Origin: an uncultured bacterium
GTDB taxonomy: Bacteria; Verrucomicrobiota; Kiritimatiellia; RFP12; UBA1067
Reading direction: 5' to 3'
NCBI GenBank assembly: GCA_900547945.1
Contig: URIT01000002.1
Span: 28,503 to 92,502 of the forward strand
DNA: 64,000 nucleotides
How positions within the stretch are numbered: position 1 is the stretch's first letter; every line of letters starts with the position of its first letter. The notes beneath the pieces were generated by a model, which was not told the DNA's origin, searched no databases, and saw only the letters and a program-made list of their open reading frames with translations. Below, piece by piece: positions 1 through 64,000 of the stretch. A program made the position numbers and the translations under genes.

Positions 1-255
1 CAGCGTGCAGTAGACGGTGGCGGGCGCCGCCGTGTGGAAATCAATCCCCGGAAGCCGGCGGGCGGCGTCCTTGAGCGCGGCGGCCTCGGCATGGTCGCCG
101 CCGCAGCGGCGGTGGCGGCCCTCGCCGACAATCCGTCCGCCCTGCACGACGACGGCGCCGACGGGCGGGTTCGGGCGCGTGTGCCCGCAGCTCTTCAGCG
201 CGAGCGCCCACGCCCGCGCCATGAACGGCTGTTCCTGGTCTCCTTCGGCTTTCAT
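1..255 (-). CDS. ribD: Riboflavin biosynthesis deaminase/reductase RibD, N-terminal part only (gene runs off the left edge)
   Basis: Own minus-strand translation from ATG at 253-255: MKAEGDQEQPFMARAWALALKSCGHTRPNPPVGAVVVQGGRIVGEGRHRRCGGDHAEAAAL...TVYCTL, a deaminase-type RibD N-terminus. Not in the ORF track because there is no stop inside the window. Lies directly downstream of nusB. Confidence 0.7.
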   Translation of the reverse strand, partial: MKAEGDQEQPFMARAWALALKSCGHTRPNPPVGAVVVQGGRIVGEGRHRRCGGDHAEAAALKDAARRLPGIDFHTAAPATVYCTL

Positions 256-269
256 ACGGGCGCGCCGTC

Positions 270-791
270 TCACGCCCCAGGCGGCGTGAACGTCTCGGCC
301 TTCGGGCTGCGGAGGTCCTTTGCGAGCTTGTCGAGGACGCCGTTCACGAACTTGCCGCTCTTCGTCTCGGAGAAGAACTTCGCGAGATCGACCGCCTCGT
401 TCACGAGAATCGGCGCGGGGATGTCCGGGCAGTGGATCAGCTCCCACGCGCAGATCCGCAGCACGTTGCGCTCCACAGTTCCAAGGCGGTAGAGCGCCCA
501 GTTGCGGAGGAAGAGCTCGATCTTCGCGTCGAGCGCATGCCGCTCCGCCAGCACGCCGCGCACGCGCTCCTCGGCGAACGCCTTCGCCTCGGCGAGCGAG
601 GCCTGGACGCGGGGGTCGGCGTCGGTGAAGACGGCCTTCACGCCCTCTCCCTCGGCCCGCGCCTCGGCTTCAAGCTCGGTCTGCAGTTCCCAGAACACCG
701 GGATGTCGTTCTCCGCCATGAGCGGCGGGTTCAGGTCGAACTGGACGAGCAGCTGCAGCGCCCATTCGCGTCCCTGTCTTCGCGTCACCAT
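270..791 (-). CDS. nusB: Transcription antitermination factor NusB
   Basis: MVTRRQGREWALQLLVQFDL...YRLGTVERNVLRICAWELIHCPDIPAPILVNEAVDLAKFFSETKSGKFVNGVLDKL is typical NusB. Start moved to the internal ATG (789-791); the upstream part of ORF 270..1139 is Arg-rich junk overlapping apt. Confidence 0.9.
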   Translation of the reverse strand: MVTRRQGREWALQLLVQFDLNPPLMAENDIPVFWELQTELEAEARAEGEGVKAVFTDADPRVQASLAEAKAFAEERVRGVLAERHALDAKIELFLRNWALYRLGTVERNVLRICAWELIHCPDIPAPILVNEAVDLAKFFSETKSGKFVNGVLDKLAKDLRSPKAETFTPPGA

Positions 792-817
792 CTTCAATCT
801 TCGGTCCTCTCTGATCG

Positions 818-1351
818 TCAATGTCCCGGGAAGCCGATCACGCCGTCCACGGGGTACTTCGCGAGCTTCACGCGGCCGCCAAGGTCCACGAGCTCGATGA
901 GAAAAGCCATCTTCACGACCGTGGCGCCCAGCCGCTCCACGAGCTTCGCGGCGGCCTCGGCCGTGCCACCCGTCGCGAGCAGGTCGTCGATCACGACGAC
1001 CCGCTGTCCGGGATGGATGTCGTCGCGGTGGACTTCGAGGCGCGTCGTGCCGTATTCGAGCACGCAGTCCTCGGCGATCGTCGCGCGCGGCAGCTTGCCG
1101 GGCTTGCGGATGGGCACAAAGCCCTTCCCCAGGCGGCACGCCACGGGCGCGCCGAAGAGGAAGCCGCGCGATTCCATGCTCACGACAAGGTCGAAGTCGA
1201 CGCCCTCCAGACGGCGGCAGAACGCATCCACCGCGAGGCGGAAGCCCTCGCCGGAGGCGAGGACGCCCGTCACGTCGCGGAACAGGATGCCGGCCTTCGG
1301 AAAGTCCGGAATCGAGAACACATACTCCTCAAGCTTCTTCACGGCTCGCAC
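818..1351 (-). CDS. apt: Adenine phosphoribosyltransferase
   Basis: IPDFPKAGILFRDVT..., VVVIDDLLATGGTAEAA (PRPP-binding loop). About 177 aa. GTG start (an alternative GTG lies 3 codons in). Confidence 0.92.
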   Translation of the reverse strand: MRAVKKLEEYVFSIPDFPKAGILFRDVTGVLASGEGFRLAVDAFCRRLEGVDFDLVVSMESRGFLFGAPVACRLGKGFVPIRKPGKLPRATIAEDCVLEYGTTRLEVHRDDIHPGQRVVVIDDLLATGGTAEAAAKLVERLGATVVKMAFLIELVDLGGRVKLAKYPVDGVIGFPGH

Positions 1352-1357
1352 CCGCCC

Positions 1358-2815
1358 TCATTTCCCGGCCTTCGGCCCGCCGAAGCGCTCGGGGTCCTTC
1401 ATGTTCGGCTCCGTCTCCGAGAAGGCGTAGTCCTTGCCCGGCAGCGCCGCGTTGAGGAAGATGCCGATCAGCGCGCCCACCGCGAGGCCCGAAAGGGAAA
1501 TCTTCGCCGTGCCGAGGTCGAACGTGACCGCGCCCGCCTTCGAGAAGCTGATGCCGAGCGTGCAGACGATCGAGACGGCGCAGATGAGCATGTTGCGCGG
1601 CTTCGAGAAGTCCACCTGGTGTTCCACGAGGTTGCGCACGCCCACGGCGGAAATCATGCCGTAGAGGATGAACGAGACGCCGCCCACGGTCGCCGCCGGC
1701 AGCGTCGTGATCACCGCCGCGAACTTCGGGCAGAACGCGAGCAGGATCGCGAGGACCGCCGCGATGCGGATCACGCGCGGGTCGTACACCTTCGAGAGCG
1801 AGAGGACGCCCGTGTTCTCGCCGTAGGTCGTGTTCGCCGGCGCGCCGAAGAGCGCCGCGAGGAGCGTCGCGAGGCCGTCGCCCGCGAGCGTGCGGTGGAG
1901 GCCCGGGTTCGCGAAGTAGTTGCGCTCCACCGTGGAGGAGATCGCCGAGATGTCGCCCACGTGCTCCATCATCGTGGCGGCCGAGAGCGGCGCCACGATC
2001 AAGACGGCGGAAAGGATGCGCCCCGCGTTGTCCCCCGCGTGCGCGAGGACGGGGAACACCGTCTCGTTCCAGTGGAACGGCAGACCGATCCACGGCGCCG
2101 CGCCGATCTTCGAGAAGTCCACGGCGGCGGATGCCACGCCGCACCAGTTCCCCAGCACGACCGCCGTCAGATAGGAGACCAGCACGCCGATGAGGATCGG
2201 GATGATCTTCACCATGCCCTTGCCGAACACGGACGCCACGATCACCGCCACGATGCCCGCGAGCGCCACCGGCCAGCACGTGGACGCGCTGTTCACCGCG
2301 ACGGGCGAGAGAACGAGCCCGATGCCGATGATGATCGGCCCCGTCACGACCGGCGGGAAAAACCGCATGACCGTCTTCACGCCGAACGCCTTCACGAGAC
2401 CCGACACGACCACGTAGATGAACGCGGCCACGCACACGCCCACCGAGGCGTAGGCCAGGAGCGTCGTCTTGTCAAGCCCCTCCCAGCCCGGCTTGCCCGC
2501 CATCCCCGTCAGCGCGAAGTAGCCCGCGAGGAACGCGAAGCTCGACCCGAGGAACGCCGGCACCATCCGCTTCGTGAGGAGGTGGAAGAGGAGCGTGCCG
2601 AGACCGGCGAAGAGAAGCGTGGACGAGACGCTGAGCCCCGTCAAAAGCGGCACGAGCACCGTCGCGCCGAACATGGCGAACAGGTGCTGCACGCCGAGGA
2701 GCCCCATCTTCGGGAGCCCCAGCACGCGGGCGTCGTAGATGGCGTCCGAAGGCGCCCCCGCGTTCGTTGATTCCGTTCCATGCGCCTGCGGCGCCCTCTC
2801 CTGTTCCCGTTCCAT
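1358..2815 (-). CDS. NCS2-family uracil/xanthine-type nucleobase permease
   Basis: LLGVQHLFAMFGATVLVPLLTG and a polytopic hydrophobic profile, about 485 aa. The start could also be the internal MGLLGVQ. Confidence 0.85.
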   Translation of the reverse strand: MEREQERAPQAHGTESTNAGAPSDAIYDARVLGLPKMGLLGVQHLFAMFGATVLVPLLTGLSVSSTLLFAGLGTLLFHLLTKRMVPAFLGSSFAFLAGYFALTGMAGKPGWEGLDKTTLLAYASVGVCVAAFIYVVVSGLVKAFGVKTVMRFFPPVVTGPIIIGIGLVLSPVAVNSASTCWPVALAGIVAVIVASVFGKGMVKIIPILIGVLVSYLTAVVLGNWCGVASAAVDFSKIGAAPWIGLPFHWNETVFPVLAHAGDNAGRILSAVLIVAPLSAATMMEHVGDISAISSTVERNYFANPGLHRTLAGDGLATLLAALFGAPANTTYGENTGVLSLSKVYDPRVIRIAAVLAILLAFCPKFAAVITTLPAATVGGVSFILYGMISAVGVRNLVEHQVDFSKPRNMLICAVSIVCTLGISFSKAGAVTFDLGTAKISLSGLAVGALIGIFLNAALPGKDYAFSETEPNMKDPERFGGPKAGK

Positions 2816-2870
2816 CGCTTCTTCTCCTTATTTTCAAAGATCTCCGTGTCGTTCCAGTCCCTCGCCCGCC

Positions 2871-4277
2871 TCACATGAGCGCGTACTTCGCGATGAAGAC
2901 GACGGTGAGGACGTACATGATCCAGTGGATCTTCTTCGTCTTGCCCGCGATGAGGTTGATGAGCGTGTAGGAAATGACGCCCGCCATGATGCCGTCCGAA
3001 ATCGAATACGAGAACGGCATCACCGCGACCGTCAGGAACGCGGGGATCGCCTCGCCGGCGTCGTTGAAGTCGATCTCGACGACGGACGAGAGCATCAGGT
3101 AGCCGACGATGATGAGCGCGGGGGCCGTCGCGAAGGCCGGCACCGCGAGGAAGATCGGGGCGAAGACGATCGCCGCGAGGAAGAGGACGGCCGTCGTCAC
3201 GCCCGTGAGGCCCGTCCTGCCGCCCACCATCACGCCCGAGGCGGACTCGACGTAGGTCGTCGTGGTGGAGGTGCCGAAGACGGCGCCGACCGAGGTCGCG
3301 ATCGCGTCCGCGCACAGGGCGCCCGAGATGCGCGGCAGCTTGCCCTCCTTCGTGAGGAAGCCGCCCTTCATCGAGACGCCGATCAGCGTCCCCAGCGTGT
3401 CGAAGAGGTCCACGAAGAAGAACGCGAACATGACGACGAAGAAGTCGAGTCCCTTGACGAGCGCCCAGCCCGTGTTCGGATCGCCCTTGTGCGTCCAGCC
3501 CGCCGGGTCGAACACGGCGCAGAAGGTCTGCTTGAACTGCGCGAACGAGTCGGCGATGCCCGCGAACGTGAGGACCGGGTAGAGCGAGAAGTAGCCCTTT
3601 TCCGCATCCGGCACGTAGACGCCCAGAGCCTGGCAGAACATGCCGAGCCCCCAGGTGAGGAAGATGCCGAAGAGGATCGCCCCCTTCACGCGGTGCGCCA
3701 TCATGACGCCCGTGAAGACCGTCCCGACGATCGCGAGGAGCGCGCAGATGCCCTGCGTGTGGAACGGCGCGTTCTTGAAGCTCACGAGCCCCACGAGCAC
3801 GGCGTCGTTGTTGACGATGATCTTCGCCGTCTGCAGCGCGATGAAGCAGATGAAGAGGCCGATGCCGGCCGCCACCGCCTTCTTGAGCGTGAACGGGATG
3901 CAGTTGAAGATCGCCTCGCGGACGGGCGTCAGGGAGAGCGCGAGGAACACAAGGCCCTCCACGAACACCGCGAGGAGCGCGAACTGCCAGCTGTAGCCCA
4001 TGCCGAGGCAGACGCCGAAGGTGAGGAACGCATTGAGGCCCATGCCCGGCGCGAGCGCGAACGGGTAGTTCGACATGAACGCCATCAGCAGCGTGCCGAC
4101 AACGGCGGCCAGGCACGTCGCGATGAACACGCCCCCGCGCGGGATGCCCGCCACCGAGAGGATGTTCGGGTTCACGGCGAGGATGTACGCCATCGTCATG
4201 AACGTCGTGAGGCCCGCGACGAGTTCGGTCCTGACCGTCGTCTTGTTCTCGTCGAGCTTGAACAGTTTCTTGAGCAT
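2871..4277 (-). CDS. NCS2/AzgA-type adenine-guanine-hypoxanthine permease
   Basis: N-terminus MLKKLFKLDENKTTVRTELVAGLTTFMTMAYILAVNPNIL is characteristic of AzgA/PbuG-type purine permeases. 468 aa. Confidence 0.88.
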   Translation of the reverse strand: MLKKLFKLDENKTTVRTELVAGLTTFMTMAYILAVNPNILSVAGIPRGGVFIATCLAAVVGTLLMAFMSNYPFALAPGMGLNAFLTFGVCLGMGYSWQFALLAVFVEGLVFLALSLTPVREAIFNCIPFTLKKAVAAGIGLFICFIALQTAKIIVNNDAVLVGLVSFKNAPFHTQGICALLAIVGTVFTGVMMAHRVKGAILFGIFLTWGLGMFCQALGVYVPDAEKGYFSLYPVLTFAGIADSFAQFKQTFCAVFDPAGWTHKGDPNTGWALVKGLDFFVVMFAFFFVDLFDTLGTLIGVSMKGGFLTKEGKLPRISGALCADAIATSVGAVFGTSTTTTYVESASGVMVGGRTGLTGVTTAVLFLAAIVFAPIFLAVPAFATAPALIIVGYLMLSSVVEIDFNDAGEAIPAFLTVAVMPFSYSISDGIMAGVISYTLINLIAGKTKKIHWIMYVLTVVFIAKYALM

Positions 4278-4310
4278 GTCGTTCTTCTTTCGTTGTGGTT
4301 GGTCAATCCA

Positions 4311-4604
4311 TCAGGCCAGCGTGAGGATGCCGCTGAAGCCCGTGATGTCGAGGACTTCCCGCACGGCCGGCTGGACGCCCACGATGGTCATCGAACCGCC
4401 GCCCGCCATCATCGTCTTCTGGGCGGTGAGGAGGCAGCGGAGGCCCGCCGAGCTCATGTAGGGGACGCCGGCGAGGTCGAGCGTCAGCGTCTCGGTCCCC
4501 TCCAGCTTCAGCCCGGCGTCCAGCTCCGGCGCCGTCGTCGTGTCCACGCGGCCCGTCACCGAAATGACCGTCCGCCCGCCTTCCGTCTTCTTGGCAATGT
4601 CCAT
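4311..4604 (-). CDS. STAS-domain anti-sigma-factor-antagonist-like protein (SpoIIAA/RsbV type)
   Basis: 97 aa, single STAS fold pattern with a candidate phosphorylatable Ser in PYMSSAGLRCLL. Confidence 0.85.
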   Translation of the reverse strand: MDIAKKTEGGRTVISVTGRVDTTTAPELDAGLKLEGTETLTLDLAGVPYMSSAGLRCLLTAQKTMMAGGGSMTIVGVQPAVREVLDITGFSGILTLA

Positions 4605-4647
4605 GTTCTGTCCTACCTCTTTGAGATCCTTGTTTTCCGGTTCCGCG

Positions 4648-6651
4648 TCATGTCCCGTACGTCAGCCCCATCGTCAGCACGTTGTGTCCGCACCGTCGCG
4701 AGTAGGTGACGGGGGACATCGTCTTCTTCACGATGAGGATGCCCATGCCGCCGACCGTGCGCTCCTCGGCGGAGAGGGTCGTGTCGGGGTCGCGCTTCGC
4801 GAGCGGGTCGAACGGCGTGCCGTCGTCCGTGAAGACGAGCCGCACGCTGTCGGGATGCCGCGAAAGCTCCACGCGCAGCGACCAGGCCGTCGCGCCCGAA
4901 TAGCGCACGATGTTCGCGAAGATTTCGTCCGCCGCGACCATGAGCGTCATCTGCTGCCGCGGCGGGACGTCCGCGAGCGCGGCCTCCAGGTCCGCCGTCG
5001 CCTGCTTCAGGCCCTCCATCGTCGGCTTGTAGGCGTGCTCGACGGCCTCGGCGCAGCCCCGGTAGCGGAGCGCGAGCTGCGTGCAGTCGTCCGCCTGCTC
5101 GACCGCGCCGGCGTGCGCGGCGACGGCCGCGAGCACCTTCTCCAGAAGCTCCTGCTGGCGCGGCGGCGCGGCCTTGAGGATGTCGAGGAGGCGCGCCTCG
5201 CCGAACAGCTCCCCGGCGGCGTTCGGCTGCTCGGTGATGCCGTCCGTGTAGAGGTAGAGCGCGTCGCCGGGGGCGAGCCGCACCTCGTGGCTGCGGTAGG
5301 GGACGCCCGCCATCGCGCCGAGGACGAGCCCGGGCGTGCCGCGCAGGTAGGTGACCGCCCCCGCGCTCCGCCAGGCGGGCGGATTGTGGCCCGCGTTCAC
5401 GTAGACGACGACGCCCGTGTCGAGGTGGAGTTCGCCGATCCAGGCCGTCACGAACATGTTCGCCTCGTTTCCCTCGCAGAGGGCGTCGTTCGTCTCGGCG
5501 ACGACCTGGGCGAGCGGCTTGCCCGTCTGGGCCGCGCCCTTCAGGAGCGTCTTCGCGCGCATCATGAACATCGCCGCCGGCACGCCCTTTCCGCTCACGT
5601 CGGCGACGAGGAAGACGAGCGTCTTCGGGCCCGTGAAGTAGAAGTCGTAGAAGTCGCCGCCGACCTCCTTCGCCGGCTTCATGCCCGCGTAGACGTCGAA
5701 CGCCGTCTCGTCCGGGAACGGCGGGAAGACGCTCGGCATCGCGGAAGCCTGGATGTCCGCCGCCATCTTGAGGTCGCGTTCGGTCTGCTCGCGGATCTGC
5801 CGCCGCACGAACGCGGAGATGACGAACCCGACGAGAATGGCGACGAACGCGAGCGCGACGGCGTTGAGGACGGCCGTCGCGCCGATGAGGACGTTGCGCG
5901 TGACGGCGGCGGCGGCCCGCGGGATCATCACGTAGACGGGGAAACTGTCGATCTCGCGCCGCTTCCAGTGGAAGCCGGCCTCCGGCCCCGTCCACAGCGT
6001 CCCCTCGCGGTTCGGACGGGCGTAGTCGGAGAGGACGAGGTCGGACGGCGTCGTGACGACGATGCCGCCCGTCCCGCCGACGTGCCAGTTGCGGGAGAGG
6101 CCGACGAGCGACGAGCGCGCGAGCGCGCGCAGCGAGGCGCCGTCGCAGCCGATCTCGACGAAGCCGCCCTCGGGCCGCCACACGCCAACGTACTTGCGCC
6201 AGGAGCCCCTGGCGGAATTGGGCTGGAAGGCCTGGCAGAACTCCGTGACCTGCCCGTCGATCAGGCACATCATCTCGGCCGCCTGCCCCTCCGCCTTCGT
6301 GAAGTCGAAGCCGAGGTAGACGGGCTCGGAGGACTGGACGATGACGCCCTTCGCGTCGGCGATGCAGATCTCGGTGAGGCGCAGCTCGCGCGCGAGGGCG
6401 CGCAGGGAGAGGACGTCCGTCTTCGCGCCGTCCTCCAGGCGCTCGCGCACCGCCATCGCCTGGCGGACGAGGCGCGCGTTGACGCGCGAGCGGATCTCCA
6501 TCTCCACGTCCGAAAACGCGCTGTCGATGAGGCGGTCGGCCTCGCGCGCGGCCAGGCGGTCGTGGACAAACCACGTCACCGCCATCGAGACGGCGAAGGC
6601 GAGGACAATGCTCAGCGCGAGCTTGAGGTTCAGGCTGCGGCGTGCGGTCAT
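4648..6651 (-). CDS. Membrane sensor with SpoIIE/PP2C phosphatase domain fused to an RsbW/SpoIIAB-like HATPase (kinase) domain
   Basis: TM1 near the N-terminus, a roughly 230-aa extracytoplasmic region, then TM2. PP2C motifs GGDFYDF, VADVSGKGVPAAMFM, LYLYTDGITE. C-terminal ADEIFANIVRYS...DDGTPFDP...GGMGILIVKK resembles anti-sigma Ser kinases. ATGA overlap with the upstream SBP gene. Confidence 0.85.
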   Translation of the reverse strand: MTARRSLNLKLALSIVLAFAVSMAVTWFVHDRLAAREADRLIDSAFSDVEMEIRSRVNARLVRQAMAVRERLEDGAKTDVLSLRALARELRLTEICIADAKGVIVQSSEPVYLGFDFTKAEGQAAEMMCLIDGQVTEFCQAFQPNSARGSWRKYVGVWRPEGGFVEIGCDGASLRALARSSLVGLSRNWHVGGTGGIVVTTPSDLVLSDYARPNREGTLWTGPEAGFHWKRREIDSFPVYVMIPRAAAAVTRNVLIGATAVLNAVALAFVAILVGFVISAFVRRQIREQTERDLKMAADIQASAMPSVFPPFPDETAFDVYAGMKPAKEVGGDFYDFYFTGPKTLVFLVADVSGKGVPAAMFMMRAKTLLKGAAQTGKPLAQVVAETNDALCEGNEANMFVTAWIGELHLDTGVVVYVNAGHNPPAWRSAGAVTYLRGTPGLVLGAMAGVPYRSHEVRLAPGDALYLYTDGITEQPNAAGELFGEARLLDILKAAPPRQQELLEKVLAAVAAHAGAVEQADDCTQLALRYRGCAEAVEHAYKPTMEGLKQATADLEAALADVPPRQQMTLMVAADEIFANIVRYSGATAWSLRVELSRHPDSVRLVFTDDGTPFDPLAKRDPDTTLSAEERTVGGMGILIVKKTMSPVTYSRRCGHNVLTMGLTYGT

Positions 6652-7385
6652 TTCGCCTTCCCCTCCGCAATGACGGCGTTCGCGGCGGCCAGCACGTCCG
6701 GACGGCGCCGGTTGACGGCGACGCCGTAGCCCTCGCGCGTTTCGAGGGGGGAGGCGACGAGACGCCCGCCGGACTGCGCCGCCCAGCTCCTAAGGGGCAC
6801 GGCGTCGAAGAAGATCGCGTCCACCTCGCCCCGCCTCAGCGCGGCCACGGCGTCCGTCACGCGCGCGAAGCGCACCGGGTCCGCCCCGTGGTTGCAGAGG
6901 TAGAGGTCGCCCGTCGTGCCGGGCTCGGCGCCCACGCGGAGGGACGCGATCTGCGACATGCGCGGGCGCGGACCGTCCGCCCGGTAGAGGAAGCAGTTCC
7001 CGCCCGTCGCGTAGGGGACGGAGAACTCGACGTCGCGCCGCCGCGCCTCGGTGATCGTGATCGTCGCGATGCCGAAGTCGGCCGTCCCGGCCTTGAGCCG
7101 CGGGATGATCTCCTCGAAGGCGACGGCCTCGACGACGAGCGGACGCGCGAGACGCGCGGCGATGCGCCGCGCGAGATCGACGTCCGTCCCCTCGCACTGC
7201 CCCGCCGCGTTCGTCCAGCAGCACGGCGGCGTCGTCGGGTGCGTGAGGAAGACGAGCGGAGCCGACGGATCGACGACCGGCGCGGCCGTGTCGGAACACC
7301 CCGCGACGAACAGCCCGACCAGCGACAGCAGGAGGGAGAGACGGAGCATCGGGGACAAGAAGGACATGGCGCGCCAACCGGTCAT
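6648..7385 (-). CDS. Family-3 periplasmic solute-binding lipoprotein (amino-acid ABC-type SBP fold)
   Basis: Lipobox LFVAGC. GTDVDLARRIAARL...IIPRLKAGTADFGIATITITEARRRDVEFSVPY is SBP_bac_3-like. No cognate permease or ATPase is adjacent. Confidence 0.8.
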   Translation of the reverse strand: MTGWRAMSFLSPMLRLSLLLSLVGLFVAGCSDTAAPVVDPSAPLVFLTHPTTPPCCWTNAAGQCEGTDVDLARRIAARLARPLVVEAVAFEEIIPRLKAGTADFGIATITITEARRRDVEFSVPYATGGNCFLYRADGPRPRMSQIASLRVGAEPGTTGDLYLCNHGADPVRFARVTDAVAALRRGEVDAIFFDAVPLRSWAAQSGGRLVASPLETREGYGVAVNRRRPDVLAAANAVIAEGKAK

Positions 7386-7388
7386 TTT

Positions 7389-8009
7389 CTACAGCGTTCC
7401 GAAGATGCGGTCGCCCGCATCCCCCAGACCCGGCACGATATAGTAGTGCGCGTTCAGCCGCTCGTCCTTCGCCGCCGTGTAGACGGGCACGTCGGGATGA
7501 TGTTCCTCGAAGTGCGCGATCCCTTCCGGCGCGGAGACGAGGTTGAGGAAGATGATCTTCTTGTAGCCGAGTTTCTTGAGCTGCCCCACGGCGTCGACGG
7601 CACTACCGCCCGTCGCGAACATCGGATCGATCACGATCGCGAGTTCGTCGTCCTTCGCCGGCGGCACCTTCGCGTAGTAGGGCACGGGCTCCGCCGTCTC
7701 CTCGTTGCGCTGCATCCCAAGCACGCCCACCTTCGCGTAGGGGAGGACATGGAGCATCGCGTCCAGCATTCCCATGCCCGCGCGGAGAATCGGCACGAGG
7801 ACGATCCGCTCGTCGATCCGCCGCCCCGTTGTCTTCGCGACGGGCGTCTGCACCTCGACGGGCTTCGTGCGAAGATCCTTCAGCGCCTCGAACGCCAGGA
7901 ACTCGGTGATCTCGTTCACAAGCTCTCGGAACAGCTTCGGGGGCGTCGACTGGTCGCGCATGAGCGTCATGCGGTGGTCGACGAGGGGATGGTGGAGAAT
8001 CGTGGTCAT
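7389..8009 (-). CDS. upp: Uracil phosphoribosyltransferase
   Basis: HPLVDHRMTLMRD..., ILRAGMGM, IVIDPMFATGGSA, YIVPGLGDAGDRIFGT. 206 aa. Confidence 0.93.
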   Translation of the reverse strand: MTTILHHPLVDHRMTLMRDQSTPPKLFRELVNEITEFLAFEALKDLRTKPVEVQTPVAKTTGRRIDERIVLVPILRAGMGMLDAMLHVLPYAKVGVLGMQRNEETAEPVPYYAKVPPAKDDELAIVIDPMFATGGSAVDAVGQLKKLGYKKIIFLNLVSAPEGIAHFEEHHPDVPVYTAAKDERLNAHYYIVPGLGDAGDRIFGTL

Positions 8010-8013
8010 GGAG

Positions 8014-8120
8014 AATTAAGTGGTTAAGTAGTTAAGTGGTTAAGTAGTTAAGTGGTTAAGTGGTTAAGTGTTAAGTGGTTAAGTAGTTAAATTATTAAAT
8101 GGTTAAATGGTTGAATTATT
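8014..8120. repeat. Tandem array of about 12 eight-bp units GTGGTTAA/GTAGTTAA (decaying at the right end), directly abutting the upp start codon
   Basis: Read directly: aattaagtggttaagtagttaagtggttaagtagttaagtggttaagtggttaagtgttaagtggttaagtagttaaattattaaatggttaaatggttgaattatt. Confidence 0.9.
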
Positions 8121-8259
8121 TTCTGGGCTGGGTTAAGAGGGGGAGCGAAACGGGGAGGGCCGCGCTTGTCGCGGCCGGGGGTCTGCAATAACGAGAGGCG
8201 GAAAGGGAACCCTCCCCCTTCCGCCCGTCGTATGTTCACGGCTTCACGTGCAGCGTCCC

Positions 8260-9165
8260 TTAGAATTTGACGGTGATGCCGAAGCCGCCCCAGGCGAAGT
8301 CCTTGTACTGGCCGTAGTCGGCGCCCGAACCGTGGTCGGCCGCGTCGCGCAGGTCGCTGTCGATGATCGAGCAGTAGGCCACCTTCGCGAAGAGGCCGAA
8401 GTGTTCCGTGAGCTGGTAGTTCGCGTCGAGCATCCACTTCATCGTGGCCATGCCGCCGTTGTGGAACTCCGTGAAGCCCGCCGTCGGGAAGCACCAGTTG
8501 TAGCGGTGGTCGCGGTAGACGAACGTGACGGACGGCGTGAGCGTGAGCTTGTCGCAGGGCTTGAACGCGCGCTTGACGCCGAACTGGATGAGGTCGGCGT
8601 TGTTCTCGTGGTACTCATGCACGAAGTCGACGAACGGCACGAGGTAGGGGTTGAGGAGGGCGAGCGAGTGGTTGAAGTCCATCGTCGTCGCCGTCGAGCC
8701 GTTCATCTTGTGGTGGCGGCGGTGGGGATAGTAGTACCACACGACCGACGCGCGGTAGTCGAGACCCCACGTGTCGTTGTCGTCGAACCAGAACGTCTTG
8801 CCGTAGTGGACGTTGTAGTCCCATTCGTTGAACGCCTTACCGTAGCTGTCGCGGCGCTTGTCCGTCAGGTCGGTGTTCGACCACACGCCCACGCCGAGGT
8901 AGCCAAGATTGCCAAAATAGTCGATTTCGCCAGGAATGTTGAAGTTGATTTCCACGTACCCCTGCATCGTCGGCTCGGAGTTGACGAGCGAACCGTAGAG
9001 CTGGTAGCCCGAGTACATGCCGTAGTTGCCGGAGCCCCACACGATGGGATCGTCCGACTTCTCCAGCACCGGCTCCGCCTCGGCGTTTTCGGTCTTGGTC
9101 TCCGCTTCCTGCGCACACACCACGCCGGCCGTCAGGACGGCGGCGACGATCATCAACTTCTTCAT
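8260..9165 (-). CDS. Secreted outer-membrane beta-barrel (porin-like) protein, family unknown
   Basis: Signal peptide MKKLMIVAAVLTAGVVCAQE. Aromatic/Gly/Asp-rich alternating pattern and a C-terminal ...GGFGITVKF (terminal Phe). Start moved to the internal ATG at 9163-9165. Confidence 0.6.
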   Translation of the reverse strand: MKKLMIVAAVLTAGVVCAQEAETKTENAEAEPVLEKSDDPIVWGSGNYGMYSGYQLYGSLVNSEPTMQGYVEINFNIPGEIDYFGNLGYLGVGVWSNTDLTDKRRDSYGKAFNEWDYNVHYGKTFWFDDNDTWGLDYRASVVWYYYPHRRHHKMNGSTATTMDFNHSLALLNPYLVPFVDFVHEYHENNADLIQFGVKRAFKPCDKLTLTPSVTFVYRDHRYNWCFPTAGFTEFHNGGMATMKWMLDANYQLTEHFGLFAKVAYCSIIDSDLRDAADHGSGADYGQYKDFAWGGFGITVKF

Positions 9166-9240
9166 GACTATCCCTTTTATGGTTTGTGGGCCCCGTGCCA
9201 TCTTCGCACGGAGCCGTTGAAAGAAAGATGGGGATAGTCT

Positions 9241-9281
9241 ATCAAAATGGCCCCCATCTGGCAAGTACGCAGACGGGGGCC
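9241..9281 (-). terminator. Candidate rho-independent terminator after clpB
   Basis: Minus-strand GGCCCCC-(19 nt)-GGGGGCC followed by ATTTTGAT, 18 nt after the clpB stop. The loop is long, so confidence is modest. Confidence 0.4.
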
Positions 9282-9298
9282 ACCAAGGCCGCATCGTC

Positions 9299-11824
<2,526 letters not shown>

Positions 11825-11952
11825 GTTTTCGTCTCCTTCGCCCTTTCACAAGCAAGAACCGTGCCAGCGCTCCGAAACGAAATCCCGCAGTTCAAAACGG
11901 CCTGTCAGTGAGCCGAAATGGCATACTGTGCGGGCATGGCGCACACTCCGTT

Positions 11953-12054
11953 GTACCCGCGCCGCCCCGGCGCGTGACGTCAATCTGGGTCCTCCCCCTC
12001 CCTTATGCCTTTTGCAGACCCTTTCTCCGCCACGCGCCGGGGCGGCGCGGGTAC
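11953..12054. repeat. Perfect 24-bp inverted repeat (GTACCCGCGCCGCCCCGGCGCGTG ... CACGCGCCGGGGCGGCGCGGGTAC) with a 54-nt spacer; member of a REP/MITE-like family
   Basis: Arms at 11953-11976 and 12031-12054 are exact reverse complements. Related arms occur at 14292-14366, 29744-29771 and 29999-30026. Confidence 0.9.
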
Positions 12055-12468
12055 ATGTTCCAGACGTGGAAGTGCTTTAGGTCCCTCTCCCAGGATGCGG
12101 CCCTGTGCATCACGGCAGACGGTCTTTCCGAGGTGATCCGCCGTAGACGAACCAATGACTCGCCCGCATGCGTCGTAATAGGTTGTCCTACCGTAGCAGT
12201 CGGTCAGGGCGGATCCCATGTCCCGCCCCTGCGCATCACGGTAGATCGTCTTGCCGTAGCTGTCAGTCAGGGAAGCCCCCACGTTCTCCCCCCGCACATC
12301 GCAGTAGACCGTCCTGCCATAATGATCCTTGGACGCGGTTCTCGGGATCCGCCCCTGTGCATCGCGGCAGATCTGCCGACCCGATGTGGGCCGCAGACCG
12401 GCCACCGTGCAGGCCGCCGCCAGTGTCAGGAATGCCTGAAACAACTCCATCTCTCTCGCTCTCTTCAT
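11980..12468 (-). CDS. Small secreted protein with YD/RHS-like 21-aa repeats (GKTxYRDxxGRxxGSxxTD); its 3' end is encoded by the palindromic repeat element
   Basis: Signal-like [24 protein letters not shown], then repeats [78 protein letters not shown]. Paralogue of 50890-51501. Confidence 0.6.
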
Positions 12469-12527
12469 ACCTATTACACGTTGAGAGAGGAGAAATCTTA
12501 CAGGCATTCTGACAAATTATTTTTAAA

Positions 12528-14180
12528 TTATTTTGACGCTTCCACCAGATCGACGTATCCGCCGTTCCATGCGCCGATTTCGGGGATCGTCACCCGGGAC
12601 AGCGCGCCCTCGCGGGAAAGGACGAGCGGAACCGGCGCACGCCGCATCTCGCGCCACACGGCCGTCGCCCCCGCCGGGACGCCGCGAAGGCGCAACGTAA
12701 GCGGGCCCTGCACGTCAATGCGCGTATTGAGCAGCGCCACGGTGCGGAGCGCGCCGGTGGCCGCCGTGACATGCGGCGCCATGAGCCCCACGAACGGCGA
12801 CTCCACGACGGCAGGCGTTCCGCCCACGCGCGCATCAAGCGCATCGCGCAGGGACTGGACGGTCTTCGATCCCGTCGTGCAGACGTCGAGCTTCAGGTCC
12901 GCCGCCGTCAGCGCGCCCAGGCTGCGTCCCACGCCGGGCAGCACGGGAATGCCCGAAAGCGCGAAGCGGTAGAGACGGCCGGGCGCAAGGGCGTCCGCCG
13001 AAAAACCGGCGGGCACCGTCCCCTCGTTCGCCTGTGCGTAACCGACGAGGACGGGGGCGGCCGCCGCAAGCGGCTTCAGGATGGTCCGCGCATAGAGGTC
13101 GTCCGTTTCATAGCGCGTGTCCAGGAGCAGCAGGCTCGTCGAATTGAAGCCGTAGGCGAGTGCGGTGAAGCTCTCGACGAGCGCGCTCTGCGCACTGCGG
13201 CTCCCGTAGGCGCGCGGCCAGCTTTCGACCTCGGGGCACCATGTCCCCACGTCCGGCAGATCGGCGACACGCGCGCGGAAGCGCGCGGCGGTGAGGCTCT
13301 TCACCACCTGGTCCGACGGATTGAGGTCGTAGTAGAAGCCGCCTCCCGGACGCAGCCCCGTCGGCCGTCCGCTCGCCTGCGCAAGCGCCGCCGTGACGGC
13401 GCGCACCGTATCGACCGACCCCTCGTCGAAGCAGTGCTGGTACGCCATCGTCGTTTCGGGCGAGAGCCGGTGGAACGTCTCCGCGATCACGCGCGCGACC
13501 TGCGCGATCGACTGGACGGAAAAGGCCTTCCAGCGGGCGGCGAGCGCGGCATCCCGCGCCAACGCCGCATCGAGCGACGTCCGCGTCCAGTTCCCGCCCG
13601 TCTCCGCGTTGAACGCCGCCAGGCAGGTTGCGCACCAGCAGCCGAGGCGGGACTTCACCGTTGCGGGGGCGTGGTTGGAGATGCGCAGGTCGTCGTCGAT
13701 CCACACGCTGCCCGGACGGAACGCCGCGTAGATCCGCGCCATCTCGCGGACGTAGGCGAGAAAGGCGGGCTGGCGCGGACAGTTGCAGTACCGGTCCTCG
13801 ACGCCCGTCGACCCGGTCCACCCCGTCCAGTCCTTCGCCGAACAGTCCTCGCTCGCGGAAATGGCGTCGGAATGCCCCAGCGTCGCCTGGAACTGGAGGC
13901 TCGGCATCACGCCGATCTTCCGCAGGTCCCCGGCCGCCTTCACGAGGCGCGCCGCCTGGGCGCGGTGCCAGGCGAGCGGCGGCACGCCGATTCCCGTCGA
14001 GAACCACACTTCGTCGCAGCAACCGGGGTTCGCCGCGAGCGCCCCATAGGTCGCCCGCCATTGCTCCTCCGTCGCCGTATGGGGGCCCCGCAGCCGCAAC
14101 GACATGCGCGGCGTGGCCGCCACCGCCACACCCGAAACGACCAGCGCGCACAGGGTTCCGAACAGGTTCTTTCTCATCAT
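12528..14180 (-). CDS. Secreted hypothetical protein (about 550 aa), family not recognised
   Basis: Signal peptide MMRKNLFGTLCALVVSGVAVAA. Long ORF with coding-like composition. The N-terminal 97 codons of ORF 12528..14471 read through repeat DNA and were trimmed. Confidence 0.65.
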   Translation of the reverse strand: MMRKNLFGTLCALVVSGVAVAATPRMSLRLRGPHTATEEQWRATYGALAANPGCCDEVWFSTGIGVPPLAWHRAQAARLVKAAGDLRKIGVMPSLQFQATLGHSDAISASEDCSAKDWTGWTGSTGVEDRYCNCPRQPAFLAYVREMARIYAAFRPGSVWIDDDLRISNHAPATVKSRLGCWCATCLAAFNAETGGNWTRTSLDAALARDAALAARWKAFSVQSIAQVARVIAETFHRLSPETTMAYQHCFDEGSVDTVRAVTAALAQASGRPTGLRPGGGFYYDLNPSDQVVKSLTAARFRARVADLPDVGTWCPEVESWPRAYGSRSAQSALVESFTALAYGFNSTSLLLLDTRYETDDLYARTILKPLAAAAPVLVGYAQANEGTVPAGFSADALAPGRLYRFALSGIPVLPGVGRSLGALTAADLKLDVCTTGSKTVQSLRDALDARVGGTPAVVESPFVGLMAPHVTAATGALRTVALLNTRIDVQGPLTLRLRGVPAGATAVWREMRRAPVPLVLSREGALSRVTIPEIGAWNGGYVDLVEASK

Positions 14181-14291
14181 GTCCTCATCCTTTAGATCAT
14201 ACGTTTCATCATCCGTGTTTCGACAGTTTACACAAATCACGGCATCCCGGCAACAGGGCACCCCGGACGCGCGTGGTGTCCGAACGCGAAG

Positions 14292-14413
14292 GACCCGCGC
14301 CGCCCTCGGCGCGTGGCGTCCGAACGGGCCGCCCCACAGCGCCACGCACCGAGGGCGGCGCGGGTATTTCGCGTGCCGGGCCGTCCGGACGCGCAGGAGC
14401 GCGTCCCTCCCGT
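14292..14413. repeat. REP/MITE-like palindromic element (same family as 11953-12054 and 29744-30076)
   Basis: GACCCGCGCCGCCCTCGGCGCGTGGCG / GCCACGCACCGAGGGCGGCGCGGGTA form inverted arms. The following tail TTCGCGTGCCGGGCC...GCGCAGGAGCGCGTCCCTCCCGTA is shared with 29772-29822 and 29963-29982. Confidence 0.75.
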
Positions 14414-14416
14414 AGC

Positions 14417-14451
14417 TAAAACCTAAAACCTGAAACCTGAAACCTGAAACC
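14417..14451. repeat. Five tandem heptamers AAAACCT/GAAACCT
   Basis: aaaacctaaaacctgaaacctgaaacctgaaacct read directly. The reverse-complement array is at 29180-29207. Confidence 0.85.
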
Positions 14452-14488
14452 TGGGCCCCGTGCGGGTGCATCGCAGCGAACGGAAATA

Positions 14489-14503
14489 TGGTATCATATC
14501 GCC
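14489..14503 (+). promoter_or_regulatory. Candidate extended -10 promoter (TGgTATCAT) positioned for a leaderless pyrC mRNA
   Basis: tatgGTATCATatcgccATG: the TATCAT hexamer sits at -12..-7 and TG at -15/-14 relative to the A of the ATG. No Shine-Dalgarno is present. Confidence 0.35.
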
Positions 14504-15673
14504 ATGTTTGAAGAAGTGCTCAGGGAGTTCAACGATCCACGCCGCTACTTCGTCGTGCCGGGCGGCCTGCGCGACGTCCACGTCCATTTCCGCGACCCGG
14601 GCCAGCCGGAGGCCGAGACGCGCGCGACGGGCGCGGCGGCGGCGGCGGCGGGCGGCTTCACCTGCGTCACCACGATGCCGAACACGACCCCCGCCGGCGA
14701 CACGTCCGCCTGGCTGCGCGAGCAGATCGAAGATACCGCCCTTCCCGTGCGCATCGCCCCCTCGGCCTGCATCACGAAGGGACGGCTCGGCCGGGAGGTC
14801 GCCGACCTGGAGGCGCTGGCCACCGCCGGGGCCGTCGCGTTCACGGACGACGGTTCGTTCGTCGAGGACGCCCATGTGATGGAGGCGGCCATGCGCCGCG
14901 CCGCAAAGCTCCACCGCCCCGTCATGCAGCACGCCCTCGCGCCCGCCCGCGCGGCGGGCGGCGTCCTGCGCGACGCGCCCGTCGCCCGCCGTTTCCACCT
15001 TCCCACCCTGCCGCCCGCCGCCGAGATCGAGGCCGTGCGGCGCGACATCGCCCTCTGCCGCGTGACGGGCTGCGCCCTCCACATCCAGCACATCTCCTGC
15101 GCGGGGACGGTCGCGCTCATCCGCGACGCCCAACGCGAGGGGCTTCCCGTCACCGGCGAGGCGACCCCGCACCACCTGCTCCTCTCCTGCGACGACATCC
15201 CCGGCGACGACGCGAACTGGAAGATGGCCCCGCCCCTCGGTTCCCGCGAAGACGTCGCCGCGCTCCGCGCCGCCGTCAAGGACGGCACGATCGGCGTTCT
15301 CGCGACCGACCACGCACCCCATTCCGCCGCACGCAAGGCGGGCGGCTTCCGCGCGGGCGCGAACGGCATCGTGGGCCTCGAAACCGCCGCCGCCATCACC
15401 TGGCAGGTCCTCGTCGTCGAAGAGGGCATGGCCCCCGCCGACTGGGTGGCGCGCTGGACGACCGGCCCCGCCGCCCTGCTCGGCGAAGAGATTGCCGACC
15501 CCGCCGCCAACTTCACGGTCCTCGACCTCCACGCGGGGAAGGCCGTCGATCCGGAAACCTTCAACACCCGCTCCACCAACCAGCCGTTCACGGGCATGCG
15601 CTTCGACGCCTGGCCCGTCCTGACGGCCTTCAACGGAAGGATCACCTGGAATGGACAGAACGTTCTTCGATAA
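14504..15673 (+). CDS. pyrC: Dihydroorotase (amidohydrolase superfamily)
   Basis: DVHVHFRDPG, TTMPNT, ...VLATDHAPH. 389 aa. Confidence 0.88.
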   Translation: MFEEVLREFNDPRRYFVVPGGLRDVHVHFRDPGQPEAETRATGAAAAAAGGFTCVTTMPNTTPAGDTSAWLREQIEDTALPVRIAPSACITKGRLGREVADLEALATAGAVAFTDDGSFVEDAHVMEAAMRRAAKLHRPVMQHALAPARAAGGVLRDAPVARRFHLPTLPPAAEIEAVRRDIALCRVTGCALHIQHISCAGTVALIRDAQREGLPVTGEATPHHLLLSCDDIPGDDANWKMAPPLGSREDVAALRAAVKDGTIGVLATDHAPHSAARKAGGFRAGANGIVGLETAAAITWQVLVVEEGMAPADWVARWTTGPAALLGEEIADPAANFTVLDLHAGKAVDPETFNTRSTNQPFTGMRFDAWPVLTAFNGRITWNGQNVLR

Positions 15674-16469
15674 AGCCGCCGCCGCGCTTCCCGATGCCTG
15701 CTTCACCCGCCCGCCCGACCTCGCCATCGTGCTGGGCAGCGGTTGGGGCGACGCGCTCACGTGCGACAGGACGCTCGTGCGCATCCCGTATTCGGACATC
15801 CCCGGGTTCGGCGTCCCCACCGTCGCCGGGCACGCCGGCGAACTGCGCCTCTACCAGCGCGGCGGACGGCGCGTCCTCGCGTTCTGCGGCCGGCGCCACT
15901 GGTACGAGGGCGTCGGCTGGGAGGCCGTCGTCCTCCCCGTCGAACTCGCCCGGCGCATGGGCTGCGGAAAACTTCTGCTGACCAATGCGTCCGGCGGACT
16001 CAACCCCGCGCTCCGCCCCGGCGACTTCGTGATCCTGCGCGACCACATCAACACCGTCGGCCTCAACCCGCTCATCGGTCCGCACAACCCCGACTGGGGC
16101 CCCCGCTTCCCGGACATGACGGCCGTCTACACGCAGCACCTGCGCGACGTCCTCCACGCCGCCGCCAACCGCCGCGCGCTGCGCGTGATGGAGGGCATCT
16201 ACGCCTTCACCTCCGGACCCGTCTTCGAGACGCCGGCGGAAATCCACATGTACGGCCACATGGGCGCGGACGTCGTGGGCATGAGCACCGTCCCCGAAGC
16301 CGTCTTCGCCCACGCCTGCGGCCTCCAGGTCGCTGGGCTCGCCCTCGTCTCGAATCTCGCCGCCGGCATCTCCCCCTCCCCGCTTTGCCACGAGGAGGTG
16401 CTGGCCGCCTCGCAGGCGGCCAAGCCCGCGATGGCCGACCTCATCGACGACTTCGTGGCGGCATGCTAG
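15651..16469 (+). CDS. Purine nucleoside phosphorylase (trimeric PNP/PunA type)
   Basis: LGSGWG, VAGHAGEL, LLLTNASGGLNP, FETPAEI..., GADVVGMSTVPE. Overlaps the pyrC 3' end by 23 nt. Confidence 0.9.
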   Translation: MDRTFFDKAAAALPDACFTRPPDLAIVLGSGWGDALTCDRTLVRIPYSDIPGFGVPTVAGHAGELRLYQRGGRRVLAFCGRRHWYEGVGWEAVVLPVELARRMGCGKLLLTNASGGLNPALRPGDFVILRDHINTVGLNPLIGPHNPDWGPRFPDMTAVYTQHLRDVLHAAANRRALRVMEGIYAFTSGPVFETPAEIHMYGHMGADVVGMSTVPEAVFAHACGLQVAGLALVSNLAAGISPSPLCHEEVLAASQAAKPAMADLIDDFVAAC

Positions 16470-16482
16470 CGGAATAGGGGCC

Positions 16483-17715
16483 TCACGGTTCGCGCGGGAA
16501 GATCACGAACGCGGGGAAACCCTTGATGCCGAGACCGGCGAAGTCCTTCAGCTTCTGGAAGGCGGCGGGATCTTCGGCCTGAAGGCGCACGACCGTGAAC
16601 GGCGCGAGCGCCCGGACGACCTCGGGGGCGCGGAAGGTCGTCCGCTCCATCGCGAGGCAGTTCTTGCACCAGGAGGCCCACACGTCCACGAACACGGGCC
16701 GCCCTTTCGCCTGTGCCCCGGCGAACACGGCCTCCCACGTCTCCGGCGTCGCCGCAAGGTGGTCGGCCGCCGTCTCCGCCGCCGGGCCCCGGAATCCCGT
16801 CCACGCAAGCCGCCCGTACCAAACGGCCATGCCGAAGAGGACGAGGGCGAAGATGCGGTTCACCCAGCGCATCCACGCTCCGGGCTTCGGTAGAACGGAG
16901 AGTCCGGCGGCGGCGAACGGCCAGGGGAGGCCCATGCCGACGCCGAGGATGAACGGCAGCACGACCGCCCAGGTCTTCCCCGCCGCGCACCACTTCGCGG
17001 TCAGCACGAGCGTCGCGAGCAGGATCGGCTCCACGCACGCGCCCGCAAGGACCGCCGCCCCCACGCCAAGCAGGAAGACACCGCCCAGCCCGCGCACCCG
17101 TCCGCCCGTCCCCGTCACGCGCAACCGGTATTTCGTGAAGTCGATGAAGAACACCTCGCCCATCGCAAGGCCCAGCACCGTGAAGACGACGGCGACGAAG
17201 GCGTTGAACCACGGGTTCGACTGGATGGCGCCGAACGCAAGCCCTCCGAACGCCGCCGCAAGCCCCAGCGAACCGTAGGCGAGCGCGATGCCGAGCCCAT
17301 AGGCCGCACCGCGCCGCCAACCCCGCCCGACAAGGACGAGGTTGACCGGCACAAGCGGCAGCACGCAGGGCGTGAGGTTCGCGGCGAGCCCCCCCAGCAG
17401 CACGAGCAAAAGGACGACGGCGAGGGAATGGCGCGCGAGCGGGGCGTCGGCATCGGCCGCGGGTCCGCCGCGAAGGAAGGCGAGAAAGGCGTCGGGCTTC
17501 ATGTAGCCCATCGCGACGCGCGGAGCGGACGCATCGGCCCCATGTTCCTCCTGCAGGGCCCGCGCGATCGTCTCGGACGAAACGCCGGCGGCGCGCGCCG
17601 CCGCCTCGGAGGGATAGCAGATCCCCTCCAGGCACACCGGCCGGGCAAACGCGCAGAGGCACGCGCAGAGACCTGCAAGGAGAAGCGCGCGCATCTTCAG
17701 GGCGGGGGCGCTCAT
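16483..17715 (-). CDS. DsbD-like thiol:disulfide interchange protein (CcdA-type membrane domain plus C-terminal thioredoxin fold)
   Basis: LTPCVLPLVPV membrane Cys motif and C-terminal VDVWASWCKNC (CxxC). 4-nt overlap with the upstream gene. Confidence 0.85.
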   Translation of the reverse strand: MSAPALKMRALLLAGLCACLCAFARPVCLEGICYPSEAAARAAGVSSETIARALQEEHGADASAPRVAMGYMKPDAFLAFLRGGPAADADAPLARHSLAVVLLLVLLGGLAANLTPCVLPLVPVNLVLVGRGWRRGAAYGLGIALAYGSLGLAAAFGGLAFGAIQSNPWFNAFVAVVFTVLGLAMGEVFFIDFTKYRLRVTGTGGRVRGLGGVFLLGVGAAVLAGACVEPILLATLVLTAKWCAAGKTWAVVLPFILGVGMGLPWPFAAAGLSVLPKPGAWMRWVNRIFALVLFGMAVWYGRLAWTGFRGPAAETAADHLAATPETWEAVFAGAQAKGRPVFVDVWASWCKNCLAMERTTFRAPEVVRALAPFTVVRLQAEDPAAFQKLKDFAGLGIKGFPAFVIFPREP

Positions 17716-18782
17716 CGGCAGACCCCCAGCGTGAGGACCGCGAAGGAGGTGGCGAGCACGGGGTCGTTCTCCCAGAAGCGGTTGTTGTCGTTCACCCAGC
17801 TGCCGTCCGGCCTCTGGAGCGCCAGCAGCTTCGCGGCGAGCTCGCGCCGCCAGTCAACGCGGCGGCCGTCGGGCTGCACCAGCTCGGCGACGCCCGCGAC
17901 GGAGAGGGCGCGCGCGAGGATGTCGTAGTAGTAGTAGAGGCCCTGGCTGCCCATGCCGGGGTTCTCGTCCACGGTCCAGAACCGCGAACAGTAGTCGAGT
18001 GCGCTCTTCACGCGGGGATCGGACCGCGTGAGCTTCGCGTGGCACATCGAGAGAACGGCCGCGTAGCTCATCGAGCCGTAGGCGCGCAGCGCGACGCGCC
18101 CGGACCGGTTCGTCTCCGTGCCCGCCTGCGCCGTGCGGAGGTTGTACGCGGCACCCCCCGCGCGCTCCCCCTGCGTCTCCTGGAGGCGCGTCACGAACTG
18201 GAGCGCCTTCTCCCAGTTGAGGTCCGCGCGCGTCTCGCCCTTCGGACGGAAGTCCTCGGCCCCCTCGGTGCGGCGCATCGCGTCGAGCGCGTAGGACGTG
18301 TTCGAGAGGTCCGCGTAGCGCCGGCGCGACGCGCGGTCGTAGCCGAACCCGCCCGCCATCGTGTCGTCGCCCGTGAGCTGGCTGCCGGCGATGTACGTGC
18401 GCGCGGCGAGGATCGCCTTCATCGGGGCGAGCCCGCTCTCGAAGAGCGCGCTCAGGCAGACGCTCGTGTTGTAGTTCCCGAGCCCCGAGCCGCCGCGCCC
18501 GGGCTTCGGCACGTAGAAGCCGCCGTCGGGACGCTGCGTGGAGAGGACGAACGCGGCCGCCTTCTTCGCGCCCTCCGTCCTCCCCTCGCCGCCGCAGACG
18601 AACGCCCAGAGCGGCAGGGCCGTGAGGGCGGGCATGTGGGGGTCGCTGAAGTGGCCGTCCGCCTCCTGCTGCGTCCTGAGGAAGGCGACGCCGCGCGCGA
18701 TGGCGGCGGCGACATCCTTCTTCCCCTCCGCGTAGACGCACCCGCACACGGCGAGCATGCAGACCAGAATCGTCTTTTTCAT
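17712..18782 (-). CDS. Secreted prenyltransferase/squalene-oxidase-repeat (terpenoid-cyclase-like) protein
   Basis: Signal peptide. Repeated Q(x)2DG(G/S)(F/W) motifs (QQEADGHF, QRPDGGFY, QRPDGSW). Confidence 0.75.
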   Translation of the reverse strand: MKKTILVCMLAVCGCVYAEGKKDVAAAIARGVAFLRTQQEADGHFSDPHMPALTALPLWAFVCGGEGRTEGAKKAAAFVLSTQRPDGGFYVPKPGRGGSGLGNYNTSVCLSALFESGLAPMKAILAARTYIAGSQLTGDDTMAGGFGYDRASRRRYADLSNTSYALDAMRRTEGAEDFRPKGETRADLNWEKALQFVTRLQETQGERAGGAAYNLRTAQAGTETNRSGRVALRAYGSMSYAAVLSMCHAKLTRSDPRVKSALDYCSRFWTVDENPGMGSQGLYYYYDILARALSVAGVAELVQPDGRRVDWRRELAAKLLALQRPDGSWVNDNNRFWENDPVLATSFAVLTLGVCR

Positions 18783-18828
18783 CTTGAATCTCCTTCGAGG
18801 GATTGAACGCGCCGCCGGACGGGAAGGT

Positions 18829-20382
18829 TCAGAAGAGCGGGTCCTGCGTGAGGTTGACGGGCGCGTCGCCGGGGAGGGCGAACGCCTCGCCCGGCACCTC
18901 CATCACCTCCTCGGCCGTCGCGGCGTCGGCCTCGGCGGTCTCGGCGTCCTGCGCCTTCTGTCCGCGCGTTCCCGGCTTGCGGTCGCCGAAGCGCGTGCCC
19001 TGCTTGTAGAAGTTGAGGTCGACCTCGCCCGTTTCGCCGTTTCGGTTCTTCGCCACGTCCACGATCGCGAGCAGTTCGTCGTCGTGCCACTGGGCGGTCT
19101 TCGAGCGGCAGGGGCGGCGCAGCAGGAAGACCATGTCGGCGTCCTGCTCGATGGCGCCCGAGTCGCGTAGGTGCGAGAGCTTCGGCACCTCGTCCTTGTC
19201 GTCCCCCTTCTCGTTCGCGCGGGAGAGCTGCGAGAGGACGATGACCGGCACCTTCAGCTCCTTCGCCATCGCCTTGATCTGGCCCGAGATGCGGCTCGTC
19301 TCCAGCTGGCGACCCTGGCGGGCGAACTCGCGGCAGTTCGCAAGCTGCAGATAGTCGATCACGATGAGTTCGATGTTGTGCATCCGCTTCATGCGGCGCG
19401 CGCGCGCGCGCATGTCGGAGACGTCGATGGCGCTCGTGTCGTCGATGTAGATGGGCGCGCCGCGCAGGGCGCCCATCGCGCTCATCAGGCGCTGGCTCGC
19501 CTCGACGCGCTGGTCGTGGGTGAGGAGGCCGCGCTGGAGGCGCCAGGTGTCCACGCCGGCGCGGCCCGCGAGCATGCGCTTGGCGAGGGATTCCGTGCTC
19601 ATTTCGAGGGAGAACATCAGGACCGCGTGCGGGCGGTTGTGTTCGCCCTTCATCGGCATGCCGTTGATGTCCTGCCCGAGCGCGATGCACTCGGCGATGT
19701 TCATCGCAAGCGAGGTCTTGCCGACGGACGGGCGGGCGGCGACGACGATCATGTCCCCCGCCTTCAGCCCCATGATCTTCTCGTCGAGGTACTTGAAGCC
19801 CGTCGGCAGGCCGTCGAACTGGTCGGCGCCGCCGTCGAAGAGGCGGTCCATTGCCTTGAACGTCGCCTCCACCGCCGTCTTCCAGTCCGCCCGCACCGTG
19901 GTGGACCCGCCGATTTCGAGGAAGTTCTTCTCGACCTCGCCGAGCAGGATGTCCGCGTTCGCGCTCTGCGCCTCGTCGAAGCACTTCGCCTCGGTCTCGC
20001 GGGCACGCTGGATCATCGTGCGCAGCAGGTGCTTCTGCCGCACGATGTCGATGTAGTATTCGGCGTGCGCGCTCGTGGGCGTGTTGTCGACGAGGGCCTG
20101 GATGGCGGCCACGCCGCCCACGGCGTCGAGCCGCCCCGTCGCGCGCAGGCGGTCCGTCAGCGTCACCGCGTCGATGGGCGTGGAGGCGCCGCTCATCTCG
20201 CGGAAGGTCTCGTAGAGGATGCGGTTGCGGGGCTCGTAGAAGGATTCGGGCGTGAGCCCGCGCGCCAGACAGAGGTCCAGCACGCGGGCGTCTTCGCCGA
20301 ACTGGGTGTCGAGCAGGATCGAACCGATGATGCCCCGCTCGGCCTCCGCGCTGTGAGGAGGCGTCTTCAGTTCGTCCGCCAC
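18829..20382 (-). CDS. dnaB: Replicative DNA helicase DnaB (with about 70-aa acidic C-terminal extension)
   Basis: PHSAEAERGIIGSILLD, VVAARPSVGKTSLAMNIA, IVIDYLQL, ALSQLSR. GTG start. Confidence 0.95.
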   Translation of the reverse strand: MADELKTPPHSAEAERGIIGSILLDTQFGEDARVLDLCLARGLTPESFYEPRNRILYETFREMSGASTPIDAVTLTDRLRATGRLDAVGGVAAIQALVDNTPTSAHAEYYIDIVRQKHLLRTMIQRARETEAKCFDEAQSANADILLGEVEKNFLEIGGSTTVRADWKTAVEATFKAMDRLFDGGADQFDGLPTGFKYLDEKIMGLKAGDMIVVAARPSVGKTSLAMNIAECIALGQDINGMPMKGEHNRPHAVLMFSLEMSTESLAKRMLAGRAGVDTWRLQRGLLTHDQRVEASQRLMSAMGALRGAPIYIDDTSAIDVSDMRARARRMKRMHNIELIVIDYLQLANCREFARQGRQLETSRISGQIKAMAKELKVPVIVLSQLSRANEKGDDKDEVPKLSHLRDSGAIEQDADMVFLLRRPCRSKTAQWHDDELLAIVDVAKNRNGETGEVDLNFYKQGTRFGDRKPGTRGQKAQDAETAEADAATAEEVMEVPGEAFALPGDAPVNLTQDPLF

Positions 20383-20386
20383 GTCC

Positions 20387-21553
20387 CTACTCCCCGGCCT
20401 TGATGCGGTCCCAGGCCTTGTTGTAGAGCCCCTGGACCTCCGGCTTGTCCTGGAAGCCGCGCAGCACCTGTCCGCGCGCGATCTGCGCCTCGTCGAGGAC
20501 GATCAGCCTGCGGTAGTCGGGTTCGAGCCGGTCGATGCCGGGCTTCACCGGGTTCGGTCCGCAGATGTACTCCATGTTGACCTTCGCGACGTCGCCCTCG
20601 TAGATGTAGTTGATGAAGGCGTAGGCGAGGTCCTTCCGGCGGGCGTCCTTCGCGATGACCATTTCGTCGAACGCGATCGTGAAGCCCTCCTTCGGCAGCG
20701 CGAAGCCGATGTCGTCGCGCGGGGCCATGCCCTCGTCCTCGTCGCCGACGATGATCTGCGTCGCATCGGTCGAGTAGCCGTGGCCGATCCACGTCGCGCC
20801 GCTCGCGACCTCGGTCTTGTAGCTCTCGGCGTCGAACTTGCGCGAGTTCGCCTTCCACTTGAGCACTTCCGCGACGGCGGCGTCGATCTCCTTCGGATCC
20901 GTCGAGTTGATCGAGTGGCCGAGGCTCATGAGCCCGCCGCCGATCACCTCGCGGATGTCGTCGAGGAGCGTGAGGCGCCCCTTGAACGCGGGGTTCGCGA
21001 GCGCCTTCCAGCTCGCGACGTCCACGCCGGCGGGCACCTTCCACTTCGCGTACATGAAGCCCGTGTAGGTGACGGCGTACGGCACGTTGTAGGCGAACGT
21101 GGGGTCGATGATCTGCTTCGTGAAGGACGGGTCGAAGTTCCTCTTCACGTTCGGGCACTTCGCGTGGTCGATCTTCTCCAGCATGCCGTCCTTCGCCATC
21201 TGCGCGATCTGGTAGGAGCTGGGCATGAGGATGTCGTAGCCCGTGCCGCCGGCCTTGAGCTTCGCGTACATGGCCTCGTTCGAGTCGAACGTGTCGACGA
21301 CGACCTTCACGCCGAGCGCCTTTTCGAAGCCGGCGAGGACGTCGGGGGCGATGTAGTCGCTCCACGTGTAGACATGGAGCTCGCCGCCGTCCTTCCCGCC
21401 GTTCGGGGGCACGTACCCGCTCGCCTCCGCGGCCGCGCGGGCCTGGGCGGAGAGGTCCACGCCCTCCACGGAGGATTCGGACTGCGAGCAGCCCGCGACG
21501 AGGGCGCCCGCCGCGAGGGCGGCGGCGATGTTCCTGAGTTTCAGCGTTTTCAT
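20387..21553 (-). CDS. potD: Spermidine/putrescine ABC transporter substrate-binding lipoprotein
   Basis: Lipobox LVAGC, LHVYTWSDYIAPDV... Start at the internal ATG 21551-21553; the upstream part of ORF 20387..22225 is an out-of-context overlap with potC. Confidence 0.9.
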   Translation of the reverse strand: MKTLKLRNIAAALAAGALVAGCSQSESSVEGVDLSAQARAAAEASGYVPPNGGKDGGELHVYTWSDYIAPDVLAGFEKALGVKVVVDTFDSNEAMYAKLKAGGTGYDILMPSSYQIAQMAKDGMLEKIDHAKCPNVKRNFDPSFTKQIIDPTFAYNVPYAVTYTGFMYAKWKVPAGVDVASWKALANPAFKGRLTLLDDIREVIGGGLMSLGHSINSTDPKEIDAAVAEVLKWKANSRKFDAESYKTEVASGATWIGHGYSTDATQIIVGDEDEGMAPRDDIGFALPKEGFTIAFDEMVIAKDARRKDLAYAFINYIYEGDVAKVNMEYICGPNPVKPGIDRLEPDYRRLIVLDEAQIARGQVLRGFQDKPEVQGLYNKAWDRIKAGE

Positions 21554-22380
21554 TCCGATTTTCCTTTCAGTTTGGTTTGGTTCTTCGCGGTCAGCAGCTT
21601 GGAGAGTCCTACGAGCGTACATGTGAAGAGGAGCATCAGCGTCGAGAGCGCGAAGACCGAGGGCAGGTTCTTCGAGTGCTTCGTCATCGACGACACGTAG
21701 GTGGGAAAGGTGTTCGTGCCCGCGCCGTTGACGAACGAGGTGATCACCACGTCGTCGATGGAGAGGGTGAACGCGAGGAGGCCGCCCGCCACGATGCCGG
21801 GGAGGAGGATGGGCAGCTCCACGTGGAAGAACGCATACCACGGCCCCGCGCCGAGGTCGTAGGCGGCCTCGGTGATGCGGTCGTCGAAGTCCTGGAGGCG
21901 CGCGAGCACGGTCATGACGACATACGAGACGCAGAACGTGACGTGCGCGATGAGGATCGTCCAGAAACCGCAGGCGACCTTCGCCGCGACGAAGAGCATC
22001 AGCAGGGAAATGCCGATGAGGATGTCCGGCATGATGAGCGGCGTGTAGACGAGGGCGTGGTGGATGGACTGCAGACGGTCCCGCCAGCGGTGGAGGGCGA
22101 GCGCCGCCGTCGTCCCCAGCGCGCAGGAGACGAGCGTGGAGAGCCCCGCGATCGTGAGCGAGAGCCAGAAGCTCTGCAGCAGCGCCTTCACCGCGTGGTG
22201 CCCCGCGAAGAGCTGCCGGTACCACTTGCCCGTGAACCCGGCGAACGCGCCGTCCGCGTCGAAGAAGCTCATCGAGAGGCCGTTCGGCACGAAGCCGTAG
22301 GCGACGACGAGCAGGATCGGCACGTAGAGGAACGCGAGCACGCAGCCGAGGACGGCGACCGAGAACATCGAGCGCTTCAT
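21550..22380 (-). CDS. potC: Spermidine/putrescine ABC transporter permease
   Basis: MKRSMFSVAVLGCVLAFLYVPILLVV..., EAAYDLGAGPWYAFFHVELP (EAA loop). ATGA overlap with potB. Confidence 0.9.
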   Translation of the reverse strand: MKRSMFSVAVLGCVLAFLYVPILLVVAYGFVPNGLSMSFFDADGAFAGFTGKWYRQLFAGHHAVKALLQSFWLSLTIAGLSTLVSCALGTTAALALHRWRDRLQSIHHALVYTPLIMPDILIGISLLMLFVAAKVACGFWTILIAHVTFCVSYVVMTVLARLQDFDDRITEAAYDLGAGPWYAFFHVELPILLPGIVAGGLLAFTLSIDDVVITSFVNGAGTNTFPTYVSSMTKHSKNLPSVFALSTLMLLFTCTLVGLSKLLTAKNQTKLKGKSE

Positions 22381-23378
22381 GTCTCGTTCCCTCCCTCGGT
22401 CGTCATCACGAGCCGCGCGGTCTGCGCCTCCAGGCGCCTGCGCCCGCGCACGTCCTGCCGCCGCTTCCACCACATCGCGAGCCCCAGCGGGATGAGCACC
22501 GAGACGGCCATCAGCACCGCGAGCGCCGAGGCGTGCGGGATGTTGCGGTTCTGGATCGCGCGCATGAAGATCTTGTTGCCGATCAGCACGCAGTCCGTGC
22601 CGCCGAGCATCTGCGGGATCACGTACGAGCCGATCGCCGGGATGAACACCATCAGCACCGCCGAGATGATCCCCTGCTTCACGCCCGGCATGAAGATCTT
22701 GCGGAAGGCGTAGAAGTTCTTCGCCCCCAGGTCGCGCGCGGCCTCCAGGAGCGAGAAGTCGAACTTCTCCGCCGCCGTGTAGATCGGCATGATCGCGAAC
22801 GGCAGGAAGGAGTAGACCGAGACGAGGACGACGGCCGCCTCCGAGTCGAGGAGCGTCGACGTGGCCGGATCGACGCGCCCCGCCGACGCGGCGCCCAGCC
22901 AAACGAGGGCCTGCTGCACGAAGCCGGGCAGCCAGTCAAAGAGCCATTCGCGCACGCGCAGGAAGACGAGGTAGCAGGCCTGCAGCCAGCCATCCGGGTG
23001 CAGCATCGTCTTCCACGCGAAGACCCGCACCACGAAGCTCGTCCAGAACGGCAACATGATCGACCCCGCCACGATGGCCCGCCAGCGCGGATTCATGCGC
23101 GCGATCGCGTACGCGCACGGCAGCGCGAGGATGATCGACCACACCGTCACCTCGAAGGAGATGCGGATCGTGTTCCACACGATGGCCGGATAGTCGGGGT
23201 CCACCAGCTCGCGCCAGGTGGAGAACGACCAGTCGCCCACGCCGCCCGAGGCGTCGTGGCCGTGGAACGTGAACGCCAGCACGATTACGGCCGGGATCAC
23301 GAAGAAGACGGCCAGCCAGGCGAAGGACGGCAGCGTGAGCAGCCATTCGGCCTTCCGGGACCTCAGCGGATTGTCCAT
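22377..23378 (-). CDS. potB: Spermidine/putrescine ABC transporter permease
   Basis: LLEAARDLGAKNFYAFRKIFMP (EAA loop), 6-TM profile. Confidence 0.9.
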   Translation of the reverse strand: MDNPLRSRKAEWLLTLPSFAWLAVFFVIPAVIVLAFTFHGHDASGGVGDWSFSTWRELVDPDYPAIVWNTIRISFEVTVWSIILALPCAYAIARMNPRWRAIVAGSIMLPFWTSFVVRVFAWKTMLHPDGWLQACYLVFLRVREWLFDWLPGFVQQALVWLGAASAGRVDPATSTLLDSEAAVVLVSVYSFLPFAIMPIYTAAEKFDFSLLEAARDLGAKNFYAFRKIFMPGVKQGIISAVLMVFIPAIGSYVIPQMLGGTDCVLIGNKIFMRAIQNRNIPHASALAVLMAVSVLIPLGLAMWWKRRQDVRGRRRLEAQTARLVMTTEGGNET

Positions 23379-23397
23379 TTCGCGCCTCCCCCGCCGT

Positions 23398-24504
23398 TCA
23401 GTTCTCGGCGGCCACCATGTAGCCGTCGTCCGGATGCCACCACACGAACACCTCGTCGTTCCAGGTGATGGGTTCCTGGTCGAGGAGAAAACGCGAATGG
23501 GGCTTCAGGGACTGGATCTGGAGCCCGGACGACGTCACCCAGAACTTCGTGTAGACGCCCTGGTAGACGATGTCCTTCACCTTCGAGGGGAAGACGTTGA
23601 TCGAGGCCCCCTTCTCGGGCGGCGGCGGCGTGAGGGTGACGCGGATCTTCTCGGGGCGCACCGAGAGGTCGATCTCCTGCCCCACCGAGAGCCTGCGGTC
23701 GTTGTACGCCTTGATCTGCGGGAAGCCCTCCACCTGGATGAAGCAGTAGTCGCCGTCCACCGAGACGATCTCGCCGTGGAAGAAGTTCGTGTCGCCGATG
23801 AAGGACGCGACGAAGCGCGAGGCCGGGGCCTCGTAGATCTGCGCCGGACCCGCCAGCTGCTCGATCTTCCCCTTGTTGATGACGGCGATGCGGTCCGAGA
23901 GCGACATCGCCTCGCCCTGGTCGTGCGTCACGTAGAGGAACGTGATGCCCACCTGGTCGTGGATCGTGTCGAGCTCCAGCAGCATGTGCTGGCGCAGCTT
24001 GAGGTCGAGCGCCGCGAGCGGTTCGTCGAGGAGCAGCACCTGCGGACGGTCCACGAGCGCGCGCGCGATGGCGACGCGCTGCTTCTGCCCGCCGGAGAGC
24101 TGGTTCGGGTACTTCCAGGCATGGTCCGCCATGCGGATCATCTCGAGGATGTTGTCCACCGCCTCCTCGATCTCCGCCTTCGGCTTCTTCGCGAGCTTCA
24201 GCGAGAAGGCGATGTTATCCCAGATCGTCATCGTCGGGAAGAGCGCGTAGTTCTGGAACACCGTGTGGACGCGGCGCTGGTTCGGGGCAAGGTCCGTGAT
24301 GTCCTTGCCCTCCAGGTAGATGCGCCCCGAATCGGGCCGCTCGAACCCGCCGAGCATGCGCAGCAGCGTCGTCTTGCCGCAGCCCGACGGCCCGAGGAGC
24401 GAGAAGAACTCGCCCCTCTTGATGGAGAACGAAACGTCGTTGACCGCCGTGAGCGCGCCGAAGCGCTTCGTCACATGGTCAAAAACAAGGAATTCGCTTG
24501 CCAA
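23398..24504 (-). CDS. potA: Spermidine/putrescine ABC transporter ATPase
   Basis: GPSGCGKTT, LSGGQKQRVAIARAL, LLLDEP, plus a C-terminal TOBE-like region. TTG start as in the ORF track. Confidence 0.95.
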   Translation of the reverse strand: MASEFLVFDHVTKRFGALTAVNDVSFSIKRGEFFSLLGPSGCGKTTLLRMLGGFERPDSGRIYLEGKDITDLAPNQRRVHTVFQNYALFPTMTIWDNIAFSLKLAKKPKAEIEEAVDNILEMIRMADHAWKYPNQLSGGQKQRVAIARALVDRPQVLLLDEPLAALDLKLRQHMLLELDTIHDQVGITFLYVTHDQGEAMSLSDRIAVINKGKIEQLAGPAQIYEAPASRFVASFIGDTNFFHGEIVSVDGDYCFIQVEGFPQIKAYNDRRLSVGQEIDLSVRPEKIRVTLTPPPPEKGASINVFPSKVKDIVYQGVYTKFWVTSSGLQIQSLKPHSRFLLDQEPITWNDEVFVWWHPDDGYMVAAEN

Positions 24505-24616
24505 CTCGACTTTCTCCCTTCAATGGTGAACATAGGGGGAAAGTATAGCAAACCCCCCTTGGATTTGAACCCCTAAATGCGAGAAATGTGCGAGGGCGCG
24601 GATCTTCCCCGGGAGG

Positions 24617-27757
<3,141 letters not shown>

Positions 27758-27796
27758 GTCTCGTGCCTTGGTAAACGGTAAGCGGTCAAAGGGATG

Positions 27797-29059
27797 TCAG
27801 CGGACGCGCAGGAGGAAGAAGTTCTTCTTGCCGCTCCGGAGCACCGCCACGCGGCCCTCCACGAGGTCCCCCTCCGCGAAGACGCGCGCCGCGTCCGCCT
27901 TCGCGCCGTTGAGCGAGAGCCCGCCCTGCTGCGCCATCCGGCGCGCCTCGCCGTTCGACTTGAACATGCCCGCCTGGGCGGCCACGGCCCAGACGGGCTT
28001 GCCCACGACGTCCGCCCGCGCGCGCTCGGCGCTCTTCACGTCCTTGAAGATCGTCTCCAGCTCGTCCGCGCCCTTCCCGGCGACGTCCCCGCCGAAGAGC
28101 GCCTGCGTCGCGCCGCGCGCGGTCTCCAGCCCCTCCGCGCCGTGGACGAGCGCCGTCAGCTCCTCCGCGAGCGCCTTCTGCGGGATGCGCGCCTCGGGGT
28201 TCGCCTTCATCTGCCGCTCCAGCTCGGCGATCTCGTCGAGCGGACGGAGCGAGAAGACCTTCAGGTAGCGGATCACGTCCTCGTCGGCGGAGCGCAGGAA
28301 GAACTGGTACCAGTCGTACACGGAGGTCTTCTCCGCGCTCATGAACATGGCGTTCCCCTCGCTCTTGCCGAACTTCTTCCCCGTCCCGTCGAGGAGGAGC
28401 GGGAACGTGAGGCCGTAGACGGAACGCCCGCGCATCTTGCGCACGAGGTCCGTGCCCGCCGTGATGTTGCCCCACTGGTCCGCGCCGCCCACCTCCATCG
28501 TGCAGCCGTAGGCGTCGTAGAGGTGCAGGAAGTCGTTCCCCTGCAGGATCTGGTAGCTGAACTCGGTGAACGTGAGCGCGCCCTCGCTCGCCTCCAGGCG
28601 CTTCTTCACGCTCTCCTTGGCGAGCATCTGCGGCACGCGGAAGTTGACCGCGACGTCGCGCAGGAACGCGATCGCGCTCAGGCCCGAGTACCACTCGTAG
28701 TTGTCCACCATCCGCGCCGCGTTGGGTCCGTCGAAGTCGAGGATGCGCGCCAGGTTCTCGCGGATGCCCTTCTTGTTCTCCGCCACCTGCTCGACCGTGA
28801 GCATGTTGCGCTCCGCGCTCTTGCCGCTCGGGTCGCCGATGAGGCCCGTCGCGCCGCCCACGAGGGCGATCACGCGGTGTCCCGCGAGCTGGAGGCGGCG
28901 CAGCATCATGATGGAGACGAGGTTGCCCGCCTGCAGCGAACTCGCCGACGGATCGAAGCCGCAGTAGATCGTCTGCGGCGTCTCCAGCATCTTCTCGATT
29001 TCGGGGTCCGACACGGACTGCACGAGCCCGCGCGCAACCAGTTCCTGAAACAGCGTCAT
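27797..29059 (-). CDS. tyrS: Tyrosine--tRNA ligase
   Basis: CGFDPSASSLQAGNL (HIGH-type region), KFGKSEG (KMSKS-type), C-terminal S4-like domain. 420 aa. Confidence 0.96.
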   Translation of the reverse strand: MTLFQELVARGLVQSVSDPEIEKMLETPQTIYCGFDPSASSLQAGNLVSIMMLRRLQLAGHRVIALVGGATGLIGDPSGKSAERNMLTVEQVAENKKGIRENLARILDFDGPNAARMVDNYEWYSGLSAIAFLRDVAVNFRVPQMLAKESVKKRLEASEGALTFTEFSYQILQGNDFLHLYDAYGCTMEVGGADQWGNITAGTDLVRKMRGRSVYGLTFPLLLDGTGKKFGKSEGNAMFMSAEKTSVYDWYQFFLRSADEDVIRYLKVFSLRPLDEIAELERQMKANPEARIPQKALAEELTALVHGAEGLETARGATQALFGGDVAGKGADELETIFKDVKSAERARADVVGKPVWAVAAQAGMFKSNGEARRMAQQGGLSLNGAKADAARVFAEGDLVEGRVAVLRSGKKNFFLLRVR

Positions 29060-29179
29060 TTCTTTCCTTTTTACACGAATCGACCCGAATCCTCAACAGG
29101 TGGTCCACCCCGCCGACAATCCGCCCCCCAACCGAAGGGGAGTTGTAGTATAGCACAAAACGCCGCCCGGGAGGGAGTT

Positions 29180-29207
29180 AGGTTTTAGGTTCTAGGTTTT
29201 AGGCTTT
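29180..29207. repeat. Four tandem heptamers AGGTTTT/AGGTTCT/AGGTTTT/AGGCTTT (reverse complement of the 14417-14451 array)
   Basis: Read directly, upstream of tyrS. Confidence 0.8.
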
Positions 29208-29743
29208 TATAGATGTGTGGAGATAAACTGTCTCCCGGCTTCTGTGTGTTCAGTGGTAAAACGGAGGGGGAGAATTTGCCACAGAATACACCGAACGGCC
29301 GAAGGCCGTCACTGAACACACGGAAGGTGTTGGATATGTGGGGGAAGAGGGACCACGGATTTCTGTGCGAGATGCGCCGCAGAAAGCGAAGTTCAGATCC
29401 CCTGTGCGACCCTTTGTGGAAAAGAATCCTCTCTCTCGTTGCCGTATCTGCAGTTATGGGTCTTGATTGGTAATTGGATTTATTACGCACTGAAATCTCA
29501 TCTTGAAGTGTGGGAGGGAATGACGGCTCCGGCTTCGCCAACACAGATGGACCCCGATCGACGGGCCACCTCTAACGGAAGGGCAAGATCGGTGCCATCG
29601 GTGTCCGCCACAGGCGGTATCCGTGCCATCAGTGCCCTCCTCTTTTTTTTTCGGGAAAAATAGAAACTCCGATGGCCGGGAAAGATGCTCCACGACCGTT
29701 CCGCCGCCGCCAAGAACCGGAACGGTGGGAGTCACCCCACAGC

Positions 29744-30076
29744 GCCACGCGCCGAGGGCGGCGCGGGTACTTCGCGTGCCGGGCCATGTTGGTGGGCATC
29801 CGGTCGCGCAGGAGCGCGACCTCCCGACCACGCGGGGCCGCGCAGATTCCTGCACCTTGGCAAAGACCGATTGTGGCGTAGCCCGGTATTCCGGGCGTCG
29901 TAGCCACATCGGTCTTTGCCAAATCTGCGCATGCGGAGCATCTGCGTTCCAAGACGGACGCGACGGAGCGCGTCCCTCCCGTATACTGCCGTTCGGACGC
30001 CACGCGCCGAGGGCGGCGCGGGTACTTCGCGTGCCGGGCCATGTTGGTGGGCATCCGGTCGCGCAGGAACGCGACC
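29744..30076. repeat. Two near-identical roughly 78-bp direct copies of the REP-like unit (29744-29822, 29999-30076) flanking a long hairpin (29857-29877 / 29903-29922)
   Basis: GCCACGCGCCGAGGGCGGCGCGGGTACTTCGCGTGCCGGGCCATGTTGGTGGGCATCCGGTCGCGCAGGA(G/A)CGCGACC occurs twice, 255 bp apart. TTGGCAAAGACCGATTGTGGC / GCCACATCGGTCTTTGCCAA form the hairpin arms. Confidence 0.9.
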
Positions 30077-30104
30077 AAAGGCGGCGCGGTATGAATCTAC
30101 CGCG

Positions 30105-31136
30105 TCACCGTAGCAAACGAAATGCCAGGATCCGGTTCGCCGCGCCGTCGTCGCCGTCCGAAATGAGGAGGACGCTCCGCGAACCGTCCGCAAGCGCGGG
30201 GCCGAGGCAGATGCCCTCGTACATCGCCAAGCCCGTGTACGCCCCGAAGAGACGGCGCTTCGCGACGGGGCGGCGCGCCGTCTCCTTCAGCGCGACGACA
30301 TCGGCCACATTGTCCGCATGGTTGAAGTCGATCGCGTAGATGCGGCAGCGGAAAGACGGCAGGACCTTCCCCTTCTTGATGCTCATCTCGCGCTCCAGCA
30401 CGAGGAGCGTCCCGTCGCCCAGGCAGAGGAGGCCCGACACGCCGCAACGGGACTTCCCCGCGAAGTCGCCGCCGCCCACGCTGTCCGTCACGTACATCCA
30501 CTGCCCCGCCGCCGTCCATGCGGCCTCCGGCGCGGGCCGGGTGAACCGCAGCAGGCGCACGCGCGTCCCGTGCGCGCGCGTCGCGCGCGGGCCGTCGTCG
30601 ACGTCCGGCGTCGTCGCCCGCACGGGCGCGGCCTTCTTCGCAGTACGCCCCTCGGCCTCGCGGCGGCAGAGCGCCTCCTCGTTGCAGGCCCACATTTCAA
30701 GGCCATCCGGACGCAGCGTCAGCGCCTCGAAGCTGCGGTTGTAGCGGAAGGCGTCGAACACGGCGGGCACGGCAACCACCGCGCGTTCCGCGCCCGTGGC
30801 GGGGTCGAACGCGCGGATGGAGCCATCGTCCTCGTCGCCGACCCACACCCAGCGGCGTGCGGCATCCCACGCGACGCATTCCAGGTCGCCGCGCCCCGCG
30901 AGCGCCGTCTGCCCCGTGACCACGCAGTTCGTCGGCATGCCCGTCGCGCGGTCGACGCCGATCGTCAGCGCGAAAAGCGCGCCCCCGCTGTCCCGGACGG
31001 CGTAGTAGGCGTCGTCCACCACGCGCGTGAGGCCGCTGAGGCCGTTCAGCGATGCACCGTTCCACGCGCGCGGAAACGCACGCTCCCCCACGGGCGCAAG
31101 CGCAAGGGACGCGGCGGCGAGGGCGGCGCCGATCAC
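30105..31136 (-). CDS. Secreted phytase-like/esterase-like beta-propeller family protein (tentative)
   Basis: Proposed GTG start at 31134-31136 (GTGA overlap with the upstream stop) gives the signal-like VIGAALAAASLALAPVG. The pattern ...NRSFEALTLRPDG...CGVSGLLCLGDGTLLVLERE... recalls the Phytase-like family. No ATG is available. Confidence 0.55.
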   Translation of the reverse strand: MIGAALAAASLALAPVGERAFPRAWNGASLNGLSGLTRVVDDAYYAVRDSGGALFALTIGVDRATGMPTNCVVTGQTALAGRGDLECVAWDAARRWVWVGDEDDGSIRAFDPATGAERAVVAVPAVFDAFRYNRSFEALTLRPDGLEMWACNEEALCRREAEGRTAKKAAPVRATTPDVDDGPRATRAHGTRVRLLRFTRPAPEAAWTAAGQWMYVTDSVGGGDFAGKSRCGVSGLLCLGDGTLLVLEREMSIKKGKVLPSFRCRIYAIDFNHADNVADVVALKETARRPVAKRRLFGAYTGLAMYEGICLGPALADGSRSVLLISDGDDGAANRILAFRLLR

Positions 31137-32155
31137 GCCTTCACCGCCGAGAGGACCCAATGGGGCATCGGCGGGGGCACGGGATGCGCCTCGCCCGGCT
31201 CGAAGCCCGTCTCGACGAGCCAGCTCTTCAGCTCCTCGTCCGAGAAGACCCAGCCGTTCGCCGTGGTGAGCGCCATGTTCACGGCGAAGAGCGCGCTGAA
31301 GGCGGGGGCCGTGTGCGTGCGGTCGGTCATGAGGTCGAGGATGAAGATGCGTCCGCCCGGCTTGAGCGCGCGGTGGGCGCGCGCAAGGATGTCGCGGATC
31401 TGGTCGGGACTCTCCTGATGGAGCGCACCGAAGATCGTCACGGCGTCGTAGGACGCGGCCTCGTACTCGTCGGTGTGGTAGTCGCCCGCGCGGCATTCGA
31501 TACGGTCCGAGAGCCCCGCCTCGGCAACGCAGTCCCGCGCGACGGCACTCACGGCGGGCACGTCCACGGTCACGCACGTGAGGCCGGGATTCGCCTGGAC
31601 GATCAGTTCCGCATAGGCGGCGGGGCCGCCCGCGAGGTCGAGGAGGCGCGTGCAGCCGGAGAAGTCGAGCATCGGCACGACGCCGCGCCCGATCGCGCGG
31701 GCGCGCCCACGCATCGAAAGGGCGAACCGCCGCGTCCGGGCGGGGTCATCGCCGAGGTGGAGCTGCGGCGGCTCGACGGGTTCGCCCGTGCGGACAAGCT
31801 GCGCGAGGCGTCCCCAGGCCGGATAGACGTCCTCATTGTAGCGGACGGCCTGGGAGAGGTCGGCGGGGCCGCCGGGCACGAGCGCGAGCTTGCCCGCCTG
31901 CGTGTTGAAGTAGGTCTCCTCCTGCTTGCCGAGAAGCCCCTCGGCGACGCAGGCGTCGAGGAGGAGGCGCAGGGCGCGCGGCGCGGCCTCCGTCTCCGCC
32001 GCGAGGGCCGTCAGGTCGGCCGAGCCGCCCAACGCAGCCAGCGCCTTGAAGACGCCCACGTCGAGGGCGGCGAAGAGGACGGCGCTTCCGTAGAACGCGC
32101 TCGCGAGGTCGACGATTTCGGAAACGGATTTTTCAGGCGGAGGGAGCGTGTTCAT
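31133..32155 (-). CDS. Class I SAM-dependent O-methyltransferase (family-2 type with N-terminal dimerisation domain)
   Basis: LLDLAGGPAAYA (motif I), IFGALHQ, LKPGGRIFILD. 340 aa. Confidence 0.85.
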   Translation of the reverse strand: MNTLPPPEKSVSEIVDLASAFYGSAVLFAALDVGVFKALAALGGSADLTALAAETEAAPRALRLLLDACVAEGLLGKQEETYFNTQAGKLALVPGGPADLSQAVRYNEDVYPAWGRLAQLVRTGEPVEPPQLHLGDDPARTRRFALSMRGRARAIGRGVVPMLDFSGCTRLLDLAGGPAAYAELIVQANPGLTCVTVDVPAVSAVARDCVAEAGLSDRIECRAGDYHTDEYEAASYDAVTIFGALHQESPDQIRDILARAHRALKPGGRIFILDLMTDRTHTAPAFSALFAVNMALTTANGWVFSDEELKSWLVETGFEPGEAHPVPPPMPHWVLSAVKA

Positions 32156-32170
32156 GATGTCGTCCTGTTG

Positions 32171-33067
32171 TCATGCGGTCGCCCGCACGGCGCGGCGGGC
32201 ATCGAGGAGCTGGGTGAAGAGGATCGCGGCGAAGACGAGCGCGTAGCCGGCGAGGCGGCGGGGCGTCATCTCCTCGGGCGTCGAGAGCCACCCGCACGTC
32301 CAGGCGAGCCAGCCGAAGAAGACGCCGAAGACGGATTCGAGCGAGAGGAGGATCCCGGCGATGGCGGGCGAGACGAGCTTCTGTCCCGCGTTCTGGAGCG
32401 TGTAGGCGACGCCGGAGGAGAGGACGCCGCAGAAGGCGATCGCGATACAGGCCGCACGGATGTCGGCGAAGTTGAGATGGACGGCCTCGGAGGGCAGCGC
32501 GAGGAACGGCAGGCCCAGGACGGCGCCCGTGAAGAACTGGACGCAGCTGAGCGCAAGGACGTCCGCCTTCGCGACGAAATGGTCCACCACGAGGATCTGA
32601 CCGGCGTAGAAGACGGCGCAGAGGAGCGTGAGCGCCTCGCCGCGCCCGAGCGCGAACTCGCCCGCGCCCTTCAGGCAGATGAGGAACGTGCCCGCGAGCG
32701 CGACGGCGACGCCCGGCCACACATACCACGGCGGCCGTCGCCCGAGCGCAAGGCCGAGGAGCGGCACGACGAGCGCGTAGTTCGCCGTCAGGAACGCGCA
32801 CGTCCCGGGCGAGGTGTCGGCGATGGCGATCTGCTGGAGCATGGACGGCACCCAGAGCGCGAAGCCGCACCACGCGCCGCCGACAAGCTCCGCGCGCCCA
32901 AACGCGAGCCGCCGCCGCGTCGCCATCACGCCGAGCAGGAAGACGCCCGCGAGGACGTTGCGGTAGACCGTGAACGCGAACGGCCCCACATGGTCGCCCC
33001 CAAGCTTCTGGAAGAGAAAGGCACACCCCCAGATGAGGGCCGTCAGGAAGAGGAGGATTGCGCCCAT
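32171..33067 (-). CDS. DMT-superfamily (EamA-like) transporter
   Basis: Ten-TM-like duplicated EamA pattern. Start moved to MGAILLFLTALIWGCAFLFQK (ATG 33065-33067). Confidence 0.85.
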   Translation of the reverse strand: MGAILLFLTALIWGCAFLFQKLGGDHVGPFAFTVYRNVLAGVFLLGVMATRRRLAFGRAELVGGAWCGFALWVPSMLQQIAIADTSPGTCAFLTANYALVVPLLGLALGRRPPWYVWPGVAVALAGTFLICLKGAGEFALGRGEALTLLCAVFYAGQILVVDHFVAKADVLALSCVQFFTGAVLGLPFLALPSEAVHLNFADIRAACIAIAFCGVLSSGVAYTLQNAGQKLVSPAIAGILLSLESVFGVFFGWLAWTCGWLSTPEEMTPRRLAGYALVFAAILFTQLLDARRAVRATA

Positions 33068-33078
33068 GGGGGAGGGAA

Positions 33079-34617
33079 TCAGGTCTCCGAGAAGTCCTTC
33101 ACGAGGTCGCGGTGGAGCATCCGCTCGTAGAGCGCGATGTACTGGCGCGCGCAAATCTCGTGGTTGAAGCGCTTCAGGGATTCGTCCATGATGCGCGCGA
33201 TCTCGGTGGCGCGCACCTCGGCGGGACGGTTCCAGAACGCCATCGCCTGGTCCATCGCCCAGAAGAGCCCGTTCGAATCGTACGTGTCGAACACGAAGCC
33301 GTTGCCCGTGTGGGCATCGACGTCCAGGGGCTCGACCGTGTCGTGGAGGCCGCCCGTGTTGTGGACGACCGCGAGGGAGCCGTAGATCGGCGCCTGCATC
33401 TGCGGAAGGCCGCAGGGTTCGAAGAGGGACGGCATGAGCATGAAGTCCGACCCGGCGAACCCGAGCTGCGAGAGGCGCCCGTCGAAGTCCCGCACGCCGA
33501 GGCGGCGTTCGATGCCGTGGAAGGAGCGGATGTCCCAGAACGGCTTCTGGAAGGCGCCGTTCGCGATGATCGCGATCTGCGCGCCCTTGCTCCAGTGCTT
33601 GTCGAGGAAGCGGTAGCAGATGTCGGCGAGCAGCTGGGGGCCCTTCTGGACGGGATCGAGGCGCGAGGGCCAGAAGAAGAGCGGCGCGTCGGGGTTGACC
33701 TCCAGGCCGAGGGCGCGCTGGAGTTCCATCTTGTTCTTCCGCTTCGCCTCCGCGTGGTCCGCCGGACCGTAGCGGAACGGGATCTTGTCGTCCGTCGCCG
33801 GGTTGTCCGCCGGGTCGGGCGCGTTCAGGATGCCCGTCGCGCAGCCGGCGTTGTACTTGTTGCGGATCTCGTTGCGGATCGAGTCGGGAATGAAGGAATG
33901 CCAGCCGTTCACGATCTCCTTGAGGAAGGTCGGCGAGACGGTGTTGATGAAGTGCGCGGCGAAGATGCCCGAGGCCTGCAGGTCGATGGGATCGGTGTCG
34001 TGCGCGCTGAAGTAGTCGGCCGGCGGATACTCGTAGTAGAGGTTGCCCCAGAACTCGGCCGCGTCGATGCCGGCGTCCTCCACCTGCGCGAGTGTGAGCT
34101 TGTGCGTGTGGATGTTGTGGACGGTGAAGAGGCAGGGGATGCCCATGCGGCGCGAGGCGGCGGGGATGAGGCCCGTCATCCAGTCGTTGCAGTGGATGAG
34201 ATCCGGCTGCACCTCGGGGATGATGTGGTTGATCACCTCGCGCTGGAAGGCGAGCGAGAGGCGGGGGTTCGCGCCGCTCTGCGAATAGACGCGGTCACGG
34301 TAGTAGAAGCAGCGGTCCTCGGCGAGGTGGATGTGTTCGTCGGGCATGCGGCTCTTGTAGACGCGCAGCTCCGAGTCGACGAGCTGGGCCGTCTCCTCGT
34401 GGAACATACGCCGGTAGTGCGGCAGGGCCACATGGACGTCCGCGCCCAGGTCGAAGAGGGCTGCGACGAGCGAGGCGGAGACGTCGGCCATGCCGCCCGC
34501 CTTCGCGCTCATCTTGCCCGCGAGGTTGCCCATGCCCTCCGGAAGATACGTGATCTCCGGCGTGACGATGAGAATGCGGGGATTCGTCCCCTTCTGGCCC
34601 TGACGACGCACTGCCAT
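33079..34617 (-). CDS. glgA: Glycogen/starch synthase (GT5, GlgA-like)
   Basis: ILIVTPEI...AGGMADVSASL, HCNDWMTGLIP, PSLFEPCGLPQM, VHNTGGLHDTV. Confidence 0.85.
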   Translation of the reverse strand: MAVRRQGQKGTNPRILIVTPEITYLPEGMGNLAGKMSAKAGGMADVSASLVAALFDLGADVHVALPHYRRMFHEETAQLVDSELRVYKSRMPDEHIHLAEDRCFYYRDRVYSQSGANPRLSLAFQREVINHIIPEVQPDLIHCNDWMTGLIPAASRRMGIPCLFTVHNIHTHKLTLAQVEDAGIDAAEFWGNLYYEYPPADYFSAHDTDPIDLQASGIFAAHFINTVSPTFLKEIVNGWHSFIPDSIRNEIRNKYNAGCATGILNAPDPADNPATDDKIPFRYGPADHAEAKRKNKMELQRALGLEVNPDAPLFFWPSRLDPVQKGPQLLADICYRFLDKHWSKGAQIAIIANGAFQKPFWDIRSFHGIERRLGVRDFDGRLSQLGFAGSDFMLMPSLFEPCGLPQMQAPIYGSLAVVHNTGGLHDTVEPLDVDAHTGNGFVFDTYDSNGLFWAMDQAMAFWNRPAEVRATEIARIMDESLKRFNHEICARQYIALYERMLHRDLVKDFSET

Positions 34618-34653
34618 GATCCGCCTCCTTTGCTTTTCCCCTACGCTTCCCCC

Positions 34654-35856
34654 TTACGCTTCGGCCCCCCAGAGTCCGTCCAGGGCGTCGCCCATCATCT
34701 CGACCGCCTCCTCGATGTGCGCCTCGCTCATCGAGAGGGTGGGGAGGAAGCGCACCACGTTGCCGTGCGCCGTGAGGGCGAGCACGTTGAAGTCGCGGAA
34801 CGCATCGACGACGGCCTTCGGGTCGCCGTCCACGACCATGCCGAGCATGAGGCCGAGCCCGCGCACGTCGAGCACCTGGTCGTACTTTTCGGCGAACGCC
34901 TGGAGGGCGGCCCGCAGCATCTCGCCCTTGGCGGCGGCGGCGGCGAGCAGCCCCTCGTCCTCGATGATCTTGATCGTGGCGAGCGCGGCCGCGCAGGAAA
35001 GCGGATTGCCGCCGAACGTGGAGGCGTGGCTACCGGGCTGGAAGACGTCCGCGAACTTCGCGTTGGAGACGAGCGCGCCCATCGGCACGCCGTCCGCGAG
35101 CGACTTCGCGCAGGTGAAGAGGTCCGGCTGCACGTCGAAGTTCTGCCAGCCCCACCATGTGCCCGTGCGGCCCATGCCGCACTGCACCTCGTCGCAGATC
35201 ATGATCAGGTCCTTCTCGTCGCAGAGCGCGCGGATGCCGGCCATGAACTCCGGCGTCGCGGGCGTCACGCCGCCCTCGCCCTGCACGGCCTCCAGCATGA
35301 TCGCGACGGTCTTCTCCGAGATCGCCGCCTTGACGGATTCGAGGTCGTTGAAGTCGGCGTAGGCGAAGCCGACGGGCAGCGGCTCGAAGCCGGCCTGGCA
35401 CCAGTCCTGCCCCGTCGCCGCGAGCGTTGCGAGCGTGCGGCCGTGGAAGCCGTTGCGCATCGTCACGACCTCGTAGCGCCCGCCGTTCGCGGCGCCCCAC
35501 TTGCGCGCGAGCTTGATCGCCGCCTCGTTCGCCTCGGCGCCCGAGTTGCAGAAAAACACCTTGCCGCCGAGGCCCGAGATCTCGACAAGCTTCTTCGCGA
35601 GCTTCACCTGCGGCTCGTTGACGAAGAGGTTCGAGCAGTGGCCCAGCGTCGCGGCCTGCTCCTGGATGGCCTTCACGACGCCTTCCGTGCAGTGGCCGAC
35701 GTTGTGGCAGCTGATGCCGCTCGTGAAATCGTAGTACTGCGCCCCCTCGGGGTTGTAGACGCGCGACCCCTTGGCCTTCGAGATGACGAGGCCCGGCGCA
35801 TACGTCGGCATCAGGTATTTCTGGTAGTCTTCAATGATCTCAGTGCTCTTGCTCAT
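34654..35856 (-). CDS. argD: Acetylornithine aminotransferase (class III PLP aminotransferase)
   Basis: FFCNSGAEANEAAIKLAR, DEVQCGMGRTG, TFGGNPL. Start at MSKSTEIIEDYQKYLMPTY (ATG 35854-35856). Confidence 0.9.
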   Translation of the reverse strand: MSKSTEIIEDYQKYLMPTYAPGLVISKAKGSRVYNPEGAQYYDFTSGISCHNVGHCTEGVVKAIQEQAATLGHCSNLFVNEPQVKLAKKLVEISGLGGKVFFCNSGAEANEAAIKLARKWGAANGGRYEVVTMRNGFHGRTLATLAATGQDWCQAGFEPLPVGFAYADFNDLESVKAAISEKTVAIMLEAVQGEGGVTPATPEFMAGIRALCDEKDLIMICDEVQCGMGRTGTWWGWQNFDVQPDLFTCAKSLADGVPMGALVSNAKFADVFQPGSHASTFGGNPLSCAAALATIKIIEDEGLLAAAAAKGEMLRAALQAFAEKYDQVLDVRGLGLMLGMVVDGDPKAVVDAFRDFNVLALTAHGNVVRFLPTLSMSEAHIEEAVEMMGDALDGLWGAEA

Positions 35857-36709
35857 CGGTGATCTCCGTTCCCACACCCTCGCGGGTGAATATTTCCAAC
35901 AACAGCGAATGAGGCATGCGCCCGTCCACGAGCTGCACCTTGTGTACGCCCGCGCGGATCGCGTCCTCGCAACCTTCGATCTTCGGCAGCATGCCGCCGG
36001 CGATCACGCCCTCGTCCTTCAGCCGCGCGACGTCCGAAAGGCGGAGCGTCGTCATCAGCGTCGTCGGGTCGGACGGATCCCGGAGCAGCCCCGGGACGTC
36101 CGAAACGACGACGAACTTCTCGACCTTCAGCGCCTTCGCGAGGGCGGCGGCGGCGCTGTCGGCATTGACATTGTAGAGATGGCCGTCGCGCCCCGTGCCG
36201 AGCGGCGTGACGACGGGGACGATCCCCGCGTCCAGCATCTCCAGCGCGGCGCGCGTGTCCACGGCGACGGGCTCGCCCACGAACCCGCAGTCCGGGATCG
36301 TGATCTTCTCGGCCGTGAACATCCAGTTCCCGTGCAGGGGGCGGGCGTTCGTCTTGAACGCCTGCAGTCTTCTGACGAGGTCCGCGTTGACGACGTTGTT
36401 CAAGGTGCGGCGCACGATTTCCATCGTCGGCTCGTCCGTCACGCGCAGCCCGTCGACGAACGTCGCCTCGTGGCCGCTCTCCCGGAGCGCCCGCGAAATC
36501 GCCTTCCCGCCGCCGTGGACGAGCACGACGCGCATGCCCACCGCGTCCATGAACGCGATGTCGGCGAGGAGGGAGACGAGGTTGGCCTCGCTCTCCATCA
36601 CGCTGCCACCCACCTTCACGAGCACGGTCGAGCCGCAGAAGTCCTGAATGTAGGGCAACGCCTCCGTCAGAACGGCGGCCTTGTGCATTGCCAAGTCGAG
36701 TTTTTCCAT
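35840..36709 (-). CDS. argB: Acetylglutamate kinase
   Basis: VLVKVGGS, VVLVHGGG, NVNADSAAAALA, GGMLPKI. Confidence 0.93.
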   Translation of the reverse strand: MEKLDLAMHKAAVLTEALPYIQDFCGSTVLVKVGGSVMESEANLVSLLADIAFMDAVGMRVVLVHGGGKAISRALRESGHEATFVDGLRVTDEPTMEIVRRTLNNVVNADLVRRLQAFKTNARPLHGNWMFTAEKITIPDCGFVGEPVAVDTRAALEMLDAGIVPVVTPLGTGRDGHLYNVNADSAAAALAKALKVEKFVVVSDVPGLLRDPSDPTTLMTTLRLSDVARLKDEGVIAGGMLPKIEGCEDAIRAGVHKVQLVDGRMPHSLLLEIFTREGVGTEITDEQEH

Positions 36710-36764
36710 TGGATTGGGAAGTATACCACAAACTCGCCGCAGTGACCAGCGCGCCGCCCGCCGG

Positions 36765-37757
36765 TCAGCGCAGGAGCGCCGCCTCGGCCCGGGCCGCCGC
36801 CAGCACCTCGTCCAGCGTCACCGCCGCACCGCCGCGCGCCTTGGACTGCGCGGCCGCCTCCAGGAAGGCGTAGATCTCCAGCGTCTCCTCCGGCGGAATC
36901 GGCACGACGCCCGTCCTGAAGAACTTCAGGATCTCCACCAGCAGCGGTTTGTAGCCCGCGTAGGTGCCCATGTCGACGACGCCGTAGTATTCGGTGAAGA
37001 TCGTCCCGCCGTACCCCGCGCCCTTCTTCTTGTAGTTGAGCCCCCGCAGAACGCCCAGTCGGCCGTCCTTCCAGGTGCCGACCATCACGTCCTCGGTCTC
37101 CGTGCCCGTGCAGCGCACCTCCCGGCACCCCGTCCCCATGATCGTGAACAGCGGCTCCGCGCCGTGGATCGCGTACCAGAAGAACGCGCTCTGGGTGGGT
37201 TCGAACTGCTCGGGCGTCCAGCAGTTCGCGCCCCGGATCGGCCCCAGCTCGCCCTTGTTGGCCTTCTGCGCGTTCTTCACGTAGCGGAGGGAGGACGAGC
37301 AGAACCACTTCGCGCCCATCTTCTTCGCCGTGTCCACAAGCCGCACCGCGTCGGCGAGGCTCGCCGTCACGGGCTTGTCGATGAAGACGGGCTTCCCGCT
37401 CCTGAACACCTCGGTGGCCTGGGCGAGGTGCGGGCGCCCGTCGCACGTCTCCAGCAGCACCACGTCCGCCTCGGCCAGCAGGTCCGCGATCGTCGGCGCC
37501 ATCCGCACGCCCATCCCCTCCAGCTGCGCGATGTACTTCGGGTAGCGGTTCGTCGAGCTGAAGATGTCCCGCGACCCCCACTTGTGGGCCACCGTCACCC
37601 TGAAACCCGCGCAGTCCGGATCGTTCTTCGTGTTCAACATCTCGGTGAATGCAATCGCGTGCGAAGTGTCGCATCCGATGATGCCCACTTTCACAACCTC
37701 TTCTCCCCACGTGGCCGCCGCCGTCAGCGCAACGGCCCACATCATCGTCTTCATCAT
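36765..37757 (-). CDS. Secreted Gfo/Idh/MocA-family oxidoreductase
   Basis: Signal peptide, then VKVGIIGCDTSHA (Rossmann N-terminus) and KPVFIDKPV. Confidence 0.85.
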   Translation of the reverse strand: MMKTMMWAVALTAAATWGEEVVKVGIIGCDTSHAIAFTEMLNTKNDPDCAGFRVTVAHKWGSRDIFSSTNRYPKYIAQLEGMGVRMAPTIADLLAEADVVLLETCDGRPHLAQATEVFRSGKPVFIDKPVTASLADAVRLVDTAKKMGAKWFCSSSLRYVKNAQKANKGELGPIRGANCWTPEQFEPTQSAFFWYAIHGAEPLFTIMGTGCREVRCTGTETEDVMVGTWKDGRLGVLRGLNYKKKGAGYGGTIFTEYYGVVDMGTYAGYKPLLVEILKFFRTGVVPIPPEETLEIYAFLEAAAQSKARGGAAVTLDEVLAAARAEAALLR

Positions 37758-37785
37758 TGTCGGCTGCTCCTTCCGGGAAAGGAAC

Positions 37786-37860
37786 TGGAGCCGGCAGAGG
37801 GATTCGAACCCCCGACCAGCGGTTTACAAAACCGCTGCGCTACCACTACGCTATACCGGC
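37786..37860 (-). tRNA. tRNA-Thr (anticodon TGT), CCA encoded
   Basis: Reverse complement GCCGGTATAGCGTAGTGGTAGCGCAGCGGTTTTGTAAACCGCTGGTCGGGGGTTCGAATCCCTCTGCCGGCTCCA folds as a cloverleaf: 7-bp acceptor stem, anticodon stem GCGGT/ACCGC with loop TTTGTAA, T-loop TTCGAAT. Confidence 0.93.
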
Positions 37861-38030
37861 CCAAAAGGAAAACAGACCGATTGTATCACATTCCAGAGGG
37901 GGTATCAAGGAGAGAAAACGCGCTTGGAGGCCGCGATTGATCCCGCCGCGCCCCTCATGGCGTCGCGCTTCTCGTCTGGCGTCGTGTCGCGGATTCCTGC
38001 GCGTGGCGTCTTCATGGCGCAATTTCTATT

Positions 38031-38657
38031 TTATTTTCCATTGGCAGGATAGCCGATGGGATGATTGAGATGGATGGCCGTCCTGCCGCCGAGCTTCAGG
38101 GACTTCTTGAGTTTTTCGCGGTCCATCGTCGCGCGGCAGACCGTGGCGAGGCCGTTTGCCGCGCAGTAGAGGTAGATGTTGCCCGAAACAATCCCGGCAT
38201 CGTAATTGGAAAGAGCGCTTCTCGCACCCGTGTAGATCGGGTCGCTCAAATCCGCCGTGATGAGGAGCGAGACGGGGGCGGTCGCCGCGAAGGGCTGCTG
38301 TGCGGCGATCGCGGGACGCAAATCCCCGTCGCACACCCTGACGAGGGCATTTGCCTTGGCGTCGTAGCGGTATGCGCCGGACTTCATAATGGCATAGACA
38401 ATGATGGTCTGCTTGTTCAGCCCCGTGGCGTTGGTTCGCTTGTTGGGGCGGTTGAAGCCGTTAGCCGCCCAGAGGACACCCGACAGCGTCTCCAGGGGGA
38501 TGTCCCGATCCGAGAAAGTCCGCTCGGAATGCCGCGCCTTGAGCGCCTGCACGACCGTCACGCCTGAATCGTTGTCGGGCGCGGGGAGCTTGATCGTCTC
38601 TGCGCCAAGAACGCCTGTTGCGGCGAGTCCAAGAACAATTGCCATCATCGACTTCAT
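38031..38657 (-). CDS. Secreted nitroreductase-family protein
   Basis: Signal peptide. ...RHSERTFSDRDIPLETLSGVLWAANG... and C-terminal GYP are typical of the nitroreductase fold. Confidence 0.8.
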   Translation of the reverse strand: MKSMMAIVLGLAATGVLGAETIKLPAPDNDSGVTVVQALKARHSERTFSDRDIPLETLSGVLWAANGFNRPNKRTNATGLNKQTIIVYAIMKSGAYRYDAKANALVRVCDGDLRPAIAAQQPFAATAPVSLLITADLSDPIYTGARSALSNYDAGIVSGNIYLYCAANGLATVCRATMDREKLKKSLKLGGRTAIHLNHPIGYPANGK

Positions 38658-39043
38658 TTCGGTTCTCCTTTCAGTAGTTCAAATCTCTTCATCGTCTTCC
38701 CTGCCCGCTCGATGCTCTCGAAGAACATCCTGGCCGGGCGCACCCACAGTCCACCTTCGCCATAGAGGGCGCGGTACACGACCATCTCCTCCAGCGTCTC
38801 GGAGTCCTTGGCAAAACCCTCAAGGCGGTAGTGTCCACCCTTGAAGTGTACGAACTCGCGGCCTATGAGATTATTGCGGTCTTCTGTCACGGCTTCCGCC
38901 TCCTGTTCTCGCGTTTCAGCTTGTCCTTGGGCGTCGGCGGCTTCATCCCCGCCTTCGCCCGTTGCTGCTTCTGCAGTGCGGTCAGTCGCCTTGTTTTTAC
39001 CAGTCCCATATGCAAATCCCTCCTTGTTCAGACTTCCACCCAC
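38654..39043 (-). CDS. DUF1653-domain protein (start uncertain; conserved core only from about 38890)
   Basis: Core FVHFKGGHYRLEGFAKDSETLEEMVVYRALYGEGGLWVRPARMFFE matches the DUF1653 pattern. The N-terminal 50 aa of the GTG-started ORF are acidic low complexity. An alternative GTG at 38888-38890 would give 78 aa. Confidence 0.7.
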   Translation of the reverse strand: MGGSLNKEGFAYGTGKNKATDRTAEAATGEGGDEAADAQGQAETREQEAEAVTEDRNNLIGREFVHFKGGHYRLEGFAKDSETLEEMVVYRALYGEGGLWVRPARMFFESIERAGKTMKRFELLKGEPK

Positions 39044-39255
39044 GTTGGCTCGTAGGCGATTTCGTAGCGTTCGTCGGAGACCAGCTTCGGCGGCTGTGCA
39101 AGCCGCGCATACGCGGCGGACGGCGCGACGAAGATGCCGCGAACGTCCGTATCGCTGTTCGCGTCCTGCGTTCCGTATGCCCGGCTCCCGACGATGCCCC
39201 TGAACAGCACAACCGGATTGTCCGCGATTTCAAGACTGTCTATCGAGCATGCCAT
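39028..39255 (-). pseudogene. Truncated N-terminal fragment of an RlaP-like (PF10127-type) nucleotidyltransferase
   Basis: MACSIDSLEIADNPVVLFRGIVGSRAYGTQDANSDTDVRGIFVAP matches the GS-x-AYG...SD-x-D-x-RG nucleotidyltransferase N-terminus, but the ORF stops after about 75 aa and overlaps both neighbours. Confidence 0.55.
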
Positions 39256-39262
39256 TGTCGTC

Positions 39263-40984
39263 TCATGTCGTTGCAAGGTATGAAAGGATTGAGCGGCGGA
39301 ACGCGCTCTCCCGTGAGGTGGCCGCGCGGTGCTTGAAGAGGTCGGACGGCGTGCCGCGCTCGCTGAGGCACATGTTGCTCGTCCGCCGCACGGGCAGATA
39401 CTCTATCCACGGAACGGGCACCTTGTGCCACCTGCCGTCCCCGCCGTACACCTCTTCATAATCAACCCGCTCCACCCCGCGATAACCGTGCGCGGTGACG
39501 GCGATCGTGCTTTCGCCGCCCTCCCGCCGGACCACGCGCGTCTTGAGGATGCTGCGGGTGATGCAGCTCGGATGCGCGAACTTGTCCTCGCCGTGGTAGT
39601 TGGCGAGGGCCTCATGCTCCCAAAACGAGGACGCCTCGCGCCCGAGAACGTCTTTCCAGATGTCCTCGTGCGGCCGCATCTGCTGGTAGAGCGGAATCGC
39701 AAGAAGCGGCGCCAACGCGAAGTAGGCGTCCTTGAAGTAGCGCTCGTTGAACTGAACGAAGAAGGCGAACGCCGCATCGTAGTCCCAGTTGTGGAAACGC
39801 GATGGATCGGTGTCGATGGTCGCCGCGTTAAGGTGCTGCGAGAAGAGCACGTTGACCTTCTTCTGCTTGATGAACGTGAAATCGTCTCCGTAGCCGACCG
39901 TCGTGTCCTTCATCAGATTCAGCATCTGCGCCTGCGCGACCGGCGTGAAGAGCAGACGGAACTCGACCTCGTGGTCGCGGTCCTTTGCGTGGAACCACGT
40001 CTCAAACTCGTGGTTCCCCATCAGCGTGAAGTTTGAGTCGTCGTCGAGATTGCGCGAATACGCCTTCAGCCGGCTCAAGCGCCATTTCTTGCGGATCGCG
40101 CTCCAGAGCCCTCCGTCCTTTCCGGTCAGGCCGGACGGCTGGCGCGAAAACGAAAGATTGGGCGCGGCGTCGTTCCCGTAGATGAGGAGCTTCTGCTCGT
40201 CGTAGACGGGCATCGGCTTGGTGACATGGGCGTAGAGCGTCTCGTACCGCCTGACGCGGCGCCGCTTCCCGTCGGCATCCTCTTCCCACTCCGTCCACGA
40301 GATCTCCTTCGAGCCCTCGTAGGTCTTCTCGCCCCACGCCATGTCGAGGTAGTGCCCGAACACGAAGGGGTTCCCGTTGATCTCCCCGGACTGCGCAAAG
40401 ATGATGGACTTGCCGTCGTTGAAGGAATCGTCCCAGCCAAACTGCCGATGCAAGGACGCGAGCCTGTCTGCGGTGAAATACGGGTCGAACGCCAGACGGG
40501 GCACGGTCGCCTCGATCAACTTGACGGTGACGTCCCACGTGTAGAGCCGGTTCAGCGGCTCCATCTGCTTCCATGCGGTTTCCGTCTTCGCGGCGATCTG
40601 CGCCTGGAGGCCGGCGAGCCGTTTCGCCACTGCGCCGTAGAGGGGGATCAGGACGATTCCCAGAACCAATCCCGCCACTATGCCGAGGATGCACAGGCCC
40701 TGCGTCTCGGAGTCCGTGCCGTTCGTGGCCACCGCGCCGATGAGCGCAGCCGCCGCCCCGACGAAACCGACGGCCATCAGGCACCCGTAGCACGTCTTCT
40801 TCGTGCTTGCGGAACCGGCCTCGCCCTGCAGTCTCCTGATCTGGGCCACGAGCGCGCGGTTCGCACGGGTGTCAACGCCGGAGCGCTGCGTCAGCTCCCT
40901 GAACTTCGCGCGCGCCAGCATGGCGAACGTCCTGCGGAATTCGTCACGGTAGCGCGCCAGAGGCTCATAGACGTCCGCGATCAA
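39263..40984 (-). CDS. Large membrane protein partnered with LemA (central region DUF3137-like)
   Basis: Two TM helices (CLMAVGFVGAAAALIGAV; GLCILGIVAGLVLGIVLIPLYG). NHEFETWFHAKDRDHEVEFRLLFTPVAQAQMLNL resembles the DUF3137 signature. A TTG at 40982-40984 overlaps the LemA stop (TTGA). The first ATG is 23 codons in. Confidence 0.65.
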   Translation of the reverse strand: MIADVYEPLARYRDEFRRTFAMLARAKFRELTQRSGVDTRANRALVAQIRRLQGEAGSASTKKTCYGCLMAVGFVGAAAALIGAVATNGTDSETQGLCILGIVAGLVLGIVLIPLYGAVAKRLAGLQAQIAAKTETAWKQMEPLNRLYTWDVTVKLIEATVPRLAFDPYFTADRLASLHRQFGWDDSFNDGKSIIFAQSGEINGNPFVFGHYLDMAWGEKTYEGSKEISWTEWEEDADGKRRRVRRYETLYAHVTKPMPVYDEQKLLIYGNDAAPNLSFSRQPSGLTGKDGGLWSAIRKKWRLSRLKAYSRNLDDDSNFTLMGNHEFETWFHAKDRDHEVEFRLLFTPVAQAQMLNLMKDTTVGYGDDFTFIKQKKVNVLFSQHLNAATIDTDPSRFHNWDYDAAFAFFVQFNERYFKDAYFALAPLLAIPLYQQMRPHEDIWKDVLGREASSFWEHEALANYHGEDKFAHPSCITRSILKTRVVRREGGESTIAVTAHGYRGVERVDYEEVYGGDGRWHKVPVPWIEYLPVRRTSNMCLSERGTPSDLFKHRAATSRESAFRRSILSYLATT

Positions 40985-41643
40985 AAGAAGGTTCCCCTCG
41001 CCTGGGCCTTGACCTCGGACGACGCGGAAAACGGGATGCGCGTCGTGTAGCCGGCGCGCGCCGCGACGATCTGCTTCGTCGGCCAGTCGAAGATATCGGC
41101 ATTCCACTGCATGACGGAGTCGTTGTACAGCTGGCGCGCAGCGGTGATCTCCTTCTGGAGATAGCTGTTCTGCTGGATGGCATCCGCGATCGCGGCGTGC
41201 GCCTTGAGGTCGGGGTACGCCTCGACCTGCGGGAAGAGACGCCCGAAGCAGCCGTCGATCTGGCTGGCGACGGCGTTGCGCTCGCCGTCGGGCAGCCTTC
41301 CGCCACGGAACGCGGCGACGGCCTTCATGACGTCCTTGTCGAGGTCGACGGCCTGTTCGACGAGCTTGGCGAGGTTCTTCAGGATCTGGACCCGCTGTTC
41401 CAGGTAGTTATCGATCGTCGAGGCGTCCGCCTGGATCTTCTGCTGGAGCTTTTGGAAGTAGTTCTGGGCGCCGATCTTCATGAAGAGGAAGATCAGCCCC
41501 GGAAGGACGCCGAGGCACCACAGCACGATCTCGAACAGGACCGAGCCCCAGCCGACTCGGATCGGGAGCTGCCTCTCGATCACGTTCACGTCTCTCCCGG
41601 CGCCGTTGACGGGGCCGGTCCGTTCGTCCAGTTCATTTGCCAT
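40981..41643 (-). CDS. lemA: LemA-family membrane protein
   Basis: One TM helix, then LQQKIQADASTIDNYLEQRVQILKNLAKLVE...AYPDLKAHAAIADAIQQNSYLQKEITAARQLYNDSVMQWN. ATG at 41641-41643 is preceded by AAGGA. Confidence 0.88.
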   Translation of the reverse strand: MANELDERTGPVNGAGRDVNVIERQLPIRVGWGSVLFEIVLWCLGVLPGLIFLFMKIGAQNYFQKLQQKIQADASTIDNYLEQRVQILKNLAKLVEQAVDLDKDVMKAVAAFRGGRLPDGERNAVASQIDGCFGRLFPQVEAYPDLKAHAAIADAIQQNSYLQKEITAARQLYNDSVMQWNADIFDWPTKQIVAARAGYTTRIPFSASSEVKAQARGTFF

Positions 41644-41864
41644 TGCTTGTGTTCCTTTTTTGTGTTGAGAAATTCCTTCTCCCATGGCCGCCGTCGTTTC
41701 AGGCGCGCCACGACATCGATCCTGGCGGTATCCTTGAGCGTCTTGACATGGCGCGAAATTGAACATGCCGGGAGACCCTGCGTTCTCCGCGCGCTTGGCG
41801 GAGAGGACAATGCCTCACGCGGAGGCACGGTTTTTTCGGACAGTATTTACAGGGCTCACAGGAT

Positions 41865-42470
41865 TTGCGCGTTGCAGACAACAAAGAAAACCACAAACAA
41901 CATGGGCAGTATACCAAAAGGCAGGACGCGGGGGAACACCTCGCAGACCGCCAGCGCGAAATCCTCGGGACCGCCTGGAACCAGTACGTGAACCGGTGCG
42001 CCCGGATATCGCTGCGGCACTTCGCGAGAGTCCACAGCATCCCGTTCGCGACATGGCAGCGCGAGTTCAGGCGCGGGGCGGCCTCGCCCATCGTCAGGCG
42101 GGGGAACCGCTGGACCTACCCCGAGTACGACATGGACAAGGCAAGGGCCTCCATAAACGAGGGCAAGGGCTACATGGACGCCCCGATGAAGCTTGCGGTG
42201 GCATGACGGCCATCCTCTTCAGGCACGCGGTACTGGGCCTCAGCCCCCCCCCCGTACGACGCGAGGATGATGGTCAAGGAGGCCATGCCAGACAGGGACG
42301 TGCCCTACCACACGGGGGCCTACGCCTCCTACGGAAAAGGCGCCGTCGAGAACTGAAACCGCCTCGTCAGGAGATGGTACCCGAAGGGAACCGACTTCAA
42401 CCGGCTCACAAGGCGCCAGATCCGGCAGCTTGAGGACTGGATTAACTCAATCCACAGGGAACGGCACGTG
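41865..42470 (+). pseudogene. IS30-family transposase remnant (internal deletion plus two in-frame stops)
   Basis: N-terminal HTH-like ...ISLRHFARVHSIPFATWQREFRRG... and C-terminal ...AYASYGKGAVEN*NRLVRRWYPKGTDFNRLTRRQIRQLEDWINS lie in one frame, interrupted by stops at 42204-42206 and 42354-42356. Most of the DDE core is missing. Confidence 0.7.
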
Positions 42471-42534
42471 CCGCCCTTCAAGCCGGGCCCGCCGCCCGAT
42501 CGGCCTGGGTGCGGCCGCCTACGGCGCGGCGGGT

Positions 42535-43944
42535 CTAAAGGAAGGGGTCGGATCTAAAGGAAAGGGTTCTGATGGAATCCTTGGGGCAGTCGATCAGCGC
42601 TTGGGGGTAGTGGGGGTTCTCGGTAAAGATGACGCGCGAGCCCGGCTCGACGTGAAAAGTGGGGAACAGCAGGGAATGCCCGCTCGAATCCATTGGATAG
42701 TTGAGCTTGAACAACGCGCGCGTGAAGTCGTTTGTCGGCACTGTCCCGGACGTGACGAATGTGGCGTTGGAGACGAGATAGACATCGTGCCCCACGATGA
42801 GAGGGACCTTCAGCGCACCCGGTCCGACAACGACAAAGGGCCGGCGGAAATAGCCAAAGGAGAGACGCGCCTCTCCCGGCTTACGGTAGTGTTCCGGCCC
42901 CGGATTCGAGACGAGAGGCCCTGGGTACGTGTAATGCCCTTCTTTCGGCAGGGTTACCCACGTTCCTTTGAGTTCTCGTTCCATGCCCTCCATCCGGATC
43001 ACACATCGGTAGTCGGCGTCTACGGGCAACGCTTCCCATTTCGGGCGGCAGCAGGCGAAGATGCCGGCGACGAGGGCGAGGCACGCGCCGACCGCCGCCA
43101 GAACGCGCGCGCACGAAAGCGCCCCCAGCACGGCCAGCGCGCGCCGGACGGTGGCGAGCGAGTGGCAGCGCAGCGTCGGCAGCGAGCTGGTCATGTCCAA
43201 GATGAGGATGCGCCAGGCAAACGGCGGACGCCCGTCGAAAAGCGCGGCGAAGAGCGCGCCGAGGGCGTGGATGTCAGCGGCGGGCGAGATGTCCTTCCCC
43301 TGCATCTGCTCGGGCGCGGCGAAGCCGGGCGTGCCCAGTACGCGGCCGATGCCGCCCGCAAGCGTCGGGTTGCCGCGCCCGAGGCCGTGGATGAAACCGG
43401 AAAGCGCACCGTCCGAGAGGTGGGCGATGCCGAGGTCGGCGAGGACGTAGCGTCCGTCGGGCGCGACCAGCACGTTGTCCGGCTTGAGGTCGCGGTGGAC
43501 GATGCCGTGCGCGTGGAGGCAGGCGAGGGCGCGGCAGAGATCCCGCCCCAACGCGGCGATGGAACGAGGAGACAGACTTTCCGGCAACGGTCGCAGCAGC
43601 TCCATCGTGAAGTAGGGTTCGCCGCGAAACGTTCCGGACGCAAATGCGCGCATGAGGTTGGGATGACGGAACGCGCCCAGCAGGCGGGCCTCGGCGCGGA
43701 AGCGCTCGCGCGCCTGTCCGGGCTCGACGCCGGCGCGCGGTCGGAAGAGCTTGAGCGCGAGGTCCTGCCCGGACGCCTCGTCGTGGACGCGCCAGACGTC
43801 GCCCGTCGCGCCGCGCCCGATCAGGGCGACCGCAACGAGGCCGCCGATGCGCTCGCCGGGGCGGAGGGCCGACGCGGCGACATCCGCCGAGACGTCGGCG
43901 GCGTCGGACGAGGCGAGATAGCGCCGGATATCGTCGGCGTTCAT
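42535..43944 (-). CDS. Ser/Thr protein kinase with TM segment and about 170-aa extracytoplasmic C-terminal domain
   Basis: GRGATGDVW, LALKLF, HGIVHRDLKPDNVL, DLGIA, GTPGFAAPE, then a hydrophobic segment ALAVLGALSCARVLAAVGACLALVAGIFA. ATGA overlap with the ECF sigma gene. Confidence 0.9.
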   Translation of the reverse strand: MNADDIRRYLASSDAADVSADVAASALRPGERIGGLVAVALIGRGATGDVWRVHDEASGQDLALKLFRPRAGVEPGQARERFRAEARLLGAFRHPNLMRAFASGTFRGEPYFTMELLRPLPESLSPRSIAALGRDLCRALACLHAHGIVHRDLKPDNVLVAPDGRYVLADLGIAHLSDGALSGFIHGLGRGNPTLAGGIGRVLGTPGFAAPEQMQGKDISPAADIHALGALFAALFDGRPPFAWRILILDMTSSLPTLRCHSLATVRRALAVLGALSCARVLAAVGACLALVAGIFACCRPKWEALPVDADYRCVIRMEGMERELKGTWVTLPKEGHYTYPGPLVSNPGPEHYRKPGEARLSFGYFRRPFVVVGPGALKVPLIVGHDVYLVSNATFVTSGTVPTNDFTRALFKLNYPMDSSGHSLLFPTFHVEPGSRVIFTENPHYPQALIDCPKDSIRTLSFRSDPFL

Positions 43945-44510
43945 CGCGGCGCGGCCCCGTCTGCGATTTCGAGGCTGCGCACCTCGGCGGCCAGGCGTTC
44001 CGTCAGGCGGTTCTTGATCTGGTAGAGTGCGTTCACGGAGAGGCCGAGATCGGCGGCAACGCGCGCGGCCGGCTCGCCCAGGATGGCGTAGCGGCGGAAG
44101 GCGATCTTGGAGGACGAGCGGACGGACGGGTCGGCGAGGACGCGGCGGAGGGCCATCGCGCAGAGTTCGCGCCGCCAGTCGGCGTCGGACATTTCGAGCG
44201 TGAAGCTCGGCTCGACGGCGGCGGACGGCCCGGCGGCGGGGTCGGCGGCGAACGCCGCGTGGCGGTTCTGCGCGCGTGTCCTCCGACGCAGGAGGTCGTA
44301 GGCCTTGTTCTGCGCGATTTTGAGGACGAACGAGTGGAATGCGCCCTTCCCCGCACGGTCATGGCGGTAGGCGGGCATGATGGCGACGAGCGCGACCAGC
44401 GTCTCGTGGATGACGTCCTCGTACGGCGCGTAGTCGCGGTAGAACCGCGCCCAGCGCGTCTCGTCGTTCGCGGCAAGTCCCGCGATCAAGGTCTCTGTTG
44501 TCTGAAGCAT
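43941..44510 (-). CDS. ECF-type sigma-70 family RNA polymerase sigma factor
   Basis: Region-2-like ...FYRDYAPYEDVIHETLVALV...FHSFVLKIAQNKAYDLLRR and region-4 HTH ...ILGEPAARVAADLGLSVNALYQIKNRL. ATG at 44508-44510 chosen over the TTG at 44528. Confidence 0.85.
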   Translation of the reverse strand: MLQTTETLIAGLAANDETRWARFYRDYAPYEDVIHETLVALVAIMPAYRHDRAGKGAFHSFVLKIAQNKAYDLLRRRTRAQNRHAAFAADPAAGPSAAVEPSFTLEMSDADWRRELCAMALRRVLADPSVRSSSKIAFRRYAILGEPAARVAADLGLSVNALYQIKNRLTERLAAEVRSLEIADGAAPR

Positions 44511-44542
44511 GGCGATGAAGTGCGGCAATTATATCATTTCTT

Positions 44543-44577
44543 CCGCGTAAGAATCCGCAGTGGCGGACGAGTTGGTG
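44543..44577 (+). promoter_or_regulatory. Conserved 35-nt motif, copy A (CCGCGTAAGAATCCGCAGTGGCGGACGAGTTGGTG); candidate ECF-type promoter GTAAG-N16-CGAGT
   Basis: 31 of 35 positions are identical, without gaps, to 51555-51589. Lies in the divergent region between the ECF sigma gene and the low-G+C plus-strand cluster. Confidence 0.4.
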
Positions 44578-44921
44578 TTGTGGCGAGGTCGGAGACGATT
44601 TTGCCGCGAAGGGAAACGCAGGGCGCGGCGTGAAGCAGTCCATTCCGCACGGAATGGCGGATTATGGTATACTTCATGCCGTCAGGCGGGGAGAAATCCG
44701 TCTGCCTTTGCGTCCAACGCATCGATGACATAAGTGAAACCTGAGAAATTTTACTGAAGATGTCACGGTTCGGAGGGTGCGCCCATGGGGGCGCATTTCC
44801 TTTCGCGGTATCTTCAGGGCTTCTCAGGGCCTCACTTAAAACCGCGACGGGAAGTGCGCCCTCTCCATTTCCCGGAGTGAAACAAGGTGGGAGGGTGACG
44901 AAGGAAAGAAAAAACGAAGAA

Positions 44922-45386
44922 ATGGACTCAAGTATGCAAAAGCTCGTCGAGACTGTTCGTGCTTCTCGTAGCAAACAGGCGATTGCCCTTTGCGGCGCGG
45001 CTAACACAGGGAAAACGCATGTGCTCAAGAAACTTTCAAACTGGTTTCGAGATCGGGATGCAATCATCATTGCAATGAAAGACATGGGGAATGGACGCGA
45101 TGAACTTTGGGCATTTGGCTACCAAGATGTGTGCATTGGAATTGCCACGGGCGGAGACAATCAGGAGTTGATAACGGCTGCATTCACATTTTTTGCCGCA
45201 AATGCGTGCGACATCGTCTATTGTTCCACACGATATCGCGCCGATTCTTCATCGTGGACGGAGTTCCAGAAAGAATGTTCTAGCAGAGGCTTTACCATTC
45301 ATTGGACGAGTTCAATGGACATTCCTGAGGAATGCCATCTTGCCATTAATCAAGCCAGGGCCGCGCAACTCGCAGCCATGCTTTGA
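44922..45386 (+). CDS. Small stand-alone P-loop NTPase-like protein (154 aa), family unknown
   Basis: Walker A CGAANTGKTH. Possible Walker-B-like hhhhD (DAIIIAMKD). Start at MDSSMQ (44922); the upstream part of ORF 44760.. lies in the leader. Confidence 0.6.
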   Translation: MDSSMQKLVETVRASRSKQAIALCGAANTGKTHVLKKLSNWFRDRDAIIIAMKDMGNGRDELWAFGYQDVCIGIATGGDNQELITAAFTFFAANACDIVYCSTRYRADSSSWTEFQKECSSRGFTIHWTSSMDIPEECHLAINQARAAQLAAML

Positions 45387-45411
45387 TCAGAAAACCAAAA
45401 AGGAGCAGAAA

Positions 45412-47178
45412 ATGAAGACAAAGCAGATCCTTGCATTCGTAATCATGCTCGAATGTAGTGCGAGCTATGCATTCTTGCCAAATTTAATTCAAAACGTGAT
45501 TCAGTCCGCAGAGGACTCTCTCGTGACTGTTCGGAAGAGTGACTGTCAGCAAAAAACGCCCCAGTCAACAGAGGCTAATCAAGAAAACGGGCATACGGTT
45601 GACGAAAGAACACGAAGAAAAGATCAGACGCAGAATAATGGCGAAAGAATGCCTGATTCAGAACCCTCATGTGAACAGCAAGGAGGGAAATCAATAGAGA
45701 CAAACGAAAGATTTGTAAAACAGCGCGAAGAACACGCAGGAGAAGAAAAGAAGCAGGAGGAGGATACGAGGAAGGAGGAGGAGAATAGCCAACATCAGGC
45801 GTATCAGGAAGAATTAGCCAAGAACCGCGACCGCATTGAGGCAATGGCGTCACTCACGAAGGAGCTGTCGGCGTATCTGCAAGGAGAGTTTACCAACAAG
45901 CTTTACTTCGTTTGCAAAATACACGATCAGTTATACGACATCACCAAGACAACGGAACAAAAAGATTTCCTCTGTAAGAAAGAATGGGATCAGTGGGGCA
46001 TGGGTCCGCTTGCCAGATCTGAAAAGCTATTGCCCCCATCAGACTACTTGATCCGCGGCATATTGGAGGAAAAAACAAAAAAAGCCACCGAGTACCAGGG
46101 CATCAACGTTTCGATCAATAAGTCCAAAGAAGGGAAATCACTTGAGGAAGATTACCCTGGCACATTCAGAGTCAATGATATCACCTTTCGGCTTTGGAAC
46201 GGACAATACTACTCCCTCACATTCCAGTTCAACGATTTGTCTCAGGCAAGCGAAATGATCGGAAAAGTGTCAATCAAAACAAAGGAACTCCTCAAGGAAT
46301 GGCTTGATGAACAGTATATGACAGCCTGTGCGTTCGGCGAAACTAATGTGTGGGGACAGTATTTTTCACAGACGCACAAGAAGGAAACGGCTCCCGTAAA
46401 GATTCTGAAGGAAATTGCATTGGGAGATACCTTGATTGAGGTCTTGAAGAAAATCAGCCAGATAGATCCTTCCTTTAAGGTGGCCTATCATAATGGGACG
46501 CCGGATCCTTCTTTTACGGTGTCATCGCACAATAAAAAAGTCCAAGTACTCCCTCCCATGGCCTATGGCCGCCAGTATGATTTCACACTTAAAAATCACA
46601 CCTTAACGTTCGGCTTCGGCGGCTTTGACAATGAGAGCGCCGTGAATCTGCTCTGGGCAAAAGTCGCGTTCAATACGGGATCCGTTGAAGTTGAGACGCT
46701 TGAAGAACTTCTGACGAAACGGTTCCCCGCCGGTTTTGCCCTTTCCAAGAAAACCAAGAAAGTCGGCATGCACTGGAAAGATCCGGAGAATACGCCTCAA
46801 TTCATCGGGGAACAATATGCCGACGCGGCGCTCGTCATTGGGATGTCCGCCATGACACGTAAAGAAGGCGGCGAATTACTCGCGTCGGAGCGAGAGAAAT
46901 ACGCAAAAGCATTAAAGACGAAGGAAGAAATCGAGAAGAAGTACATGGAGCCCACTTATGTTTATTATATAGGAACCAACCACAGTGGCTATGATGTTGT
47001 GGTAAACACCTTGGAGAAAGTCCCCGGAATCGCATCCGACTATATCGTGTTCGACTTGGATACGCATAACCTACAGATCGATCTTTATAACAGAAATCTG
47101 CGGAAAAAAAGGGATGCGGCCAAGAAAGAAGAGCAGGAAAAGGCTAAAAAGGATGCAGAGGCCGCACTTGACATTTAA
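45412..47178 (+). CDS. Secreted hypothetical protein (588 aa) with charged low-complexity linker and C-terminal Lys/Glu-rich tail
   Basis: AAGGAG 8 nt upstream of ATG 45412. Signal-like MKTKQILAFVIMLECSASYA. No recognisable family. Confidence 0.65.
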   Translation: MKTKQILAFVIMLECSASYAFLPNLIQNVIQSAEDSLVTVRKSDCQQKTPQSTEANQENGHTVDERTRRKDQTQNNGERMPDSEPSCEQQGGKSIETNERFVKQREEHAGEEKKQEEDTRKEEENSQHQAYQEELAKNRDRIEAMASLTKELSAYLQGEFTNKLYFVCKIHDQLYDITKTTEQKDFLCKKEWDQWGMGPLARSEKLLPPSDYLIRGILEEKTKKATEYQGINVSINKSKEGKSLEEDYPGTFRVNDITFRLWNGQYYSLTFQFNDLSQASEMIGKVSIKTKELLKEWLDEQYMTACAFGETNVWGQYFSQTHKKETAPVKILKEIALGDTLIEVLKKISQIDPSFKVAYHNGTPDPSFTVSSHNKKVQVLPPMAYGRQYDFTLKNHTLTFGFGGFDNESAVNLLWAKVAFNTGSVEVETLEELLTKRFPAGFALSKKTKKVGMHWKDPENTPQFIGEQYADAALVIGMSAMTRKEGGELLASEREKYAKALKTKEEIEKKYMEPTYVYYIGTNHSGYDVVVNTLEKVPGIASDYIVFDLDTHNLQIDLYNRNLRKKRDAAKKEEQEKAKKDAEAALDI

Positions 47179-47220
47179 CCGCCCGACGTCATCAACGAAC
47201 TCACACTAGAAAGGAAAATC

Positions 47221-48072
47221 ATGGTCACGCTCAATAACGTATTCGGAAACGAGAACATTCTCAAGAAGGAAACCAAGGGATGCTTCACGGTCTTGGAACA
47301 CAAGTCCGACCGCAGTGTCAGCGCCAAAACCGCAATGCAGGAATACTTCAAGGGGAAAATGGGACTCAATCGCCGTCAGCTGCTCTGTAACCTCGACGGC
47401 AATGCCGTCAAGACCCAGGCGGGGGCAATGCAGTGGACGGCCGGTGCCGTCGAATCGGTGACGGGCATCACTGGCGCAGGACAGTTCGCCAAGAATATCC
47501 TGAAGGCAGCTGTCACCAAGGAATCTGCCGTGAAGCCCGTCTATCGCGGGAAAGGGCAGCTGATGCTGGAACCGACCTACCGTTACATTCTGCTGGAGGA
47601 TGTCGCATCGTGGGGGGAGAAGGGAATCGTTCTCACGGACGGGCTGTTCCTCGCATGCGATGAGACGATCGTCGAGAAGGTCATCATGCGCAAGAATCTC
47701 TCTTCCCTGTTCGGCGGCAAGGGGCTGTTCAATCTGTCGTTGGTCGGGCAAGGGTTCTGTGCGCTTGAAAGCTACGTGCCTCGCGAAGAACTGTATGAAT
47801 TCGACATTAAGGACGACACGGTTAAGATTGACGGCAACATGGCCGTCTGCTGGTCAGGCTCTTTGGATTTCACGGTGGAACGTTCATCGAAATCCCTGTT
47901 TGGTTCAATGATGAACGGAGAGGGTCTCGTCAATGTGTATCGTGGAACAGGCAAGATTTTGATGGCGCCTACGCTTCCAGGAGCTGAAGATGAAGGTTCC
48001 AACGCGCCCAAACGGAATGACTCCGTAGCCCAGAAAGGCTTCTTCCAATCGCTCATGAAATCGGCCAATTGA
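47221..48072 (+). CDS. AIM24-family (DUF124) protein
   Basis: ...RRQLLCNLDGNAVKTQAGAMQWTAG..., GKGQLMLEPT, GLFNLSLVGQGFCALES, GEGLVNVYRGTGKILMAP match the AIM24/TIGR00266 pattern. Confidence 0.85.
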   Translation: MVTLNNVFGNENILKKETKGCFTVLEHKSDRSVSAKTAMQEYFKGKMGLNRRQLLCNLDGNAVKTQAGAMQWTAGAVESVTGITGAGQFAKNILKAAVTKESAVKPVYRGKGQLMLEPTYRYILLEDVASWGEKGIVLTDGLFLACDETIVEKVIMRKNLSSLFGGKGLFNLSLVGQGFCALESYVPREELYEFDIKDDTVKIDGNMAVCWSGSLDFTVERSSKSLFGSMMNGEGLVNVYRGTGKILMAPTLPGAEDEGSNAPKRNDSVAQKGFFQSLMKSAN

Positions 48073-48171
48073 CATTCAGCTTGTCCCTACGTCAAAAGGC
48101 GACCGCCTTCTCCGCCTCTTGACGAAAAGTAAAAGACGAGAAGGCAAAGACATACAAAAAGGAGAATGCGA

Positions 48172-50808
48172 ATGAAAAAACTCATGTTCGTATTGGGCTT
48201 ACCAATACTTATCGCAGGATGCGCGTCGCCGCTTCGGATCCAGACGACGGATTTGAGCGGCGGGGTTCGGGAAATCGAGGTGAAGAACCTCAGCGGCGAG
48301 GTGATCGAGGTCAACGACGGCTTCAGGAAAAAGCTCAACGAGCGGAAAGCGGCGCTGGAGGGAGAAATAAAGAACGTTCTTGAGGGCAAGGTCAAGAGCG
48401 GTGATTTCAAGAAGGACTATTCCATACCAGTGGAGGGAATCGTCGCAAAAGGCGGAAAGGAACCGCTGACCGAAGAGGAGATGGGCGTCTTTCGCGCGGT
48501 CGGCGAGACGTTGACACGTGAGTATGTGAAGCAAATCATCTACCCCGCCTGGGCAAAGAAAATCATCACTCCCAACGTATCTTCAGCCAAGGCAAGACTC
48601 GCGGACGGCGACTACGCGCAGGCCCGTGAAATCATGTGGGACGCGGAGAAAACCGGCGTCGCGGAGGTGGATGAGCTTGTCCGCAAGCTGGGCAACAGGT
48701 TCCTGAACAGGGAAGTGAACCCCGCCCAGTGGCTTTTGCTGGAGAAAGAGCTCAAGACCGCCTTTGATGCGGCGATGGCGGCAAAGGACTATGCGGGCGC
48801 AAGAAAGTCAATCGGCGACGCCAAGGGGATCCGCACGTTCTCCCAAAAGCTCGAGGCCGCACCGTCGCCGATGGCGGACGAGACGGAAGACACCCTGAAG
48901 GTCGCCGATGGCGTCACTTCGGGACTGCTGGGGACGGTGGCCGTGAACACCCGCCTTGAGGCATTCAAGGGGAAACTCCTGGACGAGATCGCGGCGGCGG
49001 AGAAGGCGGAGCTTGACGCCAAGATGCAGGCGATGCTCGACGAGCTGGGCAAGAAGGTGGCGTCGCTGGTCGAAGAGGAGAAGTTCGGCGAGGCGCGCGA
49101 CGCGGTCGCCGCCGTCGCTCAGGTGAAAGACGGCGAATGGAACGAGAAGGTCAACGCGGCCAAGAAGAAGCTGCTGGACGATGTCGCAAAGGCCGAGAAG
49201 GCCGCGCGTGACGCAAAGACGCAGCGACTCCTGGACGAATTCACGGCCAAGGTCATCGCTCTCGTCGAGGAGGGGAAGTTCGGCGAAGCGCGCGACGCCA
49301 TTCGCGACATCGCATTGGTGGACAACGACGAATGGGACGCCAAGATCTACGCCGTCCGCATCGGCCTGATGAACTCGGTCGTCAATCCGCGCCAGCTCAA
49401 GCACCTGAAGGCCGAGGCCGCAAAGACCATTGACGGCCTTGTCGCCGAGAAGAAATACGCCGAAGCCGCGAAGTTCATCGACGACTATCCGTACGTACAT
49501 GACACGTTTGACCAGATAAAGGCGTCGTTTGGCAGAATCGAGAAGGCGATGAAGGCGCTGAAGCTCGAAGACGGGCAGGCTGCCGAATACGTCGCCTCGC
49601 GCCTGGCGACCGTCCGCGAGATGCTGGAGAAGCGGCTTGGGAAATATGACGGCAACGAGGACTACTCGGAACTTGAACGCGCGCTGAGCGAACTTGAGAA
49701 GGGGTATGTCGGGCAGCATTACGACGACACGGCGGCGACGGGCGTAACCAACGCCATCAAGGGCGAAATCGTCGCGATGGTCGATGCGAAATATGCCCCG
49801 CTCACGACTTGGGAAATGAACGAGGCGCTGCGGAGGTTCCTTGAGGCGAAACGGCCCCAAATGCCCGCCGACGACCAGGGGGAGGGACTCCCCGCGCCGA
49901 CATTGGGCGTCATTTCCGATGAGGTCGACTACGATTCGCAGATCGCGATGGCGGAGGCGGCGATCGCCGAACCGTCGGCCGTCTACGGGCTTGCGGCCGT
50001 ACTCGGCGACTACGCCCGGATCATGCGCCGCTGCAAGGCCGGGAACGCCGTCGCCCCCGAAGAGGCGAACACCATGCTCGTCGCCTCCGTCTTCCTCAAC
50101 CAGCCGGAGATGTTCAAGCTCGCCTTGACGCTCAAGGCCGACGTCAACACGGCGGCGCGGCGTGACCCGCTCGCGCGCGCGCCGATCCTGCTTGCGGCAC
50201 AGCTCGGGCGGACAGCGTTCGTCAAGCTCGTCCGGGACGCGAACGGCAAGCCTGACGTGATCGACGCGAACGGCAACACGCTTCTGCACTATGCAACGGA
50301 GCGCGGCAATCTTGCGCTTGCCAGGGCCGTTGTCCCCGCCGTCAAGATCGACGCGGCCAACAAGGCCGGCGAGACGGCGCTGTTCGTGGCCGTGCGGCGC
50401 AATCAGCTTGCGGCCGTAAAAGCCATTCTCCGGCTTGCCGGCGACGCGGCCGCGCAGAAGACGTACGTGGCGATCGCAAACGCCGACGGCCAGAATGCCT
50501 TTGACGTCGCATGTGTGTCGAATGCTCACATGCTGCTCGACACGCTCGCCGCCGCCGGCGCCGAATACGACGAACGGCATCTCGCCGCGGCGCTTGGTGC
50601 GGATTGCATCGGCGTGGCGCAGTGGCTCGTTGAAAAGGGCCTGGACGTCAATGCCGACATCGTGCAGCGTCTAGCGGCCAAGGTCAGGCCAGTGCCGCCG
50701 ACACTGCCATCCGCCACCTATTCCTACCTTGTGGCTGAAGGCTTGAAGGTCGAGGCGGAAGAGGCACCGTCCAAGGACACGAAGCCTTCGGAGAAAGCGG
50801 CCGAATAA
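48172..50808 (+). CDS. Large lipoprotein with internal 65-aa tandem duplication and C-terminal ankyrin repeats
   Basis: Lipobox LIAGC. Repeats ...MLDELGKKVASLVEEEKFGEARDAV... / ...LLDEFTAKVIALVEEGKFGEARDAI... (195 nt apart). ANK-like GNTLLHYATERGNLALARAVV, GETALFVAVRRNQLAAVKAIL, GQNAFDVACVSNAHMLLDTLAAAGA. Confidence 0.8.
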   Translation: MKKLMFVLGLPILIAGCASPLRIQTTDLSGGVREIEVKNLSGEVIEVNDGFRKKLNERKAALEGEIKNVLEGKVKSGDFKKDYSIPVEGIVAKGGKEPLTEEEMGVFRAVGETLTREYVKQIIYPAWAKKIITPNVSSAKARLADGDYAQAREIMWDAEKTGVAEVDELVRKLGNRFLNREVNPAQWLLLEKELKTAFDAAMAAKDYAGARKSIGDAKGIRTFSQKLEAAPSPMADETEDTLKVADGVTSGLLGTVAVNTRLEAFKGKLLDEIAAAEKAELDAKMQAMLDELGKKVASLVEEEKFGEARDAVAAVAQVKDGEWNEKVNAAKKKLLDDVAKAEKAARDAKTQRLLDEFTAKVIALVEEGKFGEARDAIRDIALVDNDEWDAKIYAVRIGLMNSVVNPRQLKHLKAEAAKTIDGLVAEKKYAEAAKFIDDYPYVHDTFDQIKASFGRIEKAMKALKLEDGQAAEYVASRLATVREMLEKRLGKYDGNEDYSELERALSELEKGYVGQHYDDTAATGVTNAIKGEIVAMVDAKYAPLTTWEMNEALRRFLEAKRPQMPADDQGEGLPAPTLGVISDEVDYDSQIAMAEAAIAEPSAVYGLAAVLGDYARIMRRCKAGNAVAPEEANTMLVASVFLNQPEMFKLALTLKADVNTAARRDPLARAPILLAAQLGRTAFVKLVRDANGKPDVIDANGNTLLHYATERGNLALARAVVPAVKIDAANKAGETALFVAVRRNQLAAVKAILRLAGDAAAQKTYVAIANADGQNAFDVACVSNAHMLLDTLAAAGAEYDERHLAAALGADCIGVAQWLVEKGLDVNADIVQRLAAKVRPVPPTLPSATYSYLVAEGLKVEAEEAPSKDTKPSEKAAE

Positions 50809-50889
50809 TCGATTCGTCCGCACTCTATCCGGTTCGGACATGGACCGCCATGCCCGAACCGCCCTTCTTCTTCCAGAAAGGTTTCGCGT

Positions 50890-51501
50890 ATGAACACGAA
50901 AGGGCTTTTTCTTCCCGCCTGTGCGGCTTTTGCGCTCATCGCTGCTGCGACGACGTATTGTGATGCGCCTGGTAGCCGACAATGGTCGGTTGACGCGAAT
51001 CGAACCGGGAAGACGGTCTATCGTGACGGGCAAGGCCGGATAACCGGGTCTTATGAAACGGACAGGTTCGGGAAGACGACTTATCGGGACGGACAAGGAC
51101 GGATACAAGGTTCTGTGACTTGCGACCCACGTGGAAAGACAACATACCGGGACGCCTCTGGGCGGTTGCAGGGGACGATGACGACGGATCGCGCCGGCAC
51201 GACCACCTGGCGTGATTCGCTCGGGAGGGTTCAGGGTTCGCACTCTACGGACAGGAACGGCAAGACGACGTTTAGAGACGGCTCCGGGCGTGTCCAGATG
51301 ACCGAGCAGACCGACCGCCATGGGAAGACGACGTACCGCGACCATCTGGGGCGGGTTCAAGGTTCGGTCCAGGTGGATCGGAACGGCAAGACCACCTGGC
51401 GCGACGCGCGCGGCCGCGTGCAGGGTACGGCCACGACAGACCGTTCGGGCAAGACAACCTACCGCGACGCGAAGGGACGCATAAGAGGTTATAGAAAGTG
51501 A
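50890..51501 (+). CDS. Small secreted protein built from eight 21-aa YD/RHS-like repeats (GKTTYRDxxGRxQGSxxTDRx)
   Basis: Signal peptide MNTKGLFLPACAAFALIAAA, then a regular 63-nt periodicity. Paralogue of 11980-12468. Confidence 0.75.
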   Translation: MNTKGLFLPACAAFALIAAATTYCDAPGSRQWSVDANRTGKTVYRDGQGRITGSYETDRFGKTTYRDGQGRIQGSVTCDPRGKTTYRDASGRLQGTMTTDRAGTTTWRDSLGRVQGSHSTDRNGKTTFRDGSGRVQMTEQTDRHGKTTYRDHLGRVQGSVQVDRNGKTTWRDARGRVQGTATTDRSGKTTYRDAKGRIRGYRK

Positions 51502-51554
51502 GGGCAACGCCTTGCACGGATTTCTGACAAAATTTGCCGTGTCATGACCTGTGC

Positions 51555-51589
51555 CCGCGTAAGAATCCGCTGCGGTGGACGAGTTGGTA
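51555..51589 (+). promoter_or_regulatory. Conserved 35-nt motif, copy B (CCGCGTAAGAATCCGCTGCGGTGGACGAGTTGGTA); candidate ECF-type promoter
   Basis: Gapless match to 44543-44577. Ends 86 nt upstream of the CD225-family gene start. Confidence 0.4.
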
Positions 51590-51675
51590 GTGACGTGTAA
51601 TTGCGCCCAGAGACGGCTGTCTTCTCCGTCTTTTGGCGTGAAACAATACGAGAGGACAAAACAGAAAGGGAAGAA

Positions 51676-51936
51676 ATGAGTACAAATGAAATCAAAAGCC
51701 ACCTTGCGTGGGCGATTGTGTCAATTCTAATGTTTTGGCCGACAGGGATTCCTGCAATCATACATGCGCTGAAAGTCAACAAGGCATTGACTTCCGGTGA
51801 CAGTACAGAGGCAATGAACGAATCCCTGAAAGCGAGGAAGTGGTGTAAGATCACGTTAATCACGTGGTGTACACTAATTCTGCTCGGCATATGTCTCGGT
51901 ATTCTGGGTGCTTGTCTCGTCAGCCGCGCTTTTTGA
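51676..51936 (+). CDS. CD225/dispanin-family small membrane protein
   Basis: MSTNEIKSHLAWAIVSILMFWPTGIPAIIHALKVNKALTSGDSTEAMNESLKARKWCKITLITW... has the two-helix CD225 pattern (intramembrane helix, amphipathic link, TM helix). Confidence 0.75.
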   Translation: MSTNEIKSHLAWAIVSILMFWPTGIPAIIHALKVNKALTSGDSTEAMNESLKARKWCKITLITWCTLILLGICLGILGACLVSRAF

Positions 51937-52027
51937 TTGCGAAAATAACTCCCCTTAGGTTAACCGTCACACAGACGGTTAACCCATTAAGTCCAATAAA
52001 CACCCTTGAGAAAGGAATTTCAACAGA

Positions 52028-52444
52028 ATGAAGATTTCAGTCATCTTGTCGGTAATTGCGGTTGCCGCGACTCTGTTTTCCGGCTGCGGCAACGACACAA
52101 CCGCCAACAAGACCAAGACCAACGACACAACTGCCAGCGCACCCAAATCCGCAGACGAGTTGTTCGATGCCAAATACCTGCAGAACGTAAGAACTGTTAC
52201 AAAAGTCCCGTCGCTTGAAATGGAAATTTATCGGAAATCGGCGAGGAAAGTACTTGCGCAACTGGAATCCGGCGGCGCGGTAGAGGCCGCAAAGGCACAA
52301 GGGATCTCGCAGGATGACTACAAGAAAATGGCGGTTGAAGGTCTCATCAAGGACTTGCAAGGAAACATGCGTAAGATGGTACGCGAGGTGTCTGGTGAGA
52401 CACAGCAAAAGGTTGCAATGCAGCAAATGATCATGTGGTTGTAA
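52028..52444 (+). CDS. Hypothetical lipoprotein (138 aa)
   Basis: Lipobox LFSGC. No family recognised. Confidence 0.6.
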   Translation: MKISVILSVIAVAATLFSGCGNDTTANKTKTNDTTASAPKSADELFDAKYLQNVRTVTKVPSLEMEIYRKSARKVLAQLESGGAVEAAKAQGISQDDYKKMAVEGLIKDLQGNMRKMVREVSGETQQKVAMQQMIMWL

Positions 52445-52596
52445 TCGACACATACTTGCGTAGTCGAATCGAACATCATGTGTCTGCGATACAGACGCAT
52501 GATGTTCGATTCGATCCCGGTTTTTCGCTGACCGACGAGGTCGGACAGATGTTGCATAATATGGGAAATAATGTAATACGAAGGATGGATGATAAA

Positions 52597-53184
52597 ATGG
52601 GAAAACGAACGTGGATATTGCGCGTTACGGCCTCCGCAGGGGTGTGCCTTCTGCTTCTTGCCGGTTGCACAACACCAAACAGGGACTCCGGCACGGAGGA
52701 TCGCGACCGCTACATCGACTTCTGCCGCGAGCTGGCGACGTCGCCTGTGCCGGAACGGGAAGACCCCGACGACTTCATGTCGAAGCCGGACTGGATGGTG
52801 CATCCGTGTTCGACGACCGACCAAGAGTTCAAGAAGGAATACAACGTGGTGTATGCCGACCGGCAGTACCTCAGCTTCCGTTGTTCGGAATACGCCTATA
52901 CGGGCGGGGCACACGGCAATACGCAGATCACGGTCGGGACAATCGACCGCAAGACGGGCAAGATCCTGACGCTTGCCGATGTTCCGGCATTTGCGGATCG
53001 TCATGCGCTGAAGAGGCGGCTACAGGATGACGTTGTCATGAAAATCGGCAAGGACGCCTTGCAGGGTGATGTCGGACCGCACGACAACTTCTACCTGTCC
53101 AAGGACGGCTGGCATTTCGTCTTCAACGCATACGAAGTCGCCTGCTACGCCGTCGGCGACGTTGAGGTGGTCATTCCGAAGTAA
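52597..53184 (+). CDS. DUF3298 (RsiV-ectodomain-like) lipoprotein
   Basis: Lipobox LLAGC. SFRCSEYAYTGGAHGNTQITVGTIDRKTGK and ...FYLSKDGWHFVFNAYEVACYAVG match the DUF3298 signature. Start at MGKRTW (52597); 52585 is also possible. Confidence 0.8.
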   Translation: MGKRTWILRVTASAGVCLLLLAGCTTPNRDSGTEDRDRYIDFCRELATSPVPEREDPDDFMSKPDWMVHPCSTTDQEFKKEYNVVYADRQYLSFRCSEYAYTGGAHGNTQITVGTIDRKTGKILTLADVPAFADRHALKRRLQDDVVMKIGKDALQGDVGPHDNFYLSKDGWHFVFNAYEVACYAVGDVEVVIPK

Positions 53185-53254
53185 AGCGAAACTGGAGGCA
53201 CGCAACCGTCCGTGCCCCGTTCCGCTTTCAACATCAATCACAAGCAACATAGAT

Positions 53255-53490
53255 GATTTATTACGTGCTGAAATCTCAGGCAGAGGGGAGGAGGGAACTC
53301 GGCACAGGGCGTCCGAACGGGCCCGGCACGGGACGTCCGAGCGGGGGAGCGTTCCGCGTCCTTCGCCGTGCCACCCCACAGCGTCCCGTGCCGAGCCGTG
53401 TCGCCGAGCCACATCGCCGCGCACGCATCCCCGCACCCCGCCACGAGGCGCCGAGCCGCCGCAAGATGAGATTTCACCGCGTAATGAATC
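53255..53490. mobile_element. MITE-like element: 24-bp imperfect terminal inverted repeats enclosing host-type G+C-rich REP sequence
   Basis: GATTTATTACGTGCTGAAATCTCA (53255-53278) versus TGAGATTTCACCGCGTAATGAATC (53467-53490): 21 of 24 positions complementary. One arm recurs at 29477-29500. The interior shares CGTCCGAACGGGCC and CCCCACAGCG with 14317-14340. Confidence 0.5.
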
Positions 53491-54331
53491 TGGGAACCCG
53501 TCGCGCCGCGCGGCGCGACGGGTTCGATACGTGCGGCCTTCTCCGGGTCTGTCTCGGCGGCCCGGGCGCGGCGAGAAGCGGACACGTTCCCGGTTCTTGC
53601 CCATCGTTTGCCTGTCAAGACCTACATCCCCTTGCGAAGCGCGGGCGGCGGGCGCCCCCTTTTTTTCGAAAAATAGGGATAAGGATGTCATTTCGCGCGA
53701 CGTCCATGTTAGCATACTAGACGCCTTTCTCTTCCCTTCCGCGCATTTATCCTAACTGTCGCAGTTAGGATAATAGATTCGATCGGGAATGACGTTTTAC
53801 GCACGTCATAAAATTCGGCCTTGCACACGGCTCTCTGCGATAAAGTCCTACAACATACGTTTTCCGGGGCGTCGGATTTCACGAAACCCCTGTAAAACAA
53901 GGGCGAAGCGTATCTTGTAGGTGCTACAACATACTTGAGAGAGGATTTCGGGTGTCGCGGAGAATCGAGGAGAGATTTTGTATCTCTCCCGCCGAAGATG
54001 GATGCGGTGGAGAACCACGGATAAGCGAAAAGAAAACCAAACCTTCGTATTACACGGTAATAAGGAGAGAAGAGTCTCTTAGTACCGTCTGGAAATGGTC
54101 GGAGCGGCGACATCTGAACCGTAGAGATTCTGCTACGCTTGAATGTCCTTGCGATACCGCCCATAAACCGAATAGAAGTGAATTATATCATATCGTGCTT
54201 GCCGGGTCAAAACGCACTTGAGACGCAACACTCGGCTGGGTGCACCGAGAGATTTATGCTGACACCCCACATTTCCCGCTTGATTTTCGCATACGCATAT
54301 ACGAGGGAAGAACCACTCGTTCTCCATTCCC

Positions 54332-55023
54332 GTGGACAAGGTCTCCGAGTTCAGGGCCGCCGTCGCCGCGAAGGACTGCGAGTCCGGGGAATCCGAGCGC
54401 AACGCCGGGAACCATCCGAAGCGCATCGTGACGCTCTTCGGGGAGCTCCCGCCCATCAGGCGCACCTACTGGTACGACGCGGACGAACGCAGGGGGCACT
54501 ACCCCTTCGACGACAGGCTCGGGCTCGTCGGAAGGTACACGCCAGCCGCCTGCGCCGACATGATCCGCAGCGCGGTCGACCGCCCCTTCGCCGACGCCGC
54601 GAGGGACTTCTCAGCGAAGCACGCGTTCCGCGTCTCCGCCGACACCGTGCGGGAGATCGTCGGGCTGCACTACGATGCCATCCGCGACTTCCCGAAGGAC
54701 GAAAGCCACGCGAAGGAGGATGCCGGGGGAGCGGCCCCGCTCGTCTGCGTCATGGCCAACGGAACGGGCATCCCGCTGCGGAAGGAATGCCTCAAGGGCG
54801 CCAAGGGCAAGGACGGGCGCGCGAAGACGCGCGAGGTCAAGGCCGCCGCGATCTTCAGGGCGTCGACGACGTCGGACAGCGCTTCAAGCAGTCCGGCAAG
54901 ATCTGGTCGCTGAAAGGAGCGAAGGCGCTGCTGCCGCTGCGCACCCTCCACAAGTCGAACCGCCTCGAGGAGTTCTTCGCCTACCTCGTCAGAGACCTAA
55001 GGCATGTCGACTGCGCGGCATGA
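54332..55023 (+). pseudogene. ISKra4-like transposase remnant (5'-truncated, large internal deletion with frame change)
   Basis: ...RIVTLFGELPPIRRTYWYDADERRGHYPFDDRLGL...VCVMANGTGIPLRKECLKGAKGKDGRAKTREVKAAAIF in one frame, then RFKQSGKIWSLKGAKALLPLRTLHKSNRLEEFF in another. The junction is near 54856-54875. Confidence 0.6.
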
Positions 55024-55377
55024 GCCTTGCGTTCTCTGCGGCTAAACCCTCTGACTCTGCATAAATATCTCGTTGCACTCGCTGTTCGATTCTAAGCGTG
55101 TGGCTCAAAATGAAGCGTGAGCGGGACGGATGCGAAAGCGTGGCCTACGATGAATGGGACGCGCCATGCGCGGGACCGTTGTGGAAGTCTGCACGAGGAG
55201 GAAAGTAATAAAGAAACATTGCCCGCCAACCTTGATGCATCGCCAAGAATTATGAGATAATATGCCTCAAAGATTCGCGTATCGACCCGACCAAGGGCGG
55301 ATATTGGGAGGTAGGCGAATGACAGGCGATGAGAAAAGCACGAGGGCAAGAGGTTTGGTATAGTACATCCCACCAGA

Positions 55378-56514
55378 ATGAACGATAAAACGACAGATTG
55401 CTCGCAACTTGAGCGCGGTGTCATAGACCCTGATTTCACACGGGATATCCTTGAATCGGAGATCCCGAGGGATGTTTTGCAGGTTTTGCTTGCGGATCGG
55501 ACGACCGGCAAGAACATCATGTGGATGACCGACGGATACGCACATCTGAAATCCGTGTTCGATGTCAAGATGGGAATCCATGACGAAATCAATGCAGATG
55601 TGATTTCCCGTCCAGGAAACAAGATTGTCCGTCCTCGTGTTGACAAGAGCAAAGAAGAACAACGCAAACGTGTCGTTGGCAAGGCGGAGGTGTTCACGCC
55701 GTCATGGATCTGCAATGCCATGAACAACCTCATGGATGCCGCATGGTTCGAGCGAAAGAAATCCCCGTTCACGATTGAGGGCAACAAGTCGTGGCGGGCA
55801 ACAAAGAAGCTCGTGACATTCCCCAAGAAGCTCAAGAAAACCTGGCTTGATTTCGTCACCGAAGTGCGCCTTGAGATCACATGTGGCGAGGCTCCGTTTC
55901 TTGCAAGTCGATACGATACCACAACAGGCGAGGTGATTCCGATTCCCGAACGCATCGGCATACTTGACCGCAAGCTGCGCATTGTGACGGAGAACGCAGG
56001 CGCGCAACCTGACGAATGGCTGAAATATGCAAAAATGGCCCTCAAGGCCATTCTGGGCTTTGAGTGGCAGGGCGACAACCTGCTCATCGCACGCGAGAAT
56101 GTTCTTTGGACCATATTGGAGTATTACAAGTATTATTGTTCGCCAACGCCAATAAGCCACGATGACCTTCTGGAGCTTGCAAACATCGTGAGTTGGAACA
56201 TCTGGCAGATGGACGGGTTGAAGTTCGTTGTCCCGCTAAGTTGCCATGATGAACCCATCGTCCCCAAGACGCCTAAAGCCGTGCAGCCGGATTTGTTTGC
56301 CACCGAAGAAAAAGGATTGTCGGAACAAACGCTACCGTTGACGAAGCCCTGTCCTGGCTGCGCGAAGAAACACATCCTTGACGGCGCGGAATTTCACAAC
56401 GGCACCTATTGCAAGATCATGGATTGGGGAACCGGCGAGCCGCATGAATTCGTCTGGCATTATCTGCATCGGGATCGGGAATGCGTGGAAAAGGAAAGAA
56501 GGAAACCGCAATGA
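55378..56514 (+). CDS. N6-adenine-methyltransferase-fold protein lacking the (D/N)PP(Y/F/W) catalytic motif; C-terminal CxxC region
   Basis: Motif-X-like GKAEVFTPSWICNAMNNLMD, motif-I-like RLEITCGEAPFL, motif-III-like ALKAILGFEWQGDNLLIAREN, but SWNIWQ where NPPY is expected. ATGA overlap with the next gene. Confidence 0.6.
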   Translation: MNDKTTDCSQLERGVIDPDFTRDILESEIPRDVLQVLLADRTTGKNIMWMTDGYAHLKSVFDVKMGIHDEINADVISRPGNKIVRPRVDKSKEEQRKRVVGKAEVFTPSWICNAMNNLMDAAWFERKKSPFTIEGNKSWRATKKLVTFPKKLKKTWLDFVTEVRLEITCGEAPFLASRYDTTTGEVIPIPERIGILDRKLRIVTENAGAQPDEWLKYAKMALKAILGFEWQGDNLLIARENVLWTILEYYKYYCSPTPISHDDLLELANIVSWNIWQMDGLKFVVPLSCHDEPIVPKTPKAVQPDLFATEEKGLSEQTLPLTKPCPGCAKKHILDGAEFHNGTYCKIMDWGTGEPHEFVWHYLHRDRECVEKERRKPQ

Positions 56515-59500
56515 CAGACACGGCCATTCTGGAAGAGTTGATCGTCGGCCGAGTCGAGCCGCGCATCTATGCCTTTACCACCAACACCGTGCCCAACTAC
56601 TTGAAGGTCGGCGACACCTACCGTCCCGTGGATGCCAGGTTGGACGAGTGGCGTGAGCATTTTCCTCATTTGAAGCGAGAGTTCGACGATTCCGCCAAGA
56701 TCGGCGATGTCTTCTTCAGGGATTATTCCGTTCATGTCTATTTGGAGGAAACCGCGAAGCGTCCGCGACTTGCCAAGGGGAGATTCCCTGATGTCTATTA
56801 TTCAAATGAGTTCTTTGAAGGAGCCACCAAGGGTGATGTCATGGCGGCAATTGGTGACATACGCCATGATTTCGAAACAAAGGGACAGCGGTATCAGTTC
56901 TACAGCGTGGCGGAAGGACTCCCCACAGGCGTGAAATTCCCTTCAACGGGCATGTGGACGCTGCGCCCCAACCAAGACGCCGCCGTAAGGAGATTTCAGG
57001 CGGCTATTGCGGCCGGCCGGAAAAACCTGCTCATGTACGCCGTCATGCGCTTCGGCAAGTCGTTTACGTCCATGTGCTGCGCCAAGACAATGAACGACGG
57101 CAACGGGGCGAACATCGTTCTTGTCTTGTCCGCGAAGGCAGATGTCTGCGGCGAATGGAAGAAGACCGTCGAGAGTGCCGAAAACTTCCGAAACGACTAT
57201 GAATTCCTTTCCGGTAAAGACCTCAAGGCAAACGACAGAATCGTTTCAGATTTGCGGCGCAAGGGAAAAAAGGTCGTCATATTCCTCACGCTTCAGGATT
57301 TGCAGACCACCACGATCAAGAAGAGGCACCGGGATCTGTTCAACAGGAAGATCGACCTCTTGATCGTAGATGAGACCCATTACGGCGCGCGTGCCGGCAA
57401 ATACGGAGAGATCCTTCGCAAGACGAAGGGCTACATGGCGGACAAGTCGTCCGGCAAGGATGGCGAGGACAGCAAGAACGCCGAAAACATGGACGCGGCC
57501 ATCAAGGCGTTCAAGGTGAACGTGACGCTTCACCTTTCGGGAACGCCTTACCGAATCCTGATGGGCAGTGAGTTTGACAAGAAGGACATCATCGCGTTCT
57601 GTCCGTTCACCGACATTGCCAACGAACAGAAAAAGTGGAACGACGAACACATACTTGACGATCAATACCGCGAATGGGACAATCCGTATTTCGGCTTCCC
57701 GGAGATGATCCGCTTTGCCTTCCATCCAAGCAGATCCGCCCGCATGCGGCTTGAGGCATTGCGCAAGGGCGGGGCGACATACGCGTTCTCGGCGTTCTTC
57801 GCGCCCGAAAGCATCGTGCCGCAAGCGGACGGCAGCCACAGGAGGTTCAAGTTCGAAAAGGAGATACGTGAACTCTTCCAGGTGATTGACGGCAGCAAGG
57901 AAGACGACGAGCTGCTGGGATTCCTTGACTACGACAAGGTCAAGAACGGCATGATGTGCCGTCACCTGGTCTGCGTGCTCCCCTATTGCGCCTCGTGCGA
58001 CGCGCTTGCCGCGCTGATTGCCCGCGAGAGCAAGAATGGAGCCTTCAAGAACCTTGCCGAGTATCAGATCATCAACATCGCCGGACACGACATGCCGCCC
58101 GAGTACGCGAATGTCGAGGAAGTCAAGAAGACGATTCGCGAATGCGAGCAGGAGAGCAAGAAGACCCTAACGCTCACCGTGAACCGCATGTTGACCGGCT
58201 CAACCGTCCCCGAATGGGACACGATGCTCTACTTCAAGGACACGTCTTCTCCGCAGGAATACGATCAGGCGATTTTCCGTCTGCAGAACCAGTTTGTGAC
58301 GGAGATGAAAACGGCCCTTCCCAACGGTCGCGAAGACGTGATCAAGTTCAACAAGAAACCCCAGACGATTCTTGTGGATTTCGACCCGGCGCGTCTGTTT
58401 GAGATGCAGGAGGAGAAGTCCAAGATATACAATGCCAACGAGAACAAGGCCGGCAACACGAAACTGAAAGCGCGCATTTCCGCCGAACTGGCCGTTTCGC
58501 CTATCGTGTGCGTCACCGCCGGGAAGATTCGCCGCGTCGATGCTGAGGACGTAATGAAGGCCGTTTCGGACTATTCGCGCAATCGCGGTGTTACGGACGA
58601 AGCGGCGAAAATGCCAGTCGATGTTGCGGCGGCGGCGAAATCCAAGGAATTGCTTGCGGCCATCATGAAGGAGAGCCCTCTTGGCAGCAAGGACGGCCTT
58701 ACACTCGATCCGCACAAGGGTGAGGGCGAAGACTTGGAGGATATGGCTGCAACCATAAAGAAGGCAGCGAACGGTGCGGCGCCAACTGGAAACGCCACGC
58801 CGACAACTTCAGACGAGAAGAAGGCGTTGGCAGAATTCGAGGACAAGTTCCGGGCGTATTATGCACGACTGCTCTTCTTCGCATTTCTCACGAAAAGCAA
58901 GGTCTGTTCGGTCGAGGACATCATTGCCTGCATGGACGAAGGCGACAATGCTCGGATAGCAACGAATCTTGAGATCACAAAGCCTGCTCTCAAGGCCATC
59001 CAGAAACATTTCAACAAGTTCATCCTCTCCGAATGGGACTACAAGATCGACAACCTGAACACGCTCTCGCGTGACGAATCGCTCGCGCCGCTGGAGCGCG
59101 CGCAGACGGCCATTCGCAAGTTCGACCGCCTTGGCGTTTCCGAGATCATGACGCCGGAGAAGATCGCGGACGACATGGTCGCGCTCTTCCCTGCCGCCGA
59201 ACTGAAGCGCATCGCGCAAAGCGGCGAGAAGATTCTCGACATCGCCAGCAAGGCGGGAGAATTCGCGATTGCGCTCTACAAGCGCTACAAGAAGATCGAC
59301 CCGAATATCGACGTCAGCAATCTGATCCTTTCAATCTCGACGTCGTCCCATGCCTACGAATTCACGCGCAACGTGTACGCGGCGCTTGGCCTGAACCTTG
59401 ACAACATCGCCGAGAAATTCACCTCCTATGATTTGTTGAAGGTCAAGACCGCAGACGGTGAGATCGACTACGAACGAATCAAACTCCTTCTCACCCAGAA

Positions 59501-60560
59501 AAAACCTTTCAGGAAAATCACCATGAACGACAAAGTATCTGCCAGAAGTAAACACTTCACAATCGCTGGGGCAGTGGGCAATCCGCCGTATCAGGAGATT
59601 AAAGGAGAGGAGAAACTAGGTTTTGCCTCTGCAATTTATCCATACTTTATGAATGCCGCTTTTGATTTGTCGGAAGGGCATACTTCAATGATTGTTCCAA
59701 GTCGATGGATTATGAAGACCGGGCAGGGCATCAATGAGGCTTGGGCAGATGCTCTAATTCGGTCGAACCGCTTTCTATCGGTACACGATTTCCATGACGC
59801 GAAGAGTTGTTTTCCCGGAGTTGAGATCAAAGGCGGCGTGATGTATTTTGATTACAAGAAAGACTATGAGGGTAAATGTAGTTATGTTAATAACGTAGGA
59901 GAGCGTTCGACTGAGACTTTTGACTTTATTGACGCGATGGGATGTGGGGTAGTAATTCGAGATGAAATAGCGAGGTCAATATTGGGTAAAGTAGTATCGT
60001 TGGAAGGTGAATACTTTAGGGACGAATCATTTGCGAAATACGTTGGACCCACTCATTTGTTTGACAAGGGTGGGCAACTTGGCTCTAGTTGGTCAGGTTT
60101 TCAGAAGAAAAAGGATTCACAACATAGCATTAAGTATTATCTCAACAAGCGGGTAGTGGAATGTGGCTTCGCTTGGATTAAGCCGACAGATGTGCCAAAA
60201 GGCCATGATTCTATTCCAGTACATAAGGTATACGTGCCTGAAGCCTATGGTGCAGGAGAGGGATTCCCGCATCAAATCCTCGGTGTCCCATTTTATGGCG
60301 AACCAAATAGTGTCTGCTCTCAGACGTATCTTTGTATAGGTTATGATCCATCGGTTAGAAAGTTTTCTAAGGAAGAGTGTAAAAATATTGTATCTTACAT
60401 CAAGACGAGATTTCTTCGTTATCTTGTTTCCTTTTCGTTATCTTGTTTCCTTGAAGAAGAACACCCAACATTCTTTTGCTGCGGTATATCAATTCGTCCC
60501 CTTGCAAGACTTCACATCTGCATCCGATATCGACTGGTCGCGTCCAGTCCCCGAAATTGA
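56511..60560 (+). CDS. T5orf172 (GIY-YIG-like) / SF2 helicase / Eco57I-type N6-adenine methyltransferase fusion, C-terminus frameshifted by a 19-bp duplication
   Basis: N-terminus PRIYAFTTNTVPNYLKVGDTYRPVDARLDEW...NEFFEG (T5orf172 pattern). Helicase motifs MRFGKSFT, LLIVDETHYG, HLSGTPY, LTGSTVPEWDT, QAIFRLQN. MTase motifs GVSEIMTPEKIADDMV, ILDIASKAGEF, GNPPYQ (59577-59594). The last 36 codons are out-of-frame junk. Confidence 0.8.
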   Translation: MTDTAILEELIVGRVEPRIYAFTTNTVPNYLKVGDTYRPVDARLDEWREHFPHLKREFDDSAKIGDVFFRDYSVHVYLEETAKRPRLAKGRFPDVYYSNEFFEGATKGDVMAAIGDIRHDFETKGQRYQFYSVAEGLPTGVKFPSTGMWTLRPNQDAAVRRFQAAIAAGRKNLLMYAVMRFGKSFTSMCCAKTMNDGNGANIVLVLSAKADVCGEWKKTVESAENFRNDYEFLSGKDLKANDRIVSDLRRKGKKVVIFLTLQDLQTTTIKKRHRDLFNRKIDLLIVDETHYGARAGKYGEILRKTKGYMADKSSGKDGEDSKNAENMDAAIKAFKVNVTLHLSGTPYRILMGSEFDKKDIIAFCPFTDIANEQKKWNDEHILDDQYREWDNPYFGFPEMIRFAFHPSRSARMRLEALRKGGATYAFSAFFAPESIVPQADGSHRRFKFEKEIRELFQVIDGSKEDDELLGFLDYDKVKNGMMCRHLVCVLPYCASCDALAALIARESKNGAFKNLAEYQIINIAGHDMPPEYANVEEVKKTIRECEQESKKTLTLTVNRMLTGSTVPEWDTMLYFKDTSSPQEYDQAIFRLQNQFVTEMKTALPNGREDVIKFNKKPQTILVDFDPARLFEMQEEKSKIYNANENKAGNTKLKARISAELAVSPIVCVTAGKIRRVDAEDVMKAVSDYSRNRGVTDEAAKMPVDVAAAAKSKELLAAIMKESPLGSKDGLTLDPHKGEGEDLEDMAATIKKAANGAAPTGNATPTTSDEKKALAEFEDKFRAYYARLLFFAFLTKSKVCSVEDIIACMDEGDNARIATNLEITKPALKAIQKHFNKFILSEWDYKIDNLNTLSRDESLAPLERAQTAIRKFDRLGVSEIMTPEKIADDMVALFPAAELKRIAQSGEKILDIASKAGEFAIALYKRYKKIDPNIDVSNLILSISTSSHAYEFTRNVYAALGLNLDNIAEKFTSYDLLKVKTADGEIDYERIKLLLTQKKPFRKITMNDKVSARSKHFTIAGAVGNPPYQEIKGEEKLGFASAIYPYFMNAAFDLSEGHTSMIVPSRWIMKTGQGINEAWADALIRSNRFLSVHDFHDAKSCFPGVEIKGGVMYFDYKKDYEGKCSYVNNVGERSTETFDFIDAMGCGVVIRDEIARSILGKVVSLEGEYFRDESFAKYVGPTHLFDKGGQLGSSWSGFQKKKDSQHSIKYYLNKRVVECGFAWIKPTDVPKGHDSIPVHKVYVPEAYGAGEGFPHQILGVPFYGEPNSVCSQTYLCIGYDPSVRKFSKEECKNIVSYIKTRFLRYLVSFSLSCFLEEEHPTFFCCGISIRPLARLHICIRYRLVASSPRN
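60415..60452. repeat. Perfect 19-bp tandem duplication TTCGTTATCTTGTTTCCTT x2 inside the helicase-methyltransferase gene
   Basis: 60415-60433 and 60434-60452 are identical. Removing one copy joins frame 0 to the frame of ORF 60343..60639. Confidence 0.95.
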
Positions 60561-60639
60561 AGCACAGTTGTACGCGAAATACGGCATTACCACGTCCGAG
60601 CAGAAGTTCATCGAATCCCTCATCAAGCCGATGGAGTGA
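60453..60639 (+). pseudogene. Displaced authentic C-terminal tail of the helicase-methyltransferase (now in +1 frame)
   Basis: LKKNTQHSFAAVYQFVPLQDFTSASDIDWSRPVPEIEAQLYAKYGITTSEQKFIESLIKPME resembles the conserved tail of Eco57I-type methylase-domain proteins. Confidence 0.8.
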
Positions 60640-60650
60640 GGAGCCTTCAA

Positions 60651-61754
60651 ATGATTATTGGTGAAGCACGAGAGAAGAAGCCGAAAAATAGTACCGTTGT
60701 CACATTTCTCATCGGAAATGGTTTCGATATTGGGCTTGGTTTAAAAACCCGATATGCCGACTTTGTAGCTACATATTTAAAGTGCCCCTCGAAAACAGAG
60801 GTTATAGTCAAACTGAAAAAGGCGATCAATCAGAATATCGACCTTTGGGGAGATGCGGAATTGGCATTCGGGAAACTGCCGTTTTCAACTTTTGGCAAAG
60901 AATCTTATCCTGTTGTTAAAGAATGTGTAACGGATTTTAGTGACACACTTTCTGTATATCTTCAAAATGAGGAACGGCGCTTTCAAGTTCCTGCTGACGA
61001 GCTTAAGGTCGCTTTCGGTACTTTATTGTGTTCGTATTATCAAAGGCTTGGGGCGTACCCTAAACGTAATGAGTTAAAGCGCTTGAAGCGATTCAATCGG
61101 CTGAAGGTTAATGTGATTAACTTTAATTACACAGAGACAATCGACAAGATGTTGCCTCCATCTGGGACTATGACTTTGCCTGGGTGGGGAAAGGTAGATG
61201 TCCAGATCAATGAGGTGTGTCATATTCATGGGGCACTTTCTGTTGGGACATCCAGATCATTTGGGGTAAATATGTTGTCGCAAATAGAGGACGCTAAACT
61301 TATTCCCGAAGCAAGAATGTTGCTTGTTAAACCAGATGTTGATCGTATGGCGCGTTGGGGGTTAGAGCCAATGGCTAAAGAGATGATAGACGAGAGCGAC
61401 ACTGTTGTCCTGTTTGGTTTGTCATTAGGAAGTACTGACCAACTTTGGTGGAACTACTTGCTGGATTATATCCAATACAAGACGGAGCATAGACTTTGTT
61501 TAATGCAATATGTAAAGGAGGCACGTGGCACACGATTGCCTGGCGAAGAAGGATTGTGGGCGCAAAAAGAATGCCGAAAGTTCTATAACGCAGTAGACAC
61601 AGAGAAGATGAAATATGGCAACACTACCGACTTGGATCGACGAATCGATGTTTCTATACGTGGCCCACAGCTTGATCCCGATGGGCATGAAACATTTTGC
61701 GATCCATTTCAACTGTTTTGGTTTGGCAAGAAATTGGTTGTTGATGGATCGTAA
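60651..61754 (+). CDS. AbiH-like abortive-infection protein
   Basis: VTFLIGNGFDIGLGLKTRYADF, VINFNYTETI, VCHIHGAL, VVLFGLSLGSTDQLWWNYL follow the AbiH (PF14253) signature order. GAGGAG lies 7 nt upstream of the ATG. Confidence 0.85.
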   Translation: MIIGEAREKKPKNSTVVTFLIGNGFDIGLGLKTRYADFVATYLKCPSKTEVIVKLKKAINQNIDLWGDAELAFGKLPFSTFGKESYPVVKECVTDFSDTLSVYLQNEERRFQVPADELKVAFGTLLCSYYQRLGAYPKRNELKRLKRFNRLKVNVINFNYTETIDKMLPPSGTMTLPGWGKVDVQINEVCHIHGALSVGTSRSFGVNMLSQIEDAKLIPEARMLLVKPDVDRMARWGLEPMAKEMIDESDTVVLFGLSLGSTDQLWWNYLLDYIQYKTEHRLCLMQYVKEARGTRLPGEEGLWAQKECRKFYNAVDTEKMKYGNTTDLDRRIDVSIRGPQLDPDGHETFCDPFQLFWFGKKLVVDGS

Positions 61755-61826
61755 CCATCGGTCTTTTAATAACCGAATAGAAATTAATCTAATTCATGAT
61801 TAGGACAACGCAGAAAGGAGCAAACA

Positions 61827-62006
61827 ATGGATAACTCAATAGTTAATGATGTAGTTAAGGCATTGATTTCATTTTTCCTTGGCGGAGGAGTGGGCTGCTT
61901 GATAGGTATCAAAATTGGTGTCAATAAGACAATTAAGCAACATCAAAAAAGTGGCGATCATTCAACCCTGGCGCAAATTGGAGTTGTTGAAAATGGGGAA
62001 CATTAA
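61827..62006 (+). CDS. 59-aa ORF with one TM helix; probably the detached N-terminus of the following gene
   Basis: AAAGGAG 6 nt upstream. MDNSIVNDVVKALISFFLGGGVGCLIGIKIGVNKTIKQHQKSGDHSTLAQIGVVENGEH. Below the 60-aa cutoff of the ORF track. Confidence 0.45.
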   Translation: MDNSIVNDVVKALISFFLGGGVGCLIGIKIGVNKTIKQHQKSGDHSTLAQIGVVENGEH

Positions 62007-63120
62007 GCAAGTTCAAAAAGCAGGAGATGGGTCTTCTGTTGCTCAAATTGGGATGATTAACAACTATGGTATTGATGAAAAGCGAGTCCGTGAAATATGC
62101 GACGAGAAGATCCAATATGCAATTCATGATCTAACATCAGAAGCCTGTACTAAAGCAACTCAAAAAGTTTATGATTTCATAACACTTCTTCTCGCGAAGA
62201 TTTCAGAGCGGAAGATGGATTTGTCCGCATTCGCGGAGCCAAGCTTTCAAAGAGAGTTGATAAAGGCACAGACATTTTCAGCAGTATCAGACCGCAAAAC
62301 GGATGTAGAAATGCTCTCGGAATTATTGTTAGCGCGAATGAATGGTAAGTTGAAGCGCAAGACCAAGACTGGTATTAGTCGTGCAATGGAGGTCGTTGCA
62401 GAACTTGACGATGATGAGCTACTTGGCCTTACAGTTGTTTTCTTAGTTCTATCAACATCTCCTACTGCCCAGCTAGGAGCCGAATCATGTTTGGGATTAG
62501 ATGCCCTAGAACGGGTTTTCTCTAAGTTTCCTCTTGATGAACTTCCAAATGTGACAGCGTGGATTGAAAATCTGAATATCTTAGATGCCGTCATAATAAG
62601 CCCATTTGGTGGCTTCTCTAAGTTCCATGATATTCTTGAGTCAAAAATGAGTGGTTATGTTTGCGTTGGAATAGGGAAAGATGCTCCAGAACTATTGAAA
62701 GCAAAGTCTTTGTTGCGAACAGCTTTGCTGTCGGATTCGTTTTTGTGTGAAAATGAGTTTCTTGAAGGGTATTATCGATTACCTGTTGTTAATATTTCAG
62801 ATGTTAGGACATTGTCTTTGCACAAAATGTTTCAGGATTCATCCACAGGAAAAATAATTAATATCCCAGTGCCCATGACGGAAGATGTTATTAGAACGTT
62901 GTCAGATATTTCCGCATTGTATAATAAGGATGCTAAATTGATGTCTGAAGTGAAACAAAAATTTGAAGCAAAGTTAAAGGCTTATCCTACATTGTATAAG
63001 GTGCAACAATGGTTTGATAATTTGAAGATGTCGTTTAATATTACAAAGGTAGGAAAGGCGCTGGCGTATGTAAACGGAAAACGATATGCACCAGAATTGC
63101 CAGAACTGTCGTTGGAGTAA
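61993..63120 (+). CDS. Hypothetical protein (375 aa from the internal ATG), family not recognised
   Basis: MGNIKQVQKAGDGSSVAQIGMINNYG... repeats the motif that ends the preceding small ORF. A+T-rich, coding-like. Confidence 0.6.
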   Translation: MGNIKQVQKAGDGSSVAQIGMINNYGIDEKRVREICDEKIQYAIHDLTSEACTKATQKVYDFITLLLAKISERKMDLSAFAEPSFQRELIKAQTFSAVSDRKTDVEMLSELLLARMNGKLKRKTKTGISRAMEVVAELDDDELLGLTVVFLVLSTSPTAQLGAESCLGLDALERVFSKFPLDELPNVTAWIENLNILDAVIISPFGGFSKFHDILESKMSGYVCVGIGKDAPELLKAKSLLRTALLSDSFLCENEFLEGYYRLPVVNISDVRTLSLHKMFQDSSTGKIINIPVPMTEDVIRTLSDISALYNKDAKLMSEVKQKFEAKLKAYPTLYKVQQWFDNLKMSFNITKVGKALAYVNGKRYAPELPELSLE

Positions 63121-63418
63121 GACGATTTGTTGGGTATGACATTCTAAATAAGACATTGATAATTGTAAGCGATGGGAGGCTCATTTCTGGTGTTTTGTGT
63201 ATAGGTGGCGTGCGAAGGCCCGGTGGGCACGTTGGCTTTGCAGAAGGTGGGGTGGGGGAGTCCGCTCTTCTTGCGCGAGGATGAGGCATGTCGAAAGGAA
63301 TGATAATGAATAAAGGCACACAGATGATAGAGTTCTGGCAGCTGTGGCGTGACGGTTGCTTGAAATAGATTTACAAAGCTCATGAATTCATGATCCGACT
63401 AACAGAGTGAGACGAGAA

Positions 63419-64000
63419 ATGAAAAGTCGTAAGGTGAACCCAGGTAACGAGAAGTCAATTCCCGGAATAGCAGATGAAATGGCACGCACGGCGGTCAAGT
63501 CCTTGTGCAAGGACGGGAAGCTGACGCCGCAGGGGCGGAGTCTTGCGAAGTTAATGGATCGGATAATGCCCGCTGAGAAGGTGGATGAGTGGGGCTGGAA
63601 TCTCTCGCGCAAGGAACGGGCGGCGATCAAGCGGCGGGCGGCGGAGAAAAGGGCGGCGGATGAGGCGCGGCGAGCCGAGGCGCGCGCCCGCGCAGCGTAC
63701 AGGCGGCGGCTCAAGGCGCTCGAGAATGATGGTGAAATCAATGGCCACATTCAGATGAAATGGGCGTTTATGGAGACTTTCAGGGAATTGAAGCGGCGTG
63801 GTTTTTCAATCCGGCGGATGAATGCGATGAGACGCGCCGTCGAGGCGCGGATTTGCGAGTGGGACGGGCTTTGCCATAGGGACTATGTGGAATATTTTGT
63901 TTACGACTATTACCGCGAATGCGGGAAGCTGTTTGTTGAACTGTTCCCCAAAGAAAAGAAGGCAAAGGCAAGAAGGATGTGGGCACACGCATTGGAACCA
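63419..64000 (+). CDS. Hypothetical protein, 5' part only (open to the right edge)
   Basis: Own translation from ATG 63419 has no stop for 194 codons: MKSRKVNPGNEKSIPGIADEMARTAVKSLCKDGKLTPQGRSLAKLMDRIM...RRAAEKRAADEARRAEARARAAYRRRLKALEN... Not in the track because it is unterminated. Confidence 0.5.
   Translation, partial: MKSRKVNPGNEKSIPGIADEMARTAVKSLCKDGKLTPQGRSLAKLMDRIMPAEKVDEWGWNLSRKERAAIKRRAAEKRAADEARRAEARARAAYRRRLKALENDGEINGHIQMKWAFMETFRELKRRGFSIRRMNAMRRAVEARICEWDGLCHRDYVEYFVYDYYRECGKLFVELFPKEKKAKARRMWAHALEP

Follow-up and report, generated by a model that had tools for sequence, protein, structure and literature searches.

PrrC, which is embedded in the EcoprrI Type I locus, is an accessory suicide or back-up gene and the model for a back-up effector that senses failure of a restriction-modification (RM) enzyme. 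Among single-polypeptide RM enzymes of Type ISP, LlaBIII is reported to be more than 90% identical to LlaGI over the first three domains, with a different recognition domain (PMC3553950). Deletion of dnmA or yeeB is reported to render Vibrio more sensitive to phage (PMC9973331), and AbiH is a single-gene, chromosomal, mobile-element-associated system predicted to be Sir2-like (PMC13064643).

The locus described here spans 54.3-63.1 kb of the window, the whole stretch of 64,000 nucleotides that was analysed, and is likely a low-GC, horizontally acquired defence island of three independent units, one RM enzyme of which is pseudogenised (Table 1). The units are the RM module of genes 1 and 2, a stand-alone AbiH gene and the pair of a 59-aa membrane protein gene with a Vpar_1526 gene. 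A horizontal origin is suggested because the GC content across the island (54%, 43%, 43% and 39%) is below the 65% of the backbone. What the sequences show directly is whether each gene is intact, which families the proteins belong to, how the genes co-occur, the states of the alleles and where recombination broke in. Upon rechecking of the coordinates, the five co-directional reading frames of the preliminary description and their spacing proved real, with an ATGA overlap of genes 1 and 2 at 56511-56514, 11 nt from the gene 2 stop to the AbiH ATG and 72 nt from AbiH to the 59-aa gene, and the IS stub that borders the locus on the left is indeed an ISKra4-family transposase fragment. The region of this fragment also scores with Pfam UPF0236 (23.3 bits) and is also found in contig L102, while the block common to all relatives begins at 55264, adjoining the promoter candidate.

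Table 1. Features of the island, with window positions and the evidence for each.
Feature	Position	Strand	Evidence
Five co-directional open reading frames	55378-56514 (378 aa); 56511-60560, in another frame on to 60639; 60651-61754 (367 aa); 61827-62006 (59 aa); 61993-63120 (375 aa)	+	
ISKra4-family transposase fragment, truncated	54332-54913	+	NCBIfam NF033572, E 1.3e-11, 44 bits (cut-off 205 bits), profile positions 54-218 of 422
Promoter candidate, sigma-70-like, 5' of gene 1	55232-55261	+	9/12 consensus match plus TG extension; weak evidence
Gene 1, 378-aa partner of the RM enzyme, intact	55378-56514	+	PADLOC PDLC03390 (MTase_II), 1.8e-100, full length
Gene 2, RM enzyme, 1369 aa if repaired, pseudogene here	56511-60639	+	PADLOC PDLC03626 (REase_MTase_IIG), 1219 bits, residues 5-1368 of 1369
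T5orf172 (GIY-YIG-like) domain, putative nuclease of gene 2	56565-56834	+	Pfam PF10544, 23.1 bits (cut-off 20 bits), residues 19-108
SF2 helicase / ResIII ATPase core of gene 2	56958-57551	+	Pfam ResIII, 3.4e-13, residues 150-347
Eco57I-type N6-adenine methyltransferase core of gene 2	59400-59813	+	Pfam PF07669, 4.5e-12, residues 964-1101
Target-recognition domain block, allele TRD-A, 43% GC, swapped as a unit between strains	59594-60565	+	Nucleotide and protein comparison with relatives
19-bp tandem duplication, 2 x TTCGTTATCTTGTTTCCTT, frameshifting gene 2	60415-60452	+	Copies at 60415-60433 and 60434-60452
Conserved 3' end of gene 2, encoding ...EAQLYAKYGITTSEQKFIESLIKPME	60565-60639	+	C-terminal residues conserved family-wide (53 homologs)
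AbiH-family abortive-infection gene, 367 aa from ATG, intact	60651-61754	+	Pfam PF14253, 3e-29, 103 bits (cut-off 30.9 bits)
Terminator-like stem-loop at the AbiH end	61740-61762	+	8-pair stem, then T-rich tail; weak evidence
Small membrane protein, 59 aa, N-terminal TM helix then motif KQHQKSGDHSTLAQIG, first gene of the pair	61827-62006	+	tblastn homologs near Vpar_1526 genes
Vpar_1526/LPO_1073-family protein, 375 aa, intact	61993-63120	+	NCBIfam NF045477, 90.1 bits (cut-off 45 bits)

Judged by profile matches, genes 1 and 2 are a catalogued RM type: the PADLOC search, which had been proposed as a check, returned MTase_II for gene 1 and REase_MTase_IIG for gene 2, together with a short, weak match of its AbiH model (2.2e-5) to the AbiH gene. 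Gene 2 encodes, in order, a T5orf172 nuclease, an SF2 helicase, an Eco57I-type adenine methylase and a target-recognition domain. The T5orf172 match recurs in eight of ten divergent family members, three of which exceed the Pfam cut-off, and among 53 family members compared the helicase motifs (Walker A MRFGKS, the DExH box DETH and SGTP) and GNPPYQ are each conserved in at least 90%, the NPPY of gene 2 lying at 59580-59591 (residue 1024). If the enzyme works as Type ISP and Type IIG enzymes do, its recognition domain would read an asymmetric site, the NPPY methylase would mark host DNA, and sites without the modification would permit ATP-driven translocation and cutting by the nuclease at the N-terminus; here we infer all enzymatic activities, as well as any protective phenotype.

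Gene 1 would be the obligatory partner of gene 2, and translational coupling of the two is suggested by the start-stop overlap. The protein displays a motif X (EVFTPSW), a motif I-like sequence (LEITCGEAPF) and a C-terminal Cys/His cluster, and has at least 8000 homologs, some annotated as 'restriction endonuclease subunit M'. Profile searches gave neither a Pfam nor an NCBIfam match, and in the homolog alignment NPPY is absent from gene 1 and its otherwise strongly conserved family. The best Foldseek matches of its AF2 model (pLDDT 80.5) are gamma-MTase domains (PglX, LlaGI and DrdV), all with E of at least 0.2, and hhalign against methylases gave a probability of 5%, so that the likeness is at the motif level only; neither the gene 1 nor the gene 2 protein has a sequence match in the PDB. 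Because of the missing NPPY and the motif-level likeness, its role is a guess, most likely that of a second-strand or accessory methylase-like subunit; the earlier label 'inactive-MTase-like' may or may not hold for it.

The TRD-A block has no nucleotide match in the related contigs L001-L007, although its flanks are 95-99.8% identical, and protein identity between gene 2 alleles drops from 90-100% to about 20-50% past residue ~1030, with the exchange breakpoint just 3' of the NPPY motif. The 3' end of gene 2 (60565-60639) also constitutes the direct repeat flanking cassettes inserted in relatives, with two copies each in L001 (15023-15093 and starting at 20005) and L008 (about 366-440 and starting at about 5557). 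Within the source species, the slot 3' of gene 2 is occupied by AbiH, AbiU/AIPR, Thoeris-like TIR genes (ThsB-TIR), IetAS or unknown genes.

With respect to AbiH, we infer a stand-alone, Sir2-like abortive-infection gene. The identical protein is encoded on many contigs and, because it lies 11 nt 3' of gene 2 in three or more distinct chromosomal settings, a local functional link to gene 2 may exist within the clade.

The last unit had been taken for one gene broken by an extra G, a reading contradicted by several observations. The 92 homologs of the last protein measure 244-387 aa, and the full-length ones (354-387 aa) begin at a Met equivalent to ATG 61993; no fewer than 10 independent near-identical contigs preserve both the GGGG run and the 59-aa/375-aa layout; and, of 41 non-redundant distant Vpar_1526 loci, 34 have a small ORF that bears the motif and lies in the same relative frame, homologs of the 59-aa protein being found by tblastn directly upstream in 34 of 80 loci. 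A single frameshifted gene was therefore rejected in favour of two intact overlapping genes with a layout conserved in distant loci. The Vpar_1526 gene shares 14 nt with the small ORF, lies +1 relative to it and is preceded by an SD-like GGAG, and the pair is probably translationally coupled. The AF2 model of the Vpar_1526 protein (pLDDT 85.6) is mostly helical and gave no fold match. The 'unknown family' assigned previously to this protein and to that of gene 1 was only partly right, as the latter matches PADLOC PDLC03390 and the former belongs to NCBIfam NF045477 and to Pfam PF28206, which is assigned to all its homologs. As judged from annotated neighbours, which are dominated by RM components (N6_Mtase 9, HsdM_N 6, Methylase_S 5, HSDR_N 4, C5 methylase 4), the pair recurs next to RM systems.

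The 19-bp tandem duplication is exact and breaks the frame of gene 2, as originally described, leaving 1307 native residues followed by a 42-residue missense tail that ends at 60560; the conserved last 62 residues are lost. Deletion of one copy in silico restores a protein of 1369 aa that is essentially the same as its intact counterpart in metagenome contig L102 (a single 50-residue window is at 98%). L098, L102, L103 and L194 carry the intact 1369-aa allele, and the duplication is missing as an exact 19-nt gap in L098-L100, L102, L103 and L106-L108. Since nine related contigs hold the intact allele and one, L097, the duplicated one, the duplication is, on this comparison, a derived lesion. 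An assembly or sequencing artefact, with gene 2 intact in the source organism, would fit a single short lesion in an otherwise perfectly conserved gene that is missing from most related contigs; it is nevertheless highly improbable, as the independent Logan contig L097, reported from three samples, matches at 100.000% identity across 5655 nt, duplication included, and an exact 19-bp tandem copy is atypical of homopolymer or assembly error. Phase variability, raised in the preliminary description, would mean reversible ON/OFF switching by the cell through the duplication (and a G run), and would be in line with the coexistence of one-copy and two-copy alleles in public metagenomes at 99.6-100% identity and with the ability of slippage to revert tandem duplications. 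However, no simple-sequence repeat is involved, any one allele having at most two copies of the 19-bp unit, the intact state predominates, the G4 run is the same in every relative and causes no frameshift, and no invertase or shufflon was found, so that phase variation is without support and very unlikely. A locus 'caught in the process of inactivation' thus applies to gene 2 through the derived duplication, but not to a second, nonexistent frameshift. With this lesion the enzyme has very probably lost methylation and restriction alike, though the truncated product might keep partial activity; joint loss of both functions would be a harmless route to losing such an RM system.

The four or five genes could also form one integrated, layered defence system with AbiH and/or the Vpar_1526 pair as back-up effectors that sense when the RM enzyme fails or is inhibited. 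The repeated gene 1-gene 2-AbiH block would agree with this, as would the frequent location of Vpar_1526 genes beside RM genes in unrelated metagenome loci, the other Abi-type genes often found 3' of gene 2 in relatives and a co-directional gene within 25 nt 3' of gene 2 in 17 of 45 loci. The wider distribution argues otherwise. Co-occurrence of the 378-aa protein with the T5orf172-helicase-MTase fusion, another check proposed earlier, was confirmed: the two genes are next to each other in almost every one of 80 genomes of many phyla, the gene 2 homolog within tens of nucleotides 3' of gene 1 and its ORF (1126-1570 aa) intact in 51 of the 65 loci whose sequence extends far enough downstream, yet AbiH or Vpar_1526 is nearby in none of these 80 other-species loci. 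The third gene differs almost every time, with GmrSD, DUF2971, JetA, PRTase-CE, TIR, AbiJ, Fic, HD and PIN among the downstream neighbours, and is sometimes a housekeeping gene. Conversely, 79 of 80 Vpar_1526 loci lack AbiH, gene 1 and gene 2, the sole exception being a fragment of the same strain. Among relatives, Vpar_1526 is missing in L002 and AbiH in L094, and L008 carries other cassettes between gene 2 and AbiH; in addition, a terminator-like hairpin lies 3' of AbiH and the GC content is unequal between island parts. Because the units occur apart in other genomes and are assigned to known systems, genes 1 and 2 to the PADLOC RM type and AbiH to a catalogued single-gene system, a layered system is very unlikely, and neither the single multi-gene system nor the novel or variant one put forward before is upheld. 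What stands of the 'composite defence locus' is an RM enzyme, AbiH and poorly understood genes beside an IS remnant.

Compared with known systems, this island of separate units has several partial counterparts. Gene 2 resembles the Type ISP enzymes LlaGI and LlaBIII in combining a nuclease, an SF2 helicase-like motor, a gamma-class N6-adenine methylase and a C-terminal recognition domain in one polypeptide, and its alleles differ in the recognition domain in the same pattern as LlaBIII and LlaGI. Type ISP enzymes, however, possess an Mrr/PD-(D/E)xK nuclease instead of T5orf172, whereas at this locus gene 1 is an obligatory partner gene and ATP-dependent translocation is putative; at E <= 1, the sequence of gene 2 matches none of the LlaGI or LlaBIII chains. 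The Type IIG systems with separate methylase (Eco57I-like; PADLOC 'RM type IIG') share the bifunctional RM polypeptide, the Pfam Eco57I core and a separate methylase-labelled partner, but classical Type IIG enzymes lack the helicase, which in gene 2 is a complete module with intact ATPase motifs, and gene 1, unlike the separate methylase, is without a catalytic NPPY. DnmA-YeeB-YeeC of Bacillus subtilis and Vibrio crassostreae likewise unites an MmeI/Eco57I-class adenine methylase, an SF2 helicase and a T5orf172 protein, but as three separate genes in another order and without a gene 1 homolog, and the B. subtilis copy is reported to be a non-functional relic. Lactococcal AbiH shares the Pfam AbiH domain, which scores well above threshold here, and differs in that the PADLOC match is poor, the present host is a high-GC Gram-negative gut bacterium and the function is predicted. 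Finally, the presence of unrelated suicide or back-up genes in or beside RM operons, as with PrrC in EcoprrI, is paralleled in position, any physical or regulatory coupling here being hypothetical, by the Vpar_1526 genes, whose neighbours are enriched in Type I hsdM, hsdS and hsdR.

The locus proves to be a defence island made up of independent modules, among them one pseudogenised restriction-modification (RM) enzyme. It is an ordinary locus, with an RM system and an Abi gene that are both catalogued, and one pseudogene. The co-directional reading frames of the preliminary description were borne out, so that its observation was confirmed in part and its interpretation supported in part. The ATG of gene 2 overlaps the stop codon of gene 1 as ATGA. 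The IS fragment, which gave no match in a plasmid tblastn search, was resolved by NCBIfam as ISKra4-like; tRNA and Rfam elements were not found in the locus. GC content is 65% in the window's backbone, 54% in gene 1 and the greater part of gene 2, 43% each in the end of gene 2 and in AbiH and 39% in the last two ORFs; the island is foreign DNA of mixed origin. The related contigs stem from human gut metagenomes.

Features of the defence island, domains of the gene 2 product and the variable slot after gene 2 in relatives (L001, L002, L005, L008 and L094 are related loci of the same species)
Feature	Location	Strand	Details
Gene 1	55378-56514	+	378 aa
Gene 2	ATG 56511; premature stop 60560; native frame on to 60639	+	
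AbiH	ATG 60651, end 61754	+	11 nt past native stop of gene 2
59-aa ORF	61827-62006	+	72 nt after AbiH
375-aa ORF	61993-63120	+	14-nt overlap with 59-aa ORF
Truncated ISKra4-family transposase	left border of island		NCBIfam
T5orf172	gene 2 residues 19-108		Pfam, 23.1 bits (cut-off 20)
ResIII/SF2 helicase	gene 2 residues 150-347		Pfam, 3.4e-13; between nuclease and methylase
Eco57I methylase	gene 2 residues 964-1101		Pfam, 4.5e-12
Slot after gene 2	L002		AbiH alone
Slot after gene 2	L001		Thoeris-like TIR cassette + PDC-S05, then AbiH
Slot after gene 2	L005		AbiU/AIPR
Slot after gene 2	L094		unknown 1075-aa protein
Slot after gene 2	L008		IetAS + PDC-S05, then AbiH
Direct repeat of gene 2 terminus	L001 15023-15093, 20005-20079		flanks Thoeris-like TIR set
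Direct repeat of gene 2 terminus	L008 366-440, 5557-5631		flanks IetAS

Repeats were noted around the island. An 18-nt near-repeat, AACCGAATAGAA(G/A)T(G/T)AAT, at 54166-54183 and 61771-61788 flanks the IS stub, gene 1, gene 2 and AbiH and coincides with the homology breakpoints to L002, a relative with another recognition domain, and the window appears circularly permuted versus the region downstream of AbiH in L002 (53818-54192 matches L002 16847-17121). Upstream of the island, a near-perfect 23-nt inverted repeat (52464-52514, 96% complementary, 5-nt loop) is located at the start of an ORF with a DUF3298/PdaC domain.

Run as the preliminary description had proposed, the PADLOC search assigned genes 1 and 2 to catalogued RM models, and the two genes are one catalogued RM module. 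The repaired gene 2 product matches PDLC03626 REase_MTase_IIG with 1219 bits (residues 5-1368 to profile positions 10-1359), and its Walker A (MRFGKS), DETH, SGTP and GNPPYQ motifs are intact and conserved family-wide, with GNPPYQ (residues 1023-1028) present in at least 90% of 53 homologs and the AdoMet-binding motif I-like ILDIASKAGEF equally a conserved element of the family. A T5orf172 match adjoins the helicase in eight of ten divergent family members, three of them above the Pfam cut-off. Gene 1 matches PDLC03390 MTase_II (1.8e-100) and belongs to a family of at least 8000 members, some of which are named "restriction endonuclease subunit M". In PDB sequence searches, neither gene 1 nor its profile nor gene 2 gave a match at E <= 1-10, a PHROGs search returned matches of unknown function only, and no paper on this fused architecture was found in the literature.

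The chemistry of gene 1 is a point worth pursuing. Its family strongly conserves EVFTPSW, LEITCGEAPF, GFEWQGDN..AREN, SWNIWQMDG and a Cys/His cluster, and is devoid of NPPY. The Pfam search of gene 1 gave no match, longer homologs of about 545 aa carry no additional Pfam domain, and in hhalign the alignment of the family with stand-alone Eco57I-type methylases is limited to motif X. With Foldseek, the gene 1 model matches gamma-methylase domains best (PglX/BrxX, LlaGI, DrdV, LlaBIII, MmeI), at sub-significant E values of 0.2-2.

With one genome scanned per species, at least 587 gene 1 relatives came to light; the 80 best were examined, which stem from Kiritimatiellia, Treponema, Bacteroidales, Clostridia, Bacilli, Flavobacterium and others. 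In nearly all of these best 80 loci a gene 2 homolog directly follows gene 1. Enough downstream sequence is available at 65 loci; the gene 2 ORF is intact (1126-1570 aa) at 51 of these and interrupted or fragmented at the others.

In the window, gene 2 is broken by an exact 19-bp tandem duplication at 60415-60452 (two copies of TTCGTTATCTTGTTTCCTT), and the frameshift that the preliminary description had ascribed to it proved genuine. Deletion of one copy restores a 1369-aa protein essentially identical to that of the intact relative L102, with one 50-residue window at 98%; this contig shares its chromosomal context with the window and spans positions 51979-64000 at 99.3% identity. Nine related contigs (L098-L100, L102, L103, L106-L108 and L194) have the allele without the duplication, and the eight of them aligned by blastn differ by an exact 19-nt gap. 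Another contig, L097, was reported from three samples and matches the window at 100% identity, duplication included. The duplication is thus a genuine lesion, and a derived one. As it replaces the last 62 native residues, including positions conserved in 53 homologs of many phyla, by 42 missense residues, it has likely cost gene 2 its function.

That the locus might be kept phase-variable, as had been considered, is disfavoured, as no length-varying simple-sequence tract was detected among close relatives, all related contigs share the same G4 run at 61996-61999, and contigs at 99.6-100% identity differ by no indel other than the 19-bp unit, present once or twice. Elsewhere, the large RM gene is interrupted, fragmented or parted from gene 1 by an inserted ORF in about 14 of the 65 gene 1 loci with enough downstream sequence (examples are L017, L027, L039, L044 and L046). 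Decay of the large RM enzyme with retention of gene 1 appears common.

Between close relatives, gene 2 identity is 90-100% over approximately the first 1030 residues; directly past NPPY (residue 1024) it drops to 20-50% between alleles, with nucleotide breakpoints of the recognition block at about 59593 and 60565 that coincide with the drop in GC content. The allele difference is a recognition-domain replacement, of a kind that PMC3553950 describes also for LlaBIII and LlaGI. It represents a clean natural case in a helicase-containing RM enzyme, with the breakpoint just past NPPY, and intact and broken gene 2 alleles are both at hand for methylome comparison. The closest matches of the repaired recognition block in a word-index protein search were stand-alone Eco57I-type methylases of about 520 aa at 57-58% identity; as this search missed 100% identical full-length proteins in the same collection, its lack of close matches does not equal absence. 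A recognition allele unique to the window was considered and dropped because identical intact proteins exist.

AbiH matches Pfam PF14253 with 103.3 bits (cut-off 30.9, residues 24-282) and is predicted to be Sir2-like in a recent review (PMC13064643). The preliminary description had raised the possibility of a single multi-gene system built of all five ORFs, which does not hold up against the distribution of the components: neither AbiH nor Vpar_1526 occurs within 10 kb of gene 1 in any of the best 80 loci, and AbiH or gene 2 was found at one of 80 Vpar_1526 loci, that one being the same strain. AbiH and the last unit are not part of the gene 1-gene 2 system. What follows gene 2 at the 80 gene 1 loci is heterogeneous and includes GmrSD_N, DUF2971, JetA, PRTase-CE, TIR/SEFIR, AbiJ, Fic, HD and PIN besides housekeeping genes, and the slot varies even within the species (see table). 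At least three chromosomal contexts in this clade have an identical AbiH behind gene 2; local co-transfer is therefore real, and a functional link may or may not go with it.

In relatives, the last approximately 75 nt of gene 2 (60565-60639) form a direct repeat on either side of inserted defence cassettes. Bracketing of this kind points to the conserved methylase 3' end as a hotspot of recombination that would diversify the island through gain of cassettes. Both the L001 and the L008 cassette end with a 205-aa gene and an ORF6N/PDC-S05 gene. A 205-aa gene without family match also follows Vpar_1526 in the window (63419-64000, running off the end) and in L102 (11427-12044), where an IS30-like transposase relative of 445 aa lies further downstream; since L001 and L008 have a copy with 94% identity ahead of ORF6N-AbiH, this gene, too, recurs on both sides of cassettes.

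The 375-aa protein of the last unit belongs to the Vpar_1526/LPO_1073 family (NCBIfam NF045477, Pfam PF28206; 90.1 bits, cut-off 45). The "extra G" frameshift previously seen here is no lesion, as the GGGG run and the layout of the two ORFs are unchanged in every near-identical contig, and the full-length homologs (354-387 aa, among 92 homologs of 244-387 aa) start at the Met equivalent to ATG 61993. Examination of 80 metagenome loci at 34-67% identity gave 41 non-redundant ones with room upstream, 34 of which carry an upstream small ORF (54-106 aa) with an N-terminal TM helix and one or two copies of the motif KQxQKAGDxSxQxQIG; this ORF ends 8-50 nt inside Vpar_1526, which is always in the +1 frame and has the same motif as its conserved N-terminus. 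Judged by this arrangement, Vpar_1526 and the small membrane protein in fact make up a two-gene module. The conserved +1 overlap is such that a frameshift at the stop of the small ORF, which usually falls on an xxT-AAR (K) codon of the motif, could create a membrane-anchored fusion. Such a programmed +1 frameshift was rated unlikely, as every homolog keeps its own ATG, and the SD-like GGAG before each Vpar_1526 ATG, supplied by the "QIG" codons of the small ORF, argues for translational coupling of two genes instead.

The Vpar_1526 model is confident (pLDDT 85.6) and mostly helical, without a fold match in the PDB or BFVD, and no paper on the function of the family was found. Neighbours at the 80 loci are enriched for RM genes (N6_Mtase, HsdM_N, Methylase_S, HSDR_N, C5 methylase, Eco57I, GmrSD, BsuBI/PstI). 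Several modules appear placed between Type I hsdS and hsdR, and in two related loci, L012 and L013, the module is located at a Mu-like prophage end beside AbiE pairs. With its preference for places beside RM systems, the pair that Vpar_1526 forms with the small membrane protein is a candidate defence module open to testing and the second point worth pursuing.

With respect to mechanism, the gene 2 enzyme would methylate one strand of an asymmetric site and, upon ATP-driven translocation from unmodified sites, would cleave DNA, with gene 1 as a putative obligatory accessory or second-strand subunit. A joint reading is considered improbable. In it, genes 1 and 2 would be an ATP-dependent RM class of their own, the pair of small membrane protein and Vpar_1526 would be a new module for abortive or back-up defence associated with RM, and these modules and AbiH could provide layered defence in this clade; the RM class may be Type ISP-like with a T5orf172 nuclease and an obligatory methylase-like partner without NPPY. 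Gene 2 resembles Type ISP enzymes in the order of nuclease, helicase, gamma-N6A-methylase and recognition domain, in the SF2 helicase-like ATPase with intact motifs and in a C-terminal recognition domain exchanged between alleles. It differs in that the N-terminal nuclease is of the Mrr family (PD-(D/E)xK) in Type ISP and T5orf172 in gene 2, and in that a single polypeptide suffices in Type ISP, whereas gene 1 adjoins gene 2 as a partner gene in essentially all 80 loci. With RM Type IIG in the PADLOC/REBASE sense, gene 2 shares the full-length match to a fused REase-MTase model, with NPPY and motif I. The same three activities are found in DnmA-YeeB-YeeC, a cluster reported to affect phage sensitivity in Vibrio (PMC9973331), but there they are split over the cluster.

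Follow-up and report, generated by a model that had tools for sequence, protein, structure and literature searches.

What kind of enzyme is encoded at 56511-60639 of this window (the whole 64,000-nucleotide stretch of uncultured bacterial DNA analysed here), and is its gene intact? The initial annotation saw there a single-chain, Type ISP-like enzyme with a T5orf172/GIY-YIG-type N-terminal domain in place of the usual Mrr/PD-(D/E)xK nuclease, and judged it an unusual variant. We think it likely that the locus is instead a two-gene ATP-dependent restriction-modification (RM) cassette of the widespread family that REBASE and PADLOC list as 'Type IIG'. It would have entered the high-GC chromosome horizontally, in an island of lower GC, and been put out of action here by a 19-nt tandem duplication. 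The domain content, the conservation of catalytic motifs in three modules, the hypervariable C-terminus, the obligate partner gene and the lesion were observed directly, in the following features.

55378..56514, + strand: partner gene, 378 aa, 'restriction endonuclease subunit M'-like (PADLOC PDLC03390 MTase_II, 334 bits)
55684-55707, 55870-55902 and 56350-56412, + strand: partner motifs, namely motif X AEVFTPSW, motif-I-like LEITCGEAPFL and C-terminal CPGC...HNGTYC
56511..60639, + strand: large fusion gene, 1369 aa when repaired; unrepaired, the shifted frame ends at 60560 and gives 1349 aa
56565..56834, + strand: T5orf172/GIY-YIG-type nuclease domain, aa 19-108 (Pfam PF10544)
56958..58550, + strand: SF2 helicase-like ATPase motor, aa 150-680 (Pfam ResIII, weak SWI2_SNF2, motifs)
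57045-57068, 57369-57380, 57537-57548, 58176-58205 and 58266-58289, + strand: motor motifs, namely Walker A MRFGKSFT, DETH, SGTP, motif V and motif VI QAIFRLQN
59136..59813, + strand: gamma-type N6-adenine methylase core, aa 876-1101 (Pfam Eco57I, NPPY)
59151-59156, 59232-59267 and 59580-59591, + strand: methylase motifs, namely motif X TP, motif I ILDIASKAGEFA and NPPY
59601..60380, + strand: hypervariable region after NPPY, aa 1031-1290, presumed target-recognition domain
60415-60433 and 60434-60452, + strand: perfect 19-nt tandem duplication, two copies of TTCGTTATCTTGTTTCCTT, shifting the frame after residue 1307
60453..60639, + strand: conserved C-terminal tail, native aa 1308-1369, with FVPLQDF at 60493-60513, no longer in the reading frame of the gene's upstream part

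The coordinates and domain order given initially for the large gene were correct, and all the motifs named were found: the plus strand of 56511-60639 encodes, in order, T5orf172, an SF2 motor, a gamma-type N6-adenine methylase and a hypervariable C-terminal region. We assign the N-terminal domain to the T5orf172/GIY-YIG type from its sequence profiles, which agree with the earlier reading. When the N-terminal 150 aa were scanned alone, Pfam PF10544 matched aa 19-108 (E 1.2e-4; 23 bits, where the curated cut-off is 20); it was absent from the match list when the full-length protein was scanned. T5orf172 was matched by the N-termini of 4 of 15 relatives (best E 6.3e-7) and, in a more divergent set of 20, by 5 (best E 7.2e-8), while one relative's N-terminus matched instead MUG113, which we take to belong to the same GIY-YIG clan. 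Comparison by hhalign of the N-terminal profile with the N-terminus of a protein annotated by NCBI as 'GIY-YIG nuclease family protein' gave a probability of 92-93%. The motifs of this domain are IYAF (aa 19-22), LKVGDT (31-36), RLDEW (43-47) and NEFF (99-102), and Y20, K32, G34, T36, R43, H75 and E100 are invariant in three alignments of homologues. Residues of the GIY-YIG active-site type (Tyr; Lys, Gly and Thr of the second hairpin; Arg, His and Glu) are invariant even in N-termini that are 27-46% identical to their reference sequence.

Structural comparison contributed little to this assignment. An AF2 model of the N-terminal 150 aa, built from a 15-sequence alignment, was poor (mean pLDDT 63, below 50 in the hairpin region), and a Foldseek search of it against the PDB returned nothing at E<=1 (best E 1.5) and no GIY-YIG structure, so the claim about the fold comes from sequence profiles only. 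Searching PDB chains with the N-terminal profile by HMMER found no relative, a PHROGs search with the N-termini yielded nothing useful, and hhalign against the I-TevI catalytic domain gave a probability of 3%, which is not significant. Pfam, NCBIfam and PADLOC gave no match to a PD-(D/E)xK family at the N-terminus.

The motor and methylase modules are well marked. In the repaired protein, Pfam ResIII matched aa 150-347 (E 3.4e-13), with a weak SWI2_SNF2 match, and the motor motifs fall at aa 182-184 (GKS), 287-290 (DETH), 343-346 (SGTP) and 586-593 (QAIFRLQN, of the form QxxFRxQN); the residues of Walker A, DETH and motifs III, V and VI are invariant in 32 homologues. The Eco57I methylase family (Pfam PF07669) matched aa 964-1101 (E 4.5e-12; 46.8 bits, cut-off 25.3), and TIGR02987 matched weakly over aa 881-1034. 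The methylase motifs are TP (aa 881-882), a variant motif I in which the first G is replaced by K (908-919) and NPPY (1024-1027), which occurs once in each of 113 full-length homologues. Core residues of every listed motif are invariant among the 32 homologues, which share 49-83% identity.

Beyond NPPY the protein diverges: mean identity to homologues is 0.35 in the hypervariable region compared to 0.60-0.69 in the nuclease, motor and methylase parts. Judged from the alignments, this low C-terminal identity is as would be expected for diversifying restriction-type specificity. In the conserved tail that follows, V1323, P1324, F1328, L1347, E1357, I1365, K1366, P1367 and M1368 are invariant or nearly so. 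The PADLOC profile MTase_II PDLC03375 covers aa 1019-1368, up to its last position; this profile is common to stand-alone REBASE methylases.

By profile, the large protein is a member of a catalogued PADLOC/REBASE family, PDLC03626, whose companion is PDLC03390. PDLC03626 (REase_MTase_IIG), a REBASE-derived PADLOC profile named 'Type IIG restriction enzyme-methyltransferase', matched aa 5-1368 of the repaired protein with its positions 10-1359 of 1359 (1219 bits, E = 0), and no difference from it was seen in the profile test. Classical Type IIG enzymes such as Eco57I and MmeI are without a helicase motor and have PD-(D/E)xK nucleases, so the family is functionally an odd fit in the 'Type IIG' class of the catalogue. 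A scan of one genome per species, covering 185,579 species, found at least 515 loci of the family, spread over many phyla and often in bacteria of the gut and rumen. Given also the full-length PADLOC match and mentions in papers of 2009 and 2012, the description as an unusual variant does not hold: the gene is widespread, catalogued and always accompanied by its partner, and is therefore not a rare one-off. The initial annotation had allowed that the architecture might already be catalogued and characterised in REBASE. Catalogued it is, as PDLC03626, but the literature searched gave passing mentions only and no characterised member showing DNA cleavage or methylation. Nor do PDB chains include a solved or sequence-related structure for the family. 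HMMER searches with the full-length protein and profile, the helicase region and the methylase region found no relative; the full-length profile gave 0 matches at E<=1 against all PDB chains, and the separate regions gave unrelated chance matches only at E<=10.

The enzyme is also not the single chain it was taken for. The TGA of the partner gene overlaps the ATG of the large gene at 56511 (ATGA). Of the related loci, 75 have enough sequence ahead of the large gene to show a partner, and in all 75 a homologue precedes it on the same strand. From this conservation of the locus, we regard the partner as a conserved, translationally coupled gene that is obligate to the cassette. The place in the partner that aligns to NPPY holds an invariant SWNIWQMDG (56191-56217; SWNxWQMDG in homologues). 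The partner matched nothing in Pfam or NCBIfam, and neither the protein nor its profile found a relative among PDB chains by HMMER. Its AF2 model is confident (pLDDT 87) and shows only about three core strands, some half of a class-I methylase fold, and then an end resembling a zinc ribbon. In Foldseek searches with this model, all matches had E>=0.2; the weak top matches were methylase modules including PglX/BrxX, LlaGI, DrdV, LlaBIII and MmeI, a recurrence that we take as a hint from a model and not as a result.

One interpretation of the partner is that it is an active second DNA methylase, placed as M.Eco57I is beside R.Eco57I, which would modify the opposite strand at an asymmetric site and give a fused RM enzyme plus a separate methylase. 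Its names point this way (MTase_II in PADLOC, 'restriction endonuclease subunit M' at NCBI), as do the methylase modules among its Foldseek matches, weak as these are, and the retention of motif X and of a motif-I-like loop close to that of M.TaqI. A partner homologue from Bacillus cereus matches positions 20-117 of 311 of Pfam N6_Mtase. However, none of 120 partner homologues has a [DNS]PP[YFWH] motif, SWNxWQMDG being invariant there; the small partners of distant relatives likewise lack NPPY; the partner itself has no Pfam match; and the model is about half a fold. We therefore consider a second active methylase unlikely, and the methylase label that the partner carries in current catalogues is probably wrong, which could mislead the assignment of methylomes to genes. 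Our best guess, and the most likely reading, is that the partner retains that half of a methylase fold which binds S-adenosylmethionine, lacks NPPY and acts as a non-catalytic assembly or regulatory subunit. A 'split methylase', with the partner as N-terminal half and the large protein as C-terminal half, was rejected, since motifs X, I and IV are all present in the large protein itself, as they are in the split Mycolicibacterium methylase described below. Of the parts of the system, this partner is the most intriguing.

The frameshift implied by the initial annotation turned out to be a perfect 19-nt tandem duplication at 60415-60452. In the unrepaired gene the 62 last native residues are lost and 42 out-of-frame residues stand in their place, for a total of 1349 aa; taking out one 19-nt copy restores a 1369-aa protein. 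A homologue with 97% identity to the repaired protein has exactly this length and a single 19-nt copy; at the DNA level, one copy is present in the locus L006 (96.8% identical) and in the metagenome contig L089. Among JGI metagenome contigs, the duplication junction had 0 matches and the one-copy sequence 1 match. The duplication is head-to-tail and flanked by TTTC(T/C)TT microhomology; it looks like the product of replication slippage rather than a homopolymer or consensus error of the usual kind. We conclude that the gene is most likely inactivated in this genome, the lesion being known from the assembled sequence. With the frame shifted, the methylase/recognition module is without its last 62 residues, which are conserved; restriction and modification were therefore probably lost together, a joint loss that cells can tolerate.

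Could the gene nevertheless be functional in the organism, either because assembly or consensus calling introduced the duplication or because the 1349-aa protein with its altered C-terminus still works? In favour, the remainder of the 4.1-kb frame is free of stop codons, and the ORF of the coupled partner is undamaged. An artefact, however, sits poorly with a perfect duplication that has the microhomology of slippage, and continued function sits poorly with the loss of a tail that holds invariant or nearly invariant residues and lies within the PDLC03375 match. We regard a functional gene as quite unlikely. That the duplication is a reversible phase-variation switch is highly improbable. Tandem duplications can revert via slippage or recombination, and phase-variable Type IIG enzymes are known from the literature, but those switch through simple repeats. 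Here there is a single two-copy event and no repeat tract, L006 and L089, the only other public copies of the stretch found, have one copy, the junction finds no match in the JGI collection, and the ORF is intact in all 113 other full-length homologues.

The genomic setting suggests that the cassette is mobile. L006 is 96.8% identical in nucleotide sequence to 55052-60640 of the window, the identity ending exactly at the stop codon, and GC drops from about 0.68 to 0.42-0.59 at the island; on this basis the cassette appears to be a mobile unit that was acquired horizontally. Its closest relatives are in Kiritimatiellae MAGs from rumen and gut. AbiH and an LPO_1073-family gene lie downstream, and SIR2/DUF87, Vsr and an SLFN-type ATPase adjoin a relative's locus, pointing to a defence-type island. 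A promoter and terminator scan of 54800-61200 gave nothing above shuffled background. For the window itself this matters little, since what it carries is a broken example of a mobile defence cassette that is common.

How would an intact cassette work? The steps proposed here follow the example of Type ISP, Type III and MmeI-type enzymes. The methylase and the variable C-terminal domain would recognise a short, probably asymmetric site and methylate one adenine with S-adenosylmethionine, marking host DNA. At unmethylated sites the SF2 motor would hydrolyse ATP and translocate or loop double-stranded DNA, and the T5orf172/GIY-YIG domain would cut it. With one active site this domain would nick one strand at a time, and a double-strand break would need the meeting of two enzyme molecules. 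The small partner may take part as an assembly or regulatory subunit that is not catalytic. The family would thus provide the first case of a GIY-YIG-type nuclease serving in a motor-driven restriction enzyme. More tentatively, and as something possible rather than probable, the family could be a mechanistically distinct, unclassified ATP-dependent RM type, neither Type ISP nor Type IIG in mechanism, in which an SF2 motor drives a GIY-YIG-type nuclease and an obligate, catalytically dead 'half-methylase' (with motifs X and I, SWNxWQMDG in place of NPPY, and the zinc-ribbon-like end) licenses cutting as an assembly subunit or as a sensor of S-adenosylmethionine.

Alternatively, the family might be a non-cutting BREX-like or epigenetic system, with T5orf172 in a DNA-binding or regulatory role and any defence exerted without cleavage. 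T5orf172 is little studied and has also been described or predicted as a DNA-binding domain, DnmA is an orphan regulator in Bacillus subtilis despite its YeeB/YeeC neighbours, and PglX/BrxX of BREX is among the weak structural neighbours of the partner. Yet the invariance of the GIY-YIG active-site residues in N-termini so divergent argues for a nuclease, PADLOC reported no BREX profile match, and the C-terminal variability fits turnover of restriction-type specificity. We consider a system that does not cut improbable, and favour the two-gene RM cassette.

The layout of nuclease, motor, methylase and variable C-terminus does parallel Type ISP, as the initial annotation proposed. LlaGI and LlaBIII have a nuclease, SF2 helicase-like ATPase, gamma-type N6-adenine methylase and C-terminal recognition domain in the same order. 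Type ISP enzymes are marked by ATP-driven translocation, cleavage when head-to-head sites collide and methylation of one strand; by analogy one-strand methylation is probable in the present family too. Unlike these single polypeptides, whose nuclease is Mrr-type PD-(D/E)xK, the present system has a T5orf172/GIY-YIG-type nuclease, a methylase in the Eco57I Pfam family and a conserved, overlapping second gene. Kinship with LlaGI and LlaBIII was not borne out: phmmer and profile-based hmmsearch runs over the whole set of PDB chains, which we take to include both enzymes (4XQK, 5FFJ), found no relative, so the likeness is one of design and not of demonstrable family membership.

Relatives with such parts have been mentioned before. 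Type ISP relatives that use GIY-YIG nucleases are mentioned by Sisakova et al. (2012). Morgan et al. (2009) mention GIY-YIG/helicase relatives of MmeI, and predicted Type I-like restriction with single-strand modification for clusters of the DnmA(YeeA)-YeeB-YeeC type. These clusters likewise combine an MmeI-like methylase, an SF2 helicase and a T5orf172/GIY-YIG protein in one conserved unit. Compared by description, they differ in being separate polypeptides in the order methylase-helicase-nuclease, in placing T5orf172 at the C-terminus (of YeeC) rather than the N-terminus, and in having a methylase of MmeI type (DnmA) rather than Eco57I type; a small NPPY-less partner is not described for them. 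Protection by DnmA-YeeB-YeeC is absent in B. subtilis and is reported against some phages in Vibrio crassostreae.

Further comparisons come from two plasmids. A B. cereus plasmid carries a distant relative with the same parts in fused form. On a Mycolicibacterium vanbaalenii plasmid the parts are split over three genes, a 'type III restriction endonuclease subunit M' of 234 aa, an Eco57I methylase of 537 aa and a helicase-carrying 'GIY-YIG nuclease family protein' of 868 aa, which are homologous to the present parts (~26% identity over 84% of the query). Its small upstream partner also lacks NPPY, although hhalign between the two partners is weak (probability 59%). The split form shares T5orf172 and the helicase, and its methylase has the same K-containing motif I, NPPYQ and (I/V)(T/V)PSRW; unlike in the present gene, nuclease-helicase and methylase-recognition are encoded separately and in the opposite order.

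The large gene at 56511-60639 (+) is a new, damaged member of a catalogued and widespread two-gene family. Pfam matches and invariant motifs bear out the order of parts read in the initial annotation, which are as follows in the frame-repaired protein of 1369 aa:

aa 19-108: T5orf172 domain (Pfam PF10544, E 1.2e-4, 23 bits against a curated cut-off of 20; aa 1-150 scanned alone)
aa 150-680: SF2 motor (Pfam ResIII at 150-347, E 3.4e-13; weak SWI2_SNF2 match)
aa 876-1101: N6-adenine methylase (Pfam Eco57I at 964-1101, E 4.5e-12)
aa 1031-1290: variable C-terminal region (mean identity to homologues 0.35)
aa 1291-1369: conserved tail (mean identity 0.55)

Core residues are invariant among 32 homologues in the helicase motifs (GKS 182-184, DETH 287-290, SGTP 343-346, motif V and QAIFRLQN 586-593) and in the methylase motifs (TP 881-882, motif I 908-919 and NPPY 1024-1027). 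Mean identity to 113 homologues lies at 0.60-0.69 for the three enzymatic parts (nuclease, motor, methylase), at 0.35 over residues 1031-1290 and at 0.55 across the final 80 residues, the pattern that a diversifying target-recognition domain in 1031-1290 would give.

In a Pfam scan of the full-length protein the T5orf172 match did not appear; it was seen with the N-terminal 150 aa alone. Because this single match is thin, the N-termini of relatives were scanned as well. T5orf172 was matched by four of 15 close relatives (best E 6.3e-7) and by five of 20 more divergent ones (best E 7.2e-8), which a HMMER search across 1.84 billion cluster representatives had supplied; one of these 20 matched MUG113, a member of the same GIY-YIG clan. 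In addition, a protein of a Mycolicibacterium plasmid, which NCBI names “GIY-YIG nuclease family protein” and which itself exceeds the T5orf172 cut-off, aligned through its N-terminus to the N-terminal profile (probability 92-93%). Profiles thus back the assignment of a T5orf172/GIY-YIG-type N-terminus. Y20, K32-x-G34-x-T36, R43, H75 and E100, as expected of a GIY-YIG-type site, are invariant even at 27-46% identity, which counts against an unlikely rival account in which the cassette is a non-cutting system. The AF2 model of this domain was poor and gave no structural match in Foldseek. A HMMER search of PDB chains found no sequence-related solved structure for any part of the cassette.

The enzyme had been described as single-chain. 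That description is not supported, as the large gene is conserved together with the ORF directly upstream:

55378-56514 (+): partner ORF, 378 aa, its TGA overlapping the ATG of the large gene (ATGA)

A partner homologue lies upstream on the same strand in 75 of 80 related loci from reference genomes, the remaining five having at most 165 bp of upstream DNA, and at 72 of these 75 loci no more than about 250 bp lies between its end and the large gene. A 77%-identical partner stands beside a 77%-identical large protein at one related locus, and a 45%-identical partner beside a 50%-identical large protein at another. On L006, the contig carrying the closest public homologue of the large protein, the partner is also 378 aa. 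Some relatives have partners of 546-555 aa (L001 4364-6004; L002 593-2260) whose N-termini are extended by about 170 aa; neither the present partner nor that of the related locus L003 has this extension. At three of the 75 loci (L035, L040 and L078), 1-1.5 kb separates the two genes, which suggests an extra inserted gene.

The partner family is named “restriction endonuclease subunit M” at NCBI and labelled MTase_II by PADLOC (334 bits); Pfam and NCBIfam scans of the partner gave no match. Of the methylase motifs it retains X (AEVFTPSW) and, as LEITCGEAPFL, one resembling motif I, on which a less likely reading as an active second methylase draws. The (D/N/S)PP(Y/F/W) motif is found in none of 120 partner homologues, which carry an invariant SWNxWQMDG at the corresponding place. 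The AF2 model is confident (pLDDT 87) and contains only about three core strands, with a CxxC...H...C element after them; the modelled partner amounts to roughly half of a methylase fold plus a zinc-ribbon-like end. Foldseek matches to this model were weak (E≥0.2), the top ones being methylase modules of PglX/BrxX, LlaGI, DrdV, LlaBIII and MmeI. We also considered a split methylase in which the partner would provide the half lacking from the large protein, and rejected this because the large protein carries its own motifs X, I and IV.

By sequence, distant plasmid relatives appear to repeat the theme of a small NPPY-less partner. On a Bacillus cereus plasmid, a fused homologue of 1437 aa has its start overlapped by a 253-aa “N-6 DNA methylase” that lacks NPPY. 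This small protein aligns to the partner profile with a probability of 95%, and its match to Pfam N6_Mtase is confined to the first third (positions 20-117 of 311). On the Mycolicibacterium plasmid, an NPPY-less 234-aa “subunit M” is followed by an Eco57I-type methylase and the T5orf172-helicase protein.

The longest ORF of the region is 56481-60560 (+); the protein's end is encoded in a different frame by a second ORF, 60343-60639. The likely start codon is the ATG at 56511, with a purine-rich stretch before it and an overlap with the TGA of the partner. The frame is broken by a perfect 19-nt head-to-tail duplication of TTCGTTATCTTGTTTCCTT (60415-60433 and 60434-60452), and nothing else shifts the frame: with one copy deleted, the gene encodes an unbroken protein of 1369 aa, in agreement with the coordinates and the call for frame repair in the initial annotation. 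The best public homologue, P0001, is exactly 1369 aa long and 97% identical, and its contig, L006, has one copy of the 19-mer and 96.8% DNA identity over 55052-60640. The duplication is also absent from a metagenome contig with the same stretch (L089), and microhomology, TTTC(T/C)TT, flanks the repeat. Unlikely alternatives are that the duplication is an assembly artefact or, less likely still, that it acts as a phase switch. Unrepaired, the gene encodes 1349 aa, in which 42 unrelated residues replace the last 62 native ones. The residues removed are part of the methylase/recognition module and include invariant ones, so restriction and modification were probably both lost at once in this genome.

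The window is chromosomal and holds ClpB and SecA:

9299-11824 (-): ClpB
24617-27757 (-): SecA
37786-37860 (-): tRNA-Thr

GC content is 0.61-0.72 up to approximately 44 kb and 0.42-0.59 thereafter; this drop suggests that the region past about 44000 was acquired horizontally, as an island that spans at least 20 kb and runs off the window's end. Near the transition, 39263-41107 (-) strongly matches the NCBIfam “MAG1210 family protein” (587 bits). The large ORFs 42430-44025 and 45193-47178 have no Pfam match, and the island also has genes for an AIM24-family protein (47221-48072, +) and for an ankyrin-repeat protein of 880 aa (48166-50808, +). A short ORF immediately left of the cassette (54332-54913, +) weakly matches UPF0236, an ISLre2-type transposase (E 3.3e-5, below the Pfam cut-off, profile positions 53-138 of 400); it is possibly what is left of a transposase.

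The two genes together form a mobile unit. Identity to L006 stops at the stop codon of the large gene, and the downstream genes differ: here AbiH (Pfam E 3e-29; real start probably the ATG at 60652) and an LPO_1073/Vpar_1526-family gene (60636-63120), and in L006 genes for 1307 and 318 aa (5593-10462), neither with a Pfam match. Homology returns at 63512-63706 (81% to L006 10645-10839). In L003/L004 (1-16029), which is a compact defence island, a 50%-identical cassette lies within a mobilisable element (Mob_Pre relaxase, DUF3987, zinc-ribbon/DUF6371) and is followed by an SLFN/AlbA_2 ATPase, SIR2_2 and DUF87, and Vsr; such behaviour is typical of defence islands.

The initial annotation considered this architecture an unusual variant. 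It is already catalogued, because PADLOC PDLC03626 (“Type IIG restriction enzyme-methyltransferase”, REBASE-derived) matches residues 5-1368 over its whole 1359-position profile (1219 bits). Over 100 homologues of full length (48-97% identity) were obtained in a protein search, and a scan of 185,579 species, one genome each, found 515 loci in Kiritimatiellae/Lentisphaerota, Bacteroidota (Rikenella microfusus DSM 15922, Prevotella, Alistipes), Bacillota (Veillonella, Blautia, Anaerococcus, Peptostreptococcus), Campylobacterota, Alphaproteobacteria, Spirochaetota and others. Orthologues in cultured strains include those of Rikenella microfusus DSM 15922 (NZ_KE386488.1, about 1,688,001-1,699,954), Veillonella sp. 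DNF00869, Blautia sp. OF03-15BH, Peptostreptococcus sp. MV1 and Anaerococcus vaginalis. Our literature search found no characterised fused member. The literature already points to this kind of enzyme: MmeI homologues with a flanking helicase and GIY-YIG protein (Morgan et al. 2009), and Type ISP relatives using other nucleases, “e.g. GIY-YIG” (Sisakova et al. 2012). The split DnmA-YeeB-YeeC system gave no protection when tested in B. subtilis; protection of Vibrio crassostreae against some phages has been reported. What remains of interest is that the whole family, the NPPY-less partner above all, is not known to have been studied.

Our analysis establishes the parts and their conservation, as well as the partner and the lesion; how they would act is proposed from the analogy to Type ISP, Type III and MmeI-type enzymes. 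The methylase and variable domain would read a short site and methylate adenine on host DNA, unmethylated sites would set off the SF2 motor, which would translocate or loop DNA at the expense of ATP, and the GIY-YIG-type nuclease, single-site and nicking, would require two enzymes to meet for a double-strand break. The partner would be a non-catalytic subunit, possibly binding S-adenosylmethionine. The parallel with Type ISP enzymes drawn earlier is fair as a description of design, and fails as a family assignment: the cassette is alike in design, whereas its family is a different one, widespread and made of two genes.
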